A stretch of 64,000 bases of DNA from a virus: the IMG/VR virus record IMGVR_UViG_3300045988_119437, positions 72,768 to 136,767 of that record. One strand, written 5' to 3'. Position 1 is the first letter of the stretch; each line of letters begins with the position of its first letter. Positions 1 through 64,000 of this stretch are shown here, piece after piece. The position numbers were made by a program, and so were the translations under genes. A model generated the notes under the pieces. The model was given only the letters and a program-made list of their open reading frames with translations, was not told where the DNA came from and made no database searches.

Positions 1-63
1 AGTTTTTGAATAGCTGTGCAAATTACAAAACGGCTTAAAATCATGCTTTTATGAGGTTTGTTT

Positions 64-240
64 ATGACTGTTTCTGAATTTATTAAGAAGTTGAAAGAGT
101 TTGGCTATGACGAAAATACCGAATTGGTTTTTGGAATGTATACCAATACTGAATTCGGAGACTGGAAAGAACTTCAGGTCAGGGGGTGTCAAAGGGTGTG
201 TGTTTTTCTGACGAAGAAGCATATCCTGATGAGCCTTTGA
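64..240 (+). CDS. hypothetical protein (small)
   Basis: ORF with GAGGT RBS-like sequence 7 nt upstream of ATG at 64; track ORF begins at TTG 58. Confidence 0.4.
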   Translation: MTVSEFIKKLKEFGYDENTELVFGMYTNTEFGDWKELQVRGCQRVCVFLTKKHILMSL

Positions 241-273
241 TTTGCGTAACGATGGAGCAGGAGTAACAAAAAA

Positions 274-441
274 ATGAACATTCGGAGAGATTTTATTGAA
301 GCGTTTTGCTGGGAGTTTGGATGCACCAAAAAGAAAGCAAACGAAGTATTTTCGTTGCGAATTCATGACGATCCTGAGTATGTTCACGAGGTAATTGCAT
401 TCTACAAATGTCAGAATAAGAAAGCATTTTACGAAGATTGA
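274..441 (+). CDS. hypothetical protein (55 aa, below track cutoff)
   Basis: ATG preceded by GGAGCAGGAG; open to TGA at 439-441; fills gap between annotated ORFs. Confidence 0.4.
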   Translation: MNIRRDFIEAFCWEFGCTKKKANEVFSLRIHDDPEYVHEVIAFYKCQNKKAFYED

Positions 442-450
442 GGTGATAAT

Positions 451-684
451 ATGACTGAGAAAGATAAACGGATTCTAAAATACGCAATCGATAATCTTGT
501 TCTTAGAGAAATCGAATTATGCAAAGGAAGTTGTAAAAGCAACCTTGAAAACAAAGCGAACCGTGAACGAGATCGTGAATTGATTATTTATGGTATTCAC
601 AGCGTTTTATATGAGGTTGAGCGTCTTGAAGAACAAGAGAAAGAGATGCTGGAGAAAGTCAAACATGAAGTGGTTCAGTTTTGA
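451..684 (+). CDS. hypothetical protein
   Basis: ORF in tight + strand array; GAGGTGA RBS. Confidence 0.5.
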   Translation: MTEKDKRILKYAIDNLVLREIELCKGSCKSNLENKANRERDRELIIYGIHSVLYEVERLEEQEKEMLEKVKHEVVQF

Positions 685-1004
685 TTGAGGTGATAAAAAT
701 GGACGAAAGCAAAGTTGTGAAGCAGATTGCCGAATGGATGGTCAAAGAAGGTACAAAAAATACTACAGAAGGCAATTGGATTTTTCATATTGACGAAATC
801 ACAAAAGAATTTAACGTAAGCAAAATGTTTGTTGCGGCCTATTGTGGAGAGATTTTTGATTCACTTTATGAACACGAATCGGTTGCTGATGTGGAATGTA
901 CTCTACAAGAAGGCTCTAATTTTTATGTGAAAACTTTTGACGTTGATTTTTATACAAAATTTTGTCCCAATGTAGAGGATAAAAATTGGAGTGAGATTGT
1001 ATGA
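681..1004 (+). CDS. hypothetical protein; paralog of 4897..5214
   Basis: Shares FDVDFYT and overall pattern with ORF 4897; start overlaps previous stop (ATGA). Confidence 0.55.
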   Translation: MIEVIKMDESKVVKQIAEWMVKEGTKNTTEGNWIFHIDEITKEFNVSKMFVAAYCGEIFDSLYEHESVADVECTLQEGSNFYVKTFDVDFYTKFCPNVEDKNWSEIV

Positions 1005-1186
1005 CCAACACTGAAAAGAATATCGTTCTCGCAGCTCTTTCTTCATATCGGCGTAAGCTGATGGATCAGAGTGTTTCGTTCCTCAGAGCTGGCAATCACG
1101 AGGATGCAAGAGCAAGCACGATTGAAGCAGCCAACGTGAATGCGTTGGTGATTAAGTTTACAAGAGAAAAGGAGTTTGCAATATGA
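1001..1186 (+). CDS. hypothetical protein
   Basis: ORF, overlapping stop/start with neighbours. Confidence 0.45.
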   Translation: MTNTEKNIVLAALSSYRRKLMDQSVSFLRAGNHEDARASTIEAANVNALVIKFTREKEFAI

Positions 1187-1470
1187 GAAACCTGTCTAAA
1201 CAGAACCGCAAGAAAATTTTTGATTTGATCAAACGTGATTGCACATTTGTTGGCTCTTACGATTTGGAACATTCTGAAGAAAGTGTTTTGACTTATCTCC
1301 CGAAGCCAGGCACACAGATTCACAAAGATGTTGAAGAGGTTCGTGTCATAAAGAACCGCAAGACTGGAAACTGGGTTGAATCCGTTGTTGATGTGCGTTG
1401 GTATTACGGTATGACTTGCGCTGATGCAGAGATGATTGAACGCAAATATCAGTGCAAGTCTAATAAATGA
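1183..1470 (+). CDS. hypothetical protein
   Basis: ORF, GGAG RBS, ATGA overlap with upstream gene. Confidence 0.5.
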   Translation: MRNLSKQNRKKIFDLIKRDCTFVGSYDLEHSEESVLTYLPKPGTQIHKDVEEVRVIKNRKTGNWVESVVDVRWYYGMTCADAEMIERKYQCKSNK

Positions 1471-1482
1471 GATAGGTGGAAT

Positions 1483-1656
1483 ATGAAATACAAAAGAATG
1501 AAGATTGTTTATATTGATGGCTGGTATCATGTTGAACAAACATGGATGAGCGGCAAGGTTATTATTACTCCGTATAGATGGAAGGATAAAAGAATAGCTC
1601 AATCCTACGTTGTTGCTTTTTATGAAGCTGGGGAGGTGGCAGAAATTGACTGATCC
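1483..1656 (+). CDS. hypothetical small protein (57 aa)
   Basis: ATG after GGTGG RBS; not in track (<60 aa); overlaps start of next ORF. Confidence 0.3.
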
Positions 1657-1882
1657 ATGCCATTATTGCGTGGCACCGGAGCGTTATCCTGGTTGCCACG
1701 ACCATTGCAAAAAGCTGAAAGCCCATCGTGAAAGTGATGAGTATAAGAAGCTGTGTGAATATAAGAATACATACCTAAAAAGCCATTCGACAGCAAGCTC
1801 TTCTCAGATTAACAAAGCGATGCGGTATTTCAAATGTAAAGGTTATAGCCTTTATGGATTCAAGAATGTTGGGAGTGTGTAA
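1610..1882 (+). CDS. Cys/His-rich small protein
   Basis: ORF with CHYC...CHDHC motifs; true start uncertain (possibly TTG ~1646 after GGGGAGGTGG). Confidence 0.4.
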   Translation: MLLFMKLGRWQKLTDPCHYCVAPERYPGCHDHCKKLKAHRESDEYKKLCEYKNTYLKSHSTASSSQINKAMRYFKCKGYSLYGFKNVGSV

Positions 1883-1883
1883 A

Positions 1884-2063
1884 ATGAACGGCTATTACGT
1901 TACTATTGAAACAAGAGTTACTTACACAACGTTTGTAGAAGCAGACAACAAAGATGATGCTTATGAAATTGCGAAAGATAGATTTGTTGCCGGTGAGATT
2001 GAACCAGATAATCCGAATCCGACGGACATTGATAGTGTTACGGTAAAAGACGCAGAGGAGTGA
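1884..2063 (+). CDS. hypothetical protein (60 aa)
   Basis: ATG after GGGAGTG RBS. Confidence 0.45.
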   Translation: MNGYYVTIETRVTYTTFVEADNKDDAYEIAKDRFVAGEIEPDNPNPTDIDSVTVKDAEE

Positions 2064-2067
2064 TAAA

Positions 2068-2580
2068 ATGAGAGAATTTGAAGGTTTTATTTTTCCTAAC
2101 GGAAGAATTGTAGCGATTCCTGAAGAGGAATATATGGCAGCTATCGAAGCGGGAAAAGAAATTCTTGTGTTTTGTGGTGGATGGGCTGGTGGATACGCTA
2201 GAGCGTTTGGTGCAGATAAGGAACAGGATATTTATGAGCCTGATAAAACTTGTTACATGGTCTATTCGTATGATGTTATGGATAAGACCTTTACGCCAGA
2301 AGATATGAAGCGGTTCGCTAAAGTGATTGTCACAGATGGTATCCGTGTGTATATGAAAACAGGTGAGTCGGCCAGTGATTATTATTCTGGAACCTTCTGT
2401 GACTGTGGTACGAAAGACCGGCTCGAAGAACATTACCCTGACACTTGTAGTAATGATATTGAACAATACGATTTCAGTGATTGTCAGACAGTTGATTTTG
2501 ATATGACGGTTCGTATGCTGGGTGCCGATGATAAAGATTACGAAGGTATGGTAAAGATGCTCAAGGAGATTTTGAGGTGA
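2068..2580 (+). CDS. hypothetical protein (170 aa)
   Basis: ORF with GAGGAG RBS. Confidence 0.6.
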   Translation: MREFEGFIFPNGRIVAIPEEEYMAAIEAGKEILVFCGGWAGGYARAFGADKEQDIYEPDKTCYMVYSYDVMDKTFTPEDMKRFAKVIVTDGIRVYMKTGESASDYYSGTFCDCGTKDRLEEHYPDTCSNDIEQYDFSDCQTVDFDMTVRMLGADDKDYEGMVKMLKEILR

Positions 2581-2584
2581 TAAA

Positions 2585-2806
2585 ATGTGGGATCTAGTTG
2601 AAAATGAATATTCTAAAAAATATGGAATTGGGTGTGCAACCTTTTTTCGTGACAAACAATTAAAAACAGCAATGGTTATGTATAAATATAATGGCCGTAG
2701 CGTTATGTTTTGCTATTCCGAGTACGATAATAAGATTCTATCTGACGGTGATAAAGACGAAATTGAGATGACAATCAAAAAGAAACTCAACTTTTGGAAG
2801 GATTAA
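2585..2806 (+). CDS. MWDL-family small protein, copy 1
   Basis: N-terminus MWDLVENEYSKKYGIG; member of tandem triplet. Confidence 0.5.
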   Translation: MWDLVENEYSKKYGIGCATFFRDKQLKTAMVMYKYNGRSVMFCYSEYDNKILSDGDKDEIEMTIKKKLNFWKD

Positions 2807-2808
2807 CT

Positions 2809-3039
2809 ATGTGGGATTTAATTAAAGATGAATACTCTGAAGAATATAAAATCGGAAGAGCAAAGTTCAAGAACAAACAAACAGGTCATTACTTCACAAT
2901 CATGTATATGATACTTAGTTTTTGTATTTCTTTTTATTTTCCAGAGTATTCTTCCTTTTTTGTTCTTCCTACCGCAAGAGATAAAGAAGAAATGAAAGAA
3001 ATTATTATTTTAAGACATTCTAAAACTTTGGAGGATTAA
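2809..3039 (+). CDS. MWDL-family small protein, copy 2
   Basis: ATG 2809 after GGAAGGATTAACT; MWDLIKDEYSEEYKIG. Confidence 0.5.
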   Translation: MWDLIKDEYSEEYKIGRAKFKNKQTGHYFTIMYMILSFCISFYFPEYSSFFVLPTARDKEEMKEIIILRHSKTLED

Positions 3040-3041
3040 CT

Positions 3042-3290
3042 ATGTGGGATCTGAGAGAAGTCCACGCTTGTTTTGATGGTGAAAGTTGGGTTTGGAACGG
3101 ATCTTTCCATCACAAGGATGTATTTGTAGATGAGAACGAAAACCCGAGAGAAATCTTCTGGCAAGAATGTCAGATGTTCTTCCTTCAAGATTATCTTAAT
3201 AAGTGCGAAATCGTTGATGATGGTGATATTCTAGAACTTCAATTGAAGGATTCTGGCGAGCCGGTTCTTGCTATGATGATTGCAGAGTAA
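3042..3290 (+). CDS. MWDL-family small protein, copy 3
   Basis: Same GGAGGATTAACTATGTGGGAT start context as copy 2. Confidence 0.5.
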   Translation: MWDLREVHACFDGESWVWNGSFHHKDVFVDENENPREIFWQECQMFFLQDYLNKCEIVDDGDILELQLKDSGEPVLAMMIAE

Positions 3291-3303
3291 AGGAGAATGA
3301 ATT

Positions 3304-3576
3304 ATGACACGTTTTTATTTGGATGCGGGTACTCTTGGCCGTTGGATGCACCAGAATAAAGCACAATACACTGGTGCTTATGTTGAAGGTGTTCTGGTTG
3401 ATAGTTTTGTCGTTGAAACAAAGCGTGGAGTCGCAGCCATCTATGAACACTATCTGAATGAGTGGACAAGCAACTATTATGTTGAGTTCACTGATTACAA
3501 GAACGGTTTTAAGAATGGCGAGGTCGATAAGATTTGGTCTGATTGGTACGCTTTTGAAGAAAAGGCTAGTGCATAA
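3304..3576 (+). CDS. hypothetical protein
   Basis: ORF with AGGAGAATGAATT RBS context. Confidence 0.55.
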   Translation: MTRFYLDAGTLGRWMHQNKAQYTGAYVEGVLVDSFVVETKRGVAAIYEHYLNEWTSNYYVEFTDYKNGFKNGEVDKIWSDWYAFEEKASA

Positions 3577-3589
3577 GAGGTGATGGAAT

Positions 3590-3784
3590 ATGGAACTGCT
3601 TACTTTACTTTCAATTATTCCGGATGACATTAGCTTTACGCTTTGTGATTGTAATTCAGGCGAAGAAATTGAATGTTACAATAATAATTCTCTTCTTGAA
3701 ATTTCAGAAGCAAGACGCTACACGGTTGACTTCATCACACCAGAGTTCAATATGCTGATGATTTTTGTGAAAGAAAAAGATTGA
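3590..3784 (+). CDS. hypothetical protein
   Basis: ORF with GAGGTGATGG RBS. Confidence 0.45.
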   Translation: MELLTLLSIIPDDISFTLCDCNSGEEIECYNNNSLLEISEARRYTVDFITPEFNMLMIFVKEKD

Positions 3785-3803
3785 TAAAAGGGAGATTTTA
3801 AAT

Positions 3804-4004
3804 ATGGAAGAGGCAATGGAATATATTGAAGATAAATTTACATTAAGTAGTGGACTTTGTAGTCATATCATATCAGATATTTTATGTTTTTTGAAAAAAT
3901 CTTCTGGTTCTCGAATGGATAAAATCACTCTCCTTAATAATTTACTTAATTCACTTGGTCTTACGATAGAAGAAGAGAAACAGATTATTGATTGGCTCTT
4001 ATAA
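3804..4004 (+). CDS. hypothetical protein
   Basis: ORF with AAGGGAG RBS. Confidence 0.45.
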   Translation: MEEAMEYIEDKFTLSSGLCSHIISDILCFLKKSSGSRMDKITLLNNLLNSLGLTIEEEKQIIDWLL

Positions 4005-4022
4005 TGTAAGGAGATTTTAGAT

Positions 4023-4877
4023 ATGGAAAACTTATATTGCTACGATAATGAAATCATAAAATGGACTTACGGCGATAACCTATGTTGCTTACATATTCAG
4101 CACGACGACGTTGCAGACAATAACCCTCGTTGGTGGGATGACCATGATTCCGTGATGGCTTGTTTCCATTCTCGTTATCGTCTTGGTGATAAGATTGATG
4201 CGAGTACGGCAGAAGAGTTTTGGAACAATCTGGTTTATAAGTATTGTTCTGATGAAGAGATTGTGGATGCTTTAACGTGTATAAAACTGGAAGAGGTATG
4301 TGTGGTTATTGACAACGATAATAGTAGTATTGAAGAAACTCGTTATGCGATTTGTTGTCGTGAAGATCAAGACAATCCTTGGTACACCAATTTGAAATAC
4401 AATGAAATTGCGGTGTATGCTCGTGGCAATTTTTCTATTCGTGATTGTCAGATTCTTCTGGATAAGCATATTGCATGGCTTCCTCTTTGGTTGCGTGACC
4501 ATTCTGGTTTGTCTATGGATTGTGATACACGATTCAAAAGTTCGTGGGACGATAGCAATGTTGGTTGGATTGTGACCGCTGTTACGGATAGTTCGGATAA
4601 TACCAAAAATGAAGCAGAACGAATCATGCGTGATGAGGTAAAGACTTATAGCGATTATATTTCCGGTGAGAACTACGGCTATACGGTTTATCGAGAAGAA
4701 CACGGAGAATGGAAGGAAATTGACAGAGCATTCGGATTTATCGGTTCTGACGTGTTTGAAAACGGTATTGTGTACAGTGTTGGTTACGGTCTCGAAATAG
4801 CATTAAAGGAAGATCGGTGCCGTATTGGTGATGCAGAGAAGATTGTGACCGTTACTTACAGTTTTGATAAATGTTGA
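4023..4877 (+). CDS. hypothetical protein (284 aa)
   Basis: Long ORF with AAGGAG RBS; no recognisable motif. Confidence 0.6.
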   Translation: MENLYCYDNEIIKWTYGDNLCCLHIQHDDVADNNPRWWDDHDSVMACFHSRYRLGDKIDASTAEEFWNNLVYKYCSDEEIVDALTCIKLEEVCVVIDNDNSSIEETRYAICCREDQDNPWYTNLKYNEIAVYARGNFSIRDCQILLDKHIAWLPLWLRDHSGLSMDCDTRFKSSWDDSNVGWIVTAVTDSSDNTKNEAERIMRDEVKTYSDYISGENYGYTVYREEHGEWKEIDRAFGFIGSDVFENGIVYSVGYGLEIALKEDRCRIGDAEKIVTVTYSFDKC

Positions 4878-4896
4878 ATTTTAGGAGGGAAATACC

Positions 4897-5214
4897 ATGG
4901 ATGATAATATGATGGAACGTCAGATTGCTGATTATATGGTGAATTATGGCACTGAAAACACGAATTATGGCACATGGGTGTTTGAGGTCGATGAACTGGC
5001 GAAAAAGTTCAATATTACAGAGAAATGGATTCAGGAACATGAAGACGGTATTATGTCTGAGCTGTATCTCAGAGAAGAAGTAGCTGACGTTGAACGTGAA
5101 TTAAGCGGCAATGATATGACTATCACACTTTTTGATGTGGATTTCTACACCAACTATTGCCATAACTATATTGAAGACGAACAGGAAAAGGATGATGACG
5201 TAAATCAGTATTAG
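4897..5214 (+). CDS. hypothetical protein; paralog of 681..1004; ends at TAG followed by 58 further open codons (to 5391)
   Basis: AGGAGGG RBS; stop is TAG at 5212-5214; same frame stays open and protein-like to TAA 5389-5391. Confidence 0.5.
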   Translation: MDDNMMERQIADYMVNYGTENTNYGTWVFEVDELAKKFNITEKWIQEHEDGIMSELYLREEVADVERELSGNDMTITLFDVDFYTNYCHNYIEDEQEKDDDVNQY

Positions 5215-5394
5215 TTTGCTGAAACTCGTTGGTGTATCGATGACGTTATTGATGCAGCGAAGAAAAAAGGAATTGTATTGACTTCGCAACAAGCTGAGTC
5301 GTGGTGGAAAAAGAACGAAAAGTGGTTTAAGGATACTCTTACTGAATATGGTAATGAGATTCTTTTTAATGCAAATTTTAGTAAGGTATAAGTT

Positions 5395-5631
5395 ATGTGG
5401 TGTGTTATCAAATGTGGTTCTAAAGGTGAAATTTTTGAGCCTGAGTTTTTTCAAAACGAAAAAGAAGTTATGAAATATATCGTGGATGATTCGAAAGAAT
5501 GCCATGCAATGTATTCTGACCTTCCTAATGTTCTGGCTTATTATGATAGTGACGAACTCGAGGCACAGGTTTGGACGGATGAATTTGGTTTCAGATGGAA
5601 AGCATTTGATATTTCTAACAAATTGATGTAA
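5395..5631 (+). CDS. hypothetical protein
   Basis: ORF with AAGG RBS. Confidence 0.5.
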   Translation: MWCVIKCGSKGEIFEPEFFQNEKEVMKYIVDDSKECHAMYSDLPNVLAYYDSDELEAQVWTDEFGFRWKAFDISNKLM

Positions 5632-5646
5632 AAGGAGAGTTTTATT

Positions 5647-5844
5647 ATGAGAATTACTATAAAATATGACATTAAACAAATGACGGAGACGCTTTGCGAT
5701 GTAGCAGGTGTTGAGTATAACCTTGATTTAGAAAATTTGTTGCATTCGCTAGATATTATGGCACAAAATCCTTACAATGCTGATTTTCGTCGTAATGGTC
5801 TTGCTATCATTGCTAAAGTGTGCGAGGAGCTGAGAGAAAAATAA
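5647..5844 (+). CDS. hypothetical protein
   Basis: ORF with AAGGAGAG RBS. Confidence 0.45.
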   Translation: MRITIKYDIKQMTETLCDVAGVEYNLDLENLLHSLDIMAQNPYNADFRRNGLAIIAKVCEELREK

Positions 5845-6038
5845 TGTATTACCATCTTGAATACTCTGTCAGACACTTTATGTACGGCGATACATATAGA
5901 GGGCATGAAGTCTATCCTACAAAAGAGCTGCGTAACGCAGAACTTAACTGGATGAAAATGTGTTACAGCAAGCCGACAGAGCTTGTCTATGCAACGTATG
6001 AAACCGAAACGCTTGGTGAGGATAAGATAATAATATAA
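5844..6038 (+). CDS. hypothetical protein
   Basis: ATG overlaps previous TAA (ATAATG). Confidence 0.45.
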   Translation: MYYHLEYSVRHFMYGDTYRGHEVYPTKELRNAELNWMKMCYSKPTELVYATYETETLGEDKIII

Positions 6039-6062
6039 TGAGGAATTAAGGGAGTGAGAGTT

Positions 6063-6257
6063 ATGATTATCCAAAATTGCGGATGGGATCATTCAGTGGA
6101 CGAAGTTAAGGAAGCTCTTGATACACTTTCATATTGGTTAAGAGAAGGTGTGACAGTTGGTATTTTTAATGAAGAAACCAACAAATGTGAGTTACTAAAA
6201 CCTTTTGATTCAGAAAAAGCTTTTATTTTGGGGGCATTAACTTATGACGGCACGTGA
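6063..6257 (+). CDS. hypothetical protein
   Basis: ATG 6063 after AAGGGAGTGAGAG; track starts at GTG 6054. Confidence 0.45.
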   Translation: MIIQNCGWDHSVDEVKEALDTLSYWLREGVTVGIFNEETNKCELLKPFDSEKAFILGALTYDGT

Positions 6258-6561
6258 GATTGCAAGAGATTTTCTTTCTAAAATGAATCCTTCTGGATGG
6301 AATGGACGTGGATACAAACCGGATACATTTAATGATAAAGATCAGATTAAATATCATGTAGATGGTCACCCTGAAATTGATGTGGATGTTTATTATGAAT
6401 ATGATGCTGGCGATAATAGCTGGTGGCATTTTTGTGATGCACGTTACAATGCTTCTGGCGATAAAATTCTTGGTGTGTGTAATCCTAATGTTTGGTCTAT
6501 TGATGCGATTGAAGAATCTGCTAAATATTTATTTAGCAAAATGAATATTGAAATTAAATAA
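6244..6561 (+). CDS. hypothetical protein
   Basis: ORF overlapping upstream gene end. Confidence 0.5.
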   Translation: MTAREIARDFLSKMNPSGWNGRGYKPDTFNDKDQIKYHVDGHPEIDVDVYYEYDAGDNSWWHFCDARYNASGDKILGVCNPNVWSIDAIEESAKYLFSKMNIEIK

Positions 6562-6578
6562 AATCGAGGTTTTAGAAA

Positions 6579-6782
6579 ATGGAACGAACTATGAATGATA
6601 AACTCATGGAAGCAGCACAGGTTCTTATTGAAAATGGAATGAGTGCGGATGATGCGTATGTTGCTTTGCAGGCGCAGTGTTATATCCTTTTGGATATTGA
6701 GATCGACGATTATCTCACAGATGAAGATTATGAAGAACTCGAAGATTTTGAAAAGAAACTGAGTGAGACAGAGGAGAAATGA
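6579..6782 (+). CDS. hypothetical acidic protein
   Basis: ORF with GAGG RBS; highly acidic C-terminus. Confidence 0.5.
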   Translation: MERTMNDKLMEAAQVLIENGMSADDAYVALQAQCYILLDIEIDDYLTDEDYEELEDFEKKLSETEEK

Positions 6783-6991
6783 TTATGAATATCAACGAAA
6801 TTCGTTACTTTGAACGTAAGATGACCGACAGTGCATTTGATGATGCTGTGAAGTACGATCCAGCGATTGCAGTTCGTGCAAAGCGAGCATGGGTTATAAA
6901 AATACAAGGGCTGATTTCGTTCCGGGAGTACATTTCTTGCTTGCAAGATATTACCGGCAACGCACGAATCTTTTGGAAGTATCAGTTTTAA
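6779..6991 (+). CDS. hypothetical protein
   Basis: ATGA overlap with previous gene. Confidence 0.45.
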   Translation: MIMNINEIRYFERKMTDSAFDDAVKYDPAIAVRAKRAWVIKIQGLISFREYISCLQDITGNARIFWKYQF

Positions 6992-7005
6992 GAGGAGGAA
7001 ACAAA

Positions 7006-7266
7006 ATGTTTTTGCTTATCAATATTTATATTGCAAAAGGTGAGAATTCATTTCTCCCAGAAGTTGTTTATAAAAAGGGTTTTAATACGATTCTTGAGGC
7101 GGAAAATGAAATGAACAAACAAGTGGACGATATTCTTGTAAATCATTATTGTAAATATTATAAAGATGAAAACGGTGAACAGAATTTTAGTGTTTTGCGA
7201 TTAAAAGGTGATATTCGTATTGATGCTTGTGACGTATACGACTGGTGGAAAATCGTAGAGATTTGA
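7006..7266 (+). CDS. hypothetical protein
   Basis: ATG after AGAGGAGGAAAC RBS. Confidence 0.5.
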   Translation: MFLLINIYIAKGENSFLPEVVYKKGFNTILEAENEMNKQVDDILVNHYCKYYKDENGEQNFSVLRLKGDIRIDACDVYDWWKIVEI

Positions 7267-7295
7267 TAAAACAGTTCTTCTAAGGAGATAGTAAT

Positions 7296-7547
7296 ATGAA
7301 TGAAAAGAGATTTGAAATTGACACGCCCATCGGAAAACTGGTTGCTGAAGCTGGTGGAGATTATAAGGATTATCCAGGAATTTATATTTATCTTCAGAGA
7401 GAAGATGGCGTTCAAATTGATTTATCTTGTACGGAAATTGATAAAGAAACTGGCGAAGGCAGGGTCTTTATCTGGGAAAATACGTCTACGGATGAATACA
7501 CTAGGATGATGCGCTGGACTAAAGAACAACTTATGATTAAAGAGTGA
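7296..7547 (+). CDS. hypothetical protein
   Basis: ORF with AAGGAGATAG RBS. Confidence 0.5.
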   Translation: MNEKRFEIDTPIGKLVAEAGGDYKDYPGIYIYLQREDGVQIDLSCTEIDKETGEGRVFIWENTSTDEYTRMMRWTKEQLMIKE

Positions 7548-7566
7548 GCGGAGGGAGTAAAACAAA

Positions 7567-8868
7567 ATGACTACTAACAATTCTATGACTGTAATAACCT
7601 CTAAGCCATTCGGCGCACTGAATGTGGACGTGTACCAGAATGATAAACACCAGTATTATATGACCCGTGAACAGATTGGGCGAGCACTGGAATGTAAAGA
7701 ACCTCGGAAGTACATTGCGAAGATTCATGAGCGTAATGCAGACCGTCTTGACCCGTTGAGCTCGGTCGTCAATTTGACGACTGAGGTCGGAAATTATACG
7801 CAAGAACGTCAAACATATATGTACAGTTTGCGTGGTGTTATGGAAATCTGTCGTTTGTCTCGTCAGCCGAAGGCGGATGCGTTTATGGATTTCTGCTGGG
7901 ACATTATGGAATCTCTGATGCGTGGCGATTCCGTTCTGGCTACTCCTCAGATGGATGCTGCACTGAGTAAGGAGTTCATTGATGTAAGACTTCACGCTCT
8001 GTTTGATAGCATGAAGAACCTTCAGAGTGAACTTGATTCCACTCGCAAGGAGCTCGGTGACCAGATTGAGGAAGCTCGTGCTACTAGCAACGAAGCACTG
8101 AATATAATCAGCAGCGTGTCTCAGTGTGTCCATCAGATTAAGGATAAGCAGATGGATAATTCGATTCGTGCTAAGAGCTATACTCCTCGCAATGTGTTTC
8201 AGGATGAAATGAGTGACTGGCGTAAAGATTTGTATAGCAAGATTGGTGTGATTGCAAATACCAAAGGCTATACGAATAAGGAAACGCTTCACAAGATATA
8301 TGAATATCTGAATCGTAATTATGGTTTCGTTTTGGAAGACGCTCGTGCGAAGTATGTTAAAAGAACGAATCGTAGTGGGAAAATCTCTACGATTGATATT
8401 ATCGAAGAGGACTCCACTTGGAAATCCGTTATGGGTGCTGTTGTCGCAGATATGTACGCGGCATCTATTGAACGTCTGCATCAGAATCAGAATGAACTTC
8501 GTCTGACTCCAAAGGCTGTCGAAGCTGTTTCTGAAGTAAACGTGAGCGACGCTCCCGTGGTTGAGGTGGAAGCCAAGGAAGTTGTTAATGAGAAGCCTAA
8601 GAAGCAGAGTGAGACGGCAAAGATTCTTTTCCCAATTATGATGCCTCTGGCGGAAAACCTTGGTGATAGGCCGCAATACAAGCACACTTATACCCTAATC
8701 TATGAGTGTATTGGTTATAAGAAAATGAATAATTTGTTTATTGCTTACGAGAAGGCTCATGGTAAAGCACCAAGTCCGAAAACAAAGGTGTTTATCGAAA
8801 ACGAAAAGAATCTCGCACTGTTTAAAAAGGCTGTAAAGCAGCTGATGAAAGAACGGGAGAACAAGTAA
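7567..8868 (+). CDS. putative phage antirepressor-like protein (Bro-N/ORF6N-like N-terminus)
   Basis: 433-aa ORF; N-terminal FGALNVDVYQNDKHQYYMTREQIGRAL resembles antirepressor N-domains; by-eye assignment. Confidence 0.4.
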   Translation: MTTNNSMTVITSKPFGALNVDVYQNDKHQYYMTREQIGRALECKEPRKYIAKIHERNADRLDPLSSVVNLTTEVGNYTQERQTYMYSLRGVMEICRLSRQPKADAFMDFCWDIMESLMRGDSVLATPQMDAALSKEFIDVRLHALFDSMKNLQSELDSTRKELGDQIEEARATSNEALNIISSVSQCVHQIKDKQMDNSIRAKSYTPRNVFQDEMSDWRKDLYSKIGVIANTKGYTNKETLHKIYEYLNRNYGFVLEDARAKYVKRTNRSGKISTIDIIEEDSTWKSVMGAVVADMYAASIERLHQNQNELRLTPKAVEAVSEVNVSDAPVVEVEAKEVVNEKPKKQSETAKILFPIMMPLAENLGDRPQYKHTYTLIYECIGYKKMNNLFIAYEKAHGKAPSPKTKVFIENEKNLALFKKAVKQLMKERENK

Positions 8869-9492
8869 ATGTACGTAATATCGAACGGTCATAATTATAT
8901 TATGAAACGGAAAGGGGGTCGGATTTGTGCCACCTGTGATATTAACCTAGCATTACAGTTTGAATCTAAGGGTCTGGCGATTTGTGAAATCAACAAGCTT
9001 CCCGCCGGGTATAAGAATGGACACTATGTACCGAAATCAATGGATGAAATCGAAGCTGCAAATAAGAGTCCGAATATAACAAATCAGGTTGCAAAGCCGA
9101 ATACATACGCATTTCATATGAAAGATTCTGAATGGCTGATAGAGTTGAAGAAAAATCTTGAGGTCACAGACAAAACCATGGCCAGCCTCGATGATTTATA
9201 TGCCAAAGTCTACAGTGATTTAACTGCGGCTAGTGATGAGATTGCTGATATTGAACACGCAATTGAGTTCAAAACAGTGAACGCAGCGCAAGGTTATCAA
9301 CTTATGGCGGAATTAAAGAAGGCTCGTCGTAAGAGGAGAGAAGCCAAGGATGCAAAGTTTCTAATTGAAATTGCGATGAGTCATCGAAACAACAATGATT
9401 GGGGTCATAGTCGGCTTGAGACTGCCATTGAGCAACTTGACACTCGTCAGTTTACTCCGAAAGTTCGCAACGATCTGTTTGAAAAGAATTGA
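8869..9492 (+). CDS. hypothetical protein (207 aa)
   Basis: ORF starting at stop of previous gene (TAAATG). Confidence 0.55.
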   Translation: MYVISNGHNYIMKRKGGRICATCDINLALQFESKGLAICEINKLPAGYKNGHYVPKSMDEIEAANKSPNITNQVAKPNTYAFHMKDSEWLIELKKNLEVTDKTMASLDDLYAKVYSDLTAASDEIADIEHAIEFKTVNAAQGYQLMAELKKARRKRREAKDAKFLIEIAMSHRNNNDWGHSRLETAIEQLDTRQFTPKVRNDLFEKN

Positions 9493-9758
9493 GGTACATA
9501 AAAATGACGATTCATATTTTACATGAATGTATTGATTCTAGCGATTTCTACGCGGAAGGTAATATTATTACCATTAACAAAGATAAAGAGAAGTTGTCTG
9601 AAAAGATGTTCTCGCTTTATAAGGATTGCCGGGACTCGGAAGGAAATAGTGTGAACCAGGACGAAACGTGGTGTGATTCATGTGAGGCGTCCGTTGTTAG
9701 TGGGAGCTCTGGAAATTACTATCGACATCATTGGAAAATTGACAAGTTTGAGGTGTGA
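9489..9758 (+). CDS. hypothetical protein
   Basis: ORF, ATGA overlap. Confidence 0.5.
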   Translation: MRYIKMTIHILHECIDSSDFYAEGNIITINKDKEKLSEKMFSLYKDCRDSEGNSVNQDETWCDSCEASVVSGSSGNYYRHHWKIDKFEV

Positions 9759-9761
9759 ATT

Positions 9762-9986
9762 ATGATGGTATATGGAAACATAACGTGTAATCGCTGTGGC
9801 ATTACATGGTATGGCCCTAAATGTGGAAAGCTCTATTGTGATAAATGTCGTAAGATAATAAGAAATGAGGCATCCATTCGATGTAAGAACAAAAAGAAAC
9901 ATAAACCAACATTTGTTGAGATTGTAAGAATGGCAGATGCTGAAGGATTATCTTACGGTAAGTATTGTTTGAAGTATGGAGTTTGA
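9762..9986 (+). CDS. zinc-ribbon small protein
   Basis: CNRCG...CGKLYCDKC cysteine pairs. Confidence 0.45.
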   Translation: MMVYGNITCNRCGITWYGPKCGKLYCDKCRKIIRNEASIRCKNKKKHKPTFVEIVRMADAEGLSYGKYCLKYGV

Positions 9987-10845
9987 GGTGAATGTGATGA
10001 GTGCGCTTGAAAACGAAAAGAAAATCGAAAATACTGTTGCTCTTGATTTTTCTGACTACGATTCTTCTAACAAAGAAAAACGTCAGAACGTAGTTAAAAA
10101 GAATTATAGCCTAACTCGTATGGAAGCAAATCATGGGTCAGTTCAGCCAATTAAAGACAAAGAGGATATCAAACGTATTTCAGAATATTTTTGGATTAAA
10201 CGTCAGTACCGCAACTGGTGTTTGTTTAATGTAGGATGTTGCACAGGATTCAGAGCAAGTGATTTGCTTCGTTTGAAGGTTTCTGATGTAGCAGCTACAG
10301 ATATGAATGGAAAGGTTGTGGTGAATTTCAACGCAAAACTTCGTGTTAAGGAAAAGAAAACAAATAAGTATCGCATTCTTAAAGTTCCGGTCCCGGCACT
10401 AAAGTGTATTCAAACTTATATCAATATTGATGGATTGTCTTATGACGATTGGCTCTTCCCGTCTCGGCAAGGCAGTTGGAAGAACTCCATGAGAACAAAC
10501 GGTGGAACAAGCGTGAGTAAATCTGGTGTGTTCCGTAAGTATGATGCGAATCCAAAAGAAATGGGCGATCCGCTTGATGTAGATTCTTTTGGTAGAATCA
10601 TGCGTCAAGTTGGTAAGGAGTTAAATCTTTCTGTACAGCTTGGTTCTCATAGTTGCCGCAAAACTTTCGGATATCAGTTTATTGAATCTCATCCAAATGA
10701 CGTAAAAGCTCTTGCGTGGTTGCAGCATAGTCTGAATCACAGTAGTCAGGCAATTACGCTTCGCTATATTGGTCTGGATGAAGAAGTGGATGATGAATAC
10801 TACTCTGGGATTGATTATGGCGTGGACTGTCATGAAGACTCTTGA
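9976..10845 (+). CDS. tyrosine recombinase (phage integrase family), internal copy
   Basis: GFRASDLLRLK (Arg box), HSCRKTF (His-x-x-Arg box), LRYIG (catalytic Tyr) motifs. Confidence 0.7.
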   Translation: MEFEVNVMSALENEKKIENTVALDFSDYDSSNKEKRQNVVKKNYSLTRMEANHGSVQPIKDKEDIKRISEYFWIKRQYRNWCLFNVGCCTGFRASDLLRLKVSDVAATDMNGKVVVNFNAKLRVKEKKTNKYRILKVPVPALKCIQTYINIDGLSYDDWLFPSRQGSWKNSMRTNGGTSVSKSGVFRKYDANPKEMGDPLDVDSFGRIMRQVGKELNLSVQLGSHSCRKTFGYQFIESHPNDVKALAWLQHSLNHSSQAITLRYIGLDEEVDDEYYSGIDYGVDCHEDS

Positions 10846-11528
10846 GGTGTGTTATGTCTGATACTTATATTAAAATCTGGGATACTTATGAGAGCTACTT
10901 TGAGCCCCTTAGTGCTGCTGAGGTGGGGCGTCTAGTACTGGCGATGATGAAATATAAATCGTCTGGAATGGAGCCTGAACTCAACGGAAATGAGCGGTAT
11001 GTGTGGCCTGCTGTAAAGAGAGATTTAATTAAAGATGCCGAATACATCGAAGGTAAGAGGATTTCTGGTAAAGCTGGTGGCTCATCAAGCAAGCGTAAGC
11101 AAAACGAAGCAAACGCAAGCAAAACAAAGCTAGAAAAAGAAAAAGAGAAAGAAAAAGATAAGATATCGTCTTCGTCTTGTGATGAGACGACAACGACGAA
11201 ATCTATCGAGAATGTATTTCGAGAGAATATCGGGAAACTTGGTGCCACAGGAAAGAAGGCTTTGAATGGGTATGTTGAGCGCATGGGCGATGAACTTGTG
11301 CTTGCCGTGATTGGAAAGTGCTCTGATCTAGGCGGTAGCACATGGGCTTATGTGCGAAAAGCACTGGATGAAGCCGAATCTCTTGGCTGCAAGACTGTTG
11401 ATGATTACCGTCGAGTGTGTCCGATAGGTGGCGGTCGTAATCTTAGAGTGAGTAGGGAGATGCCCAGCGATGGTGATTGGCTGAAAAATGCGACGCATAG
11501 ACGTCCGCTAATAAAGAAAGATGCTTAA
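10842..11528 (+). CDS. DnaD-domain replication protein
   Basis: C-terminal ELVLAVIGKCSDLGGSTWAYVRKALDEAESLG resembles the DnaD/DnaB C-terminal domain; low-complexity KEKEKEK linker. Confidence 0.5.
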   Translation: MRCVMSDTYIKIWDTYESYFEPLSAAEVGRLVLAMMKYKSSGMEPELNGNERYVWPAVKRDLIKDAEYIEGKRISGKAGGSSSKRKQNEANASKTKLEKEKEKEKDKISSSSCDETTTTKSIENVFRENIGKLGATGKKALNGYVERMGDELVLAVIGKCSDLGGSTWAYVRKALDEAESLGCKTVDDYRRVCPIGGGRNLRVSREMPSDGDWLKNATHRRPLIKKDA

Positions 11529-11551
11529 AAGTAATATTTTAGGAGGTCGTT

Positions 11552-11743
11552 ATGGGTAATTGGTATAAAGTGTTTGTTAAAGTACAGGACAATCAACTTG
11601 AAGGATTCTCTGTTTTATATGAGACGGCAGTGACTTTGTTTTCGAAAAATAAATCTGAAGCAAAATCTTTGGCTGTTAAAAGCTTCAGTGAATACGATAA
11701 TTTTGTTGTAAAAAACGTTATGGGTGTTGAGGTTGTAGGATAA
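11552..11743 (+). CDS. hypothetical protein
   Basis: ORF with AGGAGG RBS. Confidence 0.45.
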   Translation: MGNWYKVFVKVQDNQLEGFSVLYETAVTLFSKNKSEAKSLAVKSFSEYDNFVVKNVMGVEVVG

Positions 11744-11944
11744 ATGACACAGATTGAACGAGTTTTAAGAGGTATTATACCTGAAAGTATTGAAGTTGTA
11801 TCGCTATTTTTAGGATATACACCAACAGACGAAGAGTTCACAAATATTCAATTACTTGAAGAATCTTTAGAAATGAGGTTGAAGAGTATGACAGATGATG
11901 AACTTTCGAGATGGGAAAAGTTTCTTGATTGGTATAATGATTGA
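11744..11944 (+). CDS. hypothetical protein
   Basis: Start overlaps previous stop (TAAATG). Confidence 0.45.
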   Translation: MTQIERVLRGIIPESIEVVSLFLGYTPTDEEFTNIQLLEESLEMRLKSMTDDELSRWEKFLDWYND

Positions 11945-11973
11945 TAAAAGAGTGATTTTAGGAGCGTGATTAT

Positions 11974-12159
11974 GTGAATGAAGATATCGTTTTGCGAGGC
12001 GATGAAGCAAAGCGGTTTGTGTATAATCTGCATCATCCCAATGTTGCTAAAATAGTGGAAGAGAATAGACGACGGGATAAGGCACTTGATGAAGTGAACT
12101 ATCAGGAAACAGATGATGGTTTTACGTTTGACATTGATAAAAGTAAATTGGAGGTATAA
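11974..12159 (+). CDS. hypothetical protein (GTG start)
   Basis: GTG after AGGAGCGTG; adjacent ATG would run straight into TGA. Confidence 0.4.
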   Translation: MNEDIVLRGDEAKRFVYNLHHPNVAKIVEENRRRDKALDEVNYQETDDGFTFDIDKSKLEV

Positions 12160-12162
12160 ATT

Positions 12163-12564
12163 ATGGGACTGTTACTTGGTTTGGGTCTGCTTGGTGCGGC
12201 ATTTGCGATTGATGGTGCGAAGCAAGCGCCGTTTGATAGAGCATATCGCCGTCTTGAGAATGAATGGGGAACTTGCACATCGGAAGAAAACAAGCGGTGT
12301 AATGCTCTTGAATACGCAGTCAAGAATGGTTTGTGTTTCGAGGATGAGAAGGAACCGGTTATTACATGGCAGAAGCTGAGGGATCTTCAGTGGAAGTATC
12401 AGCTGGCTGGCATCTCTTGGCCGAGAGAATCTGCGATTCGAGATGTGTGCCGTCTGGCGGCTCGTGACCGTGGATTTGAGTACAAAGGGTATCTGCGAAA
12501 CACATTGACGTTTGGTTATATCACTGATCCGAAAAATATTTGCAAGCTTGGTATTGTAGATTGA
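12163..12564 (+). CDS. hypothetical protein with N-terminal hydrophobic segment
   Basis: MGLLLGLGLLGAAFA signal/TM-like start; GGAGG RBS. Confidence 0.5.
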   Translation: MGLLLGLGLLGAAFAIDGAKQAPFDRAYRRLENEWGTCTSEENKRCNALEYAVKNGLCFEDEKEPVITWQKLRDLQWKYQLAGISWPRESAIRDVCRLAARDRGFEYKGYLRNTLTFGYITDPKNICKLGIVD

Positions 12565-12578
12565 GAGGAAATTTGAAA

Positions 12579-12884
12579 ATGAATAACACTCGTAGAAAAG
12601 CTATTAAGCAGACTATTGATCGTTTTGATTCCATCCGTAAGAAACTGGATGAGCTTGTTGCGGAGGTCGAAAGTGTAAAGTCCGATGTTGAGGACATCCA
12701 GTGGGAAGAAGAAGAGTATCGTGACAATATGCCGGAGAACCTACAGGGAAGTGAGCGGTATGACAAGGCAGACGAGGCATGTACAAATCTATCCGATGCG
12801 GTGGATGCTCTGGATGATATGATTGGTGTACTGGACTTCGATTTTGGTGATGTGACTACTTCTCTGGAGGAAGCGATGGAATGA
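12579..12884 (+). CDS. hypothetical acidic protein
   Basis: ATG 12579 after GAGAGGAAATTTG; track ORF starts earlier at a non-ATG. Confidence 0.5.
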   Translation: MNNTRRKAIKQTIDRFDSIRKKLDELVAEVESVKSDVEDIQWEEEEYRDNMPENLQGSERYDKADEACTNLSDAVDALDDMIGVLDFDFGDVTTSLEEAME

Positions 12885-13069
12885 TTAAGAATACAAACCC
12901 ATTAAAGAGAAGTGCATGGGCTGTGTTCTTATACAGGGGCAAGCAAGTTTGTTCGTATCTTTTGCGTAATAGCAATCTTGGGGACAAGGAACGCATGGTA
13001 GAGCTGCTGGCACGAAGGTACATGACAGAGCCTGAGAATATTGTTGTAGATATTGAATTTAGAGATTGA
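12881..13069 (+). CDS. hypothetical protein
   Basis: ATGA overlap with previous gene. Confidence 0.45.
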   Translation: MIKNTNPLKRSAWAVFLYRGKQVCSYLLRNSNLGDKERMVELLARRYMTEPENIVVDIEFRD

Positions 13070-13170
13070 GGTGATAGAGAATGACCGCGTTTGCAATGTT
13101 TGCTTTTAATGTGGCACTGATAATAACAGTGAATAGTAATCCATTTGCGTTTTGATTGAGAGGTGTGGAT

Positions 13171-13359
13171 ATGAGTATGTTGCAAGAAGAGTATAATTTG
13201 ACGGATGAAGGACTTAAACAGTTGCTTTATGATATTCGACATCCGAGTATGGAAGCTATTATATGTCGTGAAAAGATGTACAAAACATATTTATCGAATG
13301 TAGATGTTGAATATGATGGTGAATCAGAAGTGGTTGATTTTAAAGATTTAAATATTTGA
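13171..13359 (+). CDS. hypothetical protein
   Basis: ATG after GAGAGGTGTGG RBS. Confidence 0.5.
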   Translation: MSMLQEEYNLTDEGLKQLLYDIRHPSMEAIICREKMYKTYLSNVDVEYDGESEVVDFKDLNI

Positions 13360-13373
13360 CTGGAGGGGTAAAT

Positions 13374-13631
13374 ATGAATATTCTGAGTTTTAATGGAAAT
13401 GAAAATCCAAAAGGGAGAGATGGTGATGCCGTTATTAAGTTAAGCTACCAGGAATTGTTTAAGTTAAATAATATTTTATATCACGCTCAAAAAGGTGGTG
13501 AGATAAAGGACGTAGTGGACTTTAATATTCGAAGAAATTTTTACATGGCGCTTAATTTGGTTCAACATGGTAGTCTGGATTCTATTTCGTTAGAAATTAT
13601 GTTAAAACTTTATGAAAACAATAAAACCTAA
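13374..13631 (+). CDS. hypothetical protein
   Basis: ATG after TGGAGGGG RBS. Confidence 0.5.
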   Translation: MNILSFNGNENPKGRDGDAVIKLSYQELFKLNNILYHAQKGGEIKDVVDFNIRRNFYMALNLVQHGSLDSISLEIMLKLYENNKT

Positions 13632-13652
13632 ATTCTTTGGAGGGAAAATGAA

Positions 13653-14162
13653 ATGATTATTACTATGTATCGAAGAAAATGGAAGTTCTCAGTGATGAGT
13701 GCAGAAGATGCGGAAAACTTTATCCGACAGCCGCATTTCGAACGAATTCGGTTTATTTCAATTACTGAAGCTAATGGCTATCACATTGATTTTCATAAGT
13801 GTGAAGGTAACATCACATTCCTTCCATTGAAGTTTGATGATTGCACTACTGATCTGGAAGGTACATGTATTACGGATATTCAAGCTAGGAATATTGTGAA
13901 ATTTGTCTTGGATAACCACGAAGCAGATAAGACCGATTGGTTCTGCGTAAATTGTGCTGCTGGCGTATCGAGATCTGCAGCCGTGTGTGCTGCTATTATG
14001 AGAATTCTGTGTAATGACGATATGCCGGTATTCACCAACAGTCATTTTTGTCCAAATATGACAGTGTACCGTGAAGTGCTCAATGCTTGGATCAATCGCC
14101 TATCCGATAAGAACGACATGATTTCGACTGAGGTATGGAATGCTGTGAACCAGGATATGTAA
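13653..14162 (+). CDS. protein-tyrosine/dual-specificity phosphatase-fold protein (CX5R)
   Basis: WFCVNCAAGVSRSAAVCAAI contains the Cys-X5-Arg-Ser P-loop of cysteine phosphatases. Confidence 0.55.
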   Translation: MIITMYRRKWKFSVMSAEDAENFIRQPHFERIRFISITEANGYHIDFHKCEGNITFLPLKFDDCTTDLEGTCITDIQARNIVKFVLDNHEADKTDWFCVNCAAGVSRSAAVCAAIMRILCNDDMPVFTNSHFCPNMTVYREVLNAWINRLSDKNDMISTEVWNAVNQDM

Positions 14163-14179
14163 AACAAAGAAGTGAAAAA

Positions 14180-14422
14180 ATGACAAACACGAAAGAAAAA
14201 GAACTGCGGGCTGGTGTTATGAAAGTTGTCAGCTGGTTGGATAATAATTGGCGTTGGATTCATACCAATGATTTTGGAGATGAAGAAAAGGCAATGGATT
14301 CCGTTGAGATTTACCATACAGTCTTGAATACGATTGAGATGCTTGGTGGTGATTGGCAGCGTGACGAGAATGGAAAGCATCGGGTGTTTATCGCCGGAGT
14401 TGGTGGAAAGGCAGAAGAATAA
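14180..14422 (+). CDS. hypothetical protein
   Basis: ATG 14180 after AGAAGTGAAAAA; track start lies inside previous gene. Confidence 0.45.
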   Translation: MTNTKEKELRAGVMKVVSWLDNNWRWIHTNDFGDEEKAMDSVEIYHTVLNTIEMLGGDWQRDENGKHRVFIAGVGGKAEE

Positions 14423-14437
14423 AGGTGGTGAACAACA

Positions 14438-14653
14438 ATGAAGATTGATTTGACTCTCAATGAAGCACGAGTTATACAAGATGCGCTTGATGCGACGAGC
14501 TTGTGTCGGTCTGGATGCTATATTGGTTACAAGAGTGACGATGAGGATTTGTGTTTCAGACTTGATAAGAACGGAAACTATCGCTGTAGGCTGATGCGTG
14601 AAATCGATTCTATCAATGGCAAGATCGAAAATGCAATACACAATGGTCGATAA
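14438..14653 (+). CDS. hypothetical protein
   Basis: ORF with AAGGTGGTG RBS. Confidence 0.5.
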   Translation: MKIDLTLNEARVIQDALDATSLCRSGCYIGYKSDDEDLCFRLDKNGNYRCRLMREIDSINGKIENAIHNGR

Positions 14654-14758
14654 AATCCGGGTTCTTATGAAATTGCTGTAAAAAGCTTAACGACAACTGG
14701 TTATGCTGTTAAACTTTGCATAATCACAGAATGCGCAAGCATGGAATGAGGTGGACTT

Positions 14759-15058
14759 ATGAATTTACAAGGACTTGAAAATAAAAAATGGGACTTTAAT
14801 AAACAAGAGGAACTAGCTATCTCTTGGCTATTAAAACATGGCTTTGAGGTGAAATTGAAAAAACAGTATACATCAAAGGATATTTATACGGTAACAAAAG
14901 ATGGTATTTTAGATGAATTTATCTTTCCGAATAACCAGAAGAACATGAACGTTCGGGCTTTTATGGAAAGATATGAGAAAAATTTTGAAACAAAGAAAGA
15001 ACTCATAAAATTAAGAGCAGAGGCATCGGATAATGGTTTGATTAAAGAACGTAGTTGA
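14759..15058 (+). CDS. hypothetical protein
   Basis: ORF after 105-nt AT-rich intergenic region carrying promoter-like TTGCAT/CATAAT. Confidence 0.5.
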   Translation: MNLQGLENKKWDFNKQEELAISWLLKHGFEVKLKKQYTSKDIYTVTKDGILDEFIFPNNQKNMNVRAFMERYEKNFETKKELIKLRAEASDNGLIKERS

Positions 15059-15089
15059 TGTGATAAAAGTTAAGTTCTAGGAGGATTCT

Positions 15090-15305
15090 ATGAAATTCTA
15101 TGTAATTAAAACCACAAAAAATGGTATTGAGTACAAAAAATATAAATGTATAGATGGATGGACAAAAGAGAAAACGGCAAGTTGGCAATTTTCAAAACAA
15201 GGAGCGGAAAGGATCGCTAAAAGATTAAATGATTCTGTAAAAGGACACGAGCATGAAATTCATTACAATGTGTTAGCTGCTAAAAATGATTTGGATAACT
15301 TTTGA
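15090..15305 (+). CDS. hypothetical protein
   Basis: ORF with AGGAGG RBS. Confidence 0.5.
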   Translation: MKFYVIKTTKNGIEYKKYKCIDGWTKEKTASWQFSKQGAERIAKRLNDSVKGHEHEIHYNVLAAKNDLDNF

Positions 15306-15352
15306 GTGAAAAGGTATGTCTAATAAAAGCTGAGATTTAGGGAGACATAGTT

Positions 15353-15583
15353 ATGAGTGAATATAAATTAAAGCCGTGTCCTTTTTGTGGTGGAGAAGTT
15401 ACCGTTGCAGAGGGCAGTTATCGCCAAACACGATGGATGTATGTTACGAGAGGAAACAAAGAAAATAGGTGCAACTGCCATGTTTTCATGGAAAGCAAAA
15501 CTTACTACTTTGATTCCTCTGAAAAAGACAAGGAAAGAATCAAAGCCGACCTTATCGAAGCGTGGAATAAGCGAGTCGAATAA
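15353..15583 (+). CDS. Lar-family restriction alleviation-like protein
   Basis: N-terminal KLKPCPFCGG motif, 76 aa, typical of Lar-like proteins. Confidence 0.5.
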   Translation: MSEYKLKPCPFCGGEVTVAEGSYRQTRWMYVTRGNKENRCNCHVFMESKTYYFDSSEKDKERIKADLIEAWNKRVE

Positions 15584-15611
15584 AAACTAAGATTTAATGG
15601 AGGAAAATATT

Positions 15612-15815
15612 ATGAGCGAAACAAATCATGAAAAGAACAAACATGAAGTGACTCGACTTGACGCAATTAGAAAGATAGACATTATGGGGCTTGAAAAGTT
15701 TCTTGAGAACATTCAGAAGTATCCAGACCGTTATCCCAAGAATAAATTTGAATGGATTGTATGGTTACAGGAACCAGTTGAAGATAGAGTACATTTTGAT
15801 AATAAGGTGTTTTAA
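15612..15815 (+). CDS. hypothetical protein
   Basis: ATG 15612 after ATGGAGGAAAATATT; the earlier ATG lies inside the RBS. Confidence 0.45.
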   Translation: MSETNHEKNKHEVTRLDAIRKIDIMGLEKFLENIQKYPDRYPKNKFEWIVWLQEPVEDRVHFDNKVF

Positions 15816-15816
15816 A

Positions 15817-16152
15817 ATGATTTATACCGTAACAATGATTGACTCGTTTAAGAACGAGCAGAATGCGAAATTTAGTTCGCCAGTGTCAAATACCAAAGGC
15901 ATCTACTGGATGCCGGACGACAGTTGGATTGCTGGATTCTTTACAGATTTAGCAGAGGCTATTCGAGTTGTTAAGGAAAACGTGACTGACATCTTTGAAC
16001 ATTGTTACAACTACGCAGTCGTTGAAGGATACGAGGAAGGTCTGTATCCAAGACCAGAATTGACGAGGTGGTTTAAATATGATGCTGAGAGTGACACAGC
16101 ATTCGAGATTGAACCGCCGCTGCATAATAATGTGTGTGGATATGCGTTTTGA
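15817..16152 (+). CDS. hypothetical protein
   Basis: ATG after AAGGTG; track ORF started upstream inside previous gene. Confidence 0.45.
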   Translation: MIYTVTMIDSFKNEQNAKFSSPVSNTKGIYWMPDDSWIAGFFTDLAEAIRVVKENVTDIFEHCYNYAVVEGYEEGLYPRPELTRWFKYDAESDTAFEIEPPLHNNVCGYAF

Positions 16153-16169
16153 AGAAGGAGAATAAGACT

Positions 16170-16325
16170 ATGAGTAGTGTACTTATTGATCGGAACGCAG
16201 CTAAGAAGGTAGAATCTATCTTCGAGCATCCTGATAAGATCTATTCGGTGTATTTGAAGGCTGGCGGAGATGTCGTTTGGCTGCAAGGTGAAATTGAGCT
16301 GTATGAATTTTTGCGCAGCTTATAA
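16170..16325 (+). CDS. hypothetical small protein
   Basis: ATG after AAGGAGAATAAG RBS. Confidence 0.45.
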   Translation: MSSVLIDRNAAKKVESIFEHPDKIYSVYLKAGGDVVWLQGEIELYEFLRSL

Positions 16326-16346
16326 AACCAATATTTTTGAAGGGAA

Positions 16347-16973
16347 GTGATTTTCATTAACTCTAATTTGTTAATAAATTGTGAGCAAAGTGTTGCTATT
16401 GTGTGTATAATGTGCTTGCTGGCAGGGAATCTGGTATCGAAGATCAGCCCGGTAATTCAAAATCAGAGCAATTCGTACCTTTATAATAGTAGTCCTCCGG
16501 CAGTAAGTGTTGTGCAGCAAGAGGAAAAGGAACCAGAAGTCATCGTAAAAACTGTTATCGAAACGCGTGTGGTAAACTTCAGTCAGGGAAAGCGCGAACT
16601 CACTAATGATGAGCGTGCTCTTGCGGAGCAGATCGTTGCTTGTGAAGCAGGTGCTGATAGCCTAGAAGGTCAGATGGCTGTGGCTCAATGTCTTTATGAT
16701 TCTGCCGTACTTGATGGTCTAACCATCCAGCAGGTCTTTAAGAAGTATGGTTATAGTTCCTTATATAATAGGAAGGTGACGGCAGAGAACGAATTGGCTG
16801 TGTCTATGGTGTTTGATTACGGCGCTAAAATTTCAGACAAACCAATTCAATGGTTTGTGACCCCGGCGGCAGCTTCCGGCAGTTGGCACGAGCGCGGAGC
16901 AACGTTCGCTGGACAATTTGGCGCACATAGGTTCTATTACAACGCGGAACTGGTTGTGGATGATGCCGAGTGA
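16347..16973 (+). CDS. SleB-like cell-wall hydrolase domain protein with N-terminal membrane anchor
   Basis: ALAEQIVACEAGADSLEGQMAVAQCLYDS matches the SleB hydrolase core; hydrophobic N-terminus; start codon uncertain (GTG). Confidence 0.55.
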   Translation: MIFINSNLLINCEQSVAIVCIMCLLAGNLVSKISPVIQNQSNSYLYNSSPPAVSVVQQEEKEPEVIVKTVIETRVVNFSQGKRELTNDERALAEQIVACEAGADSLEGQMAVAQCLYDSAVLDGLTIQQVFKKYGYSSLYNRKVTAENELAVSMVFDYGAKISDKPIQWFVTPAAASGSWHERGATFAGQFGAHRFYYNAELVVDDAE

Positions 16974-17097
16974 ATGGCATCATCTAAAATTTTAAACTTT
17001 TACAACAACAAAAAGATGTATAATATATTGGCTAAAACAAAAAGATGTGTATAATATATCTTGAAAGTTGTCTAAATGAGTGGAGGGCGGTGTTTTA

Positions 17098-17424
17098 ATG
17101 CGTGAGAAAAAGGTTTTGGAAATTATACAGGTTGAAAACTTTTTGAAGTACATAAGAAAAAAGCGAGTGTGGGTCTGCTTTATTTGTAATGGTGTGGATG
17201 TTCACATGATCTGCAAGAAGATGAACGATATTGGTGTAGAGACACATGGGATTGTCAAAGGCATTGGATTTTTTGGAAACGAAAGTCATGTTGAGCTGCG
17301 GCAAGAATGCTACGAAGTAAGGAGGGTTGAGTTTAGGCCGGGCGATAAAGAGAAAGCGTATGAGATGATCTTCGATAACACCAGCGTGTTCGTATCAGAG
17401 AATCCAGAGTTGTACGGGCACTAA
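17098..17424 (+). CDS. hypothetical protein
   Basis: ATG after GAGTGGAGGGCGG; preceded by two tandem -10-like boxes (17003-17065). Confidence 0.5.
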   Translation: MREKKVLEIIQVENFLKYIRKKRVWVCFICNGVDVHMICKKMNDIGVETHGIVKGIGFFGNESHVELRQECYEVRRVEFRPGDKEKAYEMIFDNTSVFVSENPELYGH

Positions 17425-17443
17425 AAATATTTTCGAAAACCTA

Positions 17444-17472
17444 TTGACTTCTGTAAAGGTATCCTGTATAAT
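17444..17472 (+). promoter_or_regulatory. consensus sigma70-type promoter (TTGACT-17-TATAAT) carrying the GTATCCTGTATAATATAG motif
   Basis: TTGACT at 17444-17449, 17-nt spacer, TATAAT at 17467-17472; near-identical to the promoter at 42167. Confidence 0.6.
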
Positions 17473-17515
17473 ATAGCTATGGAACGGAGCTACACTATTA
17501 TAGAGGAGAAAGACT

Positions 17516-17935
17516 ATGGACAACAATATTGACCCAAAGGTCGGAGAGGTTTGGTTGGTTGATCTATCCAATGCGACAGGTCATCAGCAGCGCGGTATTC
17601 GACCGTTCGTTGTGACGAGTAACAATAAGCGCAACTTCTTCAGTCCCACAATCAAAGGGAATCCGTTGTCTTCCAGAACATACAAGCGTTCTCCGGTTCA
17701 TGTCCTGCTCTCAAAGGAAGATTGCGATTTCCTAGAGGTTGACAGTATCGTTCTCTGTGAAGAGACTGACACACTTAACAAAGGGCAGTTTATCAAAAAG
17801 CTTGGTGTCTTGTCTGAGCGTCATATGAATATGATCGCAATGGCCAGATGCAAGGATGAACCGTTTTTGATCTCGGCGTTCGTGAGCGGCGTACAACATA
17901 CTATGGAATTTCAGAATTTTGCCGCATTTGCTTGA
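17516..17935 (+). CDS. MazF/PemK-family toxin-like endoribonuclease (no cognate antitoxin seen)
   Basis: GEVWLVDLSNATGHQQRGIRPFVVTS matches the PemK/MazF N-terminal beta-strand motif; own promoter and GGAGGAG RBS. Confidence 0.6.
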   Translation: MDNNIDPKVGEVWLVDLSNATGHQQRGIRPFVVTSNNKRNFFSPTIKGNPLSSRTYKRSPVHVLLSKEDCDFLEVDSIVLCEETDTLNKGQFIKKLGVLSERHMNMIAMARCKDEPFLISAFVSGVQHTMEFQNFAAFA

Positions 17936-17988
17936 TTTTTTATAAGGGTTAATGGTACACTACATATAATAAGAAGGAGTGTGCCATT

Positions 17989-18915
17989 ATGCTTACTGAA
18001 GAAAAGATCAACGCTTTTGCTGAAAAGTATTCTGATAGAAGCGGCGAGTTTGTTATATCGACACTTAACCATGTTATGGACTACGAAGCGGAGTGCGGGT
18101 ATGAGTTATTCGACTTCACAAAAGATGATTTTGTAAAGATGTTTGCCAAATACAATTGGGTAAACTCAAGTCGTTCATTCAGAAATGTGAAATCGATAAT
18201 CACTGGTTATATCAAGAACGAAAATCGTACAAGCATGTATGATTTGGCTGAATTCTCAGAGAGCGATGTGAGTTCAGACAATATGTACGAGGACAAGTAT
18301 TTTGCATCGGTTGATGAGTTTGTTGGTTTCTTAAACAAGTATGAAGAAGCGTATCAGATTCGTATGAATGTGATTGCTGTTTTGTACTGGATCGGTCTTA
18401 CTTCTAGTGAGGTTTCTAATCTAACAATTAACGATGTAGACTTTGAATCTCGTACTGTCCTCGATAGGACTGATGTTGACGCAAGGTTGATGGATATCAT
18501 CAAGCAGTGTTATGAAATGAAACAGTATGATGCGCCCAATATGGGAGGATACAGAACATTTTATGTCATAAATGGTGATTACATTCTTCGTAAAACAGAG
18601 GATAGAACTGGTGTAGACAGCGACCCGAAGATGTCTGTAAATACAATCCATAGTTATTTTGTGAGGCTGAATGACATTCTCGAAAAAAGACATCATACAA
18701 AGATTTTAGATCGAAGACATCTGACCAGAAATGGTGAGTATGTGAAGGTCTACGATTACTGTAAGAGTAATTCAGAGTTCAACCTTGCGGAGCTTAGTTT
18801 CGGAAATGGTAAAAAACCTCTTGCAGACATTATTGGAAGAAAGTGTAGCAAGGTAGCTTACATTAGTTTCCGGCAGGGATACAAGGGCTGGGTCGAATAC
18901 TTCCACAAAAATTAA
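17989..18915 (+). CDS. hypothetical protein (308 aa)
   Basis: ORF behind TATAAT box at 17967 and AAGGAG RBS; weak integrase-like segment LYWIGLTSSEV. Confidence 0.55.
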   Translation: MLTEEKINAFAEKYSDRSGEFVISTLNHVMDYEAECGYELFDFTKDDFVKMFAKYNWVNSSRSFRNVKSIITGYIKNENRTSMYDLAEFSESDVSSDNMYEDKYFASVDEFVGFLNKYEEAYQIRMNVIAVLYWIGLTSSEVSNLTINDVDFESRTVLDRTDVDARLMDIIKQCYEMKQYDAPNMGGYRTFYVINGDYILRKTEDRTGVDSDPKMSVNTIHSYFVRLNDILEKRHHTKILDRRHLTRNGEYVKVYDYCKSNSEFNLAELSFGNGKKPLADIIGRKCSKVAYISFRQGYKGWVEYFHKN

Positions 18916-18920
18916 AAACA

Positions 18921-18944
18921 GGGGGCTTCGGCCCCTTGATTTTA
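18921..18944 (+). terminator. rho-independent terminator
   Basis: GGGGC-TTCG-GCCCC hairpin followed by TTGATTTTAAC. Confidence 0.6.
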
Positions 18945-18952
18945 ACATCATA

Positions 18953-18972
18953 ACTATATGACACAGGATACT
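18953..18972 (+). promoter_or_regulatory. conserved motif copy (AACTATATGACACAGGATAC)
   Basis: Reverse-orientation copy of GTATCCTGTRTWATATAG, about 80 nt upstream of gene 19050. Confidence 0.45.
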
Positions 18973-19049
18973 AAACTAAAATAGACATTTTATGAAGAAT
19001 TGGAAATAAATAAATAGCGATAATACGTTGATAAAAAGGAGAGAAAACG

Positions 19050-20276
19050 ATGAGAACTTTGCTTCTTTTCCGTGGAGCACCAGGATGCGGGAAGTCCACC
19101 TATATTAAAGAGCATGATCTGGAAAAGTATACGCTTAGTGCCGATACGATTCGCCTTATGTGTCAGGGTGGTCAGGAAACCCCGGCTGGCACAATGGAAA
19201 TCTCTCCCCAGAACGATGATGTTGTCTGGGATATGCTCTTTAAACTGTTGGAGGTTCGGATGTCTCACGGTGAATTTACCGTGATTGATGCAACGAACTC
19301 TAAAACTGTTGAAATCAATCGCTATAAGAATCTTGCAAAGCAGTACAGATACAGAATGTACATCATCGACATGACTGATTTGCCGATTGATGAGTGTAAA
19401 CGGCGTAATGCGCTTCGTGCTCCTCTGAAGCGAGTTCCAGATGCTGCTATTGATAAGATGTATGCGCGATTTGCTACACAGAAGATTCCGTCTGGTGTGA
19501 CTGTACTTTCGTCAGATATAAATGTCCTTGAGAAATTGAACTATGTTCCGCAGGACTTTAGCAACTGGAACAAAATTCATATCATCGGTGATGTACATGG
19601 ATGTTACAGTTGCTTGAAAGAGTACCTTGGTGACCTGAAGGATGATGAACTGTACATTTTTGTTGGTGATTATCTGGATCGCGGTATTGAGAATGTAGAG
19701 ATGTTCAAGTTCCTTTGTGATGTTGTAGACAATAATCGGAAGAATGTAATTCTCCTTGAAGGAAATCACGAACGGTGGCTGAACAAGTGGGGCCATGATG
19801 AACCGGTTCAGAGCGAGGAGTTCGCAAACTACACTCGTCCGCAGCTTTTCAAAGCAGGGATTGACCATAATACGGCTCGTAAGGTTTATTCGAGAGTAGG
19901 ACAGTGCTCCTATTTTGATTACGACGAGAAAAGATACTTCGTTAGCCATGGTGGTTTGAGTTATTTGCCTGAATTTCTACCATTCGTGTCTACTGACCAG
20001 ATGGTAAAGGGTGTTGGTCGCTATCCTGATATGCTAACCGTGGCTGAGTCTTGGGAAAAATCGATGCCGGATAGCTACATTCAGATATTCGGTCATCGAA
20101 ATGTGCAGGATGTTCCTATTGATATGGGGCATCGGTGCTACAACCTCGAAGGAAAAATCGAGTTTGGTGGATATCTCCGTTGCGTGGAACTTGAACACGG
20201 TCAGTCAATCAAATGTGTAGAAACAAAGAATGATGTGTTCCGAAAAGAGGAGTCAAAGACTGAAACTACCGTTTAA
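19050..20276 (+). CDS. polynucleotide kinase-phosphatase (Pnkp-like: P-loop kinase + calcineurin-type phosphoesterase)
   Basis: N-terminal FRGAPGCGKST Walker A; C-terminal GDVHGC, GDYLDRG, GNHE metallophosphoesterase motifs. Confidence 0.7.
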   Translation: MRTLLLFRGAPGCGKSTYIKEHDLEKYTLSADTIRLMCQGGQETPAGTMEISPQNDDVVWDMLFKLLEVRMSHGEFTVIDATNSKTVEINRYKNLAKQYRYRMYIIDMTDLPIDECKRRNALRAPLKRVPDAAIDKMYARFATQKIPSGVTVLSSDINVLEKLNYVPQDFSNWNKIHIIGDVHGCYSCLKEYLGDLKDDELYIFVGDYLDRGIENVEMFKFLCDVVDNNRKNVILLEGNHERWLNKWGHDEPVQSEEFANYTRPQLFKAGIDHNTARKVYSRVGQCSYFDYDEKRYFVSHGGLSYLPEFLPFVSTDQMVKGVGRYPDMLTVAESWEKSMPDSYIQIFGHRNVQDVPIDMGHRCYNLEGKIEFGGYLRCVELEHGQSIKCVETKNDVFRKEESKTETTV

Positions 20277-21260
20277 ATGAAAACTGAGTTCGATAACGCA
20301 GAACTTGTCAGTAAGATGCGTCAAAGCAAATATGTGTTTGAGAAGCGATTCGGAGATATTTCTTCTTTCAACTTCTCTCGTGAAGCATTTTATAAGAAGC
20401 ACTGGGATGAGGTTTCTACCAAAGCAAGGGGATTGTTCATTAACACAAAGACGAATAAGATTGTAGCTCGAAGCTATGATAAGTTCTTTGCGGTCGATGA
20501 GCGGAATGAAACGAGAATTGGAAACCTACAGAACACTTTGAAGTTCCCGGTGACTGCATATCTGAAGGAAAACGGATTTCTTGGCATTGTCTCGTATGAT
20601 GCAGAACAGGATGGTCTGTTCATTGCAAGTAAATCCACTCCTGAAGGGCCTTTTGCAGATATGTTCCGAAAGATTCTCATGGATACGACTTCTGATGAAG
20701 ACCGTAAGAATCTGAAGGAAGTTGCAAAAGAGAATGGTTCCATCATTTTTGAGGTGATTGATCCTGTAAATGATGCTCATATCATCGAATACAAGAAACC
20801 GCACATTGTTTTGCTGGATATTGTTGCGAATGATATGAACTTCAGTGTGATGGATTACGATGATCTGAAGCGTGCTGCTGAAAAGTGTCATTTGCAGATT
20901 AAGGAGAAGGTTAAAATCTTTGAGAGCTGGAGTGAATTCTATCCTTGGTACGAGGGAGTCATGAACGAGAACTATCTGCATCATGGCTTTGAACATATTG
21001 AAGGGTTTGTCCTTCTGGATAGCACGAACTTTATGTTCAAGCTGAAGCTTCCTTACTACAAACACTGGAAGTTTTTGCGTAGTGTTATGCAGAGCGTTCA
21101 AAAGCGTGGCTATTATGAAAATACCGCAAAGTTGTTTACTGCTGAGGATAACCTGTTCTATGGTTGGATGCGTGAGCAACGAGAGAAAGACCAGGAATCT
21201 TTTTGCAAGAAGGGTATTATTCAGTTACGGAATGAATTCTATGAGAATCGGCACGAATAA
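20277..21260 (+). CDS. ligase-like nucleotidyltransferase (putative RNA ligase partner of Pnkp)
   Basis: Start abuts the Pnkp stop (TAAATG); candidate motifs I KENG, IV EGFVLLD, V FKLKL. Confidence 0.45.
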   Translation: MKTEFDNAELVSKMRQSKYVFEKRFGDISSFNFSREAFYKKHWDEVSTKARGLFINTKTNKIVARSYDKFFAVDERNETRIGNLQNTLKFPVTAYLKENGFLGIVSYDAEQDGLFIASKSTPEGPFADMFRKILMDTTSDEDRKNLKEVAKENGSIIFEVIDPVNDAHIIEYKKPHIVLLDIVANDMNFSVMDYDDLKRAAEKCHLQIKEKVKIFESWSEFYPWYEGVMNENYLHHGFEHIEGFVLLDSTNFMFKLKLPYYKHWKFLRSVMQSVQKRGYYENTAKLFTAEDNLFYGWMREQREKDQESFCKKGIIQLRNEFYENRHE

Positions 21261-21329
21261 CTAAGATATTTTCTTCCTCCGAAAATGCCCTGCGCGGGGC
21301 TGACAGCCGGGAAAGACCGGCAATTATAT

Positions 21330-21419
21330 GCCCAAGTGATGGAATGAGGTAGACATGAAGCTCCCAAACAGCTTTGCGTGAGATATCGCGTGCGGTTTCG
21401 AATACCGCCTTGGGCACCA
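21330..21419 (+). tRNA. tRNA-Leu(CAA), type II, CCA encoded
   Basis: Acceptor GCCCAAG/CTTGGGC, anticodon stem AAGCT/AGCTT, loop CCCAAAC, variable arm, T arm GCGGT-TTCGAAT-ACCGC; C33 unusual. Confidence 0.65.
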
Positions 21420-21459
21420 GAGTCCGAATATTCACCTATTAAATACTGGAGGCAAGTTC

Positions 21460-22356
21460 ATGAAAAGAATTGAAAAATTTTCAAAAGAAGAGATCGAGCA
21501 GATTTTTAAAGAGAGCAACAACTGGGCTACTGTGGCTGAGAAACTTGGTTACAGCAAATTCGGAGGAAGCTCTAGGGATGTAATCCAAACATATGCAGAC
21601 GAAAATAATATTGACACTTCTCATTTTACGGGACAAGGTTAGAATAAAGGTAATATTGATTTGACAAGATTTAAACAGGGCGTTCCATTCAAAGGGTTAA
21701 GAGAATCGCTCTTACTCATAAGAGAACATAAATGTGAATGCTGTGGAAACAAGGAATAGATGGGAAAGGAAATTTCGTTAGAAGTTCATCATATTGATGG
21801 AGATAGGCTGAATAATGAGTTATCAAATCTCAAGCTACTGTGTCCTAATTGTCATTCACAAACAGAAAATTATTGCGGGAGAAATATTAAGAGACATAGA
21901 GCTGTATCCGATGAAGAGTTTGTAAAGGCGCTTAAAACATCGAAGTCTATTGGTGAGGCGTTAGGAAAAGTGGGAATAAATTACATAGCTAAAAGCTGGT
22001 ATGAAAAAGCACGAGAACTTATGCTTGAAAATGAAATCAAGTTCCCGAAGAAAGAAACAATACAAAAAGGAAAGAACGAACGCAAAAAGCGCGAGACAAA
22101 ATCTTGCGCAAAATGTGGGAAAGAATTGAGTCCAAGAACAAAAGGGACACTATGCAAAGAATGTCTTTATAGTCTTCCATACAGAAGATCTAAAGGGTTG
22201 CCAGAAAGAAGTCAGCTTGAAAAAGATATCCGTGTTATGTCATTTTCTAAAGTTGGAGAAAAGTATGGTGTAACAGGAACTTCTATTCGTAAGTGGTGTA
22301 AATACTATGGACTGCCTTATAGAAGATCCGATATAAACAATACTAGCAAAGAATAA
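21460..22356 (+). CDS. HNH homing endonuclease with NUMOD-like repeats, interrupted by two in-frame TAG codons (21640, 21757)
   Basis: Single frame reads ...HFTGQG-TAG-NKGN...HKCECCGNKE-TAG-MGKEISLEVHHIDGD...NLKLLCPNCHS; HNH motif spans the second TAG. Confidence 0.6.
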
Positions 22357-22398
22357 TTTCAAAAGAATGAAGCTGTATTTTATACAGCTTCTGTATAT

Positions 22399-22486
22399 GC
22401 CGCAGTGATGGAGTGACATACATTTCCCGCTTAAACCGGGACGCCTGAAACACGGATCGTGGGTTTGAATCCCACCTGCGGCACCA
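22399..22486 (+). tRNA. tRNA-Leu(TAA), type II, CCA encoded
   Basis: Acceptor GCCGCAG/CTGCGGC, anticodon stem TCCCG/CGGGA, loop CTTAAAC, T arm GTGGG-TTTGAAT-CCCAC. Confidence 0.65.
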
Positions 22487-22489
22487 TAT

Positions 22490-22563
22490 CCAGAATGTAG
22501 TGTAATGGCAGCACGCTGCGTTTGGGACGCAGAAGAGCGATTCGAATTCGACATTTTGGACCA
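22490..22563 (+). tRNA. tRNA-Pro(TGG)-like; weak T stem, possible pseudo-tRNA
   Basis: Acceptor CCAGAAT/ATTTTGG, anticodon stem CTGCG/CGCAG, loop TTTGGGA, T loop TTCGAAT; only 3 bp of T stem pair. Confidence 0.3.
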
Positions 22564-22564
22564 G

Positions 22565-22585
22565 TGGAGTATTCCACTTGCTTTT
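22565..22585 (+). terminator. possible terminator hairpin
   Basis: GTGGA-GTAT-TCCAC followed by TTGCTTTT. Confidence 0.35.
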
Positions 22586-22659
22586 CATGAATACCTTCCT
22601 ATTATTCTTGGCTCTCCAAAAAAAACGGAGCAGTAGGACGCAGCAAGCCAAGTTACATA

Positions 22660-22749
22660 ATGAGGGTTCGCCAAGTGGTAAATGGCATCTGGCTTTGACC
22701 CAGACAGCGTGCTTTATAGCCGATCGTCGGTTCGATCCCGACACCCTCA
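22660..22749 (+). tRNA. tRNA-Gln(TTG)-like with an enlarged 21-nt variable region
   Basis: U1-A72 acceptor TGAGGGT/ACCCTCA, D arm TCGCCAAGTGGTAAATGGCA, anticodon loop CTTTGAC, T arm GTCGG-TTCGATC-CCGAC. Confidence 0.4.
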
Positions 22750-22754
22750 ATTTA

Positions 22755-22844
22755 TGGACACGTGATGGAATCGCAGACATGAAAGATTTAGGCTCTTTTG
22801 CCGTTAACAACGGTGTGCCCGTTCAAATCGGGTCGTGTCCACCA
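22755..22844 (+). tRNA. tRNA-Leu(TAG), type II, CCA encoded
   Basis: Acceptor GGACACG/CGTGTCC, anticodon stem AAAGA/TCTTT, loop TTTAGGC, variable hairpin CCGTT-AAC-AACGG, T arm CCCG-TTCAAAT-CGGG. Confidence 0.65.
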
Positions 22845-22947
22845 TTATCAACTTATGGTTGCGTACCGTTTGTTGATCTCCTTTGACCACTATTATTCCC
22901 AGCTCGCCAGTGATGGTGCAGTAGTGTTTTGTAAGCTGGGTTTTCAT

Positions 22948-23022
22948 GCGGCGGTCGTACAACGGCTAGTACATCAGCCTTCCAAGCTGAGGATGAGGTT
23001 TCGACTACCTTTCGCTGCTCCA
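22948..23022 (+). tRNA. tRNA-Gly(TCC), CCA encoded
   Basis: Acceptor GCGGCGG/TCGCTGC (two G-U pairs), D stem GTAC/GTAC, anticodon stem TCAGC/GCTGA, loop CTTCCAA, T arm GAGGT-TTCGACT-ACCTT. Confidence 0.65.
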
Positions 23023-23174
23023 ATCTCGTATGGGTAGGATCTTTGGCGGTCAGATCTGGCCGCGCCTGTGCGAGATACCACCCCGAAAGGGGCGAGATAT
23101 AGGAAATGTGCATCGCTGTTATTCCTTCCTCGTCTATATGATATAGATGCAATAGTGTTTTATAAGGAAGGTGC

Positions 23175-23210
23175 CCAGTTGAATAGTTGCAGCTATTTAA
23201 CTGGTTTTTA
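23175..23210 (+). terminator. rho-independent terminator-like hairpin ahead of tRNA-Met
   Basis: CCAGTT...AACTGG stem followed by TTTTTA. Confidence 0.45.
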
Positions 23211-23211
23211 T

Positions 23212-23292
23212 GGGACATTATCTCAATTGGTTAGAGAACTCAGCTCATAACTGAGCATATGTATCACGGTTCAAGTCCGACATGTCCCACCA
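23212..23292 (+). tRNA. tRNA-Met/Ile2(CAT)-like, CCA encoded
   Basis: Acceptor GGGACAT/ATGTCCC, D stem TCTC/GAGA, anticodon stem CTCAG/CTGAG, loop CTCATAA; T stem only 3 bp. Confidence 0.5.
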
Positions 23293-23396
23293 GCCCGAAA
23301 GGGCGTACATAAAACCCGCTAGAACTTTTGTTTTATAAGCGAATGAATAATATGACGTTGATACGTCTATTATTTTTCGCTCATTTTTAAAGTTTT

Positions 23397-23416
23397 AGCT
23401 ATATAATACAGGATAC
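23397..23416 (+). promoter_or_regulatory. conserved motif copy (AGCTATATAATACAGGATAC) immediately upstream of the MTase RBS
   Basis: Near-exact reverse complement of the 17455 and 42182 motif; contains a TATAAT box. Confidence 0.5.
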
Positions 23417-23419
23417 TAA

Positions 23420-25003
23420 AAGGAGGAATGGGAACTGAAACATTACGGAGATATCACACAACTCCATGGTGACCAGATTGAACCTGTTGATTGTATCACT
23501 GGAGGTTCGCCCTGCCAAGACCTTTCAATTGCCGGTAAAAGAGCCGGTCTCGCAGGCGGTCGATCTGGTCTGTTTATGGAAATGATTCGTGTGATTCGAG
23601 AGATGAGGGAGGCAACGAATGGAGAATACCCAAAGTTCGTTATCTGGGAGAATGTTAGAGGAGCATTTAGCTCAAACAAAGGAGAAGACTTCCGATGTGT
23701 TTTGGAAGAATTTTCTCACCTTGCAGAGCCAGAAGTTTCAATTCCTCGACCTTCTGGAAAAGACGGAAAATGGTCAAAATCTGGCGCAATTTCCGGTAAT
23801 GGATGGTCTATCGCATGGCGATTGTTCGATGCTCAATACTGGGGAGTGCCCCAGCGTCGCCAAAGAATCGCGCTTGTCATGGATCTTGGAGGACAACGTG
23901 CCGCAGAAATATTATTTGAGCGCACGGGCGTGTCAGGGAATCCTGAACAGAGCATCCCGGCGTGGAAAGCCATTGCCAGATCTCCTGAAAAATGCACTTC
24001 TGGAAATGATCGAATGGTGGGAGAAGATTCCTTCTGCATCGCAGGACACGTTGCAGACCGAGATGTGAGTCAAAATGGTTTAGGTGTCACAAAGGATAAA
24101 TCATATACGCTCGATACCGTTGACAAACATTGTGTCGCCTACACTTTAAAGATTCGTTCCGGTTGCGAGGGTGGTGGAAAGGGTGCTCTGGTACAGACCG
24201 AAAAGAGCGCAACGCTATCCACACTACAGGATCAAACACTAATTTGTTTGGCAGAAAACACCTCTTTACATAATTTAAAACAAAAGATTTCCTCGGCGGT
24301 ATTCGAGAGTCACAGTCAAGACGCTCGATATACCCAGCAAGGAAATACAAGCCCGTCTTGTACAGCCCAGTGGGGAACTGGTGGTAATAATATGCCACTG
24401 GTCGCTGAAAAGAAAGCTTTTGCGATGCAGCGTATTGGAGAGTATAAGGAAAGTGAACAAGCAAGTGCAATGAAATCTCGTGATTACAAAGATGCAACTG
24501 ATCTTGTGATTGAGAAAAAAGACGTAAATTGTGCTGGGTTTCCTCTTGGTTTTAGACCGGAAAACACTCGTTGTTATGATGAATGTGCGACTACACTTTG
24601 TAATGGCACAAGACCAGGATGGACAACCGGGTGTGTTCTCAATTGGATTGTTCGTCGTTTGACTCCTGTTGAATGCGAACGGCTACAGGGTTTCCCTGAC
24701 GGATGGACTGATATTGGGGAATGGACTGATGAGAATGGGAAGAAGCATAAACCCGCTGATTCTCCTCGGTATAAGGCTCTCGGTAATTCGATTGCACTTC
24801 CTCAGTGGTTCTGGATTGCACAGAAAATGAAACCCTATCTTGGCGACGGTGCTACGCTTGGCAGTTTGTTTGATGGAATCTCCGGGTTCCCTTTGGTATG
24901 GACTGAGAGTTATGGCGAAGATACAGCACGTTGGAGCTCTGAGGTTGAACCCTATTGCATTGCTGTGGCAAAATATCATTTCCCAGAAAAAGAAATCTCA
25001 TAA
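23420..25003 (+). CDS. DNA (cytosine-5)-methyltransferase with rearranged motif order (IV-VI-VIII-TRD-IX-X then I)
   Basis: PCQDLS (IV), ENV (VI), QRRQR (VIII), GNSIALP (X); MKPYLGDGATLGSLFDGISGF...YHFPEKEIS at the C-terminus looks like a canonical N-terminus with motif I; no in-frame ATG before 23576. Confidence 0.65.
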   Translation, partial: KEEWELKHYGDITQLHGDQIEPVDCITGGSPCQDLSIAGKRAGLAGGRSGLFMEMIRVIREMREATNGEYPKFVIWENVRGAFSSNKGEDFRCVLEEFSHLAEPEVSIPRPSGKDGKWSKSGAISGNGWSIAWRLFDAQYWGVPQRRQRIALVMDLGGQRAAEILFERTGVSGNPEQSIPAWKAIARSPEKCTSGNDRMVGEDSFCIAGHVADRDVSQNGLGVTKDKSYTLDTVDKHCVAYTLKIRSGCEGGGKGALVQTEKSATLSTLQDQTLICLAENTSLHNLKQKISSAVFESHSQDARYTQQGNTSPSCTAQWGTGGNNMPLVAEKKAFAMQRIGEYKESEQASAMKSRDYKDATDLVIEKKDVNCAGFPLGFRPENTRCYDECATTLCNGTRPGWTTGCVLNWIVRRLTPVECERLQGFPDGWTDIGEWTDENGKKHKPADSPRYKALGNSIALPQWFWIAQKMKPYLGDGATLGSLFDGISGFPLVWTESYGEDTARWSSEVEPYCIAVAKYHFPEKEIS

Positions 25004-25031
25004 AAGGCTAATTCAAGTAAGAGGTGACACA

Positions 25032-25238
25032 ATGAACAGAAAAATTCCTATCAATGTAACCATTGCTTCCGGTTCCTTGAGCCTTCCGGCGAGTCCAATT
25101 TTCCAGAAGGAAAAGAACACATATCTCTGTCCGTTTTGTGTGACGAAGCTGGAAAAGCTTGAGCTGAAGTGCCCAGAGTGTCATCACAAGATGGATTGGA
25201 GTAGGTTTACTGAAAAGAAGGAGGAGATGTTTAGTTGA
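25032..25238 (+). CDS. zinc-ribbon small protein
   Basis: CPFC...CPEC motifs; AAGAGGTGACACA RBS. Confidence 0.5.
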   Translation: MNRKIPINVTIASGSLSLPASPIFQKEKNTYLCPFCVTKLEKLELKCPECHHKMDWSRFTEKKEEMFS

Positions 25239-25513
25239 ATATAGATTTCTTCCAACGGCGTAAGACTCAGCTTGAGGATACACTTCTTTTGAAAAATCAG
25301 GCAGTCGATATGCTTGATTATCTAAAGACGCACCGTATCAACAACGACCAGTATTGTGCCATTCGAGATTACATTGAAGAAGCTGCGAAGATTCTGGAGA
25401 GTGACCTCGAATATGTAAACAACAAATTGCAGTCCGCATTCAGACCTAAGTATGGTCGGAACAACAGACTGACTCGTGCTCAATCTAAAATGTTCCGTGA
25501 TAGAGAATATTAA
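25235..25513 (+). CDS. hypothetical protein
   Basis: Start codon overlaps the previous gene stop. Confidence 0.5.
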   Translation: MNIDFFQRRKTQLEDTLLLKNQAVDMLDYLKTHRINNDQYCAIRDYIEEAAKILESDLEYVNNKLQSAFRPKYGRNNRLTRAQSKMFRDREY

Positions 25514-25530
25514 AAATGGGGTGATGCCGT

Positions 25531-25743
25531 ATGAACACATGTAAAAAAATATGTAACTGGTGTGGTCGTGAAATCAAGCCGATAGGTAGCGAGCAGGGAA
25601 TCAGTTTTGAGCATCAATACTCTTATGGTAGCCAACTTGATGGTTTGTTTTTGAGTTTTAATTTATGTCCTGAGTGTTCAGAACGGTTTCCAGTAGTGCT
25701 CGGCGCAATGTTTGTACATAATCCTTTAAAGGACGATTTTTAA
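25531..25743 (+). CDS. zinc-ribbon small protein
   Basis: CNWCGRE...CPECSE motifs. Confidence 0.5.
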   Translation: MNTCKKICNWCGREIKPIGSEQGISFEHQYSYGSQLDGLFLSFNLCPECSERFPVVLGAMFVHNPLKDDF

Positions 25744-25889
25744 CGGCGAATGCCGTATAAAATATAAGCCATCAATAAGCCAAACGGAGGAGAATACATA
25801 AAATGAATAGTGCATGAATTGATTCAAGACAACAAAAAAGAAATATAAGTGATTATCAATGAAACAAAATTACATAAAGGAGACTTGAT

Positions 25890-26993
25890 ATGGCAGATAG
25901 AATTTTTAATCTTCCTCAGACCCGTGGTTCTTTTGAGATGGCTGGTAAGGTCACCGGCACCCAGCGTAGTAACTTCTATAACGAGAAGGAGACCAAGAGT
26001 GGCGCTATGCGCCGTGTCCTAAGCTTTGGCGTTCAGACTTCCAATGAAAACACTTTCTATATTGATCTGGCTGGTATGCCTCGTGATAAGGTTTACTTCT
26101 TCCGCCGTGCCGATAAGGACAAGGGCATCGAGAAGGATAAGAAGGAAGTCGCTTGGAAGGATCGTCTGACTTATGTTGCACCGGAAGGCTATGATATGAT
26201 TGGCGTTAAGGTCGGTGTTACCAAGAAGACGAATGAGTCTGGTAAGGTCGTCAATGATAACAAGACTCTGACCGACTTCGATGCAGCCAAGGAGATTTCC
26301 GAGAATCTGCATGACGGTGACAACGTGTATATCCGTGGCAACATCGAGTACAGCACTTACAACGGCAAGCACCAGATCCGCTTCGTTCCTACTCAGGTGT
26401 CTCTGAGCTCCAAGGAAATTGACTTCGATGCAGAGGGTTTCGAGGAGCTGGCTCTGTTTACTCAGACCATTATTTACACTGGTTGCCGCAAGAGCGATGA
26501 GTGCGATGAGGTAGTTGTCGATGCAAAGATCGTGAATTACAACACTATCGAGGATGCAGAGTTTTTCATTGACTATAAGGCAAACACTCAGAATAAGGTT
26601 CTGGCAGACTCTATTCGTAAGCGTTTGAAGCCCTATACCAGTTTTGAGTGCTTTGGCCCTATCGTTAATCAGCAGAAGGTTGAGGAAGTTGAGACCGAGA
26701 ATATCTGGGGTGGCCCCAACAAGATGAAGCGCCAGAGCACTCCGGCGGTTCGCAAGCTGTATATTGAGGGTGTTAACCCTGATTCCTTTGATCCGAACCC
26801 CGGCGAGAAGGATGCAGAGCCCACTTACACTGAGGACAATATCTCCGAGGCACGGGCAAAGATTGCTGCCAATGCTCAGGCAAAGAAGGACTTCGACGGT
26901 AAGGCCGCTGAGAACGACACTTCTTGGTGGGGTGATTCTAACAAGTCTACTGCAACTCCTGTAAACGAGGAAGAAGATGACTGGGGACTGTAA
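25890..26993 (+). CDS. putative ssDNA-binding/annealing protein (T7 gp2.5-like) with acidic C-terminal tail
   Basis: C-terminal NEEEDDWGL acidic-aromatic tail; N-terminus MADRIF...; C-ending codons typical of high expression; sits next to a Sak4-like ATPase. Confidence 0.4.
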   Translation: MADRIFNLPQTRGSFEMAGKVTGTQRSNFYNEKETKSGAMRRVLSFGVQTSNENTFYIDLAGMPRDKVYFFRRADKDKGIEKDKKEVAWKDRLTYVAPEGYDMIGVKVGVTKKTNESGKVVNDNKTLTDFDAAKEISENLHDGDNVYIRGNIEYSTYNGKHQIRFVPTQVSLSSKEIDFDAEGFEELALFTQTIIYTGCRKSDECDEVVVDAKIVNYNTIEDAEFFIDYKANTQNKVLADSIRKRLKPYTSFECFGPIVNQQKVEEVETENIWGGPNKMKRQSTPAVRKLYIEGVNPDSFDPNPGEKDAEPTYTEDNISEARAKIAANAQAKKDFDGKAAENDTSWWGDSNKSTATPVNEEEDDWGL

Positions 26994-27004
26994 TTTTTAG
27001 TCTT

Positions 27005-27024
27005 AGCTAAGTAATACAGGATAC
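27005..27024 (+). promoter_or_regulatory. conserved motif copy (TAGCTAAGTAATACAGGATAC)
   Basis: Reverse-orientation copy directly upstream of the RBS of gene 27039. Confidence 0.45.
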
Positions 27025-27038
27025 AGAGAGGGCTAGTT

Positions 27039-27332
27039 ATGCAAAATACTCTTGAATATACTGCCTATAATGGCATGAAGTTTTACATTGTTTATATTGA
27101 GACGCTTGAAAAAGAGCCAGAAGAAGATTCTCCCATGATGTCTATTTTGTTTACTACGCATCCTGAGATTATTGAAGAAGCTATAGCTTATGCGGAATGT
27201 AATGATAATGCTATTCCGGTAGGGTGTAAGGATATTCTGGCTGATAGTGTGGATAGCATTACCCGCCAGTTGGATTATATTGCTCATGCAGTTGAGACTG
27301 GTGATCCATGGTATGAGTGTTTGAAAGTTTAA
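27039..27332 (+). CDS. hypothetical protein
   Basis: ORF with AGAGAGGG RBS. Confidence 0.5.
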   Translation: MQNTLEYTAYNGMKFYIVYIETLEKEPEEDSPMMSILFTTHPEIIEEAIAYAECNDNAIPVGCKDILADSVDSITRQLDYIAHAVETGDPWYECLKV

Positions 27333-27365
27333 TAAAAGAAAAGATTTAGAGAGGAATTTACATAT

Positions 27366-28526
27366 ATGGCTATTGTTTGTGATGCATCTGCTATTCGTAA
27401 GAAGCTTCGTATGCTTGTGTATGGCGAGCAGGGAACTGGTAAGTCTCGATTTGCTATGCAGTTCTGCTACATGAAGACTCCTGAAGGTCGTCCGTTCCGT
27501 GTTCTGTATCTGGATACTGAGTCTGGTTCTATCGACGATTATCGTGAGGAACTGATGGATAATGGGCTCGACCCGATGAATCTCCGTATTGTTTACACTC
27601 AGTCTCTCGCAGAGGTACAGGATTTCATCCATACCGTTGCTGACAATGAGGACTTCGAGGATGAGGATGGTAATGTTTGGCTGGATGCTGACGGTAAGCC
27701 TTTCCGTGCTGACGCTATTGTTGTTGATTCCGCAACCATCCTTAATCTGACTACGAAACAGGGCTTGACTAATTTCTCGCAGAAGCGTGCAAAAGTTAAG
27801 GCTGCAGCACAGGGTCTGACCGGTGATGAGAAGTCGGTGAAGATCGAGGGTGCTGGTATGGAGTTGAAGGATTATCAGCAGCTGAACTTTAAGGGTCAGT
27901 CCCTGATCCTGGATTTGAATGCAACTGGCGTGAGCTACATCGTCATTTGCCGTGAGAAGGATGAGACTGAAACCAAGCTGGTGAATGGTTCTTCTGTGAG
28001 CGTTTCTACTGGCCGCAAGATTCCTGATGGCTTCAAGGGTCAGGAGTACAATGTCGGTACTGAGTTCCGTATGTATCATCCCAGCGATGATAAGTCTATC
28101 AACTTTGCTTACTTTGATAAGGATCGTACCGGTGTTCATAATGGCGGTGAGGTTGTAGAAGATTTGACTCTGCTTGAGTATCAGGAATATCTCGACCGTT
28201 CCGCAAAGAATCGTGAGGTCATTATCAAGAATGGTCTGAACGATGCAGTTAAGACCGAGATGAAGCTTCGTGCTCGTGAACTTGGTCTTGATGACAATGA
28301 TATCAGTGATGATGCTCCTGCAGAGAACACCTCCGAATCCAAGGAGCCTTCTCTGGATGACATTAAGGCAAAGCTGAATGATCTGATTGCTTCCGCTTCT
28401 CCTGTGAAGAAGAGTGCAGCGCAGAAGGCAGTTAAGGCGGCTGGCCTGTCTACCGCATTCCGTTCCATGACTGACATCGAGGAACTGAAGAAGGTTGCCG
28501 CAATCATGGAGAAGGAACTGGCTTAA
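27366..28526 (+). CDS. Sak4-like RecA-fold ATPase (AAA_24-type phage recombination protein)
   Basis: Walker A VYGEQGTGKSRFA near N-terminus; 386 aa. Confidence 0.5.
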   Translation: MAIVCDASAIRKKLRMLVYGEQGTGKSRFAMQFCYMKTPEGRPFRVLYLDTESGSIDDYREELMDNGLDPMNLRIVYTQSLAEVQDFIHTVADNEDFEDEDGNVWLDADGKPFRADAIVVDSATILNLTTKQGLTNFSQKRAKVKAAAQGLTGDEKSVKIEGAGMELKDYQQLNFKGQSLILDLNATGVSYIVICREKDETETKLVNGSSVSVSTGRKIPDGFKGQEYNVGTEFRMYHPSDDKSINFAYFDKDRTGVHNGGEVVEDLTLLEYQEYLDRSAKNREVIIKNGLNDAVKTEMKLRARELGLDDNDISDDAPAENTSESKEPSLDDIKAKLNDLIASASPVKKSAAQKAVKAAGLSTAFRSMTDIEELKKVAAIMEKELA

Positions 28527-29215
28527 TGGAAACCCGTAAATGCAAGATTTGCGGGAAGAACATTTTCATCGAGCGAGACCGTAGCACGTTTTTCTACGAC
28601 AAGACTGGTTTTTACCATAAGGATTGTTTTGTAGAAAAAAAGAAAAATCAAAAACGCCCTTGGACAGATGACCTGCTAAGGGCATTTTTTGACAAAGTGA
28701 AGCCCGCTACGGATAAAAAGGTCGATGATCTTCTTTCCAAAAAGAGAGAACAAGACCACAATCGTGAGCTTGCACAGATCAAACAGGAAGAAAAAAAGAT
28801 TCTTTTCGACCATATTCGAGATACATACGCCCCGGCGGTTGTTCCGGGTAGCTTCTACTCGAAACTTACGCAGTTGATTTCCGGTAATTATTACAAATAT
28901 AAAGGTTCGATTCCTCCGCTAGAACTTTACGATATGTGGGTTCTAGCGAAACCCCGACTAGATAAGATAATTGCCGAAAAAGAAGCAAAAGGTTTTGATA
29001 TGAGTCAGCGATGGAATTATGACTTGGCTGTTTTGCTGGCACAATATCCGAGTTATCTCGAACAAAAAGAAAGGCAAGCTTCGATTCGTAGTGAATGCGA
29101 AGGTAAAACAAAGGAAAATCTGACGGAAACAGTACTGAAACGGATGAAAACAGTACCAAAACAGAGCAAAAACGAGAATGAAATAGATATAAATGCAATT
29201 CTCGATGAGATATAA
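28526..29215 (+). CDS. hypothetical zinc-finger protein
   Basis: KCKICGK...HKDCF; start overlaps previous stop (TAATG). Confidence 0.5.
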   Translation: METRKCKICGKNIFIERDRSTFFYDKTGFYHKDCFVEKKKNQKRPWTDDLLRAFFDKVKPATDKKVDDLLSKKREQDHNRELAQIKQEEKKILFDHIRDTYAPAVVPGSFYSKLTQLISGNYYKYKGSIPPLELYDMWVLAKPRLDKIIAEKEAKGFDMSQRWNYDLAVLLAQYPSYLEQKERQASIRSECEGKTKENLTETVLKRMKTVPKQSKNENEIDINAILDEI

Positions 29216-29237
29216 AAGTATAGAGGGAGGTGGATGA

Positions 29238-30761
29238 GTGGAACTCATTTCAAATATCCCGAACGAAATTCTATTTGTCGGCGCAATTTACAAGCATCCT
29301 GACTATTTGGTCGAGTATGGGCATTATGTCAAGAGTAAGTACGATTTTGCTGATGAAGCAACAAAATTTTTCTACGATGCAGCGTTAATTATTTATGAAA
29401 CGCGGACTCAAGAATTCAATAAAACGTCTGTTTTAACGTTTATGGCTGAAGACGAGTCCAGATTGTCACAATACAAGCGGCTGAAGGGCTGGTCAACCAT
29501 TGAATACTACATGAGCCTTGCGAATGACGATGATATCAAGGGATACTTCAATATCCTGAAGAAATATTCGCTACTTCGTGAGTATCAGAGAAACGGTTTT
29601 AACATTGAAGGAATCTTGAAGCATCGACAGTTTGAAATGTTTGGCGCTCAGGACATTTACAAATTGATTCGTGGCAAGGCCGACAAGATCAATACGGTTA
29701 TCATCACAAACGATGATGCTGAGATTTTGAATAATGGTCTGCTGCCAATGGTCAATGAACGTCTGAGTGTTCCTGATATGGGTTTGCCGTTCCAGTATCC
29801 TATCATGAATGATTTGTTTCGAGGATTGAAGCTGGGCACTGTGATGTTCAATGGTATGCCATCTAACGCTGGTAAGACTAGATACATGATGGCGATTGTT
29901 GCATACGTCACATTGGTTCAAAAGCAGAAAGCTCTTTTGCTGCTGAATGAGATGGATCTTGAGTCAGTCCGGTATTGCTTGCTAGTCACCGCCATCAATA
30001 ATCCTGAGTTTCAAGAGTTGCATGGTCATCGTTTCCATAAGGACGAGCGAGAAATCACCCTTGGGATGTACCGGGATGCAAATGGAAACTTCATCTTCAG
30101 AAAACAAAACGAAGACGGAGAATACATAGAAAGCATTGATGAGTTTACCGCCCGTGTCTATGAGGAAAGCGAAGAGTACCGCAATGTACTTGATGTTTGC
30201 CAGTGGATTGAGAGCGAATCACAAGGCTTGATTATCGCAAAAGATGTTTCTGCTGATTATAGTGATAAGTCCCTGCGATTTGAAATCCAGAAGGCAGCTC
30301 TCACTCAGGGAGTTAAGTATGTGTTTTATGATACTCTAAAGAACGACATTGCATCTATTGGTGAATGGGCAGCGTTCAAGGTCACGGCCACCGAGCTTGA
30401 AGAGATTGCGAAGAATCTGAAGATTTTCATCTACGGTAGTATCCAGTTGGCTGAAAATGCTCATGAGTATCTCCCTGATGAGCTGAATTCAAACAATATT
30501 GCTGAGTCAAAAATGATTAAGCATGTTGCTTGGACGATGGTTCTATTCAAGGAGATTCCGAAAGATAAGTTCGCAAAGTATCAATACATCTTTCATGACC
30601 CTGAATGGGGCGGCGACTGTGCTCATCGGTTAAATCCAGACAAACGGTACTATGTTGGAAACATTGACAAGAACCGTTTTGGCGAGAAGAAGAAAATCAT
30701 GTTTGAAGTGAATTTGAACCAGAATGTCTGGAAAGAGGTCGGTGTCTGCACCAGAAAGTAA
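29238..30761 (+). CDS. DnaB-like replicative DNA helicase
   Basis: GTG start after GAGGGAGGTGG; DnaB-like N-domain; Walker A GMPSNAGKT with RecA-fold C-domain. Confidence 0.65.
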   Translation: MELISNIPNEILFVGAIYKHPDYLVEYGHYVKSKYDFADEATKFFYDAALIIYETRTQEFNKTSVLTFMAEDESRLSQYKRLKGWSTIEYYMSLANDDDIKGYFNILKKYSLLREYQRNGFNIEGILKHRQFEMFGAQDIYKLIRGKADKINTVIITNDDAEILNNGLLPMVNERLSVPDMGLPFQYPIMNDLFRGLKLGTVMFNGMPSNAGKTRYMMAIVAYVTLVQKQKALLLLNEMDLESVRYCLLVTAINNPEFQELHGHRFHKDEREITLGMYRDANGNFIFRKQNEDGEYIESIDEFTARVYEESEEYRNVLDVCQWIESESQGLIIAKDVSADYSDKSLRFEIQKAALTQGVKYVFYDTLKNDIASIGEWAAFKVTATELEEIAKNLKIFIYGSIQLAENAHEYLPDELNSNNIAESKMIKHVAWTMVLFKEIPKDKFAKYQYIFHDPEWGGDCAHRLNPDKRYYVGNIDKNRFGEKKKIMFEVNLNQNVWKEVGVCTRK

Positions 30762-30770
30762 GGAACTACA

Positions 30771-31793
30771 ATGGTAAATATCGCAGATCTGAAAAATTAT
30801 ATTCTTGAAGAACAGCAGATTGAACCAATTTTGGAGGAGCTTGGTTGTCATCATATTAGTCATAAAGCTGGATATTATCAGTGTGCGAATCCAGATGGTG
30901 ACAATAGGACGGCACTCTGTATCTACGAGAATGAAAATCTTACTGCGGTAGATTACACACGAGACATTGTCAATGGAAAGACCAGTTATGATTTGATTTC
31001 TGTCGTCCAGTTCTTTCTGGAACTGTCTTTCCCAAAAGCTATTAAGCAAATCTGCGAATGGGTTGGACTTGACTACTATCACAACTTCGAGGAAGACCTT
31101 CCTAAAAGTATGTTGATTCTAAAAGAACTCATCACCATGCAAAATGAAGGTGAAGAACACGAGGATGACCGTCCGATAGTCCCCATCTCCGAAGCCATCC
31201 TCGGTTATTACAAACCTTATGTTAACCAGATTTTTGCTGACGATGGGATATCTTACGAGACACAACGGGAGTTTGAGATTGGTTTTGATGAACTAACAAA
31301 TAGAATCACGATTCCAATCAGAGATGAAATTGGTACTTTGGTTGGTGTAAAGGGAAGATATTTTGGTAAGCCGCCTGAAGGTGAATTAAAGTATCTATAT
31401 CTTGAGCCGTGTGCCAGAAACCGTATTCTGTATGGCCTGTATAAGACAGAGCCGTACATTAAGAATGAAGGTCTGGTATATGTTGGTGAAGCTGAAAAGT
31501 CTGTCATGCAGATGTGGAACATGGATGTCTACAACTGTGTGGCGACTGGCGGTAAGAAGGTTTCACAGAATCAAATTGAAATTTTAACACGTCTTTGCGT
31601 TGATATTTGTTTTGTATTTGATAAAGACGTTCAGCTTAGTGAGCTTATGGTTCTCGCTAATCGATTTGTCGATGGCGTAAGTGTGTATGCTGTAGTAGAT
31701 GATAAAGGGATTCTGGATGAAAAGGAAGCCCCGACTGATAATCCTGAAAAATTTAAGGCATTGATTGAAAACTGTGTTAGGAGAATTAAATGA
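30771..31793 (+). CDS. DnaG-like DNA primase
   Basis: Zinc-binding CHHISHKAGYYQC and Toprim-like VYVGEAEKS...VFDKD. Confidence 0.6.
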   Translation: MVNIADLKNYILEEQQIEPILEELGCHHISHKAGYYQCANPDGDNRTALCIYENENLTAVDYTRDIVNGKTSYDLISVVQFFLELSFPKAIKQICEWVGLDYYHNFEEDLPKSMLILKELITMQNEGEEHEDDRPIVPISEAILGYYKPYVNQIFADDGISYETQREFEIGFDELTNRITIPIRDEIGTLVGVKGRYFGKPPEGELKYLYLEPCARNRILYGLYKTEPYIKNEGLVYVGEAEKSVMQMWNMDVYNCVATGGKKVSQNQIEILTRLCVDICFVFDKDVQLSELMVLANRFVDGVSVYAVVDDKGILDEKEAPTDNPEKFKALIENCVRRIK

Positions 31794-33514
31794 ATGTAAA
31801 ACTCTGGAAGGGGAGTAGGAACGACCTATCAGACCCGATTGGAACGATTATGGAGAACAGAGGGGTCAAGGATTATAAGACCTACATGAATCTGGATGAT
31901 TCTTGCTTGAATTCTCCGTGGGAATTGGACAATATCGAGTATGCTGTCATGATGTTGAATAAACACCTTTGGAAAAAATCTATCATCTCTATCCTTGTAG
32001 ACTGTGATGTGGACGGTTTTACAAGTGCTTCGATGATGTTTCAGTATTTGAAAGCGATTGGTTATTTTGGAAAAATCAATGTTCTGCATCATAGTGGCAA
32101 GGAACATGGACTCTCTAAAGAAATTGAGGTTCCACCTGAAACTACCTTGCTGATTATCCCTGATGCTGGTAGTAACGATGTTGAGCAGTGCAAGGAACTT
32201 CGTGATAAGGGCATCGATATTCTGATTCTTGACCATCACATCTGCGACAGAGAGAATCCTTACGCAGTAATCGTTAATAACCAGAATGGTACATATCCTA
32301 ACAAGGAACTGTCTGGTGCTGGCGTGGTATATAAGTTCCTTCAAGCCGTTGATGAAGATAATTGGACTGATGTTGCAGACAGGTATCTTGATTTAGTGGC
32401 AGTCGGAAATATCGGTGACGTTATGGATATGCACTCGCATGAGACAAAGCGCCTTTGCACAAAAGGTCTTGCACGAATTGTAAATCCGATGATTTGTGCT
32501 CTGGTTGAGGCGAATAGTTTCAACATCAAGGGTGACCCGACTATCAATGATATTCAGTTCTACATCGTTCCGATGATGAACGCACTGATTCGTGTTGGCT
32601 CATCCGAGCAAAAGAAGCGGATGTTCCGTGCGATGGTCGGTGAGGAACAGACGTTCCAGTACACTCCGACTCGTGGCAAGAATGCCGGTGTCACGATTGA
32701 CGAGACTCTGGCACAGCATGTGGCTCGTGAGTGTTCGTCTTGTAAATATCAGCAAAACAAAACTAAGGATAAGGCTGTTGCAGAGTTGCAGGAACTGATT
32801 GAAAAGCATGGTGCAGACCAGAATAAGATTCTCTTCTGCAACTCCACTGGCATTCTTGATAACACTCTGACTGGTGTTGTGGCAATCAAGCTGGCCGAAA
32901 TGTATGCAAAACCGTGCGTATTGCTTCGTACTTTTGCTGATGAACCGGACTATTACGGTGGTTCAATGAGAAATCCTGACGGCTCTCCGATTGAAAGTTT
33001 AAAGGAGTTCCTGATGAGTACCGGAGATTTTGAGTCAGTTCTTGGTCATGATAATGCTGCTGGTGTGAAAATCAAGAAAGAAAACGTGCCAAAGGCGATT
33101 GCGGATTGTAATGAGCTGCTTAAAGATGTCACGATGAGCAAAGCAATCGTGGTTGACTTTGATTTTGACTATAGTAGGCTGACTGTTGCATTGCCGAAGA
33201 CCATGTATGAAATGCATAAAATCTGGGCACAGGGAATCTCAGAGCCATATTTCTACATTAAAAATATTCCGCTGATTCATAGTGGATGTGCTCCGATGGG
33301 CAAGAACGGCAATATGTGGAAGTATTCTGATGAAGAAAAAGGCATTGATTTTGTGTGCTTTGCAGATAATGGCCGGATGATTGGCTGGATCAATAATGAC
33401 TTCTATGGTGATCAGGAAGAAAAATACATCAATGCTGTATGCCGGTTGTCTTTAAATCAGTACGGAAACAAAGTTACTCCGCAGGCGCAGATTGTTGATT
33501 TTGAGGTGATTTGA
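31790..33514 (+). CDS. RecJ-like DHH-family ssDNA exonuclease
   Basis: VDCDVDGFTS, IPDAGSND and ILDHH motifs characteristic of DHH phosphoesterases. Confidence 0.65.
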   Translation: MNVKLWKGSRNDLSDPIGTIMENRGVKDYKTYMNLDDSCLNSPWELDNIEYAVMMLNKHLWKKSIISILVDCDVDGFTSASMMFQYLKAIGYFGKINVLHHSGKEHGLSKEIEVPPETTLLIIPDAGSNDVEQCKELRDKGIDILILDHHICDRENPYAVIVNNQNGTYPNKELSGAGVVYKFLQAVDEDNWTDVADRYLDLVAVGNIGDVMDMHSHETKRLCTKGLARIVNPMICALVEANSFNIKGDPTINDIQFYIVPMMNALIRVGSSEQKKRMFRAMVGEEQTFQYTPTRGKNAGVTIDETLAQHVARECSSCKYQQNKTKDKAVAELQELIEKHGADQNKILFCNSTGILDNTLTGVVAIKLAEMYAKPCVLLRTFADEPDYYGGSMRNPDGSPIESLKEFLMSTGDFESVLGHDNAAGVKIKKENVPKAIADCNELLKDVTMSKAIVVDFDFDYSRLTVALPKTMYEMHKIWAQGISEPYFYIKNIPLIHSGCAPMGKNGNMWKYSDEEKGIDFVCFADNGRMIGWINNDFYGDQEEKYINAVCRLSLNQYGNKVTPQAQIVDFEVI

Positions 33515-33515
33515 T

Positions 33516-33857
33516 ATGGGAAATTGGAAACGTGCTATCGCCATCGACTTTGATGGCACTCTCTGTGAGAATAATTATCCTGATATCGGTGAACCAAACT
33601 GGAATGTCATTTATCAAGCAATTCAGGAACAGAAGCACGGTGCTGGTCTGATTCTCTGGACTTGTCGGGAAGGAAAGCTTTTGTATGATGCAATGGAGGC
33701 TTGCTTTGATTGGGGTATTCAGTTTGATGCCATCAATGAGAGTCTTCCTGAGTGGAAAGAGCATTTTGGCACTGCTCCTAGAAAGGTTGGGGCTGATGAA
33801 TATTGGGACGATAAGGCTGTAAAAATAAAGAATGGAGAGTTGGTTGACAATGAATAA
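33516..33857 (+). CDS. HAD-like hydrolase motif protein (short)
   Basis: IAIDFDGTL (DxDGT motif I). Confidence 0.4.
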   Translation: MGNWKRAIAIDFDGTLCENNYPDIGEPNWNVIYQAIQEQKHGAGLILWTCREGKLLYDAMEACFDWGIQFDAINESLPEWKEHFGTAPRKVGADEYWDDKAVKIKNGELVDNE

Positions 33858-34155
33858 AGTTGGTAATTACGATTTGCCATTAAATTTGCTTGACAAAGCA
33901 CATCAATCACTTGCACATACTATTGCAGATTTAGAACCACTTCGGGAAGGTACAGCATTTAATCAGATTTTAAATGATGGTGCTCATATTATTGAACCGG
34001 ATGAATTGACTCATATTCTTGATAAATTTGCAGAGCAGCATCCAGATTGGGAGATTTGTATCGAAACTGACCACGGATCGGTTAGTGAGAAATTTAAGAT
34101 GGATCATGTTTTCTATGAAGGTATGGGAGATATGATTGTTCTTGATTTTGAATGA
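33850..34155 (+). CDS. hypothetical protein
   Basis: ATG 33850 after GGAGAG; the earlier in-frame ATG lies inside the RBS. Confidence 0.45.
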   Translation: MNKVGNYDLPLNLLDKAHQSLAHTIADLEPLREGTAFNQILNDGAHIIEPDELTHILDKFAEQHPDWEICIETDHGSVSEKFKMDHVFYEGMGDMIVLDFE

Positions 34156-34158
34156 AAA

Positions 34159-34407
34159 ATGGAAAAACGACGATATAGATATTACAAAATTGATTACCGT
34201 ACATATAATTATACGCTCAAGAAATATCACAACTTACACAGAGAAATCTACGCTGAAAATGCAAGAGATGCAGTTAAAATGCTAAAAAGCAAAGAGTGTA
34301 ATCGTAAGTTTGAGGTTGTTAAAGTCTACTTTGTTGATATTTTCGGTGATAGAAACGATAGGTTTTATCCACGAACTTATGTGATTGATAAAGAAGATTT
34401 TGAGTGA
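34159..34407 (+). CDS. hypothetical protein
   Basis: ORF. Confidence 0.5.
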   Translation: MEKRRYRYYKIDYRTYNYTLKKYHNLHREIYAENARDAVKMLKSKECNRKFEVVKVYFVDIFGDRNDRFYPRTYVIDKEDFE

Positions 34408-34416
34408 GGTGAGTAT

Positions 34417-35178
34417 ATGGTTTATATTACAGGCGATATTCACGGCGACTTTAATCGTCTCTTAAAGCTAAATAAGTTTTGCATTAGACACAATCTTGGA
34501 AAGAATGATTGGATTATCTGCCTTGGCGATGTTGGTTTGAATTACTACGGCAAGGATGATTCTCGTGAATGGAGCATTAAGACCATTGCTGCGGACATCC
34601 CTGCGAATTTATTCTGCATTCATGGAAATCACGAACGCCGCCCGTCTCGTAAGGATGGCTATAAGACAAAGGAAATCAGTGGAGATATTTGCGGAAAAGT
34701 GTGGCATGACCCACATTATCCCAATCAGTATTTTGCTATTGATGGCGAAGTTTACCAGATTCTTGCTGATAGGGAAATTCTGAACTGTCTTGTTTGCGGC
34801 GGAGCTTATTCCGTAGATAAATATTATCGGTTGGAACGTGGATGGAACTGGTGGCCGAATGAACAGCCGAGTGAAAAGACTAAGAAAAAGATCTGGAATA
34901 TTACACATGACCCTCAAATCGATGATATTGATGTTATGCTCACGCATACCTGTCCATTCCGGTTCATTCCAACTGAATTGTTTATCGGTGGTATTGATCA
35001 AAGCACAGTAGACCAGTCAACTGAAATATTCTTTGATGATATATACGAATGTTATCCTAACGATTGTAAACCGTTCTGGTATTTTGGTCACTTCCATGGA
35101 AATAAATACACTGATGACTATGTGATGCTTTTTGATGACATTATTAAGTTTGGAGACAAGGTGAAGAGTGATGGTTAA
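34417..35178 (+). CDS. calcineurin-like metallophosphoesterase
   Basis: GDIHGD, GDVG and GNHER motifs. Confidence 0.65.
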   Translation: MVYITGDIHGDFNRLLKLNKFCIRHNLGKNDWIICLGDVGLNYYGKDDSREWSIKTIAADIPANLFCIHGNHERRPSRKDGYKTKEISGDICGKVWHDPHYPNQYFAIDGEVYQILADREILNCLVCGGAYSVDKYYRLERGWNWWPNEQPSEKTKKKIWNITHDPQIDDIDVMLTHTCPFRFIPTELFIGGIDQSTVDQSTEIFFDDIYECYPNDCKPFWYFGHFHGNKYTDDYVMLFDDIIKFGDKVKSDG

Positions 35179-35502
35179 AGATAGAAATAAAGGTCTGCGA
35201 GTCCTTGATTATATCGACGAGAATGAAATTTTAGCGCAGTTGTCAGAAGAGGCTTCTGAAGTTGCAAAGGCGGCATTAAAGCTTCGCCGGGCTCGTGATA
35301 GAAAAGAACCCTACACCAGTAAGTATTCGTGAAGCGTGGGCTGATTTGAATGAAGAATATGGCGATGTACTCAATTGCCTATATGCGTTGTTTGATGACG
35401 ACGATGACCGTATTTATGATTTTTTTTGAACACGCAAATATTACTGCCGATGAAAAGCGCAAGCGTTGGATTAAGCGCCTGAAGGAACGTAATCAGTTTT
35501 AA
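35171..35502 (+). CDS. hypothetical protein, apparently frameshifted twice at homopolymers (A4 at 35302, T8 at 35420)
   Basis: Three consecutive protein-like frames; removing one base from each homopolymer gives one ~108-aa ORF. Confidence 0.3.
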
Positions 35503-35519
35503 TGGTGGAAGGAGAATAG

Positions 35520-38500
35520 ATGTCAGATAATTTTGTAAATCTTCATGTACATACAGCGCAGGGTTCGTTACTTGACTCTATTCTTACCGTCAAGGAACTT
35601 GTAAACTTTGCCAAAGAAAATGGCCAGAAAGCAATCGCGGTTACAGACCACGGAAAAATGCACTCTTTTGTTGACCAAGTTAAGGCTTGCAAGGAAGCAG
35701 GTATTAAGCCTATCATCGGCTGTGAAGTCTATGAAGTAGATAATCAGGCAGAGAAAGCCGATACAAAAGACTATAAACAACCTCGTTACCATCTTGTTTT
35801 ACTAGCAAAGAACGAGACCGGTTTAAAAAATCTATTTAAGATTGTTTCAAATGCTTGCGTTGATGGTATGTATAAAAAGCCTCGAACTTCTTTGAACATT
35901 ATTGAACAGAACGAGTGGGGTAAAGGTATCATCTGTCTTACAGCCTGTCAAGTTGGTCGAATGAGTAGATTACTTGTTGATGGCAACGAGACTGAAGCAT
36001 GGCAGTTATGGAACAAACTGGAATGGATCTTTGATGACGTGTTTATGGAAGTACAGTCACATGATACGCCAGATCAAGCTGAGGCCAATGCAAAAATTGC
36101 GGCGTTTATTAGGAAATACGACTTGCCGTATACCATTACGACCGATGCTCACATGCTTTCTAAAGAAGATATTGATGCACACTCTGTCTTTGTTGAGATT
36201 GGAGAAGGCCGAGAAGTTGGTGAAAGCTACGTTGACTGCTATCTTCAGACTGAAAACGATGTTTTGAGAACGCTATCAAAGCAGTTTGATGAGGACTTTA
36301 TCAAAAAAGGCTGTGAGATGTCTGTGAAAATCGCAGACATGATTGATGATATCGATATCGGTCTTGGACAGCCGAACCAGATGCCAGAAGTGAAAATTGA
36401 GGGAAAATTTGATTCTCATTTTGATTATCTTCGGCACCTTGTATATGCCACTTTTAATAAAAAATTCGGGTGGATGAGTGAAGTGGAACAGCAAACCCGG
36501 CGGAATCGTATTGAGATGGAACTGGATGTTTTGAAGTATGTTGATTATATTGACTATTTCATTATGCTGTATATGCTTTGCAAAAAGGCTGATGAACGCA
36601 AAATTCCTCGTGGGTACTCTCGTGGTTCTGGCGCAAATTGTCTTTGCCTTTTTATGGAGAATGTTACTCAGATTGACTCTGTTCGTTGGGATCTTGACTT
36701 CTCTCGCTTTGCAAACAAAGGTAGAAAGAGCCTGGCCGACTTCGACTTCGATGTCTCTAAACGTCGTCGAAAGGAACTTATTGCTATTGCAGAAGAACTT
36801 TTCGGCAAAGAAAATGTTGCTCCTATCGCTACGTTTAACTCTTTGTCTACAAAAGTTGCCATCAAAGATATTGGCAAAGTTCTGAACGAAGACCCAGAAA
36901 GCCCGTATTATATGCAGATTCCGTATGAATTACGTAATGAGGTCGCCAAGTTAATTCCGACTGTAAAAACGCTGGATGATCTTGGCGAAGAAGTTGAAAA
37001 GGAAGTTCTACTAAAGGATATCCTCGGAAAGAGTGAACAGCTTTCTAATGTATATGACAAGTTTCCTCTATGGTTCAAATACGTTATGCGTCTTGAGGGT
37101 CTGCCTAAGAGTATGGGTCGCCATGCTGCCGGTACATTGATTACGCCCAAGCCTGTCATTGAATATTGTCCTCTTTGTATGGACAGAGAAGGCAATCAGA
37201 TGTGCCAACTTGAGATGCACAATGCCATGGATGATTTGTCGCTGGTCAAGATGGACTTCCTTGGTCTTGAGAATCTGGACATTATTGACGATACGTTAAA
37301 GATGGCTGGATTAACATGGGAAGATGTCGATATCAACCATCTTGATCTAAGTGATAAGGCTGTCTATGATACCGTCTACAAGTCGGGCAACACAATTGGC
37401 ATTTTCCAGATGGAATCTGCAGAAGCACGAAAGATGTGTGTTGAAGCAAAGTGCGATAATGCTGAGGATATCATTGTTGTGAACGCAGCGAATCGTCCTG
37501 GTACTAAGGACAGCTTCCCGACGTATTGCTCCAATAAACTTCATCCAGAGACTATCAAACTACTCCATCCTGACATCAAACAGCTTTTTGCTAAGACGCA
37601 ATACATTCTTCTTTATCAGGAACAGGCACTAGCGGTATTCCGCTATGCAGGATTCCCTGAAACTGAGGTTGACAATGCTCGTCGTGCTATCGGCAAGAAA
37701 AAGAAAGATGTTATGGCATCCTTGGAAGTTCAGTTCCGAGATGGTCTTCACAAGAAAGGATGGAATGATTACCAGATTTCTGAGATGTGGGCACTAATCT
37801 TGAAGCAGGCTTCTTATTCCTTTAATAGAGGCCACGCAGTTGCGTATGGACTTCTTTCTTACCTGACGGCTTACCTGAAAACTCATTATACTGAGTATTT
37901 CATGGCTGCGTGTATGATTACCAAGGAAGACGATTCTGGCAAAATGGGTGTGTTTATCAACGAATGCGACCGTCTACATATTCGTGTCCTTCCTCCAAGT
38001 GTCAACAAGTCTGATATGGAATTTAAGGCTGATGCGGAAAAGCACACAATCCTGTTTGGTTTGAAAGCCATTAAGGGAATGGGTGAGAGTGTCGCTTCAG
38101 GAGTGATTGCAGACCGTCCATATTCTGGACTGGCAGACTTTGTTCAGAGAGCAAACGGTGGTAAGATTGGAACCTCAAATGTTGTCAAGTTGATTAAGGC
38201 TGGCGCTATCCCGACAAAGGATAAGAAAAAAATCTTAATCACTTTTGCAAATATGGTTTTTGAGAATGAGTATAAAGAGAAAGGATTCCATGAGATGGCG
38301 TCTCTCCCTAAGATTTCCATTCTTAAAGACGAATACGGCATTGATACGGACTCTGTTAAAGACAAACCAACCAGACTTGCCTTATATAATAAGGTAAGAA
38401 GGGAGCGCTGGGAAGCGGGCACATGGAATCGAAAGAAAGAAAAAGACAAAAAGCGGAATGCATTTATGCAGGCGTTTGCTGAAAAGTATATGCAAGACGA

Positions 38501-38864
38501 GCACATGTGGGAATTTGAAACTCTTTCAATGTTTTTGACTAGCAATCCCATTAAGGATGCTTGCACCTATATTGATGCTGGTCTTGATACTGTAGAGGAT
38601 GGCGGTAAGGCAACTGCTATTTGTGTCATCGTAGATATCCAAAAAAAGAAGGATAAACGTGGCAACCAGTTTGCGTACTTACATGTTTACACGACAGGTG
38701 GTATTGTCGAAATGATTTGTTGGGCATCTCAGTATGCACGATATTCAAGTCTGATTTCAAAGGGTAACGATCTTGCAATCCTTTGCAAGAGAAAAGAAAA
38801 TTCGTACATTGTTGAGAAGATGAAGCCTTATAAGCAGTGGCTGCATGATAGAGAGATAGCGTAA
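35520..38864 (+). CDS. DNA polymerase III alpha subunit (PHP + polymerase core)
   Basis: PHP motif NLHVHTAQGSLLDS, catalytic LADFDFDV, 1114 aa. Confidence 0.85.
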   Translation: MSDNFVNLHVHTAQGSLLDSILTVKELVNFAKENGQKAIAVTDHGKMHSFVDQVKACKEAGIKPIIGCEVYEVDNQAEKADTKDYKQPRYHLVLLAKNETGLKNLFKIVSNACVDGMYKKPRTSLNIIEQNEWGKGIICLTACQVGRMSRLLVDGNETEAWQLWNKLEWIFDDVFMEVQSHDTPDQAEANAKIAAFIRKYDLPYTITTDAHMLSKEDIDAHSVFVEIGEGREVGESYVDCYLQTENDVLRTLSKQFDEDFIKKGCEMSVKIADMIDDIDIGLGQPNQMPEVKIEGKFDSHFDYLRHLVYATFNKKFGWMSEVEQQTRRNRIEMELDVLKYVDYIDYFIMLYMLCKKADERKIPRGYSRGSGANCLCLFMENVTQIDSVRWDLDFSRFANKGRKSLADFDFDVSKRRRKELIAIAEELFGKENVAPIATFNSLSTKVAIKDIGKVLNEDPESPYYMQIPYELRNEVAKLIPTVKTLDDLGEEVEKEVLLKDILGKSEQLSNVYDKFPLWFKYVMRLEGLPKSMGRHAAGTLITPKPVIEYCPLCMDREGNQMCQLEMHNAMDDLSLVKMDFLGLENLDIIDDTLKMAGLTWEDVDINHLDLSDKAVYDTVYKSGNTIGIFQMESAEARKMCVEAKCDNAEDIIVVNAANRPGTKDSFPTYCSNKLHPETIKLLHPDIKQLFAKTQYILLYQEQALAVFRYAGFPETEVDNARRAIGKKKKDVMASLEVQFRDGLHKKGWNDYQISEMWALILKQASYSFNRGHAVAYGLLSYLTAYLKTHYTEYFMAACMITKEDDSGKMGVFINECDRLHIRVLPPSVNKSDMEFKADAEKHTILFGLKAIKGMGESVASGVIADRPYSGLADFVQRANGGKIGTSNVVKLIKAGAIPTKDKKKILITFANMVFENEYKEKGFHEMASLPKISILKDEYGIDTDSVKDKPTRLALYNKVRRERWEAGTWNRKKEKDKKRNAFMQAFAEKYMQDEHMWEFETLSMFLTSNPIKDACTYIDAGLDTVEDGGKATAICVIVDIQKKKDKRGNQFAYLHVYTTGGIVEMICWASQYARYSSLISKGNDLAILCKRKENSYIVEKMKPYKQWLHDREIA

Positions 38865-38876
38865 GAGGGTTATAAA

Positions 38877-41800
38877 GTGGCAGATAAAAAATTCAATGAA
38901 AATATGATCCGTTGCTACATCAGGATAAAACGAGTCTTTTATCCGAAAGATGGGAGGGAGGTGGAGCCCGGCGGCTTCGCCACTTTCTCTGCCGAGGTGG
39001 TAAAAGTCAAGCAGGGAAATCCTGTTATGAGTCGATACAGTGACCTCCGGTTAAAGGGCAACGTTCCTAGCCTCGATATGAATAAAACTTATTCGTTCTG
39101 TGGTGAGTATGTTCATCATGAAAAGTTTGGTGACCAGTATAAAATCATTTATATGAATGAGTTTCAAGAGATTACTGACCCGGAAGAACAGAAAAGCTTT
39201 CTCCATTATATCCTGACCGACCATCAGTTTGAGATACTTTATGAAGCATTCGAAAATCCGTATGAGATTATCAAGAATGGTGATATCAAGTCGCTTTGCA
39301 CTGTTAGTGGTATTACGGAAGGCAGAGCTCAAAAGATCATTGATACTTATGAAAACAACATTGATAACAGTGATGCGTACACAAAGCTAATTGAGTACGG
39401 TCTGACCCCTAGTGCTATTGAAAAGCTTGTCCGTCAATATCATGGTGCAGACACTCTGGTGAGAAAGATTGAAGAGAATCCTTACGTCCTGATTGACGAT
39501 GTGTATGGCATCGGCTGGAAGAAGGCTGACGCTCTAGCTCTGAATATGGGGTTGAAACACAATTCGCAATTTAGAATTGAAGCTTACGTCATGCACTTTC
39601 TTGCTGGCCGTGCCGAAGAAGGCAACTCTATCATCTCGGCAAACCAGACAATCAATAGCTGTATTAAGGAACTTGATTTGAATGAGGGTGACCAAGAAGT
39701 CATCAAAAGGGCACTTTTCCATTTGCATGATGCTCGTGAAACGCTTTGGTGGAGCGATGACCGTCAGGAATTTGCTTTAACTAGAGTGTGGAATCTGGAA
39801 GATAGTATTGCGAAGGAAATCAAGCGTCTGGCGGATGTTCCTGTTGAGCCGATTGGTCGAAATATGGATGCAGCAATCAATGAGGCCGAGGATGAACTTG
39901 GTATCGAGTACACTGAAGAGCAGAGAGATGCTATTAAAAAGGTATGCTCTAGCAACGTCTGTATCTTAACAGGTTACGGCGGATGCCTTGATGCAGAGAT
40001 GGAGTTCTTTAATGGTATCCAATGGAAAAAAATAAAAGATTATGTTAAGGGCGACAAAGTTCTTCAATATAATGAAAATGGGACTACAACGCTTGTTGAG
40101 CCTGAGAAATATGTAAAATTTAAATGTGAATATCTATATCACATGAAAAACAAGTCGGGCAGTATCAATCAACTATTGAGTGCAGAGCATAATGTTGTTT
40201 ACTTGACCAGCAAAAACAATTTAGCTAAAATCCCAATGTGGGAGTTGTATCAAAGAAATGTTAAACGAAAGTCTGGGTTTAACGGACATTTTATAACAAC
40301 GTTCAATTATGATGGTCCAGGAATCGATTTGAGCGATGCTGATATTAGACTAATGTGTGCTGTTATTTGCGATGGGTCGTTTTTGAAGGATCATAAATCA
40401 GCTTGGTGTAGAGTAAACGTAAAAAAAGAGCGAAAGAAACTTCGCATGAGAAGACTTCTTTTGGAAAGTGGTAGATACTTTGATGAGCATCAGTGGAATC
40501 CAAAAGACTTGGAATATTCGAACTTTGTCTTTTATGCTCCAAGAAAAGAAAAAAGATTTACTTCGTATTGGTATAGCTGTAATCATCATCAGCTAGAGGT
40601 GATTTGCGATGAGATTCTAAATTGGGACGGTCACGTAAAAGAGGGGAGACGGAAAGATTTTAGTACACTGATTAAAGAAACGGCAGATTTTGTTCAGTTC
40701 GCATTTTCTTCTTGTGGTTATCGTTCTGTTGTACATGAATCAAATATTGAACGGCACGGTAGAATGGTCACAGAGTATAATGTTCATATTGTGCAACACT
40801 CGAATGGAAAAGTTTCTCTTATGACAAAAGGCAGTAAAAGCGATATTGATATTGTTCGTTCAAGCGATGGATATAAGTATTGTTTTACGGTTCCGTCTCA
40901 TATGTTTCTGATAAGATATAATGGAAGAATTTGTGTCACAGGCAACACCGGTAAAAGTACCGTTGTCGCTGGTGTTCTAAAGGTCCTTCACGGTAAGTCT
41001 TTCGCTCAGACTGCACTCTCTGGACGTGCCGCAGCTCGTATGCAGGAGATTACTGGTCAGGACGGGAAGACCATTCATCGTCTTCTTGGTTATGATATTG
41101 AGAATGGTGGTTTCATTCATAACAAGGACAATCCTCTTGAAGAAGATATTATCATTCTGGATGAGACATCTATGGTTGGAGCTCAGTTGTTCTATGACTT
41201 GATTCAGGCAATCGAGACCGGAAAGCGATTCATCATGATTGGTGATGACGGACAGCTTGAGAGCATCGGTATGTGTAACATTTTCAAGGATATGCTTGCA
41301 TCTAAGGTTGTTCCTGTGGCTCGGTTGACTAAGATCCATCGTCAGGCAGCTAAGTCTGCAATTATCACGGAGAGCATCAAGGTTCGCAATGCTACGCAAT
41401 TGGTGCCTTATGGCTGGGCTGGTAGTGAGATTCGTGGTGAACTTCGTGATTTGGAGCTTGATATCTATAAAGATGCAAGTGAGTCATTCAATCACATCAT
41501 CAATCAGTACCGTACCTTATATAATAAGGTAGGGAATGATAGTGCGAAGATTCAGATTGTACTTCCACAGAAGCTGCGTGGTAGTATCTGTACTTATGAA
41601 GTCAATAATGCTATTCAGGAAATTGTGAATCCGAGTCGTGGTCAAGCAGAAGCAAAGGTCACAATCTATGGTGATGGCAAGGATAGAGTGTATACTCTGC
41701 GTGAGGGCGATCAAGTCATTATCAACAAGAACAATTATGAACTTCACACATACAATCTCAAGACAAAGAAAAAGGAAGAGAAGTGTCCGGTGTTCAACGG

Positions 41801-42170
41801 AAACCGTGGCATTATCCGAAAGATTGAGACTAGTTTTATTCTGGTTGATTTTGACCAATGGGGAACGATCTTCATTCCGCATTACTTTGGTGGGAATAAC
41901 ATCTGGGCAACGCTTGAACTTGCTTATGCTTTAAGTTGTCATAAACTACAGGGCAGTGAGGCTCCGTATGTGATTGTTGGTATGGACAACTCTGCATACC
42001 TGATGCTGACGAGAGAATGGCTCTATACGGCCATTACTCGTGCCAAGAAGTATTGTGTGATTTGCGCCGAAACTCATGCTCTTGATCGGGCTGTAAAGAC
42101 TTCGAGGGTGCCATACAAGCGGACGTTCTTGAAGGAATTTTTACGGAAAGAATTTTCAGAAAAGCATTGA
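38877..42170 (+). CDS. RecD2-like SF1 DNA helicase with HhH N-domain; Walker A interrupted by an intein
   Basis: GTG start; GIGWKKADALA HhH; ILTGYGG|intein|TGKSTVV rebuilds GxxGxGKST; C-terminal helicase motifs. Confidence 0.75.
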   Translation: MADKKFNENMIRCYIRIKRVFYPKDGREVEPGGFATFSAEVVKVKQGNPVMSRYSDLRLKGNVPSLDMNKTYSFCGEYVHHEKFGDQYKIIYMNEFQEITDPEEQKSFLHYILTDHQFEILYEAFENPYEIIKNGDIKSLCTVSGITEGRAQKIIDTYENNIDNSDAYTKLIEYGLTPSAIEKLVRQYHGADTLVRKIEENPYVLIDDVYGIGWKKADALALNMGLKHNSQFRIEAYVMHFLAGRAEEGNSIISANQTINSCIKELDLNEGDQEVIKRALFHLHDARETLWWSDDRQEFALTRVWNLEDSIAKEIKRLADVPVEPIGRNMDAAINEAEDELGIEYTEEQRDAIKKVCSSNVCILTGYGGCLDAEMEFFNGIQWKKIKDYVKGDKVLQYNENGTTTLVEPEKYVKFKCEYLYHMKNKSGSINQLLSAEHNVVYLTSKNNLAKIPMWELYQRNVKRKSGFNGHFITTFNYDGPGIDLSDADIRLMCAVICDGSFLKDHKSAWCRVNVKKERKKLRMRRLLLESGRYFDEHQWNPKDLEYSNFVFYAPRKEKRFTSYWYSCNHHQLEVICDEILNWDGHVKEGRRKDFSTLIKETADFVQFAFSSCGYRSVVHESNIERHGRMVTEYNVHIVQHSNGKVSLMTKGSKSDIDIVRSSDGYKYCFTVPSHMFLIRYNGRICVTGNTGKSTVVAGVLKVLHGKSFAQTALSGRAAARMQEITGQDGKTIHRLLGYDIENGGFIHNKDNPLEEDIIILDETSMVGAQLFYDLIQAIETGKRFIMIGDDGQLESIGMCNIFKDMLASKVVPVARLTKIHRQAAKSAIITESIKVRNATQLVPYGWAGSEIRGELRDLELDIYKDASESFNHIINQYRTLYNKVGNDSAKIQIVLPQKLRGSICTYEVNNAIQEIVNPSRGQAEAKVTIYGDGKDRVYTLREGDQVIINKNNYELHTYNLKTKKKEEKCPVFNGNRGIIRKIETSFILVDFDQWGTIFIPHYFGGNNIWATLELAYALSCHKLQGSEAPYVIVGMDNSAYLMLTREWLYTAITRAKKYCVICAETHALDRAVKTSRVPYKRTFLKEFLRKEFSEKH
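39984..40946 (+). mobile_element. intein (321 aa) with LAGLIDADG-type homing endonuclease core
   Basis: Starts with Cys after GYGG, block B SAEHN, LMCAVICDGSF LAGLIDADG-like motif, ends ...VTGN followed by T. Confidence 0.65.
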
Positions 42171-42195
42171 CAATTATATTCGTATCCTGTATAAT
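42167..42195 (+). promoter_or_regulatory. perfect-consensus sigma70 promoter (TTGACA-17-TATAAT) carrying the GTATCCTGTATAATATAG motif
   Basis: TTGACA 42167-42172 overlaps the helicase stop; TATAAT 42190-42195. Confidence 0.6.
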
Positions 42196-42201
42196 ATAGT
42201 T

Positions 42202-42304
42202 ATAAAAAGTCTCCATCCCGTAGGCTTAAAATTCTCTCTTTAGATGCATAACACAGGATACGAGAAAGAGAAGGCTTGCTCGTAACGACAAGCCTTTCTT
42301 TATT
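42202..42304 (+). ncRNA. candidate ~100-nt small RNA between consensus promoter and terminator
   Basis: Lies between the promoter at 42167 and the terminator hairpin at 42271; no credible ORF or RBS; contains an ACAGGATAC motif copy. Confidence 0.3.
42271..42304 (+). terminator. rho-independent terminator
   Basis: AAGGCTTG-loop-CAAGCCTT stem followed by TCTTTATT. Confidence 0.6.
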
Positions 42305-42330
42305 AGCTATAACTATATAACACAGGATAC
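42305..42330 (+). promoter_or_regulatory. conserved motif copy (AGCTATAACTATATAACACAGGATAC) upstream of the ligase RBS
   Basis: Reverse-orientation motif copy; an additional core copy sits at 42253-42261. Confidence 0.45.
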
Positions 42331-42343
42331 ACAAGGAGGCTTT

Positions 42344-43657
42344 ATGACAGATAAAGAGCTCATAGGTAAGCTTGATGCGATGGTTAAGGCATTGCAGAAA
42401 GCAAAGAAAAAGACGGACAAGACCCGCATTTTGCTGGATGCACGTAAGGATTTTGGAGATGAAGCTGATGAGTTAATGGCATTCTTCCGATTCCTGCTTG
42501 ACCCGGCAATTGTTACTGGCCTGTCTAATGCAAAGATCAATAAGAAGGTAACCGCAAGGCCGGATTTCGATGTTCAGTATCTCAGCTGCGGATACCTTTA
42601 TATTATGGGTGCTAGTCACAATACAGGCTCTGATACATCCATCGCAACAATCCAGAATTATTTACATAAAAATCCTGAATACGAAGAGTTTCTGAAACGA
42701 CTGTTCACTAAGAACCTGCCGATCGGAGTCGAGGCAGCTACCATCAATAAGGTGTACGGCGAAGAGATTGTTCCTGTCTGGGAGGTACAGCAGGGATATC
42801 CGATTGACAAGGTTAAACTGAAGCGGGATGAAATGATTTTTGTATCGCGCAAATTAAATGGAGTGCGCGGCACCTTTATCAATGGTCAGTTCATTTCCAG
42901 ACAGGCGCAAAAGTTTACTGGACTTGACCACATTATCAACGATATTAAAAATACTGGCTATTTTGGTTATGTATTTGATGGAGAGTTAATTCGTAAGAAT
43001 GTCGATGGTCTGTCAGATAACAAAAATTTCGTTGTTGGGACAGGCATTATTAACAGCGATTCTACAGATAAGAGCTGCATCAAGTTCGTAATTTTCGATA
43101 TGGTTCTACAGAGACAGTTTGAAAATGACGAATGTGTTGAACGGTATTCAGTTCGTAAACAGCGGCTTCTTGAGCTGAAAGAGAAAATCAAGCAGCACAA
43201 TCTTCAAAACATTGAAGTTGTCGAGATGGTCTACGAAGGAACCGACCATTCACAGATTGCTAAATGGCTTGATTATGCTGTTGCAAATGACTGGGAAGGA
43301 CTTGTCTGTAACAGAGATGTCCCTTACCGCCGGGCACGACATAATGGATGCCTGAAAGTAAAACGTTTTTATACTGTTGACCTGCGAATCATCGCGATTG
43401 AGGAAGGTCAGAACCGTCTGGCTGGCACGACGGGAGCTCTCGTTGTGGACTACAAGGGTAATGAGCTACGCATTGGCTCTGGCTTTGATGACGCTACGAG
43501 AGCTACTGTGTGGGCGAATCCTGATGACTACATTGGCAAGATTGTTGAGTGTAAATACAAAGAGGTCAGCTGTGACAAGAAAACTGGCGCTGAGTCCCTG
43601 CAATTCCCGACCTTTGTAAGATTTAGAGATGACAAGAACGAGGTGTCTTATGCCTAA
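42344..43657 (+). CDS. ATP-dependent DNA ligase
   Basis: Motif I KLNGVR (KxDGxR-type), III FDGEL, IV FVIFDM, V EGLVC, VI LKVKR. Confidence 0.7.
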   Translation: MTDKELIGKLDAMVKALQKAKKKTDKTRILLDARKDFGDEADELMAFFRFLLDPAIVTGLSNAKINKKVTARPDFDVQYLSCGYLYIMGASHNTGSDTSIATIQNYLHKNPEYEEFLKRLFTKNLPIGVEAATINKVYGEEIVPVWEVQQGYPIDKVKLKRDEMIFVSRKLNGVRGTFINGQFISRQAQKFTGLDHIINDIKNTGYFGYVFDGELIRKNVDGLSDNKNFVVGTGIINSDSTDKSCIKFVIFDMVLQRQFENDECVERYSVRKQRLLELKEKIKQHNLQNIEVVEMVYEGTDHSQIAKWLDYAVANDWEGLVCNRDVPYRRARHNGCLKVKRFYTVDLRIIAIEEGQNRLAGTTGALVVDYKGNELRIGSGFDDATRATVWANPDDYIGKIVECKYKEVSCDKKTGAESLQFPTFVRFRDDKNEVSYA

Positions 43658-43734
43658 AAACAAGTTAAAAGATTCCTTTTATTGGATGGGTGGAAACGAT
43701 AAGAATGAAGTAAGCTACGGCTAAGGAGAGGATT

Positions 43735-44139
43735 ATGAAAACTTATTACGCAGTAACCGAAGGTAAATATTCAAATTATCGAATTATTACTATTACTGAA
43801 GATAAAGAAAAAGCGGGAAGAATCGCTGCAGCTTACGACGGTGATGTCGAAGAGTACGAGGATTGTATTATAAATCCGATTGGCGTTTGGAAGGTTTATC
43901 ACTACGAAAAAAATAGAGACTGGCTCGTAATCCGTTCCCATAGAGATGTTGAAGATATTAAAGACAAAGAATGGGAACCTAATTATTTTGATTCGGCTCC
44001 TTACGACAAGGAAATGGTATGGACTATTTATGTAACCGCTGAGAATAGAGAGCTTGCCCAAAAGATTGCTTATGATAAGTATGCTCAGTGGAAAGCTGAA
44101 CGGGAGGGCTGGCATGAATCTTTCCAAGAAGTCTATTAA
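43735..44139 (+). CDS. hypothetical protein
   Basis: ORF with AAGGAGAGG RBS. Confidence 0.55.
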   Translation: MKTYYAVTEGKYSNYRIITITEDKEKAGRIAAAYDGDVEEYEDCIINPIGVWKVYHYEKNRDWLVIRSHRDVEDIKDKEWEPNYFDSAPYDKEMVWTIYVTAENRELAQKIAYDKYAQWKAEREGWHESFQEVY

Positions 44140-44392
44140 ACACATTCTTCGGATTCTGGATAACAAATGTGTTGAGAATCCATCCAAAACCACAACAATT
44201 AGCTTCAGCGGCAATCGAATTCCAACTCGTGAATTCACGCCTAAGAATAAAGAAGCGTATGGATGGTGGACTATTGTTTACGCTCCATCCGAAGGTTACT
44301 TTTGGGGAATCAAGAATGAAATGTCTAAGGAGTTTGGGATGGATTTGGATAGTCCAGATATCAATTCTCCTGCACAGCTTGCAGATTTGTGA
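44114..44392 (+). CDS. hypothetical protein
   Basis: ATG 44114 after GGGAGGG; overlaps the upstream gene end. Confidence 0.45.
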   Translation: MNLSKKSIKHILRILDNKCVENPSKTTTISFSGNRIPTREFTPKNKEAYGWWTIVYAPSEGYFWGIKNEMSKEFGMDLDSPDINSPAQLADL

Positions 44393-44401
44393 GGTTTTAC
44401 A

Positions 44402-44626
44402 ATGTTTATTTTAACACAGAATCAAACCGGAGTTGTTGACACCGGTAAATGTTTTGGAATCCATATTGTAGATGAATCAGCAGTAATCAGAGCGTATACC
44501 TTTGATGAAGATGGATGGATGAGACTTGGTAAATATAAAACAGTAGAACGAGCAAAAGAAGTAATCCAAGAAATTAATACTGCTCTTTGTGAGAGCCGTG
44601 TTAGTTTCGATATGCCGGAGGACTAA
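44402..44626 (+). CDS. hypothetical protein; paralog of 44628..44843
   Basis: Shared MxxLTQ start and MPE(D/E) end. Confidence 0.5.
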   Translation: MFILTQNQTGVVDTGKCFGIHIVDESAVIRAYTFDEDGWMRLGKYKTVERAKEVIQEINTALCESRVSFDMPED

Positions 44627-44627
44627 A

Positions 44628-44843
44628 ATGCTACTTTTAACGCAAGGTGGAGAAATTATAAATCTTGACCGCATGGCAATCATTGATGCCGCAAACCTTA
44701 ATGTTTACGCAAGGCAAGGTATGGGAGAACGCGGAATTGTTCTTGGTAGTTATAATACTGCGTCAAGATGCTACGAGATTATCGGAAACATTTTTGACGA
44801 CTATTGTTGTGATGAGAGGATTTTTAAAATGCCGGAGGAATAA
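44628..44843 (+). CDS. hypothetical protein; paralog of 44402..44626
   Basis: ATG after GGAGGACTAAA RBS. Confidence 0.5.
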   Translation: MLLLTQGGEIINLDRMAIIDAANLNVYARQGMGERGIVLGSYNTASRCYEIIGNIFDDYCCDERIFKMPEE

Positions 44844-45083
44844 ATGAACGACTTCCGAAAACTAGCCATCCCAAAGAAAGAACGACTTGAAGTTCAACTT
44901 ATGGATGGTACAGAAGAACACAATATCATTTACGTGATTACATCTCTAGCCACTATTAAAGGTGCTGAGATTTTTAAAAATTTTCGTTTGTATTCTGTAG
45001 GCTCCGCCGGGGAGCTCAACTTATTAGAGAAGCGAGACGGCGATCCCTACTTTGATAAGCTGAAAGGAACAGAATATGAGTAA
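44844..45083 (+). CDS. hypothetical protein
   Basis: Start overlaps previous stop (TAAATG). Confidence 0.5.
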   Translation: MNDFRKLAIPKKERLEVQLMDGTEEHNIIYVITSLATIKGAEIFKNFRLYSVGSAGELNLLEKRDGDPYFDKLKGTEYE

Positions 45084-45423
45084 TTCGATGAATCGAGAAG
45101 ACCGGCGCAGAGAGCAGCGTAAAGCACGAATCCTTGCCAGGCGAATCAAGAAGGCTGGTGGGCCCGATTTTCTTGCTGGAATGCCAGTTGAAGAGTGGGA
45201 ACCAAAGATTGGTGATGAGGTCACTATTAAGGTAAAGAGGATTCAGGGTAAGAAAGATTTCTTTAAGATGAGTCCTCAGTATCAGGACTTTATCAATAGC
45301 CTTGAAGACAGAAAGCCTTACAAAATCACCAGTACCGGTATGAAGGGTCAGGTTTACGGCATTGACGCACATCCTTATTTTCAGATTTGGAAGGGTGATA
45401 TGGAACCCTACAAGGAGCTCTAA
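45076..45423 (+). CDS. hypothetical basic protein
   Basis: ORF. Confidence 0.5.
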   Translation: MSNSMNREDRRREQRKARILARRIKKAGGPDFLAGMPVEEWEPKIGDEVTIKVKRIQGKKDFFKMSPQYQDFINSLEDRKPYKITSTGMKGQVYGIDAHPYFQIWKGDMEPYKEL

Positions 45424-45671
45424 TGAGGATGTACTTCAGAACGGACTATAAAGAGTGGGGCCCGGCAGAAGCCACTTTGCAGAAAGGACACTGGTATAAG
45501 GTTCTTTGTGATGCTGGCGACTTCTACATAATTGACAACAGACCAGAAAGTAACAAGTGCGGTCTGCGGCTAGGAGAAATATCGTTTGTTGATAAAGAAG
45601 ATCTCGAAGATGACATCTATGTCGTGACCGGAAAGAGTGAAGAATTTGAGGAAGGAGGTGGGGCGATATGA
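45423..45671 (+). CDS. hypothetical protein
   Basis: TAATG overlap. Confidence 0.5.
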   Translation: MRMYFRTDYKEWGPAEATLQKGHWYKVLCDAGDFYIIDNRPESNKCGLRLGEISFVDKEDLEDDIYVVTGKSEEFEEGGGAI

Positions 45672-45871
45672 TTGGTATTGACCATCGTGAGCAGGGTCGT
45701 AAGGAACGAGCCCTTGCAGAGTATTATAGAATCTTAGCTCGATATCCCACTGAATGTGGAGATCCGATTACATATCAGTTGTCAGAAGAGCAGCTTAAAC
45801 AGGTTCTCTGTGGAGAGGTTACTGTGGATGAGTTGATTGAAAGAGGTGAGGTAAATGAGAGACAGGATTAA
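45668..45871 (+). CDS. hypothetical protein
   Basis: ATGA overlap. Confidence 0.5.
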   Translation: MIGIDHREQGRKERALAEYYRILARYPTECGDPITYQLSEEQLKQVLCGEVTVDELIERGEVNERQD

Positions 45872-46019
45872 GATGTGGATCGCTTTCATTAAGATTTTTA
45901 AGGATTATCTTATTGCGGTCGGAATCATGATTGCGTTGTGGCTATTATCTTGTCTTATCAAATATTGGATTTCAGTATCAAGCTTCCCAGATTGGTTTAA
46001 GTTTGCACTTCTAAAGTAA
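45855..46019 (+). CDS. small membrane protein (54 aa)
   Basis: Hydrophobic IAVGIMIALWLLSCLI segment; GAGGTGAGG RBS. Confidence 0.35.
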   Translation: MRDRIKMWIAFIKIFKDYLIAVGIMIALWLLSCLIKYWISVSSFPDWFKFALLK

Positions 46020-46030
46020 AGGAGGATTAA

Positions 46031-46255
46031 ATGGTAACCGATATTCTTAATAGAGAAATTCATATTGGCGACACAGTTCTTAGAGCTAGAACTCGAAAAG
46101 GTCGCGGAGTTCTTTGGAGCATTCATAAAGTTGTCTCCATTATGAACGTAATGATTAAAGTTCAAGATGGAAAGTACACTTTAAATGTCGCACCTAAAAA
46201 TTGCATCGTAATTGGTGAGAACGACATTCCTGAAAACTGGCAGGACGAATATTAA
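46031..46255 (+). CDS. hypothetical protein
   Basis: AAGGAGG RBS. Confidence 0.5.
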   Translation: MVTDILNREIHIGDTVLRARTRKGRGVLWSIHKVVSIMNVMIKVQDGKYTLNVAPKNCIVIGENDIPENWQDEY

Positions 46256-46265
46256 GGAGAGTTGA

Positions 46266-46982
46266 ATGACTGTTGATTTGATTGCGTACACACAGCGAGT
46301 TGTTCCTACAAATGATAAGAATCCTTTAGATATTGTAGAGGAAGCTGCGAGTATTTGTTATGATTCTTCAATGACTGACGATTATAAGATTGCTAAGGGA
46401 TGTAAGGCCAGCGGTCATTATTCTGTGCTTGAACACATCAACTTTACGTTCTATGTCAAAGATGTGAGTCGCGCACTTCTGGCACAGATTAGTCGTCATC
46501 GACATATTAGCATGAGCTGCCGCAGCCAGCGTTATTGCAGCGAGGATGGATTCAAGTATGTAAATCCGTTTACCGGTGAAGATGCTGATGTTTTCGATAA
46601 TATGATGTCGGACATTGATACCGATTATCAGATTCTCAAGAAGTATCATAATGCCAAAAACGAAGACGCTCGTGCAGTTCTGCCAAATGCTTGCTGTACA
46701 GAATTCTACATCACGATGAACGCTCGTGCTTTGATTGAGATGAGTCATCTTCGACTTTGTTCTAGGGCTCAAAAAGAAATCCGCGAGATGTTCACAGAAA
46801 TGAAGAAGGAAGTTGCACAGGTTTGTCCTGAAGTAGCAAACTGGATGGTTCCTTCCTGTGAGGCTAATCCGAAGTATCCGTTCTGTCCAGAAGGTCGTGG
46901 CTGCTGTGGCCGTCATCCTCGGTTGGCAGATGTTTATAAGCCTATTGAAAAAAACAAGGAGGTTATTGATGCAAACACTTGA
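46266..46982 (+). CDS. thyX: flavin-dependent thymidylate synthase ThyX
   Basis: ThyX signature ISRHRHISMSCRSQRY (RHRxxS...R). Confidence 0.75.
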   Translation: MTVDLIAYTQRVVPTNDKNPLDIVEEAASICYDSSMTDDYKIAKGCKASGHYSVLEHINFTFYVKDVSRALLAQISRHRHISMSCRSQRYCSEDGFKYVNPFTGEDADVFDNMMSDIDTDYQILKKYHNAKNEDARAVLPNACCTEFYITMNARALIEMSHLRLCSRAQKEIREMFTEMKKEVAQVCPEVANWMVPSCEANPKYPFCPEGRGCCGRHPRLADVYKPIEKNKEVIDANT

Positions 46983-47409
46983 CGAAATCAAGAAGAACGT
47001 CGAGCACCCGTCTTATTACGGCGGTGCAGACAATCCCTATGAGGCAATCAAAGTGCTACGGGAGTGGCAGTTAGACAAGGATGCTTATCTTTGGAATGTT
47101 GGTAAGTATCTGAGCCGGGCAGGTCACAAAGATGGCAATTCTCAGCTTCAAGATTTGACGAAGGCACGTTGGTATTTGGACTATAAAATCCGGCTTTTAG
47201 AGGAACAGCAGAAGGTTGCTGAAAGTGTCGTAGATACGCTCAAGAAAGTCCCTAACGAGGTAACTGATAAGCTGACTACGATGTCGGATTACATTCCTCG
47301 TCATGCAAAGCCCGACTATACGGATGATTTGGTTTTCTGTCCAGAAATCCATGCTCCAAACATCGAAACTGCCGTGGTCCCTGATTGTGCCGATGAGGTC
47401 AAGTTTTAA
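46970..47409 (+). CDS. DUF3310-like phage protein
   Basis: HPSYYGG...EAIKVL...WNVGKYLSRAGHK pattern; ATG after AAGGAGG. Confidence 0.45.
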
Positions 47410-47534
47410 GAGGTTTACATAAATGAGAATGAGATACAACTGGGAAGAACCATTTGCGGCATTTGCCCTGTTTGTTACAATGTTGATTTTTGGCTTTGCC
47501 AAATTTGTTTTAAGATAATCAAGGAGAAAAATAC

Positions 47535-49058
47535 ATGAATATGATGTTTATTGCAATTCCTGTCGTTGTTGTCTTTCTGATCGCCTTTGCATTTACTTGC
47601 TATAAGAAGGCTCCTCCTACTCAGGCAATCGTCGTAACAGGTTTTGGACTGTCTAAGCCGAAAGTTATCTGTGGTCGTGGCGTGTTCGTCCTTCCGGTTA
47701 TTCAGCGAGCTGACCGTCTGAATATGCGATTGCTCAAGATTGATGTCAAGACTCCTGAAACCGGTGTAAAGACTAAAGAGGGTGTTTCTCTGTGGCTGGA
47801 CTCTGTTGTTACTGTTCAGGTTTACTCTGAGAACTCTACTGTAACTGATGATGAGATTAAGAGTGCCGGTTGTGAGGATGCAAAGACTTATATTAGTGCT
47901 CGTCAGCAGGCTGCTATTTCCAACTTCCTTGGCATGAGTGAAGATGGCATTAACGAAAAGATCAACGATGTCCTTCAGGGCAATCTGCGAGAGATTGTTT
48001 CTGAGATGACTGTCAATGATATCCTGACCAATCGTAAACAGATGGCAATTTCCGTTGTTGAGAATGCTCGTCCTGATTTAGCAAAGATGGGTCTGGAAGT
48101 TGTTACTTTCAATGTTCAGGATATTAAGGATGCTATTGATGCTCAGGGTCATAATCATGGTGTCATTGAGGCAATTGGTGTTCAGCAGGAAGAGCTGGTG
48201 AAGAAACAGGCAGAGATTGCTAAGGCCGAAGCCGCTCGTGATATTGCTCGTGCTAAGGCGGATACTGCTCGTGAATCAAATGAAAAGGAAATTGAATCCA
48301 AGACCGCTATTGCACAGCGCAACAATGAGTATCTTCTGACTCAGGCCGCTCTGAAGGCGGAGGCTGATAAGGCAAATGCTGATGCAGAAGCTGCTGGTGA
48401 GATTCAAATGAATCTGCGTGATAAGGAAATTAAGGAAGCTGAAGCTGACGCAGCTATTGCAAAGCAGAAGAAGATGGTTGAGTTGGCCGCTCAGGAAGCA
48501 GAAGTTCGTCAGCAAAAGCTGGATGCGGAGATTCGCAAGCAGGCAGACGCCGACCTGTATAAGCGTCAGAAGGAAGCTGAAGCAAAGAAGTACGAAGCAG
48601 AGCGTTCTGCAGAATCCGCAAAGTTCGCTAAGGAACAGGAGGCAGAAGGCATCCGTATGGTTGGCATGGCGGAAGCTGAGGCCATCAGGCAGAAGGGTCT
48701 TGCTGAAGCAGAAGCTATGCTGAAGAAGGCCGAAGCTTACAAGCAGTACAATGGTGCGGCTATGGGTGAAATGATCATTAAGATTCTTCCTAGCATTGCA
48801 GCTGAGGTTGCAAAGCCGCTGGCGTCCATTGACAAGGTTTCCATCATTGGCAGTAACGCAAATGGTGTTTCTGAGATTTCCGGCAATGTCCCAGCAGTCA
48901 TGGCTCAGACTTTTGAGGCCGTTCGTGAAGCAACTGGCATTGATATGAAGGAAATTGTCCGTGCCAACAGTTACGATGCAAAGGTCACTAAGAATGTGAA
49001 CCTTGTAAGCGATTCGACGATTGTTTCTGAAAAGAACGATGCGCAGGATGCTGAGTAA
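47535..49058 (+). CDS. flotillin-like SPFH/band-7 protein
   Basis: N-terminal TM segment, SPFH domain, long EA-rich coiled coil (EAEAEAIRQKGLAEAEAM). Confidence 0.65.
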   Translation: MNMMFIAIPVVVVFLIAFAFTCYKKAPPTQAIVVTGFGLSKPKVICGRGVFVLPVIQRADRLNMRLLKIDVKTPETGVKTKEGVSLWLDSVVTVQVYSENSTVTDDEIKSAGCEDAKTYISARQQAAISNFLGMSEDGINEKINDVLQGNLREIVSEMTVNDILTNRKQMAISVVENARPDLAKMGLEVVTFNVQDIKDAIDAQGHNHGVIEAIGVQQEELVKKQAEIAKAEAARDIARAKADTARESNEKEIESKTAIAQRNNEYLLTQAALKAEADKANADAEAAGEIQMNLRDKEIKEAEADAAIAKQKKMVELAAQEAEVRQQKLDAEIRKQADADLYKRQKEAEAKKYEAERSAESAKFAKEQEAEGIRMVGMAEAEAIRQKGLAEAEAMLKKAEAYKQYNGAAMGEMIIKILPSIAAEVAKPLASIDKVSIIGSNANGVSEISGNVPAVMAQTFEAVREATGIDMKEIVRANSYDAKVTKNVNLVSDSTIVSEKNDAQDAE

Positions 49059-49069
49059 GAGGTGATTAC

Positions 49070-51271
49070 ATGGAATATGTGATTAAACGCGATGGAACGG
49101 AAGTCCCTTTTGATAAAAGTAAGATTGTGAATGCAGTCGAGAAGGCGATGACCTGTACACCGGGTAGTATCGACGCTCGTGTGTCGAATGCGATTGCTGA
49201 CTATATCGCAGACATGCCGGGCATTCTTTCTGTTGAGCAGATTCAGGATATCGTAGTGGACAGTCTAGCAAATAGCCCGTTTATTGACGTTGCAAATGCA
49301 TATAGTCAGTGGCGGCAGTATCGTCAGGAAATTCGAGATAAAGAGAAAACCAACGCAAGTATTCTTGAAATTCTTGATGCCCAGAACGACGCAATCAATC
49401 AGGAAAACAGTAATAAGAACGCAACCATCAATAGCACGCAACGTGATTACATGGCCGGAGAGGTATCTAAGGAACTAACTGACAGACTTCTACTTCCAAA
49501 GGATATCCGAGATGCACACAAAAGTGGTTTAATTCATGTGCATGATAAAGATTATTTTGTGATGCACTGCCATAATTGCGATCTGGTCAATCTTGAAGAT
49601 ATGCTCCAGAACGGCACCGTCATCTCCGGCACCTATATTGAAAAACCTCACAGCTTTTCCACCGCCTGCAACATTGCCACCCAGATCATTGCACAGGTAG
49701 CTTCGATGCAATTTGGAGGTCAGAGTATTACACTTTCACATCTGGCTCCATTCGTAGATGTTTCCCGCAAGAAGATCACAAGTGAAGTACACCAAGAATT
49801 TTACGAGATGGTTCAGAATAATGAAATCGATAAGATGCCGGAGTCTGAAACTATCAATCGAATTGTAGAAGATCGTTTACATAAAGAAATTGCTCGTGGC
49901 GTGCAGACCATCCAGTATCAGGTTGTCACTTTGATGACGACAAACGGCCAGGCCCCTTTTATCACCGTGTTTATGTACCTCGATGAAGTTCCAGAAGGTC
50001 AAACTCGTGATGATTTGGCTCTAATTGTTGAAGAAGTGTTAAAACAGCGCATTCAGGGTGTAAAGAATGAAGTTGGTGTATGGGTCACTCCGGCCTTCCC
50101 AAAGCTCATTTATGCTCTTGATGAGGATAACATTCATTCTGATTCTAAGTATTATTACCTGACTGAGCTGGCAGCTAAGTGTACTGCCAAGCGAATGGTT
50201 CCTGATTATATTTCCGCAAAGGTTATGAAGGAGCTTAAAGGCGGTGTGTGGCCTAGCATGGGCTGTAGATCCTTCCTTACTCCTGACCGCACCACTGAGA
50301 ACGTAGCTAGTGCCAAGAATTGGGTTAAGGGGCATAAGTATTATGGCCGCTTCAATCAGGGCGTCGTGACCATCAATCTGGTGGACGTGGCTTGCAGTTC
50401 AGAAGGGGACAAGGATAAATTCTGGAAAATCTTCGATGAACGACTCGAATTGTGTCATCGAGCTCTACAGATTCGTCACAAGCGTCTACTCGGCACTTCT
50501 TCTGATATGGCCCCTATCCTGTGGCAGTACGGTGCATTAGCTCGTCTAAAGAAGGGCGAGAAGATCGACAAGTTGCTCTTCGGCGGCTACTCCACCATCA
50601 GCCTGGGTTATGCCGGTCTGTATGAGTGTGTGAAGTATATGACCGGCAAGAGCCACACCGATCCTGATGCTAAACCTTTTGCTCTCGAAATTATGCGGCA
50701 CATGAATGATAAGTGTAACGAGTGGAAGGCCGCTGAAAACATCGATTACTCTCTGTATGGTACTCCTTTGGAGTCCACTACATATGAATTTGCACGTTGC
50801 TTGCAGAAGCGGTTTGGTATGATTCCAGATATTACTGACCATGACTACGTAACAAATTCTTATCATGTCGTTGTCCGTGAACATATCGATGCTTTCACTA
50901 AGCTAAAGTTTGAGAGCGAGTTCCAGAAGCTTTCTCCAGGAGGGGCGATTAGCTATATCGAGGTGCCAAATCTGCAGCAGAACATTCCTGCGGTGCTTAG
51001 TGTTATGCAGTTCATTTACGACAACATCATGTATGCGGAGCTGAACACCAAGTCCGACTACTGCCAGTGCTGCGGCTACGACGGCGAAATTAAAATTGTA
51101 GAAGATGAGAAAAACCACAAGCTTATATGGGAGTGCCCGAATTGTGGTAATCGTGACCAGAACAAAATGAATGTCGTAAGACGTACTTGTGGTTACCTGG
51201 GAACCAATTTTTGGAATCAGGGGCGCACTCAGGAAATTCGAGATCGAGTGGTTCATTTGAGCGACAATTAA
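49070..51271 (+). CDS. nrdD: anaerobic ribonucleoside-triphosphate reductase NrdD (class III)
   Basis: N-terminal ATP-cone, C-terminal zinc ribbon CQCCGY...CPNCGN and glycyl-radical motif RTCGYLG. Confidence 0.85.
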   Translation: MEYVIKRDGTEVPFDKSKIVNAVEKAMTCTPGSIDARVSNAIADYIADMPGILSVEQIQDIVVDSLANSPFIDVANAYSQWRQYRQEIRDKEKTNASILEILDAQNDAINQENSNKNATINSTQRDYMAGEVSKELTDRLLLPKDIRDAHKSGLIHVHDKDYFVMHCHNCDLVNLEDMLQNGTVISGTYIEKPHSFSTACNIATQIIAQVASMQFGGQSITLSHLAPFVDVSRKKITSEVHQEFYEMVQNNEIDKMPESETINRIVEDRLHKEIARGVQTIQYQVVTLMTTNGQAPFITVFMYLDEVPEGQTRDDLALIVEEVLKQRIQGVKNEVGVWVTPAFPKLIYALDEDNIHSDSKYYYLTELAAKCTAKRMVPDYISAKVMKELKGGVWPSMGCRSFLTPDRTTENVASAKNWVKGHKYYGRFNQGVVTINLVDVACSSEGDKDKFWKIFDERLELCHRALQIRHKRLLGTSSDMAPILWQYGALARLKKGEKIDKLLFGGYSTISLGYAGLYECVKYMTGKSHTDPDAKPFALEIMRHMNDKCNEWKAAENIDYSLYGTPLESTTYEFARCLQKRFGMIPDITDHDYVTNSYHVVVREHIDAFTKLKFESEFQKLSPGGAISYIEVPNLQQNIPAVLSVMQFIYDNIMYAELNTKSDYCQCCGYDGEIKIVEDEKNHKLIWECPNCGNRDQNKMNVVRRTCGYLGTNFWNQGRTQEIRDRVVHLSDN

Positions 51272-51375
51272 ATAATGTATAAGCGGTGGGTTGGTGGGGT
51301 TATATAAAATGAAAATTTTAGCGTAAATGTGTTAATAAAATATAACGTGTTATCGTTAGAAATAGAGGTGATAAA

Positions 51376-51594
51376 TTGAACGCATGGAAAAATTTCTTTA
51401 AGGCACTTGGTTTTTTTCTGGGAATCGTTCTGATTCTGGCAGCTACATATTTTACCTCGTGGATTATCACGATTGGTATTATTTGGCTGATTTTTAAGCT
51501 GCTGAATATCACTTTTACCGTTAAAGTGGCGACAGGCATCTGGCTGGCTCTAGTTTTTCTGGAACGATTCATTAAGGGTAGCCGAGGTAAGTAA
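51376..51594 (+). CDS. small membrane protein
   Basis: Two hydrophobic segments; upstream AACGTGTTATCG motif. Confidence 0.45.
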   Translation: MNAWKNFFKALGFFLGIVLILAATYFTSWIITIGIIWLIFKLLNITFTVKVATGIWLALVFLERFIKGSRGK

Positions 51595-51774
51595 ATAAAC
51601 AAGCAGGGTGGGTGTGGTGGCATGAAAACATGGATGTGGAACGTATACGTCAGTTGATTCTCGAAATTATTCGAGTCATACAACAAGCGAACAATATTAG
51701 TCAAAATGAAATGGAAGATATTATTTCTGATGTTGAGTTTGATTTTTATAACGGTCGATAAAGAAAGGAGTCTT

Positions 51775-51951
51775 ATGGATTATTGGTCTGTTGAAGTAAT
51801 GTACTACGATGATGGGAATCAGGCATTCAATACATATATGGTAAAGGCGCAGGATCAGAATGATGCTATAAACAAGGCGCATTATCGCTTTGAAAAGGCT
51901 CATCCTAACATGAGCTGTATGATTCAGAGCATTGAAAAGGCAGGTGGCTGA
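51775..51951 (+). CDS. hypothetical protein
   Basis: ATG after AAAGAAAGGAG; a possible 44-aa ORF at 51636-51763 precedes it. Confidence 0.4.
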   Translation: MDYWSVEVMYYDDGNQAFNTYMVKAQDQNDAINKAHYRFEKAHPNMSCMIQSIEKAGG

Positions 51952-51952
51952 G

Positions 51953-52294
51953 ATGGACTTCAAATGTAAGTGTGGCAGTGAATCCTTCTTTATCCAGAGT
52001 AAAGGTAGCCAGATTGGTCTGTATTGCTCTGCTTGTGGTAAGTGGCAGAAATGGCTCACCAAGAATGAAGTGAAACAGTTTGAGTACGAGACGAATATGT
52101 TGGATTCGAAAGAAAACAATCCTGATGATGATTTTTATAAAAAATTCGCCTTAACTCCATGGGGCTGCCTACACTGTGCTTTTAGAGATTTTGGACTAGA
52201 TCTTCCTGAAATTCCTGGTAAGATGGCTGATGCCATTATGGAAGATTTCTTCGAGACTATGGAAAGGGCTGATATTATTGAGAAGAAGGAGTAA
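51953..52294 (+). CDS. zinc-ribbon protein
   Basis: CKCGS...CSACGK motifs; ATG after GGTGG. Confidence 0.5.
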   Translation: MDFKCKCGSESFFIQSKGSQIGLYCSACGKWQKWLTKNEVKQFEYETNMLDSKENNPDDDFYKKFALTPWGCLHCAFRDFGLDLPEIPGKMADAIMEDFFETMERADIIEKKE

Positions 52295-52296
52295 AG

Positions 52297-52449
52297 ATGA
52301 TTAAGTTCTTGAAACGTCTACTCCGTTGGTTCCTTCCAGAATGCAGTAGATGTGGTGGAATAATGCTTTATGATGATAACCACAGCTTGCACGATAAATG
52401 GCACTTTGTCTGTGATACCTGCGGTCGTGAAAAGTGGGGTAATTTATGA
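52297..52449 (+). CDS. zinc-ribbon small protein (50 aa)
   Basis: CSRCGG...CDTCGR; AAGGAG RBS. Confidence 0.35.
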   Translation: MIKFLKRLLRWFLPECSRCGGIMLYDDNHSLHDKWHFVCDTCGREKWGNL

Positions 52450-52697
52450 GTGTTGAGTCAAAATGTTACTTTAATATTGAGCATCTATTTAACCCATCAT
52501 ACAAGGAAATGCTCATTATCGAAACCGACAATTGGGCGTCTTGCGAGATTGTAAATGAAAACACTTATTATGAAGTGGAGAGTACAATAAGATATAATCG
52601 ATGCAATAATAATCCATATGAAATAAAATATATTGAAGGAAAAAAGATAAATGGAATTCCGTTGAAAAATCTTTGGATGGAAGTTCATTCACGATAA
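52446..52697 (+). CDS. hypothetical protein
   Basis: ATGA overlap. Confidence 0.5.
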   Translation: MSVESKCYFNIEHLFNPSYKEMLIIETDNWASCEIVNENTYYEVESTIRYNRCNNNPYEIKYIEGKKINGIPLKNLWMEVHSR

Positions 52698-52722
52698 AAG
52701 TGCCGTTTTGTGAGGTAAATAT

Positions 52723-53121
52723 ATGAAGAAATGGACAAAAAAGCAGCTTGAGGCTGAAGGATACGAAATTTGGAATGCAGAAATTAAGAATGTGTTTCTT
52801 AGTATGGAAGATCACGCTTGCCTTGTTTCTTATCTGAGTCTTGATGGTCATGGCCCTTGTTGTTGCTATGGTGGCTACGTCCTTGGTAAAGGATATGTAG
52901 GAGCAAAAGACTTTAAAGGTTATGCTTCCGGCATTGAGGCCATCATGCGGATTATGGATACGGTTGGCTGTAGTACGTATGAGGGCAAGAAAGGGAAATA
53001 CGTCCGTGTTGCAACTAAAGGTTGGGGCAGTACAGTAAAGATTATCGGCAATATTCTTGAGGATAAGTGGTTTGATTATGAATCTTTTTTTGATGATAAA
53101 GAGAAAGAGGAGGCTGGCTAA
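52723..53121 (+). CDS. hypothetical protein
   Basis: ORF with GAGG RBS. Confidence 0.55.
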   Translation: MKKWTKKQLEAEGYEIWNAEIKNVFLSMEDHACLVSYLSLDGHGPCCCYGGYVLGKGYVGAKDFKGYASGIEAIMRIMDTVGCSTYEGKKGKYVRVATKGWGSTVKIIGNILEDKWFDYESFFDDKEKEEAG

Positions 53122-53122
53122 T

Positions 53123-53491
53123 ATGGATGCGGATGAGTTCATTATTAACGTAATTGCAAAGAAAAACAACGGAACAATTGAACTCTCTGTTCCTGATGAT
53201 GTATTCAATCAAGCTGAACGTATTCTTTTGAAAAACGAACAAGGCGTATTTTGCAAGACTTTCCAAGCGGAATCCTTTGGCAGTGATTCGTGGATTAGCG
53301 TAAAAGAAGATTTGCCCAAAACTAATCCAAAGACTTGTGAAAGCGAGCCTGTTCTTGTTTATGACCCAGAAATGGGGAAGGCGGTAGTATTTTATCACGA
53401 GAATGGGCACTGGTATGATATTGTTGACCGTAATTGGTGTCGTGTAGAGCCAACTCGTTGGATGTTTTTGCCCGATGATCCACAGGAGTAA
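53123..53491 (+). CDS. hypothetical protein
   Basis: ATG after GAGGAGGCTGGC. Confidence 0.5.
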   Translation: MDADEFIINVIAKKNNGTIELSVPDDVFNQAERILLKNEQGVFCKTFQAESFGSDSWISVKEDLPKTNPKTCESEPVLVYDPEMGKAVVFYHENGHWYDIVDRNWCRVEPTRWMFLPDDPQE

Positions 53492-53496
53492 TTGAC

Positions 53497-53751
53497 ATGG
53501 AAAAGAAATACGTAAAAATTTTTAAATGCCGTGGATGTGATCGCTACATCACTTTTTATGATGTTGATTTATCTGCTGTTGAGGAATGGACTCTTTCCGA
53601 AATGTTTAGAGATGGGCGTAAACCCGCTGAAGTATCTGGTGGATCTAGGCTTTCTGGACAAAATAAATTCTTGCTCCACAGATGTGATCCAGAAAAGCTT
53701 TGTGTTTGTGATTTTATTGGATGGAAAGAAATCGAGGCTGAACATGATTAA
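53497..53751 (+). CDS. hypothetical protein
   Basis: ORF. Confidence 0.5.
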   Translation: MEKKYVKIFKCRGCDRYITFYDVDLSAVEEWTLSEMFRDGRKPAEVSGGSRLSGQNKFLLHRCDPEKLCVCDFIGWKEIEAEHD

Positions 53752-54082
53752 CAATCCTTTTGTAGAGGAAGGCATTATCGCTTGCCAGTATTGTGGCAGC
53801 GGCGAGTATCTTTGTAATGAAGATGGGAATCGAAATAGTTATTGCGGTCAGTGTGGCACTCGAATTGACTGGCCGGAAACTAAGTTGGATGACTGGAATG
53901 TCCCGACGATAAATCTTCCGAAGCCTTATAGCACTGTCATAGCAAAATACGGAGAACGAGAAACTAGAGTGTGGTATTCAAAGCAAGGAAATTGGATGCC
54001 GGACGGTGTGCTTGATTATTTAAAAGTGCCTGATGCATGGCGGTATTTAAAGGAGAATGAACGTGAAGAAAGTGACCATTAA
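53744..54082 (+). CDS. zinc-ribbon protein
   Basis: CQYCGS...CGQCGT; ATG after GGAAAGAAATCGAGG. Confidence 0.5.
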   Translation: MINNPFVEEGIIACQYCGSGEYLCNEDGNRNSYCGQCGTRIDWPETKLDDWNVPTINLPKPYSTVIAKYGERETRVWYSKQGNWMPDGVLDYLKVPDAWRYLKENEREESDH

Positions 54083-54386
54083 ACTTTTAGTTGATGAGAT
54101 CGATAAAGAAAATATTAAGTCCATTGAAGATGATGTTCGTATGGAACTTTCCAATTGTTATCATAGCATCGAGATTTCATCCTATAAGGAAGTTGATTAT
54201 GATCCACGGTGGATTCGAGTAAAAGATAGAGAACCAGTGGTAAATAATAAACTTTGTTCTGATAATGTCTACATCAGATACGGTAATGATGGACCATCAG
54301 AAATTGGTTTTATGGGCTGGAACACTCAATGGTACGATTTAAATTGCGATGTTATCGACAAGCCTGATTATTGGCGATGCATGTGA
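54057..54386 (+). CDS. hypothetical protein
   Basis: ATG after AAGGAG; overlaps upstream gene by 26 nt. Confidence 0.45.
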   Translation: MNVKKVTIKLLVDEIDKENIKSIEDDVRMELSNCYHSIEISSYKEVDYDPRWIRVKDREPVVNNKLCSDNVYIRYGNDGPSEIGFMGWNTQWYDLNCDVIDKPDYWRCM

Positions 54387-54493
54387 CAGGGGATGAAAAC
54401 AATCCTGATTTTAGTTAAATTTAATCAACGTGTTATCGCAATAAGTTTTTGGCGATTTTTAATAGAATCCCGCTTTTATTAGAAAGGAAAAGT

Positions 54494-54802
54494 ATGTTTA
54501 AGACTTTCAAAAATACTGCCGTATGTGTACTTCTAGCAGCGATTATACTGACTGGATGCAGTACAAGTGTGAAAGACTCAGTAGGGAATGTAGCTGTAGA
54601 GAATGGTTGGTTCTATCGTATCGGTGACACTCCTATGGTGTACGACAAGGATACACACATCATGTATTATTTGTTCGGAAAAGGTGCAGGCTACACAGGC
54701 TACGGCTATATGTCTCCTTATTATAATAAGCACGGTCAGATGTGCTACTACGTTGATGGTCAGATTATTCCTATCGAGGAGGTGCTAATCGATGCTGATT
54801 GA
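54494..54802 (+). CDS. putative lipoprotein
   Basis: Signal peptide with lipobox ILTGC; ATG after GAAAGGAAAAGT; upstream AACGTGTTATCG motif. Confidence 0.55.
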   Translation: MFKTFKNTAVCVLLAAIILTGCSTSVKDSVGNVAVENGWFYRIGDTPMVYDKDTHIMYYLFGKGAGYTGYGYMSPYYNKHGQMCYYVDGQIIPIEEVLIDAD

Positions 54803-54998
54803 GATTGTTTGGCTACTTGTTAAATCGTATATCATTTTGATTCTTACAGCCGCAGTTATCCGCTCTGAAGAAATTCTATACGATTTCTTACGTAATACTG
54901 TAATGTACGACATCAAACTTAAATATGTAAAGTGGACTGTCGTTGCACTGAATATTCTTATTATCGTATGTGCGAGTCTATGGACGAGGTTTATTTAA
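54792..54998 (+). CDS. small membrane protein
   Basis: Hydrophobic ORF. Confidence 0.4.
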   Translation: MLIEIVWLLVKSYIILILTAAVIRSEEILYDFLRNTVMYDIKLKYVKWTVVALNILIIVCASLWTRFI

Positions 54999-55015
54999 GA
55001 TGAATTACATGAAAA

Positions 55016-56028
55016 TTGAAAGGATGTGATTTTATAGACTCAAAAGATGTGTTAAAAACCGAATCTGAGCCAGTAGGTTATATTTATATTACAGAAAATT
55101 TAGTTGATGGAAGAAAATACATAGGCCAACATCATTCAAAAGAATTCGATCCATATTATAAAGGATCTGGAAAAATATTAAAACAGGCATTTGATAAATA
55201 TGGATTTAGTAACTTTAAAACGACGATTTTGGAATGGTGCTACTCGGATGAGGAACTAAACGAAAAAGAACGTTATTGGATAAAAGAAAACAATGCAGTA
55301 GAAGATAGATTATTTTACAATATTTTGCCGGGTGGTCTTGGTGTTCAGATGTTTGGGCCAGACAATCATATGTATGGAAAGCACCATACAGAAGAAGCAA
55401 AAGAAAAAATGTCAGATGCTTTGAAGGGGAAAATGGCAGGAGAGAATAATCCAATGTATGGAGTCCATCTTACATACACTCAAGAACAAAAAGATAAAAT
55501 GAGCGAACGAAACAAACGAATGGGGAGATGGGTAGGAGAAGATAATCCTTGGTATGGAAAACCATCACCATTTAAAGGGAAAAAACGTAGTGAAGAGTGG
55601 TGTAAGAAATCTTCTGAAGCTCACAAAGGAATTCACCCTAATATTTCAGAAGAAACAAGAGCTCGTTTAAGTAAAATGCGAAGCGAATGGATGTCTGGAG
55701 AGAAAAACCATTGGTATGGGAAAAGAGGGGCAGAACTTCCATGGTATGGGGAAAAAAGACACCGGAAGAGATAGAAAAGCTAAGACAAGCAAGTTTAGGA
55801 AAGAGAAAAGGAAAAGATAACCCCGCATCTAAGCCTATCTATTCAATGGACGGAAGGTATTTGTTTTGGACAATACAAGAGGTGGCTGACTTTTTAGGAA
55901 AGACATACGGGCAAGCAAGACATGCAATCGACCATGAAAAACAAGTTGACTGTAACGGAGAACAAATAATTTTCACAAGAGACAAATCTAAAGTAAAGGA
56001 GAAGAATTTTCAGGATGAACTACGCTAA
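55016..56028 (+). CDS. GIY-YIG homing endonuclease with NUMOD3 repeats; frameshifted at A6 run (55752-55757)
   Basis: GYIYITENLVDGRKYIGQH...YKGSG GIY-YIG motif; repeated NxxYG(K/V)xH(T/S)EE modules; the -1 frame continues the repeats and the C-terminal DNA-binding region. Confidence 0.7.
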
Positions 56029-56560
56029 AATCGTTCCATGTGATATAGCAAATGGGCCGTCGGTGCGCGTCACACTTTTCGTGCAGGGTTGTGATCATCA
56101 TTGTCCCGGCTGTCAGAATCCTACTACATGGGACCCGAATGGTGGTCAGCCATTCACAGATGAAACGCTTGATAAAATTGTAGATTTACTTCGACCTGAT
56201 TACATTCAGGGACTGACTCTCACTGGTGGAGATCCACTCTTGCCGGAGAATAGAACTACAATCTTTCGTATCTGCAAATGTGTTTACAAAGAGTTTGGGC
56301 GAAAAAAAGATATCTGGTTATGGACGGGGTACACATATGAAGAACTGCGACAAGAATGGATGGAATCATGGGATAGCGTCATTCTTGTCAACATTTTTTC
56401 ATACACAACAGTTCTTGTTGATGGTCCTTTTATTGAGGCGAAAAAAGATATTTCTCTTCCATATATGGGAAGCTCAAATCAGAGGGTGATTGATATTTGG
56501 AGGAGCGCAGGAAAAGATAATCCAGTCCTTTGGTGGACTCCAGAAGAGAAAGGAAAATAA
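56015..56560 (+). CDS. nrdG: anaerobic RNR activating protein NrdG (radical SAM)
   Basis: CDIANGPSVRVTLFVQGCDHHCPGCQN Cys cluster; ATGA overlap. Confidence 0.8.
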   Translation: MNYAKIVPCDIANGPSVRVTLFVQGCDHHCPGCQNPTTWDPNGGQPFTDETLDKIVDLLRPDYIQGLTLTGGDPLLPENRTTIFRICKCVYKEFGRKKDIWLWTGYTYEELRQEWMESWDSVILVNIFSYTTVLVDGPFIEAKKDISLPYMGSSNQRVIDIWRSAGKDNPVLWWTPEEKGK

Positions 56561-56561
56561 T

Positions 56562-57095
56562 ATGGATTTAGGAAACACAACTACTAATCTTGGCTATGGC
56601 ATGAGTCGGATGCCGTATCGCCCCAACATTAAAATCAATAAACTGCACGAAGATGCTCATCTGCCGACTTATGGCTCAAAAAACGCTGCTTGTGCAGACC
56701 TGTATGCTTATATCGGGTTTGATGATGCAACGATGGTAAACAAGAATGGTGACCGCTGCATCATGATTCAGCCGGGTGAAACCGTTAAGGTTCATACTGG
56801 TCTGCGAATGGCTCCGCCGGAAGGTTGGTATGTCGCTATCTATGCTCGCAGCGGTATGGCAACTAAGCTTGGACTTGCTCCTGCGAACAAAATTGGCGTG
56901 TGCGATCAAGATTACCGTGGAGAGTATATCGTTGCGCTACATAACCACTCCAATATCCCGCAGATGATTACTCATGGTGATCGCATTGCTCAGATGGCAG
57001 TTGTTCCATTTTGGCAGGCTGATTTTAAAGAAGTTTCCGAATTGGACGAAACTGAGCGCGGAGCCGGTGGTTTTGGAAGTACCGGAAAACAGTAA
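56562..57095 (+). CDS. dut: dUTP diphosphatase
   Basis: dUTPase motifs SKNAACADL, ARSGMA, RGAGGFGSTG; ATG after AAAGGAAAATAAT. Confidence 0.8.
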   Translation: MDLGNTTTNLGYGMSRMPYRPNIKINKLHEDAHLPTYGSKNAACADLYAYIGFDDATMVNKNGDRCIMIQPGETVKVHTGLRMAPPEGWYVAIYARSGMATKLGLAPANKIGVCDQDYRGEYIVALHNHSNIPQMITHGDRIAQMAVVPFWQADFKEVSELDETERGAGGFGSTGKQ

Positions 57096-57161
57096 GAGAA
57101 TAAAGCTGATGTTTTAAAGAGGGTTAAAGCTAAGGACAGCATCAAGTAAGGAGAATATATA

Positions 57162-57485
57162 ATGAAGTATTATATTATCGAATCTCATTACGAGAAAGAA
57201 GCTCCATTTGGAATTGCATGGCAAGTAAAGCTGTTTGACGAGCACACGCTTTTGGAAGAGTACGACCACATCTTCTATAACGAGATTGCCGGTTACTGTA
57301 AATGTCTTGAGGACATTGGGTTTATTGAAAATGTCGAAGTGAAAGTTGATATTAAAAGCGAATTGAAGAAATTGCAGGAATTCCAGAAGAGCATCGGTGA
57401 AATTATCGCATCGGCTGCAACGCTGGAGAATCCTGCAAAAAGTGTAGAAACACCTTCGATTAGAACGAAATATTCATTCCGGTAA
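57162..57485 (+). CDS. hypothetical protein
   Basis: AAGGAG RBS. Confidence 0.5.
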   Translation: MKYYIIESHYEKEAPFGIAWQVKLFDEHTLLEEYDHIFYNEIAGYCKCLEDIGFIENVEVKVDIKSELKKLQEFQKSIGEIIASAATLENPAKSVETPSIRTKYSFR

Positions 57486-57532
57486 AAGGTAAATTTTATG
57501 GGTGGGTGGGAGGAATAAGAGGATGTGAATGA

Positions 57533-58270
57533 ATGGAACTTTATAATGATGATTGTTTGAAAATTATGCCACAAATCACAGATAAATCTATCGATATGAT
57601 TCTTTGTGACTTGCCCTATGGTGTCACTCATAATAAATGGGATTCTGTGATTCCTTTCGATAAGCTGTGGGAACAATACAACCGAATCATTAAGGATAAT
57701 GGTGCAATCTGTCTATTCGCTGATGGCATGTTTATGGCCGATCTTATGGAAAGCAATCGTAAGATGTGGCGATATAATCTTGTTTGGGACAAAGTTCTTT
57801 CTTCTGGGTTCTTGAATGCAAAGAGAATGCCGCTTCGTAGTACAGAAGAAATCGTAGTCTTTTATAGAAAGCTTCCTACATATAATCCTCAATTCACTGA
57901 AGGCGAGCCACTTCATGGTATGGGAACCAAGTATAAAGAAGGCAACCGTAAAAATAACAATTATGGGAATTTCGATTCTACAAATCAAGCCTCCGCAATG
58001 AGAGTAGGAGATACGAAGAAGTATCCGAAATCGCTGGTGACATTCCAAAGAGCACACAGCTCCGTTATGCTCCATCCAACCGAGAAACCGGTGGCTTTAA
58101 TGGAGTGGCTTATCAACACTTACACAAATAAGGGTGAAACCATTCTTGATAACTGCATGGGAGTTGGAGGAAGCGGTATTGCTGCTAAAAATCTTGAACG
58201 AAATTACATTGGTATAGAACTTGACCAAAAATATTTTAAGATTGCTAAAGAAAGAATCGAGGCGGCATGA
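57533..58270 (+). CDS. DNA N6-adenine/N4-cytosine methyltransferase (beta-class, DPPY)
   Basis: DLPYG catalytic motif near the N-terminus; AdoMet motif CMGVGGSG near the C-terminus. Confidence 0.75.
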   Translation: MELYNDDCLKIMPQITDKSIDMILCDLPYGVTHNKWDSVIPFDKLWEQYNRIIKDNGAICLFADGMFMADLMESNRKMWRYNLVWDKVLSSGFLNAKRMPLRSTEEIVVFYRKLPTYNPQFTEGEPLHGMGTKYKEGNRKNNNYGNFDSTNQASAMRVGDTKKYPKSLVTFQRAHSSVMLHPTEKPVALMEWLINTYTNKGETILDNCMGVGGSGIAAKNLERNYIGIELDQKYFKIAKERIEAA

Positions 58271-58479
58271 AAGCACATATTCGAGAAGAAAAGAAACCAA
58301 TTGAGCTTGGGAAGGGAACACTGTTCGTTAAGAATGACGGAGAGTTTAACAAGCTCTGCGATACAGCAGAATATGATGAAACGCATACTGACGATGAAGT
58401 TATCAAGGTTTCTTTATCTGAAGAAAATATGATTGTTGGGGAGAACTTTTTTAGTGCCCCATTTGTGTTTGTAGATTGA
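58267..58479 (+). CDS. hypothetical protein
   Basis: ATGA overlap. Confidence 0.45.
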   Translation: MKAHIREEKKPIELGKGTLFVKNDGEFNKLCDTAEYDETHTDDEVIKVSLSEENMIVGENFFSAPFVFVD

Positions 58480-58488
58480 GGTATTAGT

Positions 58489-58719
58489 ATGCATAAAACT
58501 GACAGCTTGAAAAATCCAGTAATTGTATTCCCTTGTAAGAACTGCGGTTGTACAACTAAGATTAGAGTAGCTTCTTTTGAAAATCCTGACTTGGATATTC
58601 CTGAGAATAATGTGATTGGATGCTATAGATGTAGAGCAGAAGTTGCCGGGACTGAGTTTATTTCTTGGAAAGAAGCAAACAAAAATATTTTTACCGTGGA
58701 GGTGCCTGATGGCAACTAA
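58489..58719 (+). CDS. zinc-ribbon small protein (paralog family)
   Basis: CKNCGC...CYRC. Confidence 0.5.
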   Translation: MHKTDSLKNPVIVFPCKNCGCTTKIRVASFENPDLDIPENNVIGCYRCRAEVAGTEFISWKEANKNIFTVEVPDGN

Positions 58720-59042
58720 AATTGTAAAGCGCGGCCACGAGCAAGAACCTCAAAAATTTGCAGTTGAATTCAAGTGTCCTCATTGTCATTGTGATTTTTA
58801 TGCTGACGACACATTTCGACTCAATCTATAAGGACTATTATGCTACAGCTGCCAATTTTGAGTTGCGATACACTTGTCCTGAATGTGGTGAAACCGCAAA
58901 GCAAATTGATATTGCAGATTATAATGAAGTATTTGGCAAGCAGACCTTCTTTGAATGGCTGAGGTCTATTTTTGAAACACCGCTAGGTAGATACTATAGG
59001 ATTCAGAAAGTCTTAAAGAGTTTGAGCGAAGGAGAAGAATAA
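58709..59042 (+). CDS. zinc-ribbon small protein (paralog), apparently frameshifted at T5 run (58795-58799)
   Basis: CPHCHCDFYADD in frame a and YTCPECGETAKQ in frame a+1 together match the layout of paralog 59042. Confidence 0.4.
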
Positions 59043-59257
59043 TGGCAATCAAAATTATTGAACACAGAAAGGAACCGGTAAAGCTGGCGTATCATTTTGT
59101 ATGTGATTGCGGGTGTGAGTTTTGGTCTGATAATAGTGAAGATATGTTGATGGCACGAAGTCTTGACCCGTACTATGAAATTAAATGCCCGGAGTGTGAA
59201 CACTGGGTAAGAAGTTATGATCGTCCTATTTTAAGAAGCGAAATCTTTGGGAATTAA
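59042..59257 (+). CDS. zinc-ribbon small protein (paralog family)
   Basis: CDCGCEF...CPECEHW; TAATG overlap. Confidence 0.5.
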   Translation: MAIKIIEHRKEPVKLAYHFVCDCGCEFWSDNSEDMLMARSLDPYYEIKCPECEHWVRSYDRPILRSEIFGN

Positions 59258-59280
59258 AATGTATGTTTTAGGAGAATTCG

Positions 59281-59517
59281 ATGTGGATAAAAACTGAAGA
59301 CGAACCAATCCCTGCTTATGGACAGAACAACAAAACATTTCGGCTACTACTTCAATTTCACGAATATTATGGGTATGAACCATACGGGAATGATAATATT
59401 TGTGTCATGGCAATTTGGGATAGTACAAATGAATGCTTCTTTGAAAAAGAAACTAGATTGCGAATCCGAAATGAAGATATTTATATGTGGTGGAAAAATG
59501 AGCAAACATTGGTATGA
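59281..59517 (+). CDS. hypothetical protein
   Basis: AGGAG RBS. Confidence 0.45.
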   Translation: MWIKTEDEPIPAYGQNNKTFRLLLQFHEYYGYEPYGNDNICVMAIWDSTNECFFEKETRLRIRNEDIYMWWKNEQTLV

Positions 59518-59821
59518 CGAGTGGGAAATCACTGGTGTCACATTCGATACATCTGATAATCTAAATAAGAAATTTTTCAAGCCGGTTTATATAATGCCAG
59601 ATGGGGACATCGTGGCTTGCGATGGAACTCACGATTTTAATTATGATCCTAACAAAGAAATTCAAATTGTCCCAAAAGAATCTATTCCATTTTATGGTAA
59701 GCCGACAGAACCTGCCGTTTATCGTGATGATTATGGCAACTGTGTGGATGTTGACGGTAGTCCTCTCGGTATGAAATGGGACGACTTTATGGAGAAACGG
59801 TTACGAATGGTAAATAAATAA
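59498..59821 (+). CDS. hypothetical protein
   Basis: ATG 59498 after GTGGTGGAAAA; overlaps upstream gene end. Confidence 0.45.
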   Translation: MSKHWYDEWEITGVTFDTSDNLNKKFFKPVYIMPDGDIVACDGTHDFNYDPNKEIQIVPKESIPFYGKPTEPAVYRDDYGNCVDVDGSPLGMKWDDFMEKRLRMVNK

Positions 59822-59885
59822 CGTATCATCGCTATAAAAATTAGCGAAAAATACGGTAAAACTAGACTTTTATGAGGTAGATTGA

Positions 59886-60347
59886 ATGGACAATAGATTT
59901 TCAATCGAAAAGAATCACTGGGAAATACAAAATCCAGAATGGGAAAGCTATTCTCATTTCATCTGCACTAAAGACCATTATTGGACTGGTGTACACGGTA
60001 TCAGCAACTATTTTCTTCAATATAAGAATTTTGGCAGAAGTAAACCAGTCGAACGATTTTCTGTAGAATGGCCGAACTTCGTAGAGCACATGTGGTTTAT
60101 CCATTGGCGTGGCCCATGGGATTATATTTTTGCTTCATATAAATTATCCGAAATCAAACGATTTTTAGAACTTGATATTGATGCTATTAAAAAGAACCAT
60201 TGGCCGGATGGCCGCTGCACTTGCTACAGTATTTATGACTACGTGACGAAAAAATGGTACTATTTTAAAATCGAAAATTTGGGAACATTTTATGGATGCA
60301 CGTGGCCGTTGGGTGATGATACGGGGGAGGTGATTAGTTGTGACTAA
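59886..60347 (+). CDS. hypothetical protein (Trp-rich)
   Basis: GAGG RBS. Confidence 0.55.
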   Translation: MDNRFSIEKNHWEIQNPEWESYSHFICTKDHYWTGVHGISNYFLQYKNFGRSKPVERFSVEWPNFVEHMWFIHWRGPWDYIFASYKLSEIKRFLELDIDAIKKNHWPDGRCTCYSIYDYVTKKWYYFKIENLGTFYGCTWPLGDDTGEVISCD

Positions 60348-60831
60348 ACAAATAGGCTATTATAGATCCGACTGGTACATTATGGGCATCGACGGAAAAT
60401 ATAACAACGCCTGTATCTCACATACAGAATCGCAGCTTCGATATACAGTTCCAAGGTCGCCAGAATGGACTATCAATGGATTGAGTTTTACTTACCTTAG
60501 AGAACATGGATTTGAAGATTATCCTGAACTCTATGGTATTGTATTCTATGATATGGAATGGTGGCGAAGAAAACGCTATCCGGGTGACTTTTATGTAGAG
60601 ATACCAATTTGTGATTTGTGTGCAGATGCATTTCATTTAAAATGGTGTTGCAAGGAATTTCGTGTACATCAATGGTCTAACTTGCGTAAAGAAACAAAAT
60701 GGGTGAAAGGCAGAAGCAGTTACACTATTTGTGAACTTGCACATAAGTTGCCACACGAAGAATTTATAGAATATCTTAAAGACAACGGCATCTATATTGT
60801 AAACGAAGGTGGTGTTGAACTTGGATGGTAA
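60340..60831 (+). CDS. hypothetical protein
   Basis: Overlapping start. Confidence 0.55.
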   Translation: MTKQIGYYRSDWYIMGIDGKYNNACISHTESQLRYTVPRSPEWTINGLSFTYLREHGFEDYPELYGIVFYDMEWWRRKRYPGDFYVEIPICDLCADAFHLKWCCKEFRVHQWSNLRKETKWVKGRSSYTICELAHKLPHEEFIEYLKDNGIYIVNEGGVELGW

Positions 60832-61024
60832 AGAATTAGGGTTTTATAAAGACCAAACAGAATATTATAAAAGATCAATCGAAGATCTACTGCACCATTA
60901 TACTGATAGCTGTGGCATGTGTACGGTTAATTTAGATTGCAGTGAATGCGTTGTTGATGGTTTTATCAATCAGCTACGAAATATTCTGTATAGTAGTAGT
61001 GAGTATAAAGGAGAAAACATATGA
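60809..61024 (+). CDS. hypothetical Cys-rich protein
   Basis: ORF. Confidence 0.45.
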   Translation: MVLNLDGKELGFYKDQTEYYKRSIEDLLHHYTDSCGMCTVNLDCSECVVDGFINQLRNILYSSSEYKGENI

Positions 61025-61431
61025 AGCTGCTTTTACAGTCTAATGGAGGATTTTCTGGATTCTATAGTAGATTTATTTTGATTGATACAGACCTACACAA
61101 AATGGTAAAAACGGATAGCCTCATGAAAGATGGTCTAACTGGAATAAAATATATTTGGGACTATATCGATAATGAGAAGATTCCAGATATTGATGATTTT
61201 GGTAAATCTCTTTGTCAGGATTTCAATTATGATATTTCATTACTTGAATGTTTTTTACCGACCGCCAAAGTTGTCACTAATGAGTCCATCATAATGAACG
61301 ACATCAATTATGATGTTTATCTATCATCTGAAAACGTTCCGTACAGAAAGTTCAGATTGAATTCTTCATCATATCTTGAAAATGACGCTCTCAGCGCAAA
61401 GCTTAGGAAACTATTTCAGACATTCTTATAA
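61021..61431 (+). CDS. hypothetical protein
   Basis: ATGA overlap. Confidence 0.5.
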   Translation: MKLLLQSNGGFSGFYSRFILIDTDLHKMVKTDSLMKDGLTGIKYIWDYIDNEKIPDIDDFGKSLCQDFNYDISLLECFLPTAKVVTNESIIMNDINYDVYLSSENVPYRKFRLNSSSYLENDALSAKLRKLFQTFL

Positions 61432-61443
61432 AGGAGACTCACA

Positions 61444-62262
61444 ATGATTATTGACTGCAAATCTATCGCACAGGATATCAAAAATAAAATCAAGAATGTC
61501 ATCGCAGAAGATGACTATGCTCCTATTTTACATATTTATCAAGTAGGGGACAACCCTGCATCCAATGCTTATATTCGCGGCAAGCTGCGTGACTGTGAAG
61601 AGGTTGGAATCGGAGTGGAGCTTGTCAAACTGCCAGAAAATATTACCGAAGATGAATTGAACAACAAGATCTTAGAAGATTATAATTGGGAATATGTGGA
61701 CGGTATCATTGTTCAGCTTCCGTTGCCAAAACATATCGACCCTAAAAATATTTGTATTCCAGATGAACTTGACGTTGATGGCTTTAATTCTACATCTAAA
61801 TTTCAGCCCTGCACTCCGCTGGGCGTTATGAAGATTTTTGACTCCATCGGTTACGATCTGGATGGCAAGAATGTACTCGTATGCGGTCAATCTGATATTG
61901 TTGGTCGTCCGCTGGTTGATATGCTGATTAAACGGCACTGTAATGTGATCTCTGTGAATAGCACGGGTTCCCGCATGAAGGCCACTACTCTTGGATTTGA
62001 AATGGTCGATGTGGTCATCTCTGCTGTGGGCAAGCGCAACTTTATCACACCGTTTGGTCTTGATCGGGTTGAAGTCTGCATCGATGTTGGCATCAACTAT
62101 GACGAGAACGGAAAGCAACACGGCGACTGTGCCGATGATATTTATGAGATGGAAGATATCAAAGTAACCCCTCGTATCGGCGGAGTTGGCCTTATGACAC
62201 GTGCTATGCTACTTTACAATGTATGTGTGGCAAGGTATGGAGAAGAGAAGATGGAGAGGTGA
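61444..62262 (+). CDS. folD: bifunctional methylenetetrahydrofolate dehydrogenase/cyclohydrolase FolD
   Basis: YQVGDNPASNAYIRGKLRDCEEVGI, DVDGF and PCTPLGV signature segments. Confidence 0.8.
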   Translation: MIIDCKSIAQDIKNKIKNVIAEDDYAPILHIYQVGDNPASNAYIRGKLRDCEEVGIGVELVKLPENITEDELNNKILEDYNWEYVDGIIVQLPLPKHIDPKNICIPDELDVDGFNSTSKFQPCTPLGVMKIFDSIGYDLDGKNVLVCGQSDIVGRPLVDMLIKRHCNVISVNSTGSRMKATTLGFEMVDVVISAVGKRNFITPFGLDRVEVCIDVGINYDENGKQHGDCADDIYEMEDIKVTPRIGGVGLMTRAMLLYNVCVARYGEEKMER

Positions 62263-62266
62263 TTGA

Positions 62267-62461
62267 ATGAAGGAAGTCCCAATTTGGGAAAAGACGACCC
62301 TGACGTTAGATGAAGCGGCTGCTTACACGGGGATTGGGGTCTGCCGACTAAGAGCGATTACTGATGATGAAAACTGTCCATTGGTACTTTGGGTGGGGAA
62401 TAAACGTCTTATCAAACGTAAAGCTCTCGAAAAATATATAGATCAAACGTATTCTGTTTGA
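62267..62461 (+). CDS. xis: excisionase-family DNA-binding protein (Xis-like)
   Basis: 64 aa; LTLDEAAAYTGIGVCRLRAI helix-turn-helix typical of Tn916/phage Xis. Confidence 0.6.
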   Translation: MKEVPIWEKTTLTLDEAAAYTGIGVCRLRAITDDENCPLVLWVGNKRLIKRKALEKYIDQTYSV

Positions 62462-62534
62462 AATATAGGCTCTGATGTGGTATACTCATGGTGTCACACC
62501 AGAGCTTCTTATATAACGTAAGGAGTTCTGCATC

Positions 62535-63701
62535 ATGATAAGACGTAAAGATAATAATGGCAAAGTTTTAAAAGACGGCGAGAGCCAGAGAAAGGATGGG
62601 AGATACCAATATAGATGGACAAACAAACTTGGAAAACGCTCAATAATATACGCCACTTCACTTAAAGAATTGAGAGAAAAAGAAGCTGAAATCCAAGAAA
62701 AACTTAATTTGGGTATAACGTCTACTTCAAAAATCACAGTGTACCAATTAGCAAAAAGACATCTCGAAGAAACAAAACTTACTATTAGGCCAAGCAGCTA
62801 TAAAACAAAATCGCAGAATTTGAAAATCTTTCAGAATCACCTAATTGGGGAAATGAATGCAACTGATATTTTAGTGCGCGATGTAAAACAATTTGCACGA
62901 GAATTGGATAACGAAGGATATTGTTATACAACAATCAGAGATGTCATGTCTTTAGCTAGACCGGCATTTCAAGAAATGTTTGATGAGAATATAATTCCTA
63001 GAAATCCATTCGTTTTTAAATTAAATACAGTTGTCAAATGTGACTCAAAAGAAAAAGAAATATTAACAGAAGAGCAGTATCAAAATCTGATCAAGTTCAT
63101 GAAATCTAGTCGAGTATATAAAAGGCATGTTGGCATGGTGATGCTTTTGCACGAGACCGGACTTCGAGCAGGAGAATTATGCGGGCTAACAAAAAAGTCA
63201 TTTGATTTTGATAACAACACTGTTACTATATCTCATCAGATGGTGTACGATGGAAAGAGCGGCGGGCTGTATTTAGCACCTACAAAAACAGAAAGTGGGA
63301 TAAGGACTATCCCATTATCTAAAGACGCCATCATTGCTTTTGAAGAAGCGATAAAACAACGTCCGATTGTAAAAGCAGAGAGAATAATAGATGGGCAAGC
63401 CGACTTCTTGTTCATAGCAAAAACTGGAAGGCCCTATACGAATAAAAACCTTGTTAGAATTTTTGAAGGACTAATCAAAGCCTATAATAGTTGCCATGAT
63501 GAACCATTGCCTGAAGTCACTGCCCATAGTATGCGCCACGAATATTGTACACGGCTTGTCAAAGCCAAGATGGATGTTAAATCGGTTCAATACCTCATGG
63601 GACATTCGTCGCCCGATATAACCTTGAAAGTGTATACTCATATCTTAAAAGAAGAGACCGAAGCAGAGGCAATCAAACAGTTTAATAGGATTGTTTCCTA
63701 A
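62535..63701 (+). CDS. int: tyrosine integrase (Tn916/phage Int family) with N-terminal arm-binding domain
   Basis: N-terminal RKDGRYQYRWT; catalytic LRAGELCGL, HSMRHEY, LKVYTH. Confidence 0.8.
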   Translation: MIRRKDNNGKVLKDGESQRKDGRYQYRWTNKLGKRSIIYATSLKELREKEAEIQEKLNLGITSTSKITVYQLAKRHLEETKLTIRPSSYKTKSQNLKIFQNHLIGEMNATDILVRDVKQFARELDNEGYCYTTIRDVMSLARPAFQEMFDENIIPRNPFVFKLNTVVKCDSKEKEILTEEQYQNLIKFMKSSRVYKRHVGMVMLLHETGLRAGELCGLTKKSFDFDNNTVTISHQMVYDGKSGGLYLAPTKTESGIRTIPLSKDAIIAFEEAIKQRPIVKAERIIDGQADFLFIAKTGRPYTNKNLVRIFEGLIKAYNSCHDEPLPEVTAHSMRHEYCTRLVKAKMDVKSVQYLMGHSSPDITLKVYTHILKEETEAEAIKQFNRIVS

Positions 63702-63704
63702 TTA

Positions 63705-63727
63705 TTTGACACCAATTTTGACACCAA
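63705..63727 (+). repeat. tandem direct repeat TTTGACACCAA x2 immediately after int
   Basis: Two adjacent 11-mers at 63705-63715 and 63717-63727. Confidence 0.5.
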
Positions 63728-63740
63728 ATCTTCAAAAGAT

Positions 63741-63848
63741 ATATAGACTTACGGAGATTTGCATAGAGTCCATTTTGGAATGGCAAAAACGACTTCGAAA
63801 TAATGTCGCAATATCGATAAATATAGACTTATAGAGATTTGCATAGAC
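63741..63848 (+). repeat. pair of 28-nt imperfect direct repeats (candidate Int arm-type sites / att region)
   Basis: ATATAGACTTACGGAGATTTGCATAGAG (63741-63768) and ATATAGACTTATAGAGATTTGCATAGAC (63821-63848). Confidence 0.5.
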
Positions 63849-63852
63849 CATC

Positions 63853-63881
63853 TTGAAAAAAAGTAGGAAGTAAGGTATAAT
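63853..63881 (+). promoter_or_regulatory. sigma70-type promoter (TTGAAA-17-TATAAT) for the downstream gene
   Basis: TTGAAA 63853-63858, TATAAT 63876-63881, then AGCAGGAGG RBS. Confidence 0.5.
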
Positions 63882-63925
63882 ATACCTAATTTTGAAACTC
63901 ACACAGATAAGCAGGAGGTCTTACC

Positions 63926-64000
63926 ATGGCTTCAAAGAGTACCAAAGGAGAAATCCTCGCCAAGTTTTTTGATGACGGGGAATACACCGCTCTGTTTGCG
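63926..64000 (+). CDS. partial CDS (5' end only)
   Basis: ATG after GCAGGAGG; runs off the window. Confidence 0.4.
   Translation, partial: MASKSTKGEILAKFFDDGEYTALFA

Follow-up and report, generated by a model that had tools for sequence, protein, structure and literature searches.

The 64,000-nt stretch of viral DNA analysed here (the window; IMGVR_UViG_3300045988_119437:72768-136767) contains an open reading frame in which the Walker A loop of a helicase is interrupted by an in-frame insert. This raises the question of whether the insert is an intein and, if so, whether it still splices and moves. The frame has a GTG start, with an AGAGGG ribosome-binding site 8 nt upstream. Its product contains the Pfam domains AAA_30, AAA_19, HHH_RecD2, SH3_13, UvrD_C_2 and OB_YrrC, i.e. 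the full RecD2 domain set, and the helicase matched the RecD2 model TIGR01448 with E-values of about 1e-139 to 1e-146 (5.9e-139 for the ORF). Removal of the insert changed this match from 464 bits in two stretches to 489.5 bits in a single stretch, compared with an equivalog cut-off of 500, and the best solved match of the spliced helicase was RecD2 of D. radiodurans (3e1s; E 4.6e-39). In view of this score, the full domain set and the match to 3e1s, the label 'RecD2-like' fits. An earlier reading made from the sequence alone (hereafter, the sequence-only reading) had already named a RecD2-like host, which is borne out by AAA_30, HHH_RecD2, SH3_13, UvrD_C_2 and TIGR01448.

The insert starts with Cys, ends with V-T-G-N and is followed by Thr, and it splits the Walker A loop as GYGG↓TGKST (arrows mark insertion points). 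After its removal, the junction reads ...ILTGYGGTGKSTVV... and aligns without gaps to Walker A of 3e1s (LVVLTGGPGTGKSTT), including GTGKST. No stop codon interrupts the insert's own frame, whereas each of the five alternative frames contains 9-34, and the GC content of the insert is 35.7% versus 43.2% in the exteins. The coordinates and residues in the sequence-only reading were all exact; SAEHN lies at insert aa 66-70 and LMCAVICDGSF at insert aa 123-133. The features of the locus are listed in Table 1.

Table 1. Features of the interrupted helicase gene, with positions counted from the first letter of the window.
Feature	Position	Strand	Basis
Precursor ORF, 1097 aa + stop; RecD2-like SF1B helicase with intein inside	38877..42170	+	Pfam, TIGR01448
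N-extein, aa 1-369, ends ...VCILTGYGG; Walker A first half	38877..39983	+	Aligned to 3e1s RecD2
Probable co-conversion tract, part of putative homing site; 30 nt upstream of insertion + first 6 nt downstream (40947-40952)	39954..39983	+	
Intein, 321 aa, Cys1 to Asn321 (ORF aa 370-690)	39984..40946	+	AF2, Foldseek, empty-site allele
Hint splicing domain, N-terminal lobe, ~aa 1-106	39984..40301	+	AF2, conservation, hhalign
Block A, CLDAEMEFFNG	39984..40016	+	
Block B, LLSAEHNVVY; Ser66 = B:7, His69 = B:10	40173..40202	+	
LAGLIDADG homing-endonuclease domain, ~aa 107-285	40302..40838	+	Secondary structure, Foldseek, LAGLIDADG_3 in relatives
LAGLIDADG motif 1, LMCAVICDGSF; presumed catalytic Asp130 at 40371-40373	40350..40382	+	Conservation
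LAGLIDADG motif 2, VICDEILNWDGHV, aa 206-218; presumed catalytic Asp215 at 40626-40628	40599..40637	+	Conservation
Hint domain, C-terminal lobe, aa 286-321	40839..40946	+	AF2, conservation, hhalign
Block F, YKYCFTVPSHMFLI	40872..40913	+	
Cys300 = block F position 4 (C2:4)	40881..40883	+	hhalign to AceL NrdHF Cys124
Block G, RICVTGN	40926..40946	+	
Thr319-Gly320-Asn321, intein C-terminus; Thr G:5, Gly G:6 (usual His replaced), Asn G:7 = cyclising residue	40938..40946	+	
C-extein, Thr+1-GKSTVV... to end, 407 aa + stop; Walker A second half + remaining helicase core	40947..42170	+	Pfam; 3e1s alignment

Natural alleles without the insert exist. One of these (P0040) is a helicase of 776 aa with an unbroken Walker A and 95% protein identity; it represents a cluster of 2046 sequences, and the intein-carrying form of 1097 aa (P0039) represents a cluster of 348 sequences. 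At the DNA level, contig L001 aligns to window positions 38862-39986 and resumes at 40949, with exactly 963 nt missing. Walker A is also contiguous in 82%-identical and in more distant homologues. The sequence-only reading had placed the insertion point inside Walker A and proposed a comparison with intein-free homologues; in close homologues (P0040 and L001) the site is indeed empty. Given the empty-site allele and the alignment of the spliced product with a solved RecD2, a chance reconstruction of Walker A was rejected.

The AF2 model of the insert had a pLDDT of 95.1 and a pTM of 0.92. Its top Foldseek matches were endonuclease-containing inteins (Tli VMA 7qsu, E 5.5e-16; PI-PfuI; PI-SceI; Pho VMA), with a probability of 1.00, TM-scores of 0.59-0.68 normalised to the query and E-values of 5.5e-16 to 4e-9, followed by I-DmoI, I-Tsp061I and WhiA at E about 1e-5. 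In the modelled endonuclease domain, secondary structure follows a repeated alpha-beta-beta-alpha-beta-beta-alpha pattern. The catalytic set Cys1, Ser66-x-x-His69, Asn321 and Thr+1 is complete, and the penultimate position holds Gly320 in place of His. Judged by its modelled fold, the insert is an intein (Hint fold) with an inserted LAGLIDADG endonuclease, as the sequence-only reading had claimed; the confidence of the model and the matches to inteins and I-DmoI uphold that claim.

Standard profiles did not recover the window copy. The insert had no match in Pfam at E <= 1, LAGLIDADG_3 and Intein_splicing/Hint included, and no intein model in NCBIfam at E <= 10, where the sole match, to YcgN, was spurious. 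Likewise, neither the insert nor its C-terminal 41 residues matched any PDB sequence in phmmer. The sequence-only reading had regarded an absence of intein blocks in profile searches as evidence against an intein. Literally, this absence is what Pfam and NCBIfam returned for the window copy, but the argument was overturned by the fold search, by Pfam LAGLIDADG_3 matches in 12 of 33 family members, and by a profile of the family, for which the AceL NrdHF intein was the only intein match in PDB (E 1.2e-6 and 2.4e-6). Intein_splicing matched only one of the 33 relatives, and weakly (E 0.0031). Two other kinds of element were rejected. An intron, or a free-standing endonuclease gene inserted in recD2, conflicts with the continuous, stop-free frame and with the Hint fold; a bacterial intein-like (BIL) domain conflicts with the +1 nucleophile, the terminal Asn and the location in a conserved host motif.

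Comparison with three intein-carrying relatives showed nucleotide differences of 1.9-2.1% in the intein versus 7.6-11.8% in the exteins (Fisher p 5e-11 to 5e-24), a divergence of the intein DNA 4-6 times below that of the host gene. Since the intein is less diverged than the gene around it, its transfer appears to have been recent, and old decay is not indicated. Synonymous:nonsynonymous codon differences in the exteins ranged from 69:23 to 121:10, and in one relative (L004) were 72:18 in the N-extein and 74:9 in the C-extein. This pattern suggests purifying selection on the exteins of intein-carrying alleles, and hence that the helicase is probably still made in functional form. Changes in the intein ORF were also mostly synonymous (14:6, 13:5 and 11:8).

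The 60 nt at the junction were 0.75 identical between the intein-carrying and intein-free alleles, versus about 0.92 elsewhere in the gene. The immediate flanks of the insertion (Table 1) are the most diverged stretch between alleles, and therefore were probably co-converted and form part of the homing site. Alternatively, the diverged flank could consist of endonuclease-resistant target variants. Two near-identical phages carry inteins in different genes, the window in recD2 and L001 in nrdD, which points to ongoing intein traffic in gut phage populations.

The insert is thus very probably a genuine and currently mobile intein in the Walker A loop of a phage RecD2-like helicase, with an endonuclease of the LAGLIDADG type inserted in its Hint domain; this reading rests on the modelled fold, the set of catalytic residues, the presence/absence polymorphism and the signature of recent spread. 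In the mechanism that we propose, the protein-level steps are drawn from conserved residues and relatives, and the DNA-level steps from population evidence. The 1097-aa precursor would not bind ATP, because its P-loop is split. Once the Hint domain has folded, a thioester would form at the Gly369-Cys1 bond, aided by Ser66 and His69 of block B, and the N-extein would be handed to Thr+1. Asn321 would then cyclise without a penultimate His, releasing the 321-aa intein, and the exteins would be ligated as ...ILTGYGG-TGKST... into an active 776-aa helicase. In related phages that infect the same cell and lack the intein, the endonuclease of the freed intein would cut recD2 where it encodes the P-loop, and repair would copy in the intein together with about 30 nt of flanking sequence.

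The kind of element is known, and the window intein is a real, unannotated member of a large phage intein family, with about 2,000 cluster representatives and members in 130 cultured phage genomes. When GenBank phages were searched by Megablast with the gene and with 25 kb of the window, no meaningful match emerged, so the phage itself is absent from that collection; the relatives in cultured phages were located by protein-level tblastn, and the closest cultured phages with a family intein infect Enterocloster bolteae, an anaerobe. In at least 17 unrelated host-gene groups the insertion site is the same G↓[C/S/T]G. Sets of 74 and 148 members were compared: Cys1 is present in 74/74 and 145/148, Cys at F:4 in 73/74 and 147/148, and the block B [S/T/C]xxH and the terminal Asn are conserved across both sets. 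G:5 is Thr or Ser in 73/74. The family naturally tolerates Cys, Ser or Thr at +1 (73/74), with Gly at -1 (72/74). In the endonuclease, at least 90% of members keep D130, D215 and G216. The window lineage deviates in having Met at block A position 6 versus Thr in at least 90% of the family, and Leu at position 2 versus the family Val.

The penultimate Gly, which the sequence-only reading had correctly noted in place of the usual His, occurs in 70 of the 74 members, and to judge from this conservation the T-G-N ending is a family hallmark and not a defect. Phage inteins often lack the penultimate His, and the Bethlehem RDF intein has Gly as well (PMC5050341, PMC4760082). Moreover, the mutation G145H abolishes splicing of the AceL NrdHF intein (PMC7891396), and G316H slows the Bethlehem RDF intein (PMC5050341). 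As Gly is preferred over His in these two published inteins, the compensating residues suggested in the sequence-only reading need not be invoked.

AceL NrdHF (PDB 6zgq; Hoffmann et al. 2020), a class 3 split intein that splices fast and cleanly, is the nearest relative to have been characterised, and experiments have identified Cys124 as its branch-point nucleophile (PMC7891396). Its alignment with the window family (hhalign probability 94.3%, E 9.6e-8) places Cys300 on Cys124. The two inteins have in common block B S-x-x-H-x-x-x-Y, block F C-x-x-V-P-[G/S] with the F:4 Cys, a terminal V-T-G-N and a phage or metagenomic origin. In contrast, AceL NrdHF is naturally split, starts with Ala1, lies in the ribonucleotide reductase gene nrdHF and has its endonuclease in a free-standing GIY-YIG gene, whereas the window intein is contiguous, starts with Cys1, lies in a Walker A loop and has an inserted LAGLIDADG domain.

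Two residues that mark class 3, the near-invariant Cys at F:4 and the Thr at G:5, had been overlooked in the sequence-only reading. Since Cys1, the class 1 nucleophile, and the F:4 Cys, the class 3 branch point, are both kept, the first attack may come from Cys1, from Cys300, or through a relay between them. Measured against class 3, Cys300 and Thr319 are in place, aligned to C124 and T144 of AceL NrdHF, but position 1 is not free of a nucleophile, and Trp at B:12 is replaced by Val71; AceL NrdHF deviates there too, with Met, and across the family the residue is V, I, F, M or C. Tori and Perler reportedly expanded the class 3 definition in 2011.

It is credible, although not the course that we favour, that the same element follows a class 3 route or a Cys1-to-Cys300 relay. 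In that case Cys300 would hold the N-extein in a branched thioester until its transfer to Thr+1, and Cys1 would be dispensable, a first relay station, or a redox partner of Cys300. The F:4 Cys is as conserved as Cys1, the residue at G:5 is nearly always Thr or Ser, and the only characterised intein detectable by sequence, AceL NrdHF, is experimentally class 3. The alignment sets TGN on T144-G145-N146 in addition to C300 on C124, the CxxVP[G/S] of block F is common to both inteins, and both lack the F:13 and G:6 histidines. Furthermore, a natural relative (P0278) has Gly at position 1 and keeps Cys F:4, TGN and Cys+1. Against this route stand the near-universal Cys1 and the missing Trp. In addition, the class 3 triplet goes together with a lost N-terminal nucleophile (PMC2807308), the operational definition of class 3 is that there is no Cys at position 1 (PMC7891396), and F:4 is an assisting position in class 1 inteins, usually Asp, so that a conserved Cys there need not be a nucleophile.

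More tentatively, and with some doubt, we suggest that the family could represent a naturally occurring 'two-cysteine' link between class 1 and class 3. Cys1 and Cys F:4 would both be needed, whether they pass a thioester from one to the other or Cys F:4 is the real initiator, and the endonuclease or splicing constraints would recognise a generic G↓[C/S/T]G loop. If true, the inteins would hop between unrelated nucleotide-binding proteins, with a range covering Walker A loops of at least 10 NTPase families, the MetK GGGAxSGKD loop, RtcB, the TSCPD domain of class II RNR, and a VGCGIG motif in a protein, possibly a methyltransferase, that has no Pfam match. A compact, apparently active intein with both candidate initiating cysteines would be a ready-made test of the origin of class 3 chemistry.

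Among class 1 inteins, PI-SceI, PI-PfuI and Tli/Pho VMA have the same two-domain plan, with LAGLIDADG between Hint blocks B and F, and share the N-terminal Cys and terminal Asn with the window intein. However, sequence identity is only 10-13%, and they are archaeal or yeast inteins with His-Asn termini, no Cys at F:4, additional DNA-recognition regions and larger sizes (360-540 aa). Walker A loops of phage and cellular ATPases also hold the mycobacteriophage TerL1 (sites a and b), DnaB-b, MCM-a and RFC-a inteins, many with LAGLIDADG (PMC5050341, PMC4760082), but without detectable sequence similarity to the window family. The classic P-loop site is GK↓T, between the invariant Lys and the next Thr, whereas inteins of the window family lie two residues further upstream, following the fourth residue of the loop (GxxG↓[C/S/T]GK[S/T]). 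By description, the class-3-like 'cluster 1' inteins of Anaeramoeba (Gallot-Lavallee et al. 2023, PMC10710043) are similar in that related inteins occur in P-loops of non-homologous proteins; their authors infer non-allelic spread and note a link with phage inteins. Their hosts are eukaryotes, however, and their N-terminal residues are atypical.

Splicing could also be conditional, such that redox or metal ions acting through Cys1/Cys300, possibly with Cys317, gate RecD2 activation and time the helicase during infection of an anaerobic gut host. The two invariant active-site cysteines and the anaerobic host of the closest cultured carriers are in line with such regulation, and P-loop inteins of DnaB that sense redox state and zinc have been described (PMC6195587, PMC7360933). 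Nevertheless, we regard it as improbable: it is purely inferential, the sequence fits constitutive splicing just as well, an intact endonuclease and signs of recent spread are what one would expect of a selfish element, and the range of unrelated host genes occupied by the family argues against host-specific regulation.

A decayed, non-splicing remnant, whether the helicase works around it as an extra domain or has lost its activity, is very improbable: it could claim the failure of standard intein profiles, the absent penultimate His, the atypical Met6 and the existence of truly decayed relatives (P0300, P0306 and P0032, with C-termini TAD, TRS and SGA), but all catalytic positions are intact in the window copy, no SF1 helicase would work with a split Walker A although purifying selection acts on the exteins, the intein has a fully open ORF with mostly synonymous change, and the intein diverges less than its host gene.

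The genuine, mobile intein that we favour has consequences for annotation, as the family is entirely missed by standard intein models despite its size. Proteins of 1097 aa called 'exodeoxyribonuclease V' or 'hypothetical protein' in cultured phages would really consist of a helicase of 776 aa and a selfish element, as in Enterocloster phage PMBT24, whose record carries no intein note. In PHROG 32482 ('PhoH-like'), the intein has been built into the profile itself.

The RecD2 precursor gene carries the RecD2 domain set at its two ends (Pfam OB_YrrC, HHH_RecD2, AAA_30/AAA_19, SH3_13 and UvrD_C_2), and the match of its unspliced product to TIGR01448 (E 5.9e-139) was broken into two stretches. The insert is free of stop codons in its own frame, whereas each of the other five contains 9-34 of them; its GC content is 35.7%, compared with 43.2% in the flanking exteins. 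Removal of the insert gave a 776-aa protein that aligned without gaps across LTGyGGTGKST to the Walker A motif of D. radiodurans RecD2 (PDB 3e1s) and matched TIGR01448 in a single stretch (489.5 bits, slightly below the 500-bit cut-off). The insert borders and Walker A halves claimed in the sequence-only reading were exact, and both alignments agree with its RecD2-like host, whose Walker A motif would be rebuilt on splicing.

Features of the recD2 region and the surrounding replication module
Feature	Position	Strand	Remarks
C5 methylase			in replication module
RecJ-like DHH protein			in replication module
Metallophos protein			in replication module
DnaE-type Pol III alpha	35520-38864	+	1114 aa; PHP, pol3_alpha, finger and HHH_6 domains
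RecD2 precursor ORF	38877-42170	+	1097 codons, one reading frame, GTG start, AGAGGG ribosome-binding site
Insert	39984-40946	+	321 codons, flanked by ...VCILTGYGG and TGKSTVV...
ATP-dependent DNA ligase	42344-43657
SPFH/Band 7-flotillin protein	47535-49058	+	507 aa; between small ORF and nrdD
Anaerobic RNR NrdD (nrdD)	49070-51271

The insert had no Pfam match at E ≤ 1, matched no intein model in NCBIfam, and retrieved nothing from the PDB sequences by phmmer. Its sole profile match was PHROG 32482 'PhoH-like' (E 6e-47, profile positions 76-405 of 589), which has evidently taken in the same insert. Homologues were found in 38 proteins, at 35-50% identity across all 321 aa and within many different hosts. 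An AlphaFold model built from their alignment (pLDDT 95.1, pTM 0.92) has beta-rich N- and C-terminal lobes around a repeated alpha-beta-beta-alpha-beta-beta-alpha domain. Endonuclease-containing inteins headed the Foldseek search of the PDB (Tli VMA 7qsu, E 5.5e-16; PI-PfuI, PI-SceI, Pho VMA and 2cw7), followed by the LAGLIDADG domains of I-DmoI, I-Tsp061I and WhiA, and then by the AceL NrdHF mini-intein. Pfam LAGLIDADG_3 was found in 12 of 33 family members. In the window copy all catalytic residues are present (Cys1, Ser66-x-x-His69 in block B, Asn321 and Thr+1), and Asp130 and Asp215 end the two LAGLIDADG helices. Intein blocks went undetected by Pfam and NCBIfam in the window copy, but were recovered by fold search and family profile. 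The predicted fold and complete catalytic set support a real endonuclease-bearing intein in the P-loop, and the first interpretation was correct. Elements of this kind are already known; the window copy is a new, unannotated intein.

Searches with the spliced extein found two allele forms. The cluster representative P0039 (1097 aa, 97% identical, 348 sequences) contains the intein; P0040 (776 aa, 95% identical, 2046 sequences) lacks it and reads an unbroken ...IVTGLGGCGKST... P0040 is encoded on contig L001, which shares 88-94% identity with window 25.5-50.6 kb and aligned to 38862-39986 and then again from 40949. This clean absence of exactly 963 nt, with Walker A contiguous, confirms the insertion point against intein-free homologues. 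Within the whole gene, identity to L001 was lowest in the 60 nt across the junction (0.75 versus ~0.92), with 13 mismatches within 30 nt upstream and 5 within the first 6 nt downstream. We read these diverged flanks as probable co-conversion of donor flanks, although selection of endonuclease-resistant targets might have produced them instead. Three IMG/VR phage genomes (L004-L006; 90-112 kb) have the same intein at the same site, and they differ from the window at 1.9-2.1% of intein and 7.6-11.8% of extein nucleotides (Fisher p 5e-11 to 5e-24). Recent homing classically leaves an intein that is younger than its host gene, and is therefore suggested by the lower divergence of this intein. Extein changes in intein-carrying alleles were mainly synonymous (synonymous:nonsynonymous in L004: N-extein 72:18, C-extein 74:9), which implies that the helicase is still under selection and would thus require intein removal. 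Judged from these populations, homing clearly appears to be ongoing.

Among all PDB sequences the family profile, run both with and without the endonuclease domain, matched only one intein, the class 3, naturally split AceL NrdHF (PDB 6zgq; E 1.2e-6 and 2.4e-6). With the AceL NrdHF sequence taken from the supplement of its paper, hhalign placed YCFTVPS...VTGN of the family on HCLSVPG...VTGN (probability 94%, E 9.6e-8). Cys300 (block F position 4, F:4) is therefore the counterpart of Cys124, the branch-point nucleophile of AceL NrdHF by experiment (PMC7891396), and Thr319-Gly320-Asn321 (G:5 to G:7) that of T144-G145-N146. In contrast to Ala1 of AceL NrdHF, position 1 is Cys in all 74 IMG/VR copies. 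Operationally, class 1 has an N-terminal nucleophile, and class 3 has Cys at F:4 without Cys at position 1 (PMC7891396 for class 3); by these definitions the family is class 1. Of the three residues that mark class 3, the family has two, an unusual combination with Cys1 because the class 3 triplet and loss of an N-terminal nucleophile go together (PMC2807308). Along with the alignment of Cys300, these two residues leave some room for splicing begun by a class 3 route or relay (Cys300, or Cys1 plus Cys300), but the consistently retained Cys1 makes such a start rather doubtful. One relative, P0278 (480 aa), has Gly for Cys at intein position 1 (IINGSG↓GVDCDTEFF...) and retains Cys at F:4, Cys+1 and the T-G-N end. 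Possible explanations are a sequencing error, a dead copy, or a natural variant that lacks Cys1 and is class 3-like.

The penultimate Gly noted in the sequence-only reading is present, but the suggested possible need for compensating residues did not hold. Among 74 unique IMG/VR copies, G:6 is Gly in 70, His in 2 and Ser in 1. AceL NrdHF likewise has no histidine at F:13 or G:6 and is inactive as a G145H mutant (PMC7891396), and changing the penultimate Gly of the mycobacteriophage Bethlehem RDF intein to His slows splicing (PMC5050341). Hence, the Gly is a lineage trait and no handicap. The same copies have Gly at -1 (72), Cys at F:4 (73), Thr (57) or Ser (16) at G:5, and Cys (31), Thr (27) or Ser (15) at +1, with (C/S/T)GK(S/T/D) directly after the intein in 64; 148 family representatives gave the same pattern.

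From 1.84 billion cluster representatives, phmmer retrieved 2051 family proteins at E ≤ 0.001, of which 524 reached E ≤ 1e-30. By tblastn it occurs in 130 cultured phage genomes, including Vibrio (78), Escherichia (12), Pseudomonas (10), Enterocloster, Bacillus and Prevotella (6 each); none of the 30 matches listed carried an intein annotation. The nearest cultured carriers are Enterocloster bolteae phages, of which PMBT24 shares the DnaE ... RecD arrangement. Full copies without an intein note were overlooked in its 1108-aa 'exodeoxyribonuclease V' (LNAGAG↓CVDSETE...ITGN↓CGKTS; GenBank OQ326496.2, L002 4936-8262) and in a DnaB-like 'hypothetical protein' of CB473P1 (OP172755.1, L003 2347-4818).

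Family exteins form 17 unrelated clusters, with Pfam types including RecD2, SNF2/DEAD helicases, DnaB/primase-helicases, clamp-loader delta' subunit, terminases, PhoH, DnaC/IstB, dNMP and guanylate kinases, dNK, T2SSE, ABC ATPases and FtsK. Insertion sites away from the Walker A loop include those in RecA (EG↓TFD), RtcB (DIG↓CGM), a class II RNR TSCPD domain (TG↓CGNLH) and S-adenosylmethionine synthetase (GGGAM↓CGKDPTKVDR, in L068, IMG/VR 3300028048_002897). A further member, in L072, lies in a VGCGIG motif resembling SAM-methyltransferase motif I, within a putative methyltransferase extein that has no Pfam match; this site and that in L068 are glycine-rich P-loop look-alikes outside P-loop NTPases. 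Between hosts, DNA conservation is limited to the codons of G↓(C/S/T)-G-K-(S/T); what the sites share is a glycine-rich loop, G↓(C/S/T)G. P-loop inteins are well known (PMC4760082, PMC5050341), and in Anaeramoeba related inteins have spread among P-loops of non-homologous proteins, with a phage link noted (PMC10710043). In contrast to the 'classic' site GK↓T, the present family is inserted two residues upstream. The added value lies at family level: class 3 kin that keep Cys1, inhabit many unrelated hosts and are missed by standard models. Several inteins can occur in one phage genome, or even in one protein: IMG/VR contig 3300045988_104111 (82 kb) contains a RecD-like family copy (L022) and a second copy (L077), the L051 RNR combines a family intein with an unrelated canonical one (CLSGDTIIH...VVHN↓C), and P0166 has three matched stretches.

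The window represents a phage replication module, almost all of whose genes lie on the + strand. Megablast of the gene and of 25 kb of the window found no meaningful nucleotide-level match among GenBank phages. In L001, where synteny is otherwise kept (88-94% identity), ~270 nt with a 76-aa Cys-rich ORF (9714-9986) replace the Pol III alpha gene; the whole replicative-polymerase gene appears to be a presence/absence cassette. The SPFH/flotillin gene is also missing from L001, in which window positions 47446 and 49062 lie ~80 nt apart. Conversely, L001 nrdD (17657-20068) contains a ~297-aa insert, HMHN↓CFKSNTRFVTDGG...YDAWCVEEPDTHSFTLDGGIVTGN↓CDLVNLE, and the window nrdD has an empty site (HCHN-CDLVNLE, between 49576 and 49577). 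With Cys1, Cys at the F:4 position and a T-G-N end, this insert looks like a second, different intein, and the two phages would therefore carry reciprocal intein sets.

Follow-up and report, generated by a model that had tools for sequence, protein, structure and literature searches.

Is a perfect promoter with a terminator close behind it the gene of a small RNA, or part of the control of the genes around it? The question arises between a helicase gene and a DNA ligase gene in a virus record from IMG/VR (IMGVR_UViG_3300045988_119437), of which a stretch of 64,000 nucleotides (positions 72,768 to 136,767; hereafter the window) was analysed. A preliminary description of this DNA had flagged the unusual unit as a candidate small RNA, which could regulate the ligase or other targets, or act as a decoy for a motif-binding factor. 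Such a unit is possibly a regulatory leader turned RNA gene, and caution is warranted with the small RNA claim. The features discussed below are listed in Table 1.

Table 1. Features of the helicase-ligase junction and of related sites in the window
Feature	Coordinates	Strand	Remarks
Second promoter of P1 type	17444-17480	+	TTGACT-17-TATAAT 17444-17472; inverted box 17459-17480, minus strand
PemK/MazF-like endoribonuclease gene	17516-17935	+	Pfam PF02452, E = 4.5e-19
308-aa degenerate integrase-fold protein gene	17989-18915	+	candidate SroF/MrpR-like repressor
Direct box	18950-18971	+	after terminator 18922-18935, ahead of Pnkp/RNA-ligase/tRNA cluster
Direct box	23395-23416	+	ahead of cluster containing cytosine methylase
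Direct box	27003-27024	+	start of replication module; positional counterpart of SPbeta PyorE
RecD2-like helicase gene	38877-42170	+	stop codon inside P1 -35 hexamer
Promoter P1	42167-42195	+	-35 TTGACA 42167-42172, 17-nt spacer, -10 TATAAT 42190-42195
Box 1 (inverted)	42182-42203	-	ATAACTATATTATACAGGATAC on minus strand; proposed operator
Hairpin 1	42207-42227	+	AAGUCUCC / loop / GGAGGCUU in relatives; GUAGGCUU in window, giving C.U mismatch
Pyrimidine-rich linker	42228-42239	+	AAAAUUCUCUCU..., conserved, predicted unpaired
Box 2 (direct)	42240-42261	+	full in most relatives (TAGCTATATAATACAGGATAC); window keeps 3' half only
Intrinsic terminator	42265-42304	+	core stem 42271-42278 / 42289-42296, A-tract/U-tract extension, U-rich tail 42297-42304
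Box 3 (direct)	42309-42330	+	ATAACTATATAACACAGGATAC; 2 nt upstream of ligase Shine-Dalgarno
Ligase RBS and ATP-dependent DNA ligase gene	42333-43657	+	RBS AAGGAGG 42333-42339; gene 42344-43657

Promoter, terminator and the predicted RNA between them

P1 is a host sigmaA-type consensus promoter. A scan of the whole window returned it as the sole 12/12 match to TTGACA-17-TATAAT, whereas chance alone would give about 0.03 of them (64 kb, both strands). As had been described, the helicase stop codon, TGA at 42168-42170, falls within its -35 hexamer, and the promoter is exact in 79/79 close relatives. Transcription is predicted to start near A42202, and a conserved -10-like TATAAA lies at -1 to +5. 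The intrinsic terminator reported about 100 nt past P1 is likewise present: AAGGCTTG (42271-42278) and CAAGCCTT (42289-42296), separated by N10, form the hairpin and are followed by TCTTTATT (42297-42304). Including the A/U extension (42265-42301), the folding energy is -16.7 kcal/mol, the tail score is -3.7, and all 46 distinct sequences share an unchanged core stem; a terminator scan with an 8-nt loop limit lists this hairpin on the minus strand only. The same terminator also closes the upstream replication operon, and beyond it the DNA ligase is the first gene of a ligase/ThyX/NrdD cluster.

Within the 46 distinct relative sequences no conserved ORF was found between P1 and the terminator, in agreement with the preliminary description, although the ATG frame given there as 12 codons has 13 (42244-42285, MHNTGYEKEKACS). 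That frame is present in only 2 of the 46 sequences and was rejected as a small ORF for this reason; so was a frame of 6 codons that follows the GGAGG of hairpin 1, since it begins with the non-standard ATT and carries non-synonymous substitutions. Hairpin 1 folds with -4.2 kcal/mol in the window versus -11.1 kcal/mol for the consensus, and corresponds to RNAalifold columns 12-33, in which the pair 19-26 is CG in 39, UA in 4 and UG in 3 sequences. The unit was also searched with the covariance models of Rfam 15, which, with E values of up to 10 allowed, gave no match in 42167-42343; across the rest of the window tRNAs alone reach the gathering score.

Covariance analysis and target prediction had both been proposed as checks on the candidate small RNA. 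The former found one compensatory pair only, with a covariation score that was reached by 13/500 shuffles. In the latter, RNAduplex was run against 113 phage translation-initiation regions and gave a best energy of -31.4 kcal/mol where the shuffles have a mean minimum of -31.0 kcal/mol, so that complementarity to phage start regions does not rise above shuffled sequence.

Three other functions were considered for this region and rejected. A terminator/antiterminator switch between the CU-rich linker and a purine tract can pair in the window sequence and is absent from the clade consensus. A replication origin at 42 kb is unsupported, since the cumulative GC skew is monotonic with no inflection there. 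An RNA antitoxin of a type III toxin-antitoxin system should have repeats adjoining its endoribonuclease gene, whereas the RNA body is single-copy, without a tandem repeat in the aligned transcripts, and lies 24 kb away from the MazF-like gene.

The 22-bp box and its candidate binder

The ACAGGATAC core copy noted earlier in this region was found at 42253-42261, within box 2, and the core is part of a 22-bp asymmetric box, ATAGCTATAT[A/T]ATACAGGATAC, with 7 copies in the window against 0.29 expected. PWM scores of the box are bimodal and there are no weak copies. Both minus-strand copies sit in TTGAC[AT]-17-TATAAT promoters. Box 1 covers the P1 spacer from -20 to -13, the -10 hexamer and about +1/+2; its spacer part, GTATCCTG, is conserved, and the adjoining spacer bases vary. 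Box 2 spans about +39 to +60 of the P1 transcript, and in the window it scores 17.9 against 35-42 for the other copies, its 5' half being degenerate. Neither the inverted box inside P1 nor the conserved 5' hairpin had been recognized in the first reading of the sequence, which also missed that hairpin 1 and box 2 are weaker in the window than in most relatives.

The direct boxes at 18950, 23395 and 27003 lack a -35, and the 220 nt ahead of them contain no sigmaA promoter; thus they may be promoters for another factor and not plain operators. Neither Pfam nor PHROGs identified a phage RNA polymerase or sigma factor to read the box among the 48 window ORFs scanned; in SPbeta, the polymerase YonO has a single late start site. 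A literature search with the motif string returned unrelated primer matches only.

The promoter at 17444 is the only other one of the inverted-box type in the window. It is conserved in relatives, has no terminator before the gene it drives, and feeds the genes of the MazF-like endoribonuclease and of a 308-aa protein. The latter scores 21.9 bits against MrpR_N_CB (PF22822), where the cut-off is 27 and the relative P0186 reaches 27.7 bits, and its homologues carry weak precomputed matches to MrpR_C_cat (PF22823). Alignment to Tn1549 Int shows the catalytic Arg of Box I replaced by Thr. The top five Foldseek matches are all SroF, YopR or MrpR, with E = 0.03-0.3, none of them significant, for a model of pLDDT 64; no significant match came from BLAST, run against phages and against YopR, or from searching PDB sequences with an alignment profile. 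From these sub-threshold scores the protein is a candidate distant relative of SroF/MrpR, and it is most likely the binder of the 22-bp box. Because its gene lies behind the only other inverted-box promoter, it would be autoregulated.

SroF/MrpR is the monomeric master repressor of SPbeta-like phages. ChAP-seq located MrpR on its element SPBRE in ten SPbeta prophage promoter regions, including those of yorE and yorM (PMC10516654), and SroF of phi3T binds as a monomer to a 26-bp asymmetric box (bioRxiv 10.1101/2025.11.27.690993). A non-palindromic 22-bp box that occurs singly and in either orientation fits such monomeric binding. SPbeta/phi3T and the window phage both have a repeated non-palindromic box at about ten operon-heading promoter regions, and its size was given as 15 bp in the first definition for SPbeta and 26 bp in the phi3T co-crystal, compared with 22 bp here. 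SPBRE is located inside TAGACA-17-TATAAT spacers and 0-5 nt before RBSs, just as the window boxes stand inside a sigmaA promoter spacer or directly before an RBS. The order yorE...yorL of SPbeta equals that of the window at 27-39 kb with boxes at corresponding places, and in both phages they lie ahead of the replication module and after the polymerase. The window boxes head RNA-repair/tRNA, methylase, replication and ligase clusters, as SPBRE heads prophage operons. In SPbeta/phi3T the binder is a degenerate tyrosine-recombinase-fold protein whose gene stands behind a box-carrying promoter, whereas in the window phage such a protein is a candidate only. There is also a link to MazF in each case: SPbeta/phi3T act on the host MazEF, and the window phage encodes a MazF-like protein beside the repressor candidate.

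On the other hand, the box sequences are unrelated, and the proteins are similar only at the margin, with Pfam and Foldseek scores below threshold and no match by BLAST. The window box occurs in both orientations, the inverted copy always within a full -35/-10 promoter, an orientation of SPBRE that was not seen in SPbeta. An intrinsic terminator separates P1 from the gene behind it, which also differs from SPbeta, and the host is an uncultured gut Firmicute instead of Bacillus.

We read the window phage as an SPbeta-like and probably temperate gut phage. Lysogeny is deduced only from its integrase-like genes and from homologue contigs that reach 784 kb; no prophage copy was found in reference genomes, the one match being 46% identical and on a Clostridium MAG contig.

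Our preferred reading, which we hold with moderate confidence, is that the helicase-ligase spacer holds an early promoter under operator control, which serves the ligase/nucleotide-metabolism operon, and that the short RNA is its terminated leader. The 22-bp operator would be built in inverted orientation into the P1 spacer, -10 and +1, with two more copies downstream, and the phage's own SroF/MrpR-like protein (17989-18915), itself autoregulated, would bind it and thereby repress P1. When P1 fires, polymerase would produce a non-coding leader made of the 5' hairpin, the pyrimidine-rich linker and box 2 as RNA, and most transcripts would stop at 42265-42304, so that an RNA of about 100 nt may accumulate. 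The ligase and about 20 kb downstream would be expressed by read-through of the terminator, to whatever extent it occurs, and/or by initiation at box 3. This non-coding RNA is thus probably a terminated leader rather than a stand-alone sRNA gene. The proposed decoy function fares poorly: the motif probably acts at the DNA level, occurring in both orientations and also in an untranscribed promoter spacer, which matches the operator logic of SPBRE and makes an RNA decoy unlikely.

If this is true, SPbeta-type control, meaning a monomeric integrase-fold repressor and a long asymmetric box in or after host-type promoters, extends beyond Bacillus phages into a large, abundant and uncultured group of human-gut phages of about 130 kb, represented by more than 100 IMG/VR contigs. 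The group's own box sequence, swapped clade by clade, would then supply a testable candidate pair of operator and repressor and also show which promoters are regulated.

Conservation in close and distant relatives

The helicase-ligase spacer has a mean pairwise identity of 0.915 among close relatives versus 0.855 and 0.69 at third codon positions. This exceeds the conservation of synonymous sites; the whole spacer is under purifying selection, with promoter and terminator invariant. At the helicase stop, all seven distant relatives (helicases 44-75% identical) have a strong promoter that matches roughly 9-12 of 12 positions, while the sequence of the hairpin, linker and terminator is kept in none of them. 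In three of the seven the promoter runs directly into the next gene without hairpin or terminator, and the other four carry clade-specific repeated boxes at the positions of ACAGGATAC. As far as these comparisons reach, the promoter is ancient in the phage family and the RNA body is not. Of the candidate sRNA, the sequence supports a non-coding promoter-terminator unit that occurs in every close relative. It does not support a dedicated regulatory sRNA for the ligase: the RNA body is absent from all seven distant relatives, covariation is minimal, and the scan of phage start regions gave no target signal.

Relatives carry further box sites beyond those of the window. One of them is a third inverted-box promoter locus, with an inverted-box promoter, a hairpin and T-run, a direct box, an RBS and a gene in this order, and its T-run corresponds to the linker at 42228-42239. 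Among cultured phages, megablast and tblastn found no close relative (best identity 58% for the ligase and 40% for the helicase), and the two nearest ligase homologues there have other upstream neighbours.

Other explanations of the putative short RNA

The alternative that survives best, although we regard it as unlikely, is a trans-acting sRNA of about 100 nt which is transcribed from P1 and base-pairs through its unpaired CU-rich linker or binds a protein. Because of the inverted-box promoter that both have, it would be regulated together with the MazF-like/repressor operon, and in lysogens it might be expressed while the terminator keeps the lytic ligase operon insulated. The layout is a classic one, with a perfect promoter, a 5' hairpin, a conserved unpaired linker of about 37 nt, a strong terminator and no conserved ORF. 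The linker is at least 90% conserved though predicted unpaired, but this conservation is largely due to box 2 and to the hairpin/T-run module, which elsewhere also stands ahead of protein genes. P1 keeps all 12 positions in every close relative despite the terminator and the presence of box 3 directly before the ligase, and the window has only two inverted-box promoters, the other of which drives the toxin/repressor operon. Against this, the RNA body is absent outside the close clade where the promoter is kept, a single compensatory pair, no target signal over shuffles and no Rfam match were obtained, and both hairpin 1 and box 2 are degraded in the window. Lambda OOP RNA and sRNAs of the DapZ/MicL type have their own promoter and share the terminator of the upstream gene. 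The unit resembles them in its promoter at the end of a coding gene, an RNA of about 80-100 nt, a 5' hairpin, a single-stranded stretch and a shared terminator, and differs in having no antisense partner, predicted target, Rfam family or conservation of the RNA body beyond close relatives.

A strong-looking, conserved terminator between P1 and the ligase is nevertheless awkward for the operator-controlled leader, being a poor fit to a promoter meant to express the ligase. A perfect P1 in 79/79 relatives, where box 3 alone could serve the ligase, is the pattern that a dedicated RNA product would predict. That the RNA is the dedicated product of a gene-less operon, expressed with the toxin/repressor operon and acting in trans on the lysis-lysogeny circuit, is in our judgement distinctly unlikely. 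It could, for example, be expressed in the lysogen, where the terminator would shield the lytic ligase operon, and it could buffer the MazF-like endoribonuclease or, through a duplex of boxes 1 and 2 in read-through RNA, titrate the box-binding protein.

It is quite improbable that the unit is vestigial, a promoter and leader whose gene, once behind box 2, has disappeared or given way to the ligase cassette, leaving a functionless RNA. Box 1, hairpin 1 and box 2 would be the standard pre-gene module, behind which a 4-codon start remnant and a terminator are left. The third locus of the relatives does have the same module before variable protein genes, and after box 2 most relatives carry GGGAAAGAAATGGCTTGCTCGTAA, that is a purine-rich stretch followed by ATG GCT TGC TCG TAA. 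Moreover, the outgroup L197, which lacks the ligase, has this module layout, made from a box sequence of its own, immediately ahead of the next gene. The spacer is however under purifying selection with promoter and terminator invariant in 79 relatives, and because a useless strong promoter is expected to decay, the invariance of P1 counts against a relic.

The lambda PR'-tR' region combines a strong promoter containing a protein-recognition sequence, a short 6S RNA, a nearby terminator and a long operon beyond. In an analogous PR'-qut-tR' arrangement, a phage factor at the promoter box would load onto RNA polymerase and cause read-through into the 20-kb operon, and the short RNA, like 6S RNA, would be the unmodified terminated product. 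P1 agrees with this in its recognition sequence between -35 and -10, short non-coding transcript, intrinsic terminator about 100 nt on, long operon, and the conserved TATAAA at -1 to +5. We nevertheless hold antitermination to be very improbable, as a scan of 48 window ORFs revealed no antiterminator domain, Q-like or other, and the downstream genes serve DNA metabolism (ligase, ThyX, NrdD) and are not late. The box also occurs at many sites without terminators, as lone direct copies before RBSs and in the promoter at 17444, and the terminator is absent from distant relatives.

The least credible alternative, to which we give hardly any weight, is a processing or stability element in read-through RNA of the helicase operon, in which box 1 and box 2 form a duplex capped by hairpin 1 and act as an RNase III-type site or 3' stabiliser: the boxes pair over 20 of 21 bp in relatives and over 20 bp at the third locus, and a box 1 position and the box 2 position paired with it change together (C-G in 24, T-A in 11, T-G in 7 and C-A in 4 sequences), but no partner lies near the lone boxes at 18950, 23395 and 27003 or near the inverted one at 17459, box 2 of the window has lost its 5' half, linkage may explain the association, and any two operator copies that face opposite ways are complementary by necessity.

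Promoter, terminator and conservation of the spacer

The source phage is about 130 kb in size and the window covers part of its genome, with all genes on the plus strand. Between the genes of the RecD2-like helicase and the ATP-dependent ligase lies a promoter, TTGACA-17-TATAAT (P1), whose -35 element overlaps the helicase stop codon. It is the sole 12/12 promoter match in the window, where about 0.03 are expected by chance, and it is followed by the hairpin AAGGCTTG-N10-CAAGCCTT plus TCTTTATT at 42271-42304 (-16.7 kcal/mol including the A/U extension). All of this agrees with the preliminary description; the only ATG frame is also present, with 13 codons and not 12. The interpretation given there is supported in part: as a transcription unit the proposed RNA is real in sequence terms, its regulatory function is unproven, and its surroundings point to promoter and operator control. 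Most economically, the spacer can be read as a repressor-controlled promoter region serving the ligase/nucleotide-metabolism operon, and the RNA of about 100 nt would be its terminated leader; we give this reading an even chance.

A ligase-based scan of IMG/VR provided 80 loci (ligase identity 74-97%), on contigs of human-gut phages that are 110-141 kb long. The 79 loci whose upstream sequence is complete all have TTGACA-17-TATAAT unchanged, and the core stem of the terminator shows no variation among 46 distinct sequences. Mean pairwise identity is 0.915 in the spacer versus 0.855 and 0.69 at third codon positions of helicase and ligase, and therefore the spacer is under selection. The window's ATG frame is found in two of the 46 sequences, which share no other conserved ORF. 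RNAalifold predicts a 5' hairpin (hairpin 1), an unpaired linker of about 37 nt and the terminator. The covariance check suggested earlier gave thin support: one compensatory pair, paired cells at 99%, and an equally good score in 13 of the 500 shuffles. The candidate RNA has no match in Rfam.

Features of the window and of related contigs
Feature	Position	Remark
Tyrosine-recombinase gene	9976-10845	
114-aa ORF	17080-17424	
Near-consensus promoter	17444-17472	plus strand
Inverted box	17459-17480	
PemK/MazF-like gene	17516-17935	
308-aa protein gene	17989-18915	
Direct boxes	18950, 23395, 27003	
Pnkp-like gene	19050-21260	polynucleotide kinase-phosphatase-like
RNA ligase gene	21330-23292	T4 Rnl1-like
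DnaE	35520-38864	+
RecD2-like helicase	38877-42170	+
Helicase insertion	39987-40940	residues 371-688
P1	42167-42195	+
Box 1	42182-42203	inverted
Hairpin 1	42207-42227	
Box 2	42240-42261	direct
ATG frame	42244-42285	
Terminator	42265-42304	
Box 3	42309-42330	direct
ATP-dependent ligase	42344-43657	+
Clade box regions	6322-6436; 6292-6437; 5316-5460; 6267-6462	L197; L198; L201; L203
Third inverted-box locus	outside the window	L215, L218, L219, L226, L227, L229, L231, L232, L252, L254

The 22-bp box and its candidate repressor

The sequence ACAGGATAC makes up the 3' end of a longer element, a non-palindromic box of 22 bp, ATAGCTATAT[A/T]ATACAGGATAC, of which the window holds exactly seven copies versus 0.29 expected, with no intermediate scores in the PWM scan. 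Two copies are inverted and lie within plus-strand TTGAC[AT]-17-TATAAT promoters, so placed that GTATCCTG occupies spacer positions -20 to -13 and ATAG[CT]TAT positions -6 to +2. Among relatives the box bases in the P1 spacer are kept and the neighbouring bases are variable, indicating that selection acts on the box as DNA, here in sequence outside the P1 transcript. The other five copies are direct; those at 23395, 27003 and 42309 end 0-3 nt upstream of an RBS, and all but 42240 (4/5) are located at gene-cluster heads. None of the five has a -35 element, and no sigmaA promoter was found up to 220 nt upstream of the lone direct boxes, which may act as operators on read-through transcripts or as promoters with a -10 alone. 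The helicase-ligase spacer thus contains three clustered boxes: the first lies in the promoter, the second at about +39 to +60, and the third adjoins the ligase RBS. Other good plus-strand sigmaA-type promoters, which score 10-11 of 12 (9739, 17028, 62458, 63853), all lack the box.

A comparable arrangement is known from SPbeta-like phages, in which the integrase-fold protein MrpR/YopR/SroF is the master repressor and ChAP-seq located MrpR on SPBRE, an element repeated across ten prophage promoter regions including yorE and yorM (PMC10516654). SroF of phi3T binds as a monomer to a 26-bp asymmetric box and reads 24 of the 26 bp (bioRxiv 10.1101/2025.11.27.690993). In the SPbeta genome, SPBRE is found within TAGACA-17-TATAAT spacers at yorE, yorZ, yosX and yonP, and also 0-5 nt before RBSs, downstream of a sigmaA promoter at yopV and yonX, with none evident at yopM. 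The SPbeta order yorE, Sak4-like, DnaB-like, yorJ, RecJ-like, DnaE-like, yorM parallels 27-39 kb of the window, and SPBRE at PyorE and PyorM corresponds to the boxes at 27003 and 42182-42330.

The second inverted-box promoter of the window drives the PemK/MazF-like gene (Pfam E = 4.5e-19) and the gene of a 308-aa protein. This protein matches Pfam MrpR_N_CB weakly, nearly all of its homologues have weak precomputed MrpR_C_cat matches, and one homologue attains the MrpR_N_CB cut-off. Thr replaces the box I catalytic Arg. Its AlphaFold model is modest (pLDDT 64), and the top five PDB matches are SroF-DNA, SroF-Sar, YopR (twice) and MrpR, none of them significant (E = 0.03-0.3), with true integrases ranking below; BLAST and an alignment-profile search of PDB sequences gave no match. 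Based on this combination, kinship with SroF/MrpR, as a distant relative, is probable and unproven, and the 22-bp box is probably the operator of this protein. Some homologues lie on contigs as long as 784 kb, which suggests a prophage state; a reference-genome scan found no prophage.

The MazF-like endoribonuclease gene sits immediately 3' of its promoter and immediately 5' of the SroF/MrpR-like gene, with no recognisable antitoxin between the two. In SPbeta/phi3T the host MazEF system belongs to the lysis-lysogeny circuit. The upstream 114-aa ORF, which has no family match, is served by an extended -10 promoter of its own (17028). The true integrase may be the product of a second tyrosine-recombinase gene (Pfam Phage_integrase, E = 7.6e-17), behind which a DnaB_2/DUF6291 protein is encoded.

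Distant relatives, the shared module and other readings

Helicase homologues of 44-75% identity led to seven further contigs that share the gene order. A strong sigmaA-type promoter is located at or overlapping the helicase stop in every one (six scored 10-12 of 12 in the scan; L198, read by eye, about 9 of 12 with an extended -10), and in two TTGACA overlaps the stop codon as in the window. Hairpin, linker and terminator sequence is kept in none of the seven; what is conserved is therefore a promoter of the downstream operon with a fast-evolving box, and not the RNA. The promoter leads directly into the next gene in L199, L200 and L202. L198 (ATGACATAGTTTC), L201 (GATACAATCAACCACCG) and L203 (GAGTATAAAAATATGA) have a hairpin that lacks a U-tract and is flanked by a repeated box particular to each clade. 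L197 carries its box GTAACAAATC in inverted orientation within the promoter and in direct orientation ahead of the RBS, and a hairpin plus U-run separates the two. Judged from these sequences, operator-repressor specificities may diverge clade by clade. Each of the four contigs has a repeated box of its own, and the two sites are the same throughout: one in or behind the promoter, the other immediately ahead of the RBS.

A dedicated RNA product is an unlikely alternative whose main argument is the strong conserved terminator between the perfectly conserved P1 and the ligase, a gene that box 3 alone could serve; unlike the promoter, however, the RNA sequence is unconserved in the distant relatives. 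Its specific form, the product of a gene-less operon acting in trans on the lysis-lysogeny circuit, we hold to be slightly less likely still. Readings of lower probability take the unit as vestigial, as a site of Q-like antitermination, as a replication origin, or as an RNase III stem that boxes 1 and 2 would build in read-through RNA. As a whole, the setting suggests control by promoter and operator of a type known from SPbeta, here in a new phage group.

Scanning IMG/VR for GTATCCTGTATAAT recovered only the P1 and 17444 loci in related phages, and a wider box scan added a third locus, where TTGACA-17-TATTAT carries an inverted box and is followed in order by a short hairpin with its T-run, a direct box, an RBS and a variable gene. 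Thus a module of inverted-box promoter, hairpin with T-run, direct box and RBS recurs before protein genes. The helicase-ligase spacer has the same module in box 1, hairpin 1 and box 2, but all that follows box 2 in most relatives is a four-codon frame (ATG GCT TGC TCG TAA), then the terminator, box 3 and the ligase. This frame, which extends into the terminator stem, may be what is left of a former gene start; it is absent from the window, where AAG replaces the ATG (42262-42289). By its anatomy the candidate sRNA is a gene-less copy of this promoter-leader module. At the third locus the hairpin is AGTCC..GGACT with its T-run, its two boxes, inverted and direct, share 20 bp of complementarity, and the genes behind differ between phages; the module marks a mosaic boundary.

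The window also encodes ThyX, NrdD, a tRNA cluster and RNA-repair genes. The Pnkp-like and RNA ligase genes adjoin seven tRNA genes as an RNA-repair set, and their products are fused into a single 736-aa protein in L207-L210. An insertion of about 318 aa splits the helicase precisely in its Walker A motif (TGYGG-C...GN-TGKST), and a 98%-identical homologue of 776 aa lacks this insertion (GLGGCGKST). Pfam finds no intein or endonuclease domain in it, and its ends are intein-like, with Cys first, Asn last and Thr following.

Follow-up and report, generated by a model that had tools for sequence, protein, structure and literature searches.

A flotillin carried by a family of large gut phages in a variable slot upstream of nrdD

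The 64,000-nt stretch of viral DNA analysed here (the window) encodes a 507-residue protein that, from its sequence and predicted fold, is almost certainly a flotillin and thereby belongs to the SPFH scaffold superfamily. The window itself derives, with hardly any room for doubt, from a large phage of ~125–141 kb and not from a host chromosome, so that the flotillin is phage-borne. Its gene very probably constitutes an optional cassette at a recombination hotspot between a DUF3310 gene and nrdD, the gene for anaerobic ribonucleotide reductase. As a tentative explanation of the whole, we propose that the product is a functional, cage-forming flotillin that serves the phage as an auxiliary membrane-maintenance gene. 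The original prediction, made from the sequence without database searches, had placed a reading frame for 507 residues directly upstream of nrdD and ascribed to it a transmembrane segment, an SPFH/band-7 domain and a Glu/Ala-rich coiled coil; the frame is present exactly as described, and its product shows an N-terminal hydrophobic segment, the SPFH domain and the coiled coil, along with a Flot domain (Table 1).

Table 1 Features of the flotillin gene and its surroundings, in window coordinates.
Feature	Position	Strand	Evidence or remark
ThyX gene	46266-46982		upstream of the DUF3310 gene
DUF3310 protein gene, conserved left border of slot	46969..47409	+	Pfam DUF3310 E 3.7e-10
Micro-ORF, 31 aa, MRMRYNWEEPFAAFALFVTMLIFGFAKFVLR, predicted single-pass membrane peptide	47423..47518	+	hydrophobic segment aa 10-31
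AAGGAG ribosome-binding site of flotillin gene	47521-47526	+	8 nt 5' of ATG; read from sequence
Flotillin gene, 507 aa	47535..49058	+	ATG start; Pfam Band_7 + Flot
N-terminal hydrophobic membrane anchor (predicted), aa 1-26	47535..47612	+	Kyte-Doolittle score 2.78; AF2 helix aa 2-22
CYKKAPP motif, conserved, directly after anchor			K25, A26, P27, P28 invariant (alignment A1)
SPFH / Band_7 domain, aa 25-233	47607..48233	+	PF01145 E 2.7e-19, 70.3 bits (Pfam gathering score 23.6)
Two very long Ala/Glu/Lys-rich helices, aa 210-328 + 342-430, cage-wall coiled-coil region	48162..48824	+	AF2 secondary structure
Flot C-terminal domain PF15975, aa 374-452	48654..48890	+	Pfam E 3.4e-8, 34 bits vs cut-off 27
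Variable C-terminal tail, aa 478-507	48966..49055	+	pLDDT < 50; positions 489-506 vary among phage copies
nrdD, conserved right border of slot	49070..51271	+	Pfam NRDD E 3.9e-192 + ATP-cone + Gly_radical

The Pfam scores of both the flotillin and NrdD are far beyond chance, and the profile search proposed as a check on the SPFH assignment bore it out. Flotillins are recognized by a membrane tether, a PHB domain, an EA-rich coiled coil, a flotillin domain and MDa oligomers (PMC4312047). A hydropathy scan of the phage protein found a single hydrophobic segment, at residues 1–26, which hydropathy and AF2 together define as a predicted anchor, hairpin or transmembrane helix. We modelled the monomer with AF2 from a diverse alignment (pLDDT 66.5, moderate) and read the model at domain level only; an earlier run from homologs at least 70% identical reached a pLDDT of 52.8 and was discarded. 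The SPFH domain was modelled as an alpha/beta fold (pLDDT 65–84), and residues 210–430, composed of 24% Ala, 16% Glu and 12% Lys, form a long-helix region that aligns collinearly with the coiled coil of flotillin-1.

Searches of solved structures placed the protein within the superfamily. By phmmer against the PDB, only flotillin-1 and flotillin-2 were matched, flotillin-1 with E 5e-49 over residues 27–489. Foldseek returned the eukaryotic flotillin-1/flotillin-2 cage as its top matches (9bq2 and 9l3g, E 3e-23 to 4e-18), with the next subfamily at 3.6e-11 and stomatin, HflK/C, prohibitin and QmcA at ~1e-11 or weaker; its nearest subfamily is thus that of the flotillins, ahead of stomatin, prohibitin, HflK/C and erlin. 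That this cage is the best match in both sequence and fold among solved structures implies the same architecture of SPFH domain, wall helix and roof, at 28–30% identity over ~450 aligned columns. The phage protein differs from its eukaryotic counterparts in having a true N-terminal hydrophobic helix where they have a lipid-modified hairpin, in an extra loop at about residues 100–128 that is missing from flotillin-1, and presumably, by analogy, in being homo-oligomeric.

The more specific assignment to the FloT/YuaG type held for the architecture and failed for the equivalog. Compared with B. subtilis FloT/YuaG, the phage flotillin has the same domain order and a similar length, with 470 of 477 positions in collinear alignment; it aligned with positions 6–477 of 477 of the NCBIfam FloT model NF058507 and scored 256 bits against a cut-off of 700, which makes it a homolog and not an equivalog. 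It belongs to another flotillin lineage, of gut Clostridia type, and differs further in being phage-encoded, in residing in an optional cassette and in having no adjacent NfeD (yuaF-like) gene. Pfam identified no NfeD domain among its window neighbours or in the genes upstream of flotillin in five other loci (L003, L024, L026, L028 and L029), and a PDB sequence search with the TM protein upstream of flotillin in phage csAssE-Sib gave no NfeD match. The adjacent partner of the canonical bacterial SPFH–NfeD operon is therefore missing from the phage gene; its chromosomal relatives likewise stand alone.

A host-chromosomal origin of this block, raised at the outset as a possibility, did not hold up. 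The window carries a PolIII-alpha-like polymerase, helicases, primase, ligase, RecJ, PNK/RNA ligase, methyltransferases and 7 tRNAs; 81 of its 105 ORFs lie on one strand, and three tyrosine-recombinase/integrase-like proteins are encoded in it. The same synteny recurs in locus L001 and in 14 IMG/VR contigs of 70–141 kb from several samples. The flotillin is also fully phage-like in codon usage: its GC3 of 0.435 (z = +0.53, rank 17 of 48 among window genes) compares with 0.73–0.80 in chromosomal homologs, and its codon usage correlates with that of phage genes at r = 0.81 versus 0.14–0.57 with homologs (homolog GC3 0.53–0.80). Overall GC is 55–58% in the chromosomal relatives and 40% in the phage. 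The host-like codon signature that would have marked a recent capture is thus absent, and we conclude that the capture was not recent.

Phage copies of the flotillin form one clade (100/100 bootstrap) that is ~75–76% identical to each neighbouring cellular or mobile-element group; bootstrapping could not separate chromosomal, L003-type and L024/L026-type copies as its sister group. Taken together, we consider a single old capture by this phage family the likely history. The source, as far as sequence relationships tell, lies among flotillins that have radiated in the chromosomes of gut Clostridia (Subdoligranulum-type) and in large mobile elements. Comparison of 11 phage copies gave a dN/dS of 0.04; dS reached 0.8, and the copies showed neither indels nor frameshifts. 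The corresponding dN/dS was 0.043 for NrdD and, for two proteins that relatives encode in the slot, 0.09 (LemA) and 0.14 (X). Purifying selection on the flotillin is thus as strong as on NrdD. Phage-specific fixed substitutions cluster in the surface loop, the Flot region and, most densely, the C-terminal tail, and spare the SPFH core, where there are 1–3 per 100 residues except in the loop at residues 101–130.

We examined the site itself in 77 informative NrdD-anchored loci on related viral contigs, and found the DUF3310 gene 5' of the slot in 60 related loci. LemA and X, the latter a two-TM protein, occupied the slot in 36 of the 77 loci (47%); a micro-ORF plus flotillin, as in the window, in 10 (13%); the micro-ORF alone in 12 (16%); and 19 had none of flotillin, LemA+X or micro-ORF. 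One genome, L013, has all three genes, in the order DUF3310–LemA–X–flotillin–NrdD. These states were independent of NrdD allele class. Carriage by related phages, which the original prediction had asked about, is accordingly real and confined to a minority: the flotillin is not core to the family, being carried by about 13–17% of members, and hence is not needed for the basic infection cycle. The other occupants of the slot, LemA, X and the micro-ORF, are all membrane proteins. The label 'Transmembrane protein 43' borne by homologs of X was rejected, since Pfam lent it no support even when E values as high as 5 were admitted. A LemA–X pair likewise lies near nrdD in Enterococcus phage EFDG1.

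The original prediction had placed the gene in a nucleotide-metabolism block, but its adjacency to nrdD does not indicate a link to nucleotide metabolism. With the slot a variable cassette site that holds LemA+X or nothing in most relatives, we attribute the adjacency to the recombination hotspot and not to a pathway, and caution that function is not readable from it. The flotillin stop codon precedes the nrdD ATG by 11 nt, a gap that suggests co-transcription; in relatives, the last slot gene stops about 12–15 nt before the nrdD ATG, whichever cassette is present. The flotillin gene's AAGGAG ribosome-binding site is kept in all relatives compared. A scan for promoter and terminator consensus sites at the flotillin gave a count no higher than in shuffled sequence, and the NrdG activase was not found among the nine ORFs downstream.

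The gene order of L013 recurs outside phages. A relaxase-bearing element in MAG GCA_027682645.1 (L003/L004) carries LemA–X–Y–flotillin, with identities to L013 of 53% for LemA, 41% for X and 75% for flotillin; it differs in its non-phage genetic background and in the extra 120-aa two-TM gene Y. Compared with this cluster, the window lacks LemA and X and has only the micro-ORF, which shares the LemA start. Relatives of the window flotillin, this one included, ride other mobile elements with a relaxase, a ParM-like protein or DUF87; among these, the L024/L026-type elements (contigs of 70–390 kb, flagged viral by IMG/VR) encode ParM-like, IMS and DUF87 proteins. Sequenced plasmids yielded no close relative (best 37%).

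A flotillin had been called unexpected among phage genes. For sequenced phages this stands: tblastn found matches in 10 of 50,697 phage records, of which only 2 are phage records of 121–151 kb, and several short GenBank 'phage' records with matches resemble fragments of uncertain origin. It is less surprising in view of the IMG/VR contigs with a flotillin, which number at least 79. They span at least three independent lineages of large phages, namely the window family, the MT835492 type and csAssE-Sib, in addition to large contigs of uncertain nature. The csAssE-Sib protein (OR575929, 'flotillin family protein') and the MT835492-like proteins are full-length Band_7+Flot proteins of 517–566 aa from gut phages of 121–190 kb, and the csAssE-Sib gene follows a small two-TM protein and is surrounded by genes for replication (primase, DnaB, exonuclease, helicase). 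They are only 27–34% identical to the window flotillin and have other neighbour genes and other nearest cellular relatives, which for the MT835492 type are from Bacteroidales (65–68%); by these comparisons, their captures are independent of that in the window family. PHROGs contains no flotillin family. Its sole match, phrog_200, comprises SPFH 'lipoproteins' of T4-like and other phages, which like the phage flotillin are phage-encoded SPFH membrane proteins; the match is weak and confined to the SPFH part (E 6.7e-8, residues 2–265), and these proteins are without the long coiled coil and Flot domain. Why phages carry SPFH 'lipoprotein' genes has been called unclear (PMC13239085; PMC13384950). 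Our literature search found no paper on the function of a phage-encoded flotillin; the phage Perkons paper, with many mentions of both 'flotillin' and 'phage', was set aside as it concerns integration into host floA.

According to the explanation we tentatively favour, the flotillin would be translated from its own strong ribosome-binding site and, given the tight spacing and gene order, probably co-transcribed with its co-directional flanking genes. Its N-terminal hydrophobic segment would anchor it in the host's cytoplasmic membrane, at the inner face, and self-assembly by way of its SPFH domain and long Ala/Glu helices would produce a large cage that fences off a patch of membrane, as cellular flotillins do; by analogy with these, we regard cage formation by the phage protein as probable. 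The SPFH core differs so little from that of cellular proteins that the ancestral cellular job is most likely to have been kept, in preference to a new one. That job would be to keep the membrane organised, its fluidity in order and membrane-bound machineries at work during reprogramming of the infected cell, possibly with co-assembly of phage and host flotillins, a prospect made less certain by the GC gap between the phage and the chromosomal relatives. As an auxiliary gene of this kind, the flotillin would bring a benefit dependent on host strain or conditions, and such a benefit would explain its gain and loss. The membrane-maintenance payoff is itself doubtful, if plausible. The job of bacterial flotillins is still debated, with fluidity control, scaffolding and protease regulation all proposed. 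Presence/absence variation at a hotspot is commoner for conflict genes than for housekeeping-like auxiliary genes, which counts against a maintenance role.

This last consideration leads to a rather unlikely but substantial alternative, in which the flotillin cage, or alternatively LemA+X, is a weapon in phage–phage or phage–host warfare that excludes superinfecting phages at the membrane or encloses and neutralises a host membrane protein such as an abortive-infection effector, receptor or channel. Near-identical phages differ in whether the slot is filled and in the allele it holds, whichever NrdD allele they have, a pattern typical of accessory conflict genes; the alternative slot occupants are uniformly membrane proteins, flotillin relatives travel on other mobile elements, and large gut phages captured flotillins independently at least three times. 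SPFH cages are moreover known to enclose clients, as in the HflK/C–FtsH structures 7wi3 and 9cz2. Against a conflict role, none of the phage flotillins, that of the window included, matched a defence model in PADLOC-DB v2, nor did LemA, X or Y; the omega of 0.04, paired with a near-invariant SPFH core, is unusually low for a direct arms race, and no candidate client is encoded beside the flotillin. A broader version, which we judge unlikely, makes the DUF3310–nrdD slot a dedicated 'membrane-toolkit' locus at which large Firmicute phages swap interchangeable membrane-remodelling modules, whether LemA+X, a flotillin or a micro-protein that arose from the LemA anchor, with flotillin cages capturing a specific host or competitor component; the captive may be a membrane-acting abortive-infection effector, the entry channel of rival phages or FtsH. 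If true, it would amount to a previously unrecognised SPFH-cage strategy of viral host takeover or exclusion, reached independently by several large gut-phage lineages.

Besides interference with host membrane defence, the role first suggested for the gene was to organise a membrane microdomain; a microdomain on which phage DNA replication, nucleotide-metabolism complexes or virion assembly would be based now appears improbable. It draws on the gene's co-oriented place in a replication and nucleotide-metabolism region immediately 5' of nrdD, on the independent csAssE-Sib flotillin that also sits among replication genes, and on the position of the EFDG1 LemA–X pair. The adjacency is, however, already explained by the hotspot. 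As ~85% of close relatives replicate without a flotillin, their slot filled by unrelated membrane proteins or by nothing, it is not a required replication platform, and a non-exhaustive search identified no window replication protein with a recognisable membrane-targeting partner.

Action through FtsH is very improbable. Here the phage flotillin would bind or modulate host FtsH in the manner of HflK/C and so alter how stable regulators of the phage or the host are, for instance those of a lysis–lysogeny decision. FtsH associates with B. subtilis flotillins and with E. coli HflK/C, and HflK/C is historically tied to phage biology through lambda CII stability and lysogeny. HflK/HflC–FtsH resembles the proposed assembly in being an SPFH cage at the inner membrane of bacteria, FtsH-enclosing cages (7wi3, 9cz2) are among the fold matches, and the three integrase-like proteins make a temperate or switchable lifestyle possible. 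The protein nevertheless belongs clearly to the flotillin subfamily and not to HflK/C (fold scores of 1e-23 versus ~1e-10 to 1e-7), HflK/HflC are chromosomally encoded heterodimers of periplasmic topology, unlike the phage flotillin, and the neighbourhood of the gene showed neither a repressor nor a CII-like module. Finally, the absence of flotillin from most relatives and the doubtful short GenBank records might suggest a recently acquired host gene without a phage role, or a viral contig that took up host DNA through mis-assembly, but this reading is effectively refuted by a gene order shared identically by at least 14 independent contigs of several samples, phage-like codon usage, an intact and constrained frame in all 11 copies (omega 0.04, dS up to 0.8) and the monophyly of the phage clade (100/100 bootstraps).

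A near-cellular flotillin that is selected like phage ribonucleotide reductase and is yet optional amounts to a natural gain/loss experiment, and near-isogenic phages with flotillin, LemA+X, both or neither could reveal the advantage of a flotillin cage during infection. The independent captures by several large gut-phage lineages suggest a general membrane-related need of big gut phages, on which our literature search found no published study.

The micro-ORF that accompanies the flotillin ends 16 nt before the flotillin gene. Its ribosome-binding site and first codons are common to the LemA gene that occupies the same position in relatives, and window positions 47410–47443 match the start of LemA in L013. 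The frame is intact in 14 of 16 other flotillin-bearing loci, and an allele 50–55% identical lies directly 5' of nrdD in 12 relatives without flotillin. We rejected a pure deletion scar as the sole explanation, since two diverged alleles keep an intact frame of 29–31 codons in dozens of genomes. Constraint on the micro-ORF is weak to moderate (omega 0.18 when alone, pN/pS 0.47 beside flotillin), and the selection signal is correspondingly weak. Within it, at 47489–47503, lies a weak hairpin with a T-run.

The flotillin gene was found precisely where the original prediction had placed it, with an AAGGAG ribosome-binding site (RBS) preceding its ATG by 8 nt. Its product also matched the predicted SPFH protein with an N-terminal hydrophobic segment and a Glu/Ala-rich stretch: Pfam returned an SPFH/Band_7 domain at aa 25−233 (E = 2.7e-19) and a flotillin C-terminal domain at aa 374−452, both over the curated cut-offs, a hydropathy scan found a single hydrophobic segment (aa 1−26), and aa 210−430 are 24% Ala, 16% Glu, and 12% Lys. 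All the features held to define flotillins are present, namely a membrane tether, a PHB domain, and an EA-rich coiled coil/flotillin domain (PMC4312047). The proposed FloT/YuaG type stood as an architecture but not as a family assignment; the NCBIfam FloT model aligned collinearly over 470 of its 477 positions, yet scored 256 bits, far under the equivalog cut-off of 700. The product is a flotillin and not a FloT equivalog.

Structural comparisons gave the same identification. Flotillins were the sole matches when all PDB chains were searched by sequence, with human flotillin-1 (cryo-EM cage structures) matching residues 27−489 (E = 5e-49). An initial AlphaFold model drawing on close homologs scored poorly (pLDDT 52.8) and was discarded; a second, whose input alignment held 68 sequences of 34−97% identity, reached a pLDDT of 66.5, with 70−85 across the anchor, SPFH domain, and first long helix. 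This model predicts a transmembrane helix (aa 2−22), an alpha/beta SPFH domain (aa 23−199), helices at aa 210−328 and 342−430, and short C-terminal helices. Foldseek ranked the flotillin-1/2 cage (9bq2, 9l3g) first in the PDB (E = 3e-23 to 4e-18, 28−30% identity across ~450 columns), ahead of stomatin, HflK/C, prohibitin, erlin, and QmcA (E ~1e-11 or weaker), making it the nearest solved structure by sequence and fold. The prediction proved genuine and its identification correct, which adds one more member to a known protein family in a setting that has been little explored.

The position directly upstream of nrdD was likewise borne out, with nrdD (ATP-cone, NRDD, and glycine-radical domains) starting 11 nt 3′ of flotillin and the ThyX and DUF3310 protein genes lying upstream. 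Scanning for promoters and terminators around flotillin gave no signal exceeding chance, no NfeD partner was found among window neighbours or the other flotillin contexts examined, and PADLOC defence-system models gave no match. The window is phage DNA: it encodes a PolIII-alpha-like polymerase, exoV/Dda-type helicase, ATP-dependent ligase, RecJ, DnaB-like helicase, primase, a polynucleotide kinase/RNA ligase pair, methyltransferases, a homing endonuclease, FolD, and seven tRNAs, 81 of its 105 ORFs lie on the + strand, and GC skew is positive throughout. The order PolIII-helicase-ligase-ThyX-DUF3310-flotillin-NrdD is repeated on an independent 20-kb contig (flotillin 87% identical) and on 14 IMG/VR contigs of 70−141 kb (94−100% identical). 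These phage genes and this synteny in independent contigs speak against a host chromosomal block, the outcome that the original prediction had named as its refutation.

Coordinates of features in the window
Feature	Position	Strand	Description
Tyrosine-recombinase/integrase-like gene	9976-10845		
Tyrosine-recombinase/integrase-like gene	17989-18915		
Polynucleotide kinase/phosphatase + RNA ligase	19050-21260		directly adjoins tRNA cluster
Kinase/ligase pair and tRNA cluster	19050-23292		seven tRNAs
ThyX	46266-46982		two genes upstream of flotillin
Micro-ORF	47423-47518	+	31 aa, single-pass membrane, MRMRYNWEEPFAAFALFVTMLIFGFAKFVLR; own GAGG RBS; directly upstream of flotillin
Flotillin	47535-49058	+	ATG start, 507 aa
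nrdD	49070-51271		
Homing endonuclease	55016-55774		phrog_314
dUTPase/dCTP-deaminase-like protein	56490-57095		
FolD-like methylenetetrahydrofolate dehydrogenase/cyclohydrolase	61444-62262		phrog_7320
Tyrosine-recombinase/integrase-like gene	62535-63701		

The main new result is the variability of the slot between the DUF3310 gene and nrdD, which we typed in 80 related viral loci retrieved by an NrdD anchor (77 informative). LemA and its neighbor X, without flotillin, filled the slot in 36 of the 77 loci, the micro-ORF with flotillin in 10, and the micro-ORF alone in 12; two loci had DUF3310 but no content detected by tblastn, one of which (L073) retained a diverged micro-ORF when read by eye, and 17 more distant phages had no LemA, X, flotillin, or micro-ORF. 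Because slot contents vary to this extent among relatives, adjacency to nrdD is uninformative on function and does not point to nucleotide metabolism. Every slot state was seen with the 98%, 89%, and 80% NrdD allele classes, implying recombination. Whatever its kind, the last slot gene of relatives stops ~12−15 nt before the nrdD ATG, and the junctions have a common TAAG(G/A) microhomology at stop codon and RBS. ThyX occurs at one position as two alleles, 33−35% identical (238 versus 263 aa), in otherwise near-identical phages (L030−L109), and contigs with a 100%-identical flotillin have the other allele. ThyX is a second allelic-replacement site beside the slot, and flotillin is an optional cassette within a mosaic region.

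The micro-ORF lies in the 125-bp region upstream of flotillin and its frame is intact in 14 of 16 other flotillin-bearing loci; a second allele (MRYNWEYPLVALMLLAMIMTFWFSKVVLGI, 30 aa, 50−55% identical) stands alone directly before nrdD in 12 relatives. One flotillin-bearing relative, L013, has two full genes between DUF3310 and flotillin, encoding a LemA-family protein (Pfam E = 1e-33) and X, a 268-aa protein with a hydrophobic helix at both ends and no Pfam family. The same order is found on a relaxase-bearing element as LemA-X-Y-flotillin (53% identity for LemA, 41% for X, 75% for flotillin), Y being a further two-TM protein on the element. The window micro-ORF and L013 LemA have a common RBS and first codons (MRYNW), and DNA similarity picks up again at the flotillin RBS. 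The micro-ORF probably encodes a genuine micro-protein that arose from the LemA anchor, though its selection signal is weak. LemA and X each have an established phage family (phrog_1383, phrog_3886), and Enterococcus Herelleviridae phages, EFDG1 among them, carry the two side by side a few genes from nrdD. The EFDG1 'virion structural protein' gp156 (NC_029009.1, 3432−4714) belongs to the LemA family (Pfam E = 1.2e-21) and pairs with an X homolog, gp157, inside a nucleotide-metabolism block near nrdD; its public annotation is probably misleading.

Metagenomes contain more than 115 protein clusters 73−79% identical to the phage flotillin, and a Subdoligranulum variabile MAG has one at 79%. Homologs occurred in an ordinary chromosome (glycoside hydrolases and transporters, GC 58%) and in mobile-element-like contexts, namely a relaxase-bearing region with LemA and two membrane proteins upstream of flotillin, a ParM-like/AAA region, and an IMS/DUF87 region. 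Phage flotillins form one clade (100 of 100 bootstraps), about equidistant (75−76%) from the chromosomal and each mobile-element group, which argues for a single capture by this phage family; the bootstrap tree singled out none of the neighboring groups as donor. The GC gap of 15−18 points between phage and Subdoligranulum-type chromosomes calls for caution over taking Subdoligranulum as host. A host-like codon signature of recent capture, a check put forward with the original prediction, was not seen: flotillin GC3 is 0.435 compared to 0.73−0.80 in chromosomal and 0.53−0.60 in element-borne homologs, is unremarkable among window genes (z = +0.53, rank 17 of 48), and codon fractions correlate with other phage genes (r = 0.81) better than with its own homologs (r = 0.14−0.57). 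The gene is not a recent arrival.

Flotillins are rare among sequenced phages, as anticipated, with tblastn matches in 10 of 50,697 records, mostly short fragments, but less so among metagenomic viral contigs. Two of the matching records are of large phages, one being the complete 151-kb csAssE-Sib genome, in which a 'flotillin family protein' follows a two-TM protein among replication genes, and the other the 121-kb scaffold MT835492. In PHROGs, flotillins lack a family of their own and the protein matches an SPFH 'lipoprotein' family weakly; sequenced plasmids gave no close relative. The 79 loci confirmed by an alignment-based scan of metagenomic viral contigs fall into three groups, with 15 from this phage family, ~20 large contigs related to the L026-type element (76−78% copies), and ~40 contigs with 32−46% copies. 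The MT835492 type, 85−98% conserved on contigs of 110−190 kb, has its nearest cellular relatives in Bacteroidales (65−68%), which indicates a separate capture. The point of interest is not adjacency to nrdD but independent uptake of flotillins by several large gut-phage lineages, together with the enzyme-grade constraint on the copy that this phage keeps inside a swappable membrane-protein slot. The 76−78% copies (L024/L025, L026, L122−L142) sit on contigs of 70−390 kb that carry an IMG/VR viral flag. Hardly any phage genes can be recognised on these contigs, whose contents include ParM-like partition, MoxR-like AAA, Y-family polymerase, and DUF87-like genes; megaplasmids, phage-plasmids, and mis-flagged elements are all possible identities.

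We found no functional study of a phage flotillin, and papers naming SPFH genes in phages call their role unclear (PMC13239085, PMC13384950). Cellular flotillins are anchored at the inner leaflet and build MDa oligomers (PMC4312047), and solved structures form a closed cage above a membrane patch (PDB titles). Since the phage protein keeps every module, a cage-type assembly on the host membrane would be the default expectation. The gene is intact and under strong constraint, with no indels among 11 phage copies, dS up to 0.8, and a mean dN/dS of 0.04, equal to NrdD (0.043) and below LemA (0.09) and X (0.14). Phage-clade residues that are fixed and occur in no relative are few in the SPFH core (1−3 per 100) and cluster in the aa 101−130 loop, in the Flot region, and in the C-terminal tail. 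This near-cellular core and very low dN/dS argue that the protein would do an ancestral rather than a derived job, and on that ground we favor an auxiliary membrane-maintenance role, perhaps by co-assembly with host flotillin. A conflict function, as superinfection exclusion or sequestering of a membrane-acting defence effector, is a close second, given that flotillin is optional, in a hotspot, and swapped with other membrane proteins. A role as FtsH regulator is possible but less likely, and one as replication platform is weakened by the lack of the gene in most relatives. A passenger or artefact is effectively excluded.

Several further features of the window were noted. The tRNA cluster contains three Leu plus Pro, Gln, Gly, and Met tRNAs, the predicted tRNA-Gln being unusually long (90 nt), and its pairing with the kinase and ligase suggests that the genes together repair or replace tRNAs to counter anticodon nucleases. 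The three integrase-like genes contrast with the large, virulent-type replication module otherwise seen, and the phage may be temperate or use them as recombinases in another role. FolD would be a folate-cycle auxiliary gene, in keeping with ThyX. Pfam found no NrdG (radical-SAM activase) among the nine ORFs downstream of NrdD, to ~61431. In some relatives (L013, 11536−14610; L095−L105) NrdD reaches 1024 rather than 733 aa through an extra ~290 aa placed after about residue 168; the window copy lacks this stretch, which looks like an intein or homing-endonuclease insertion.
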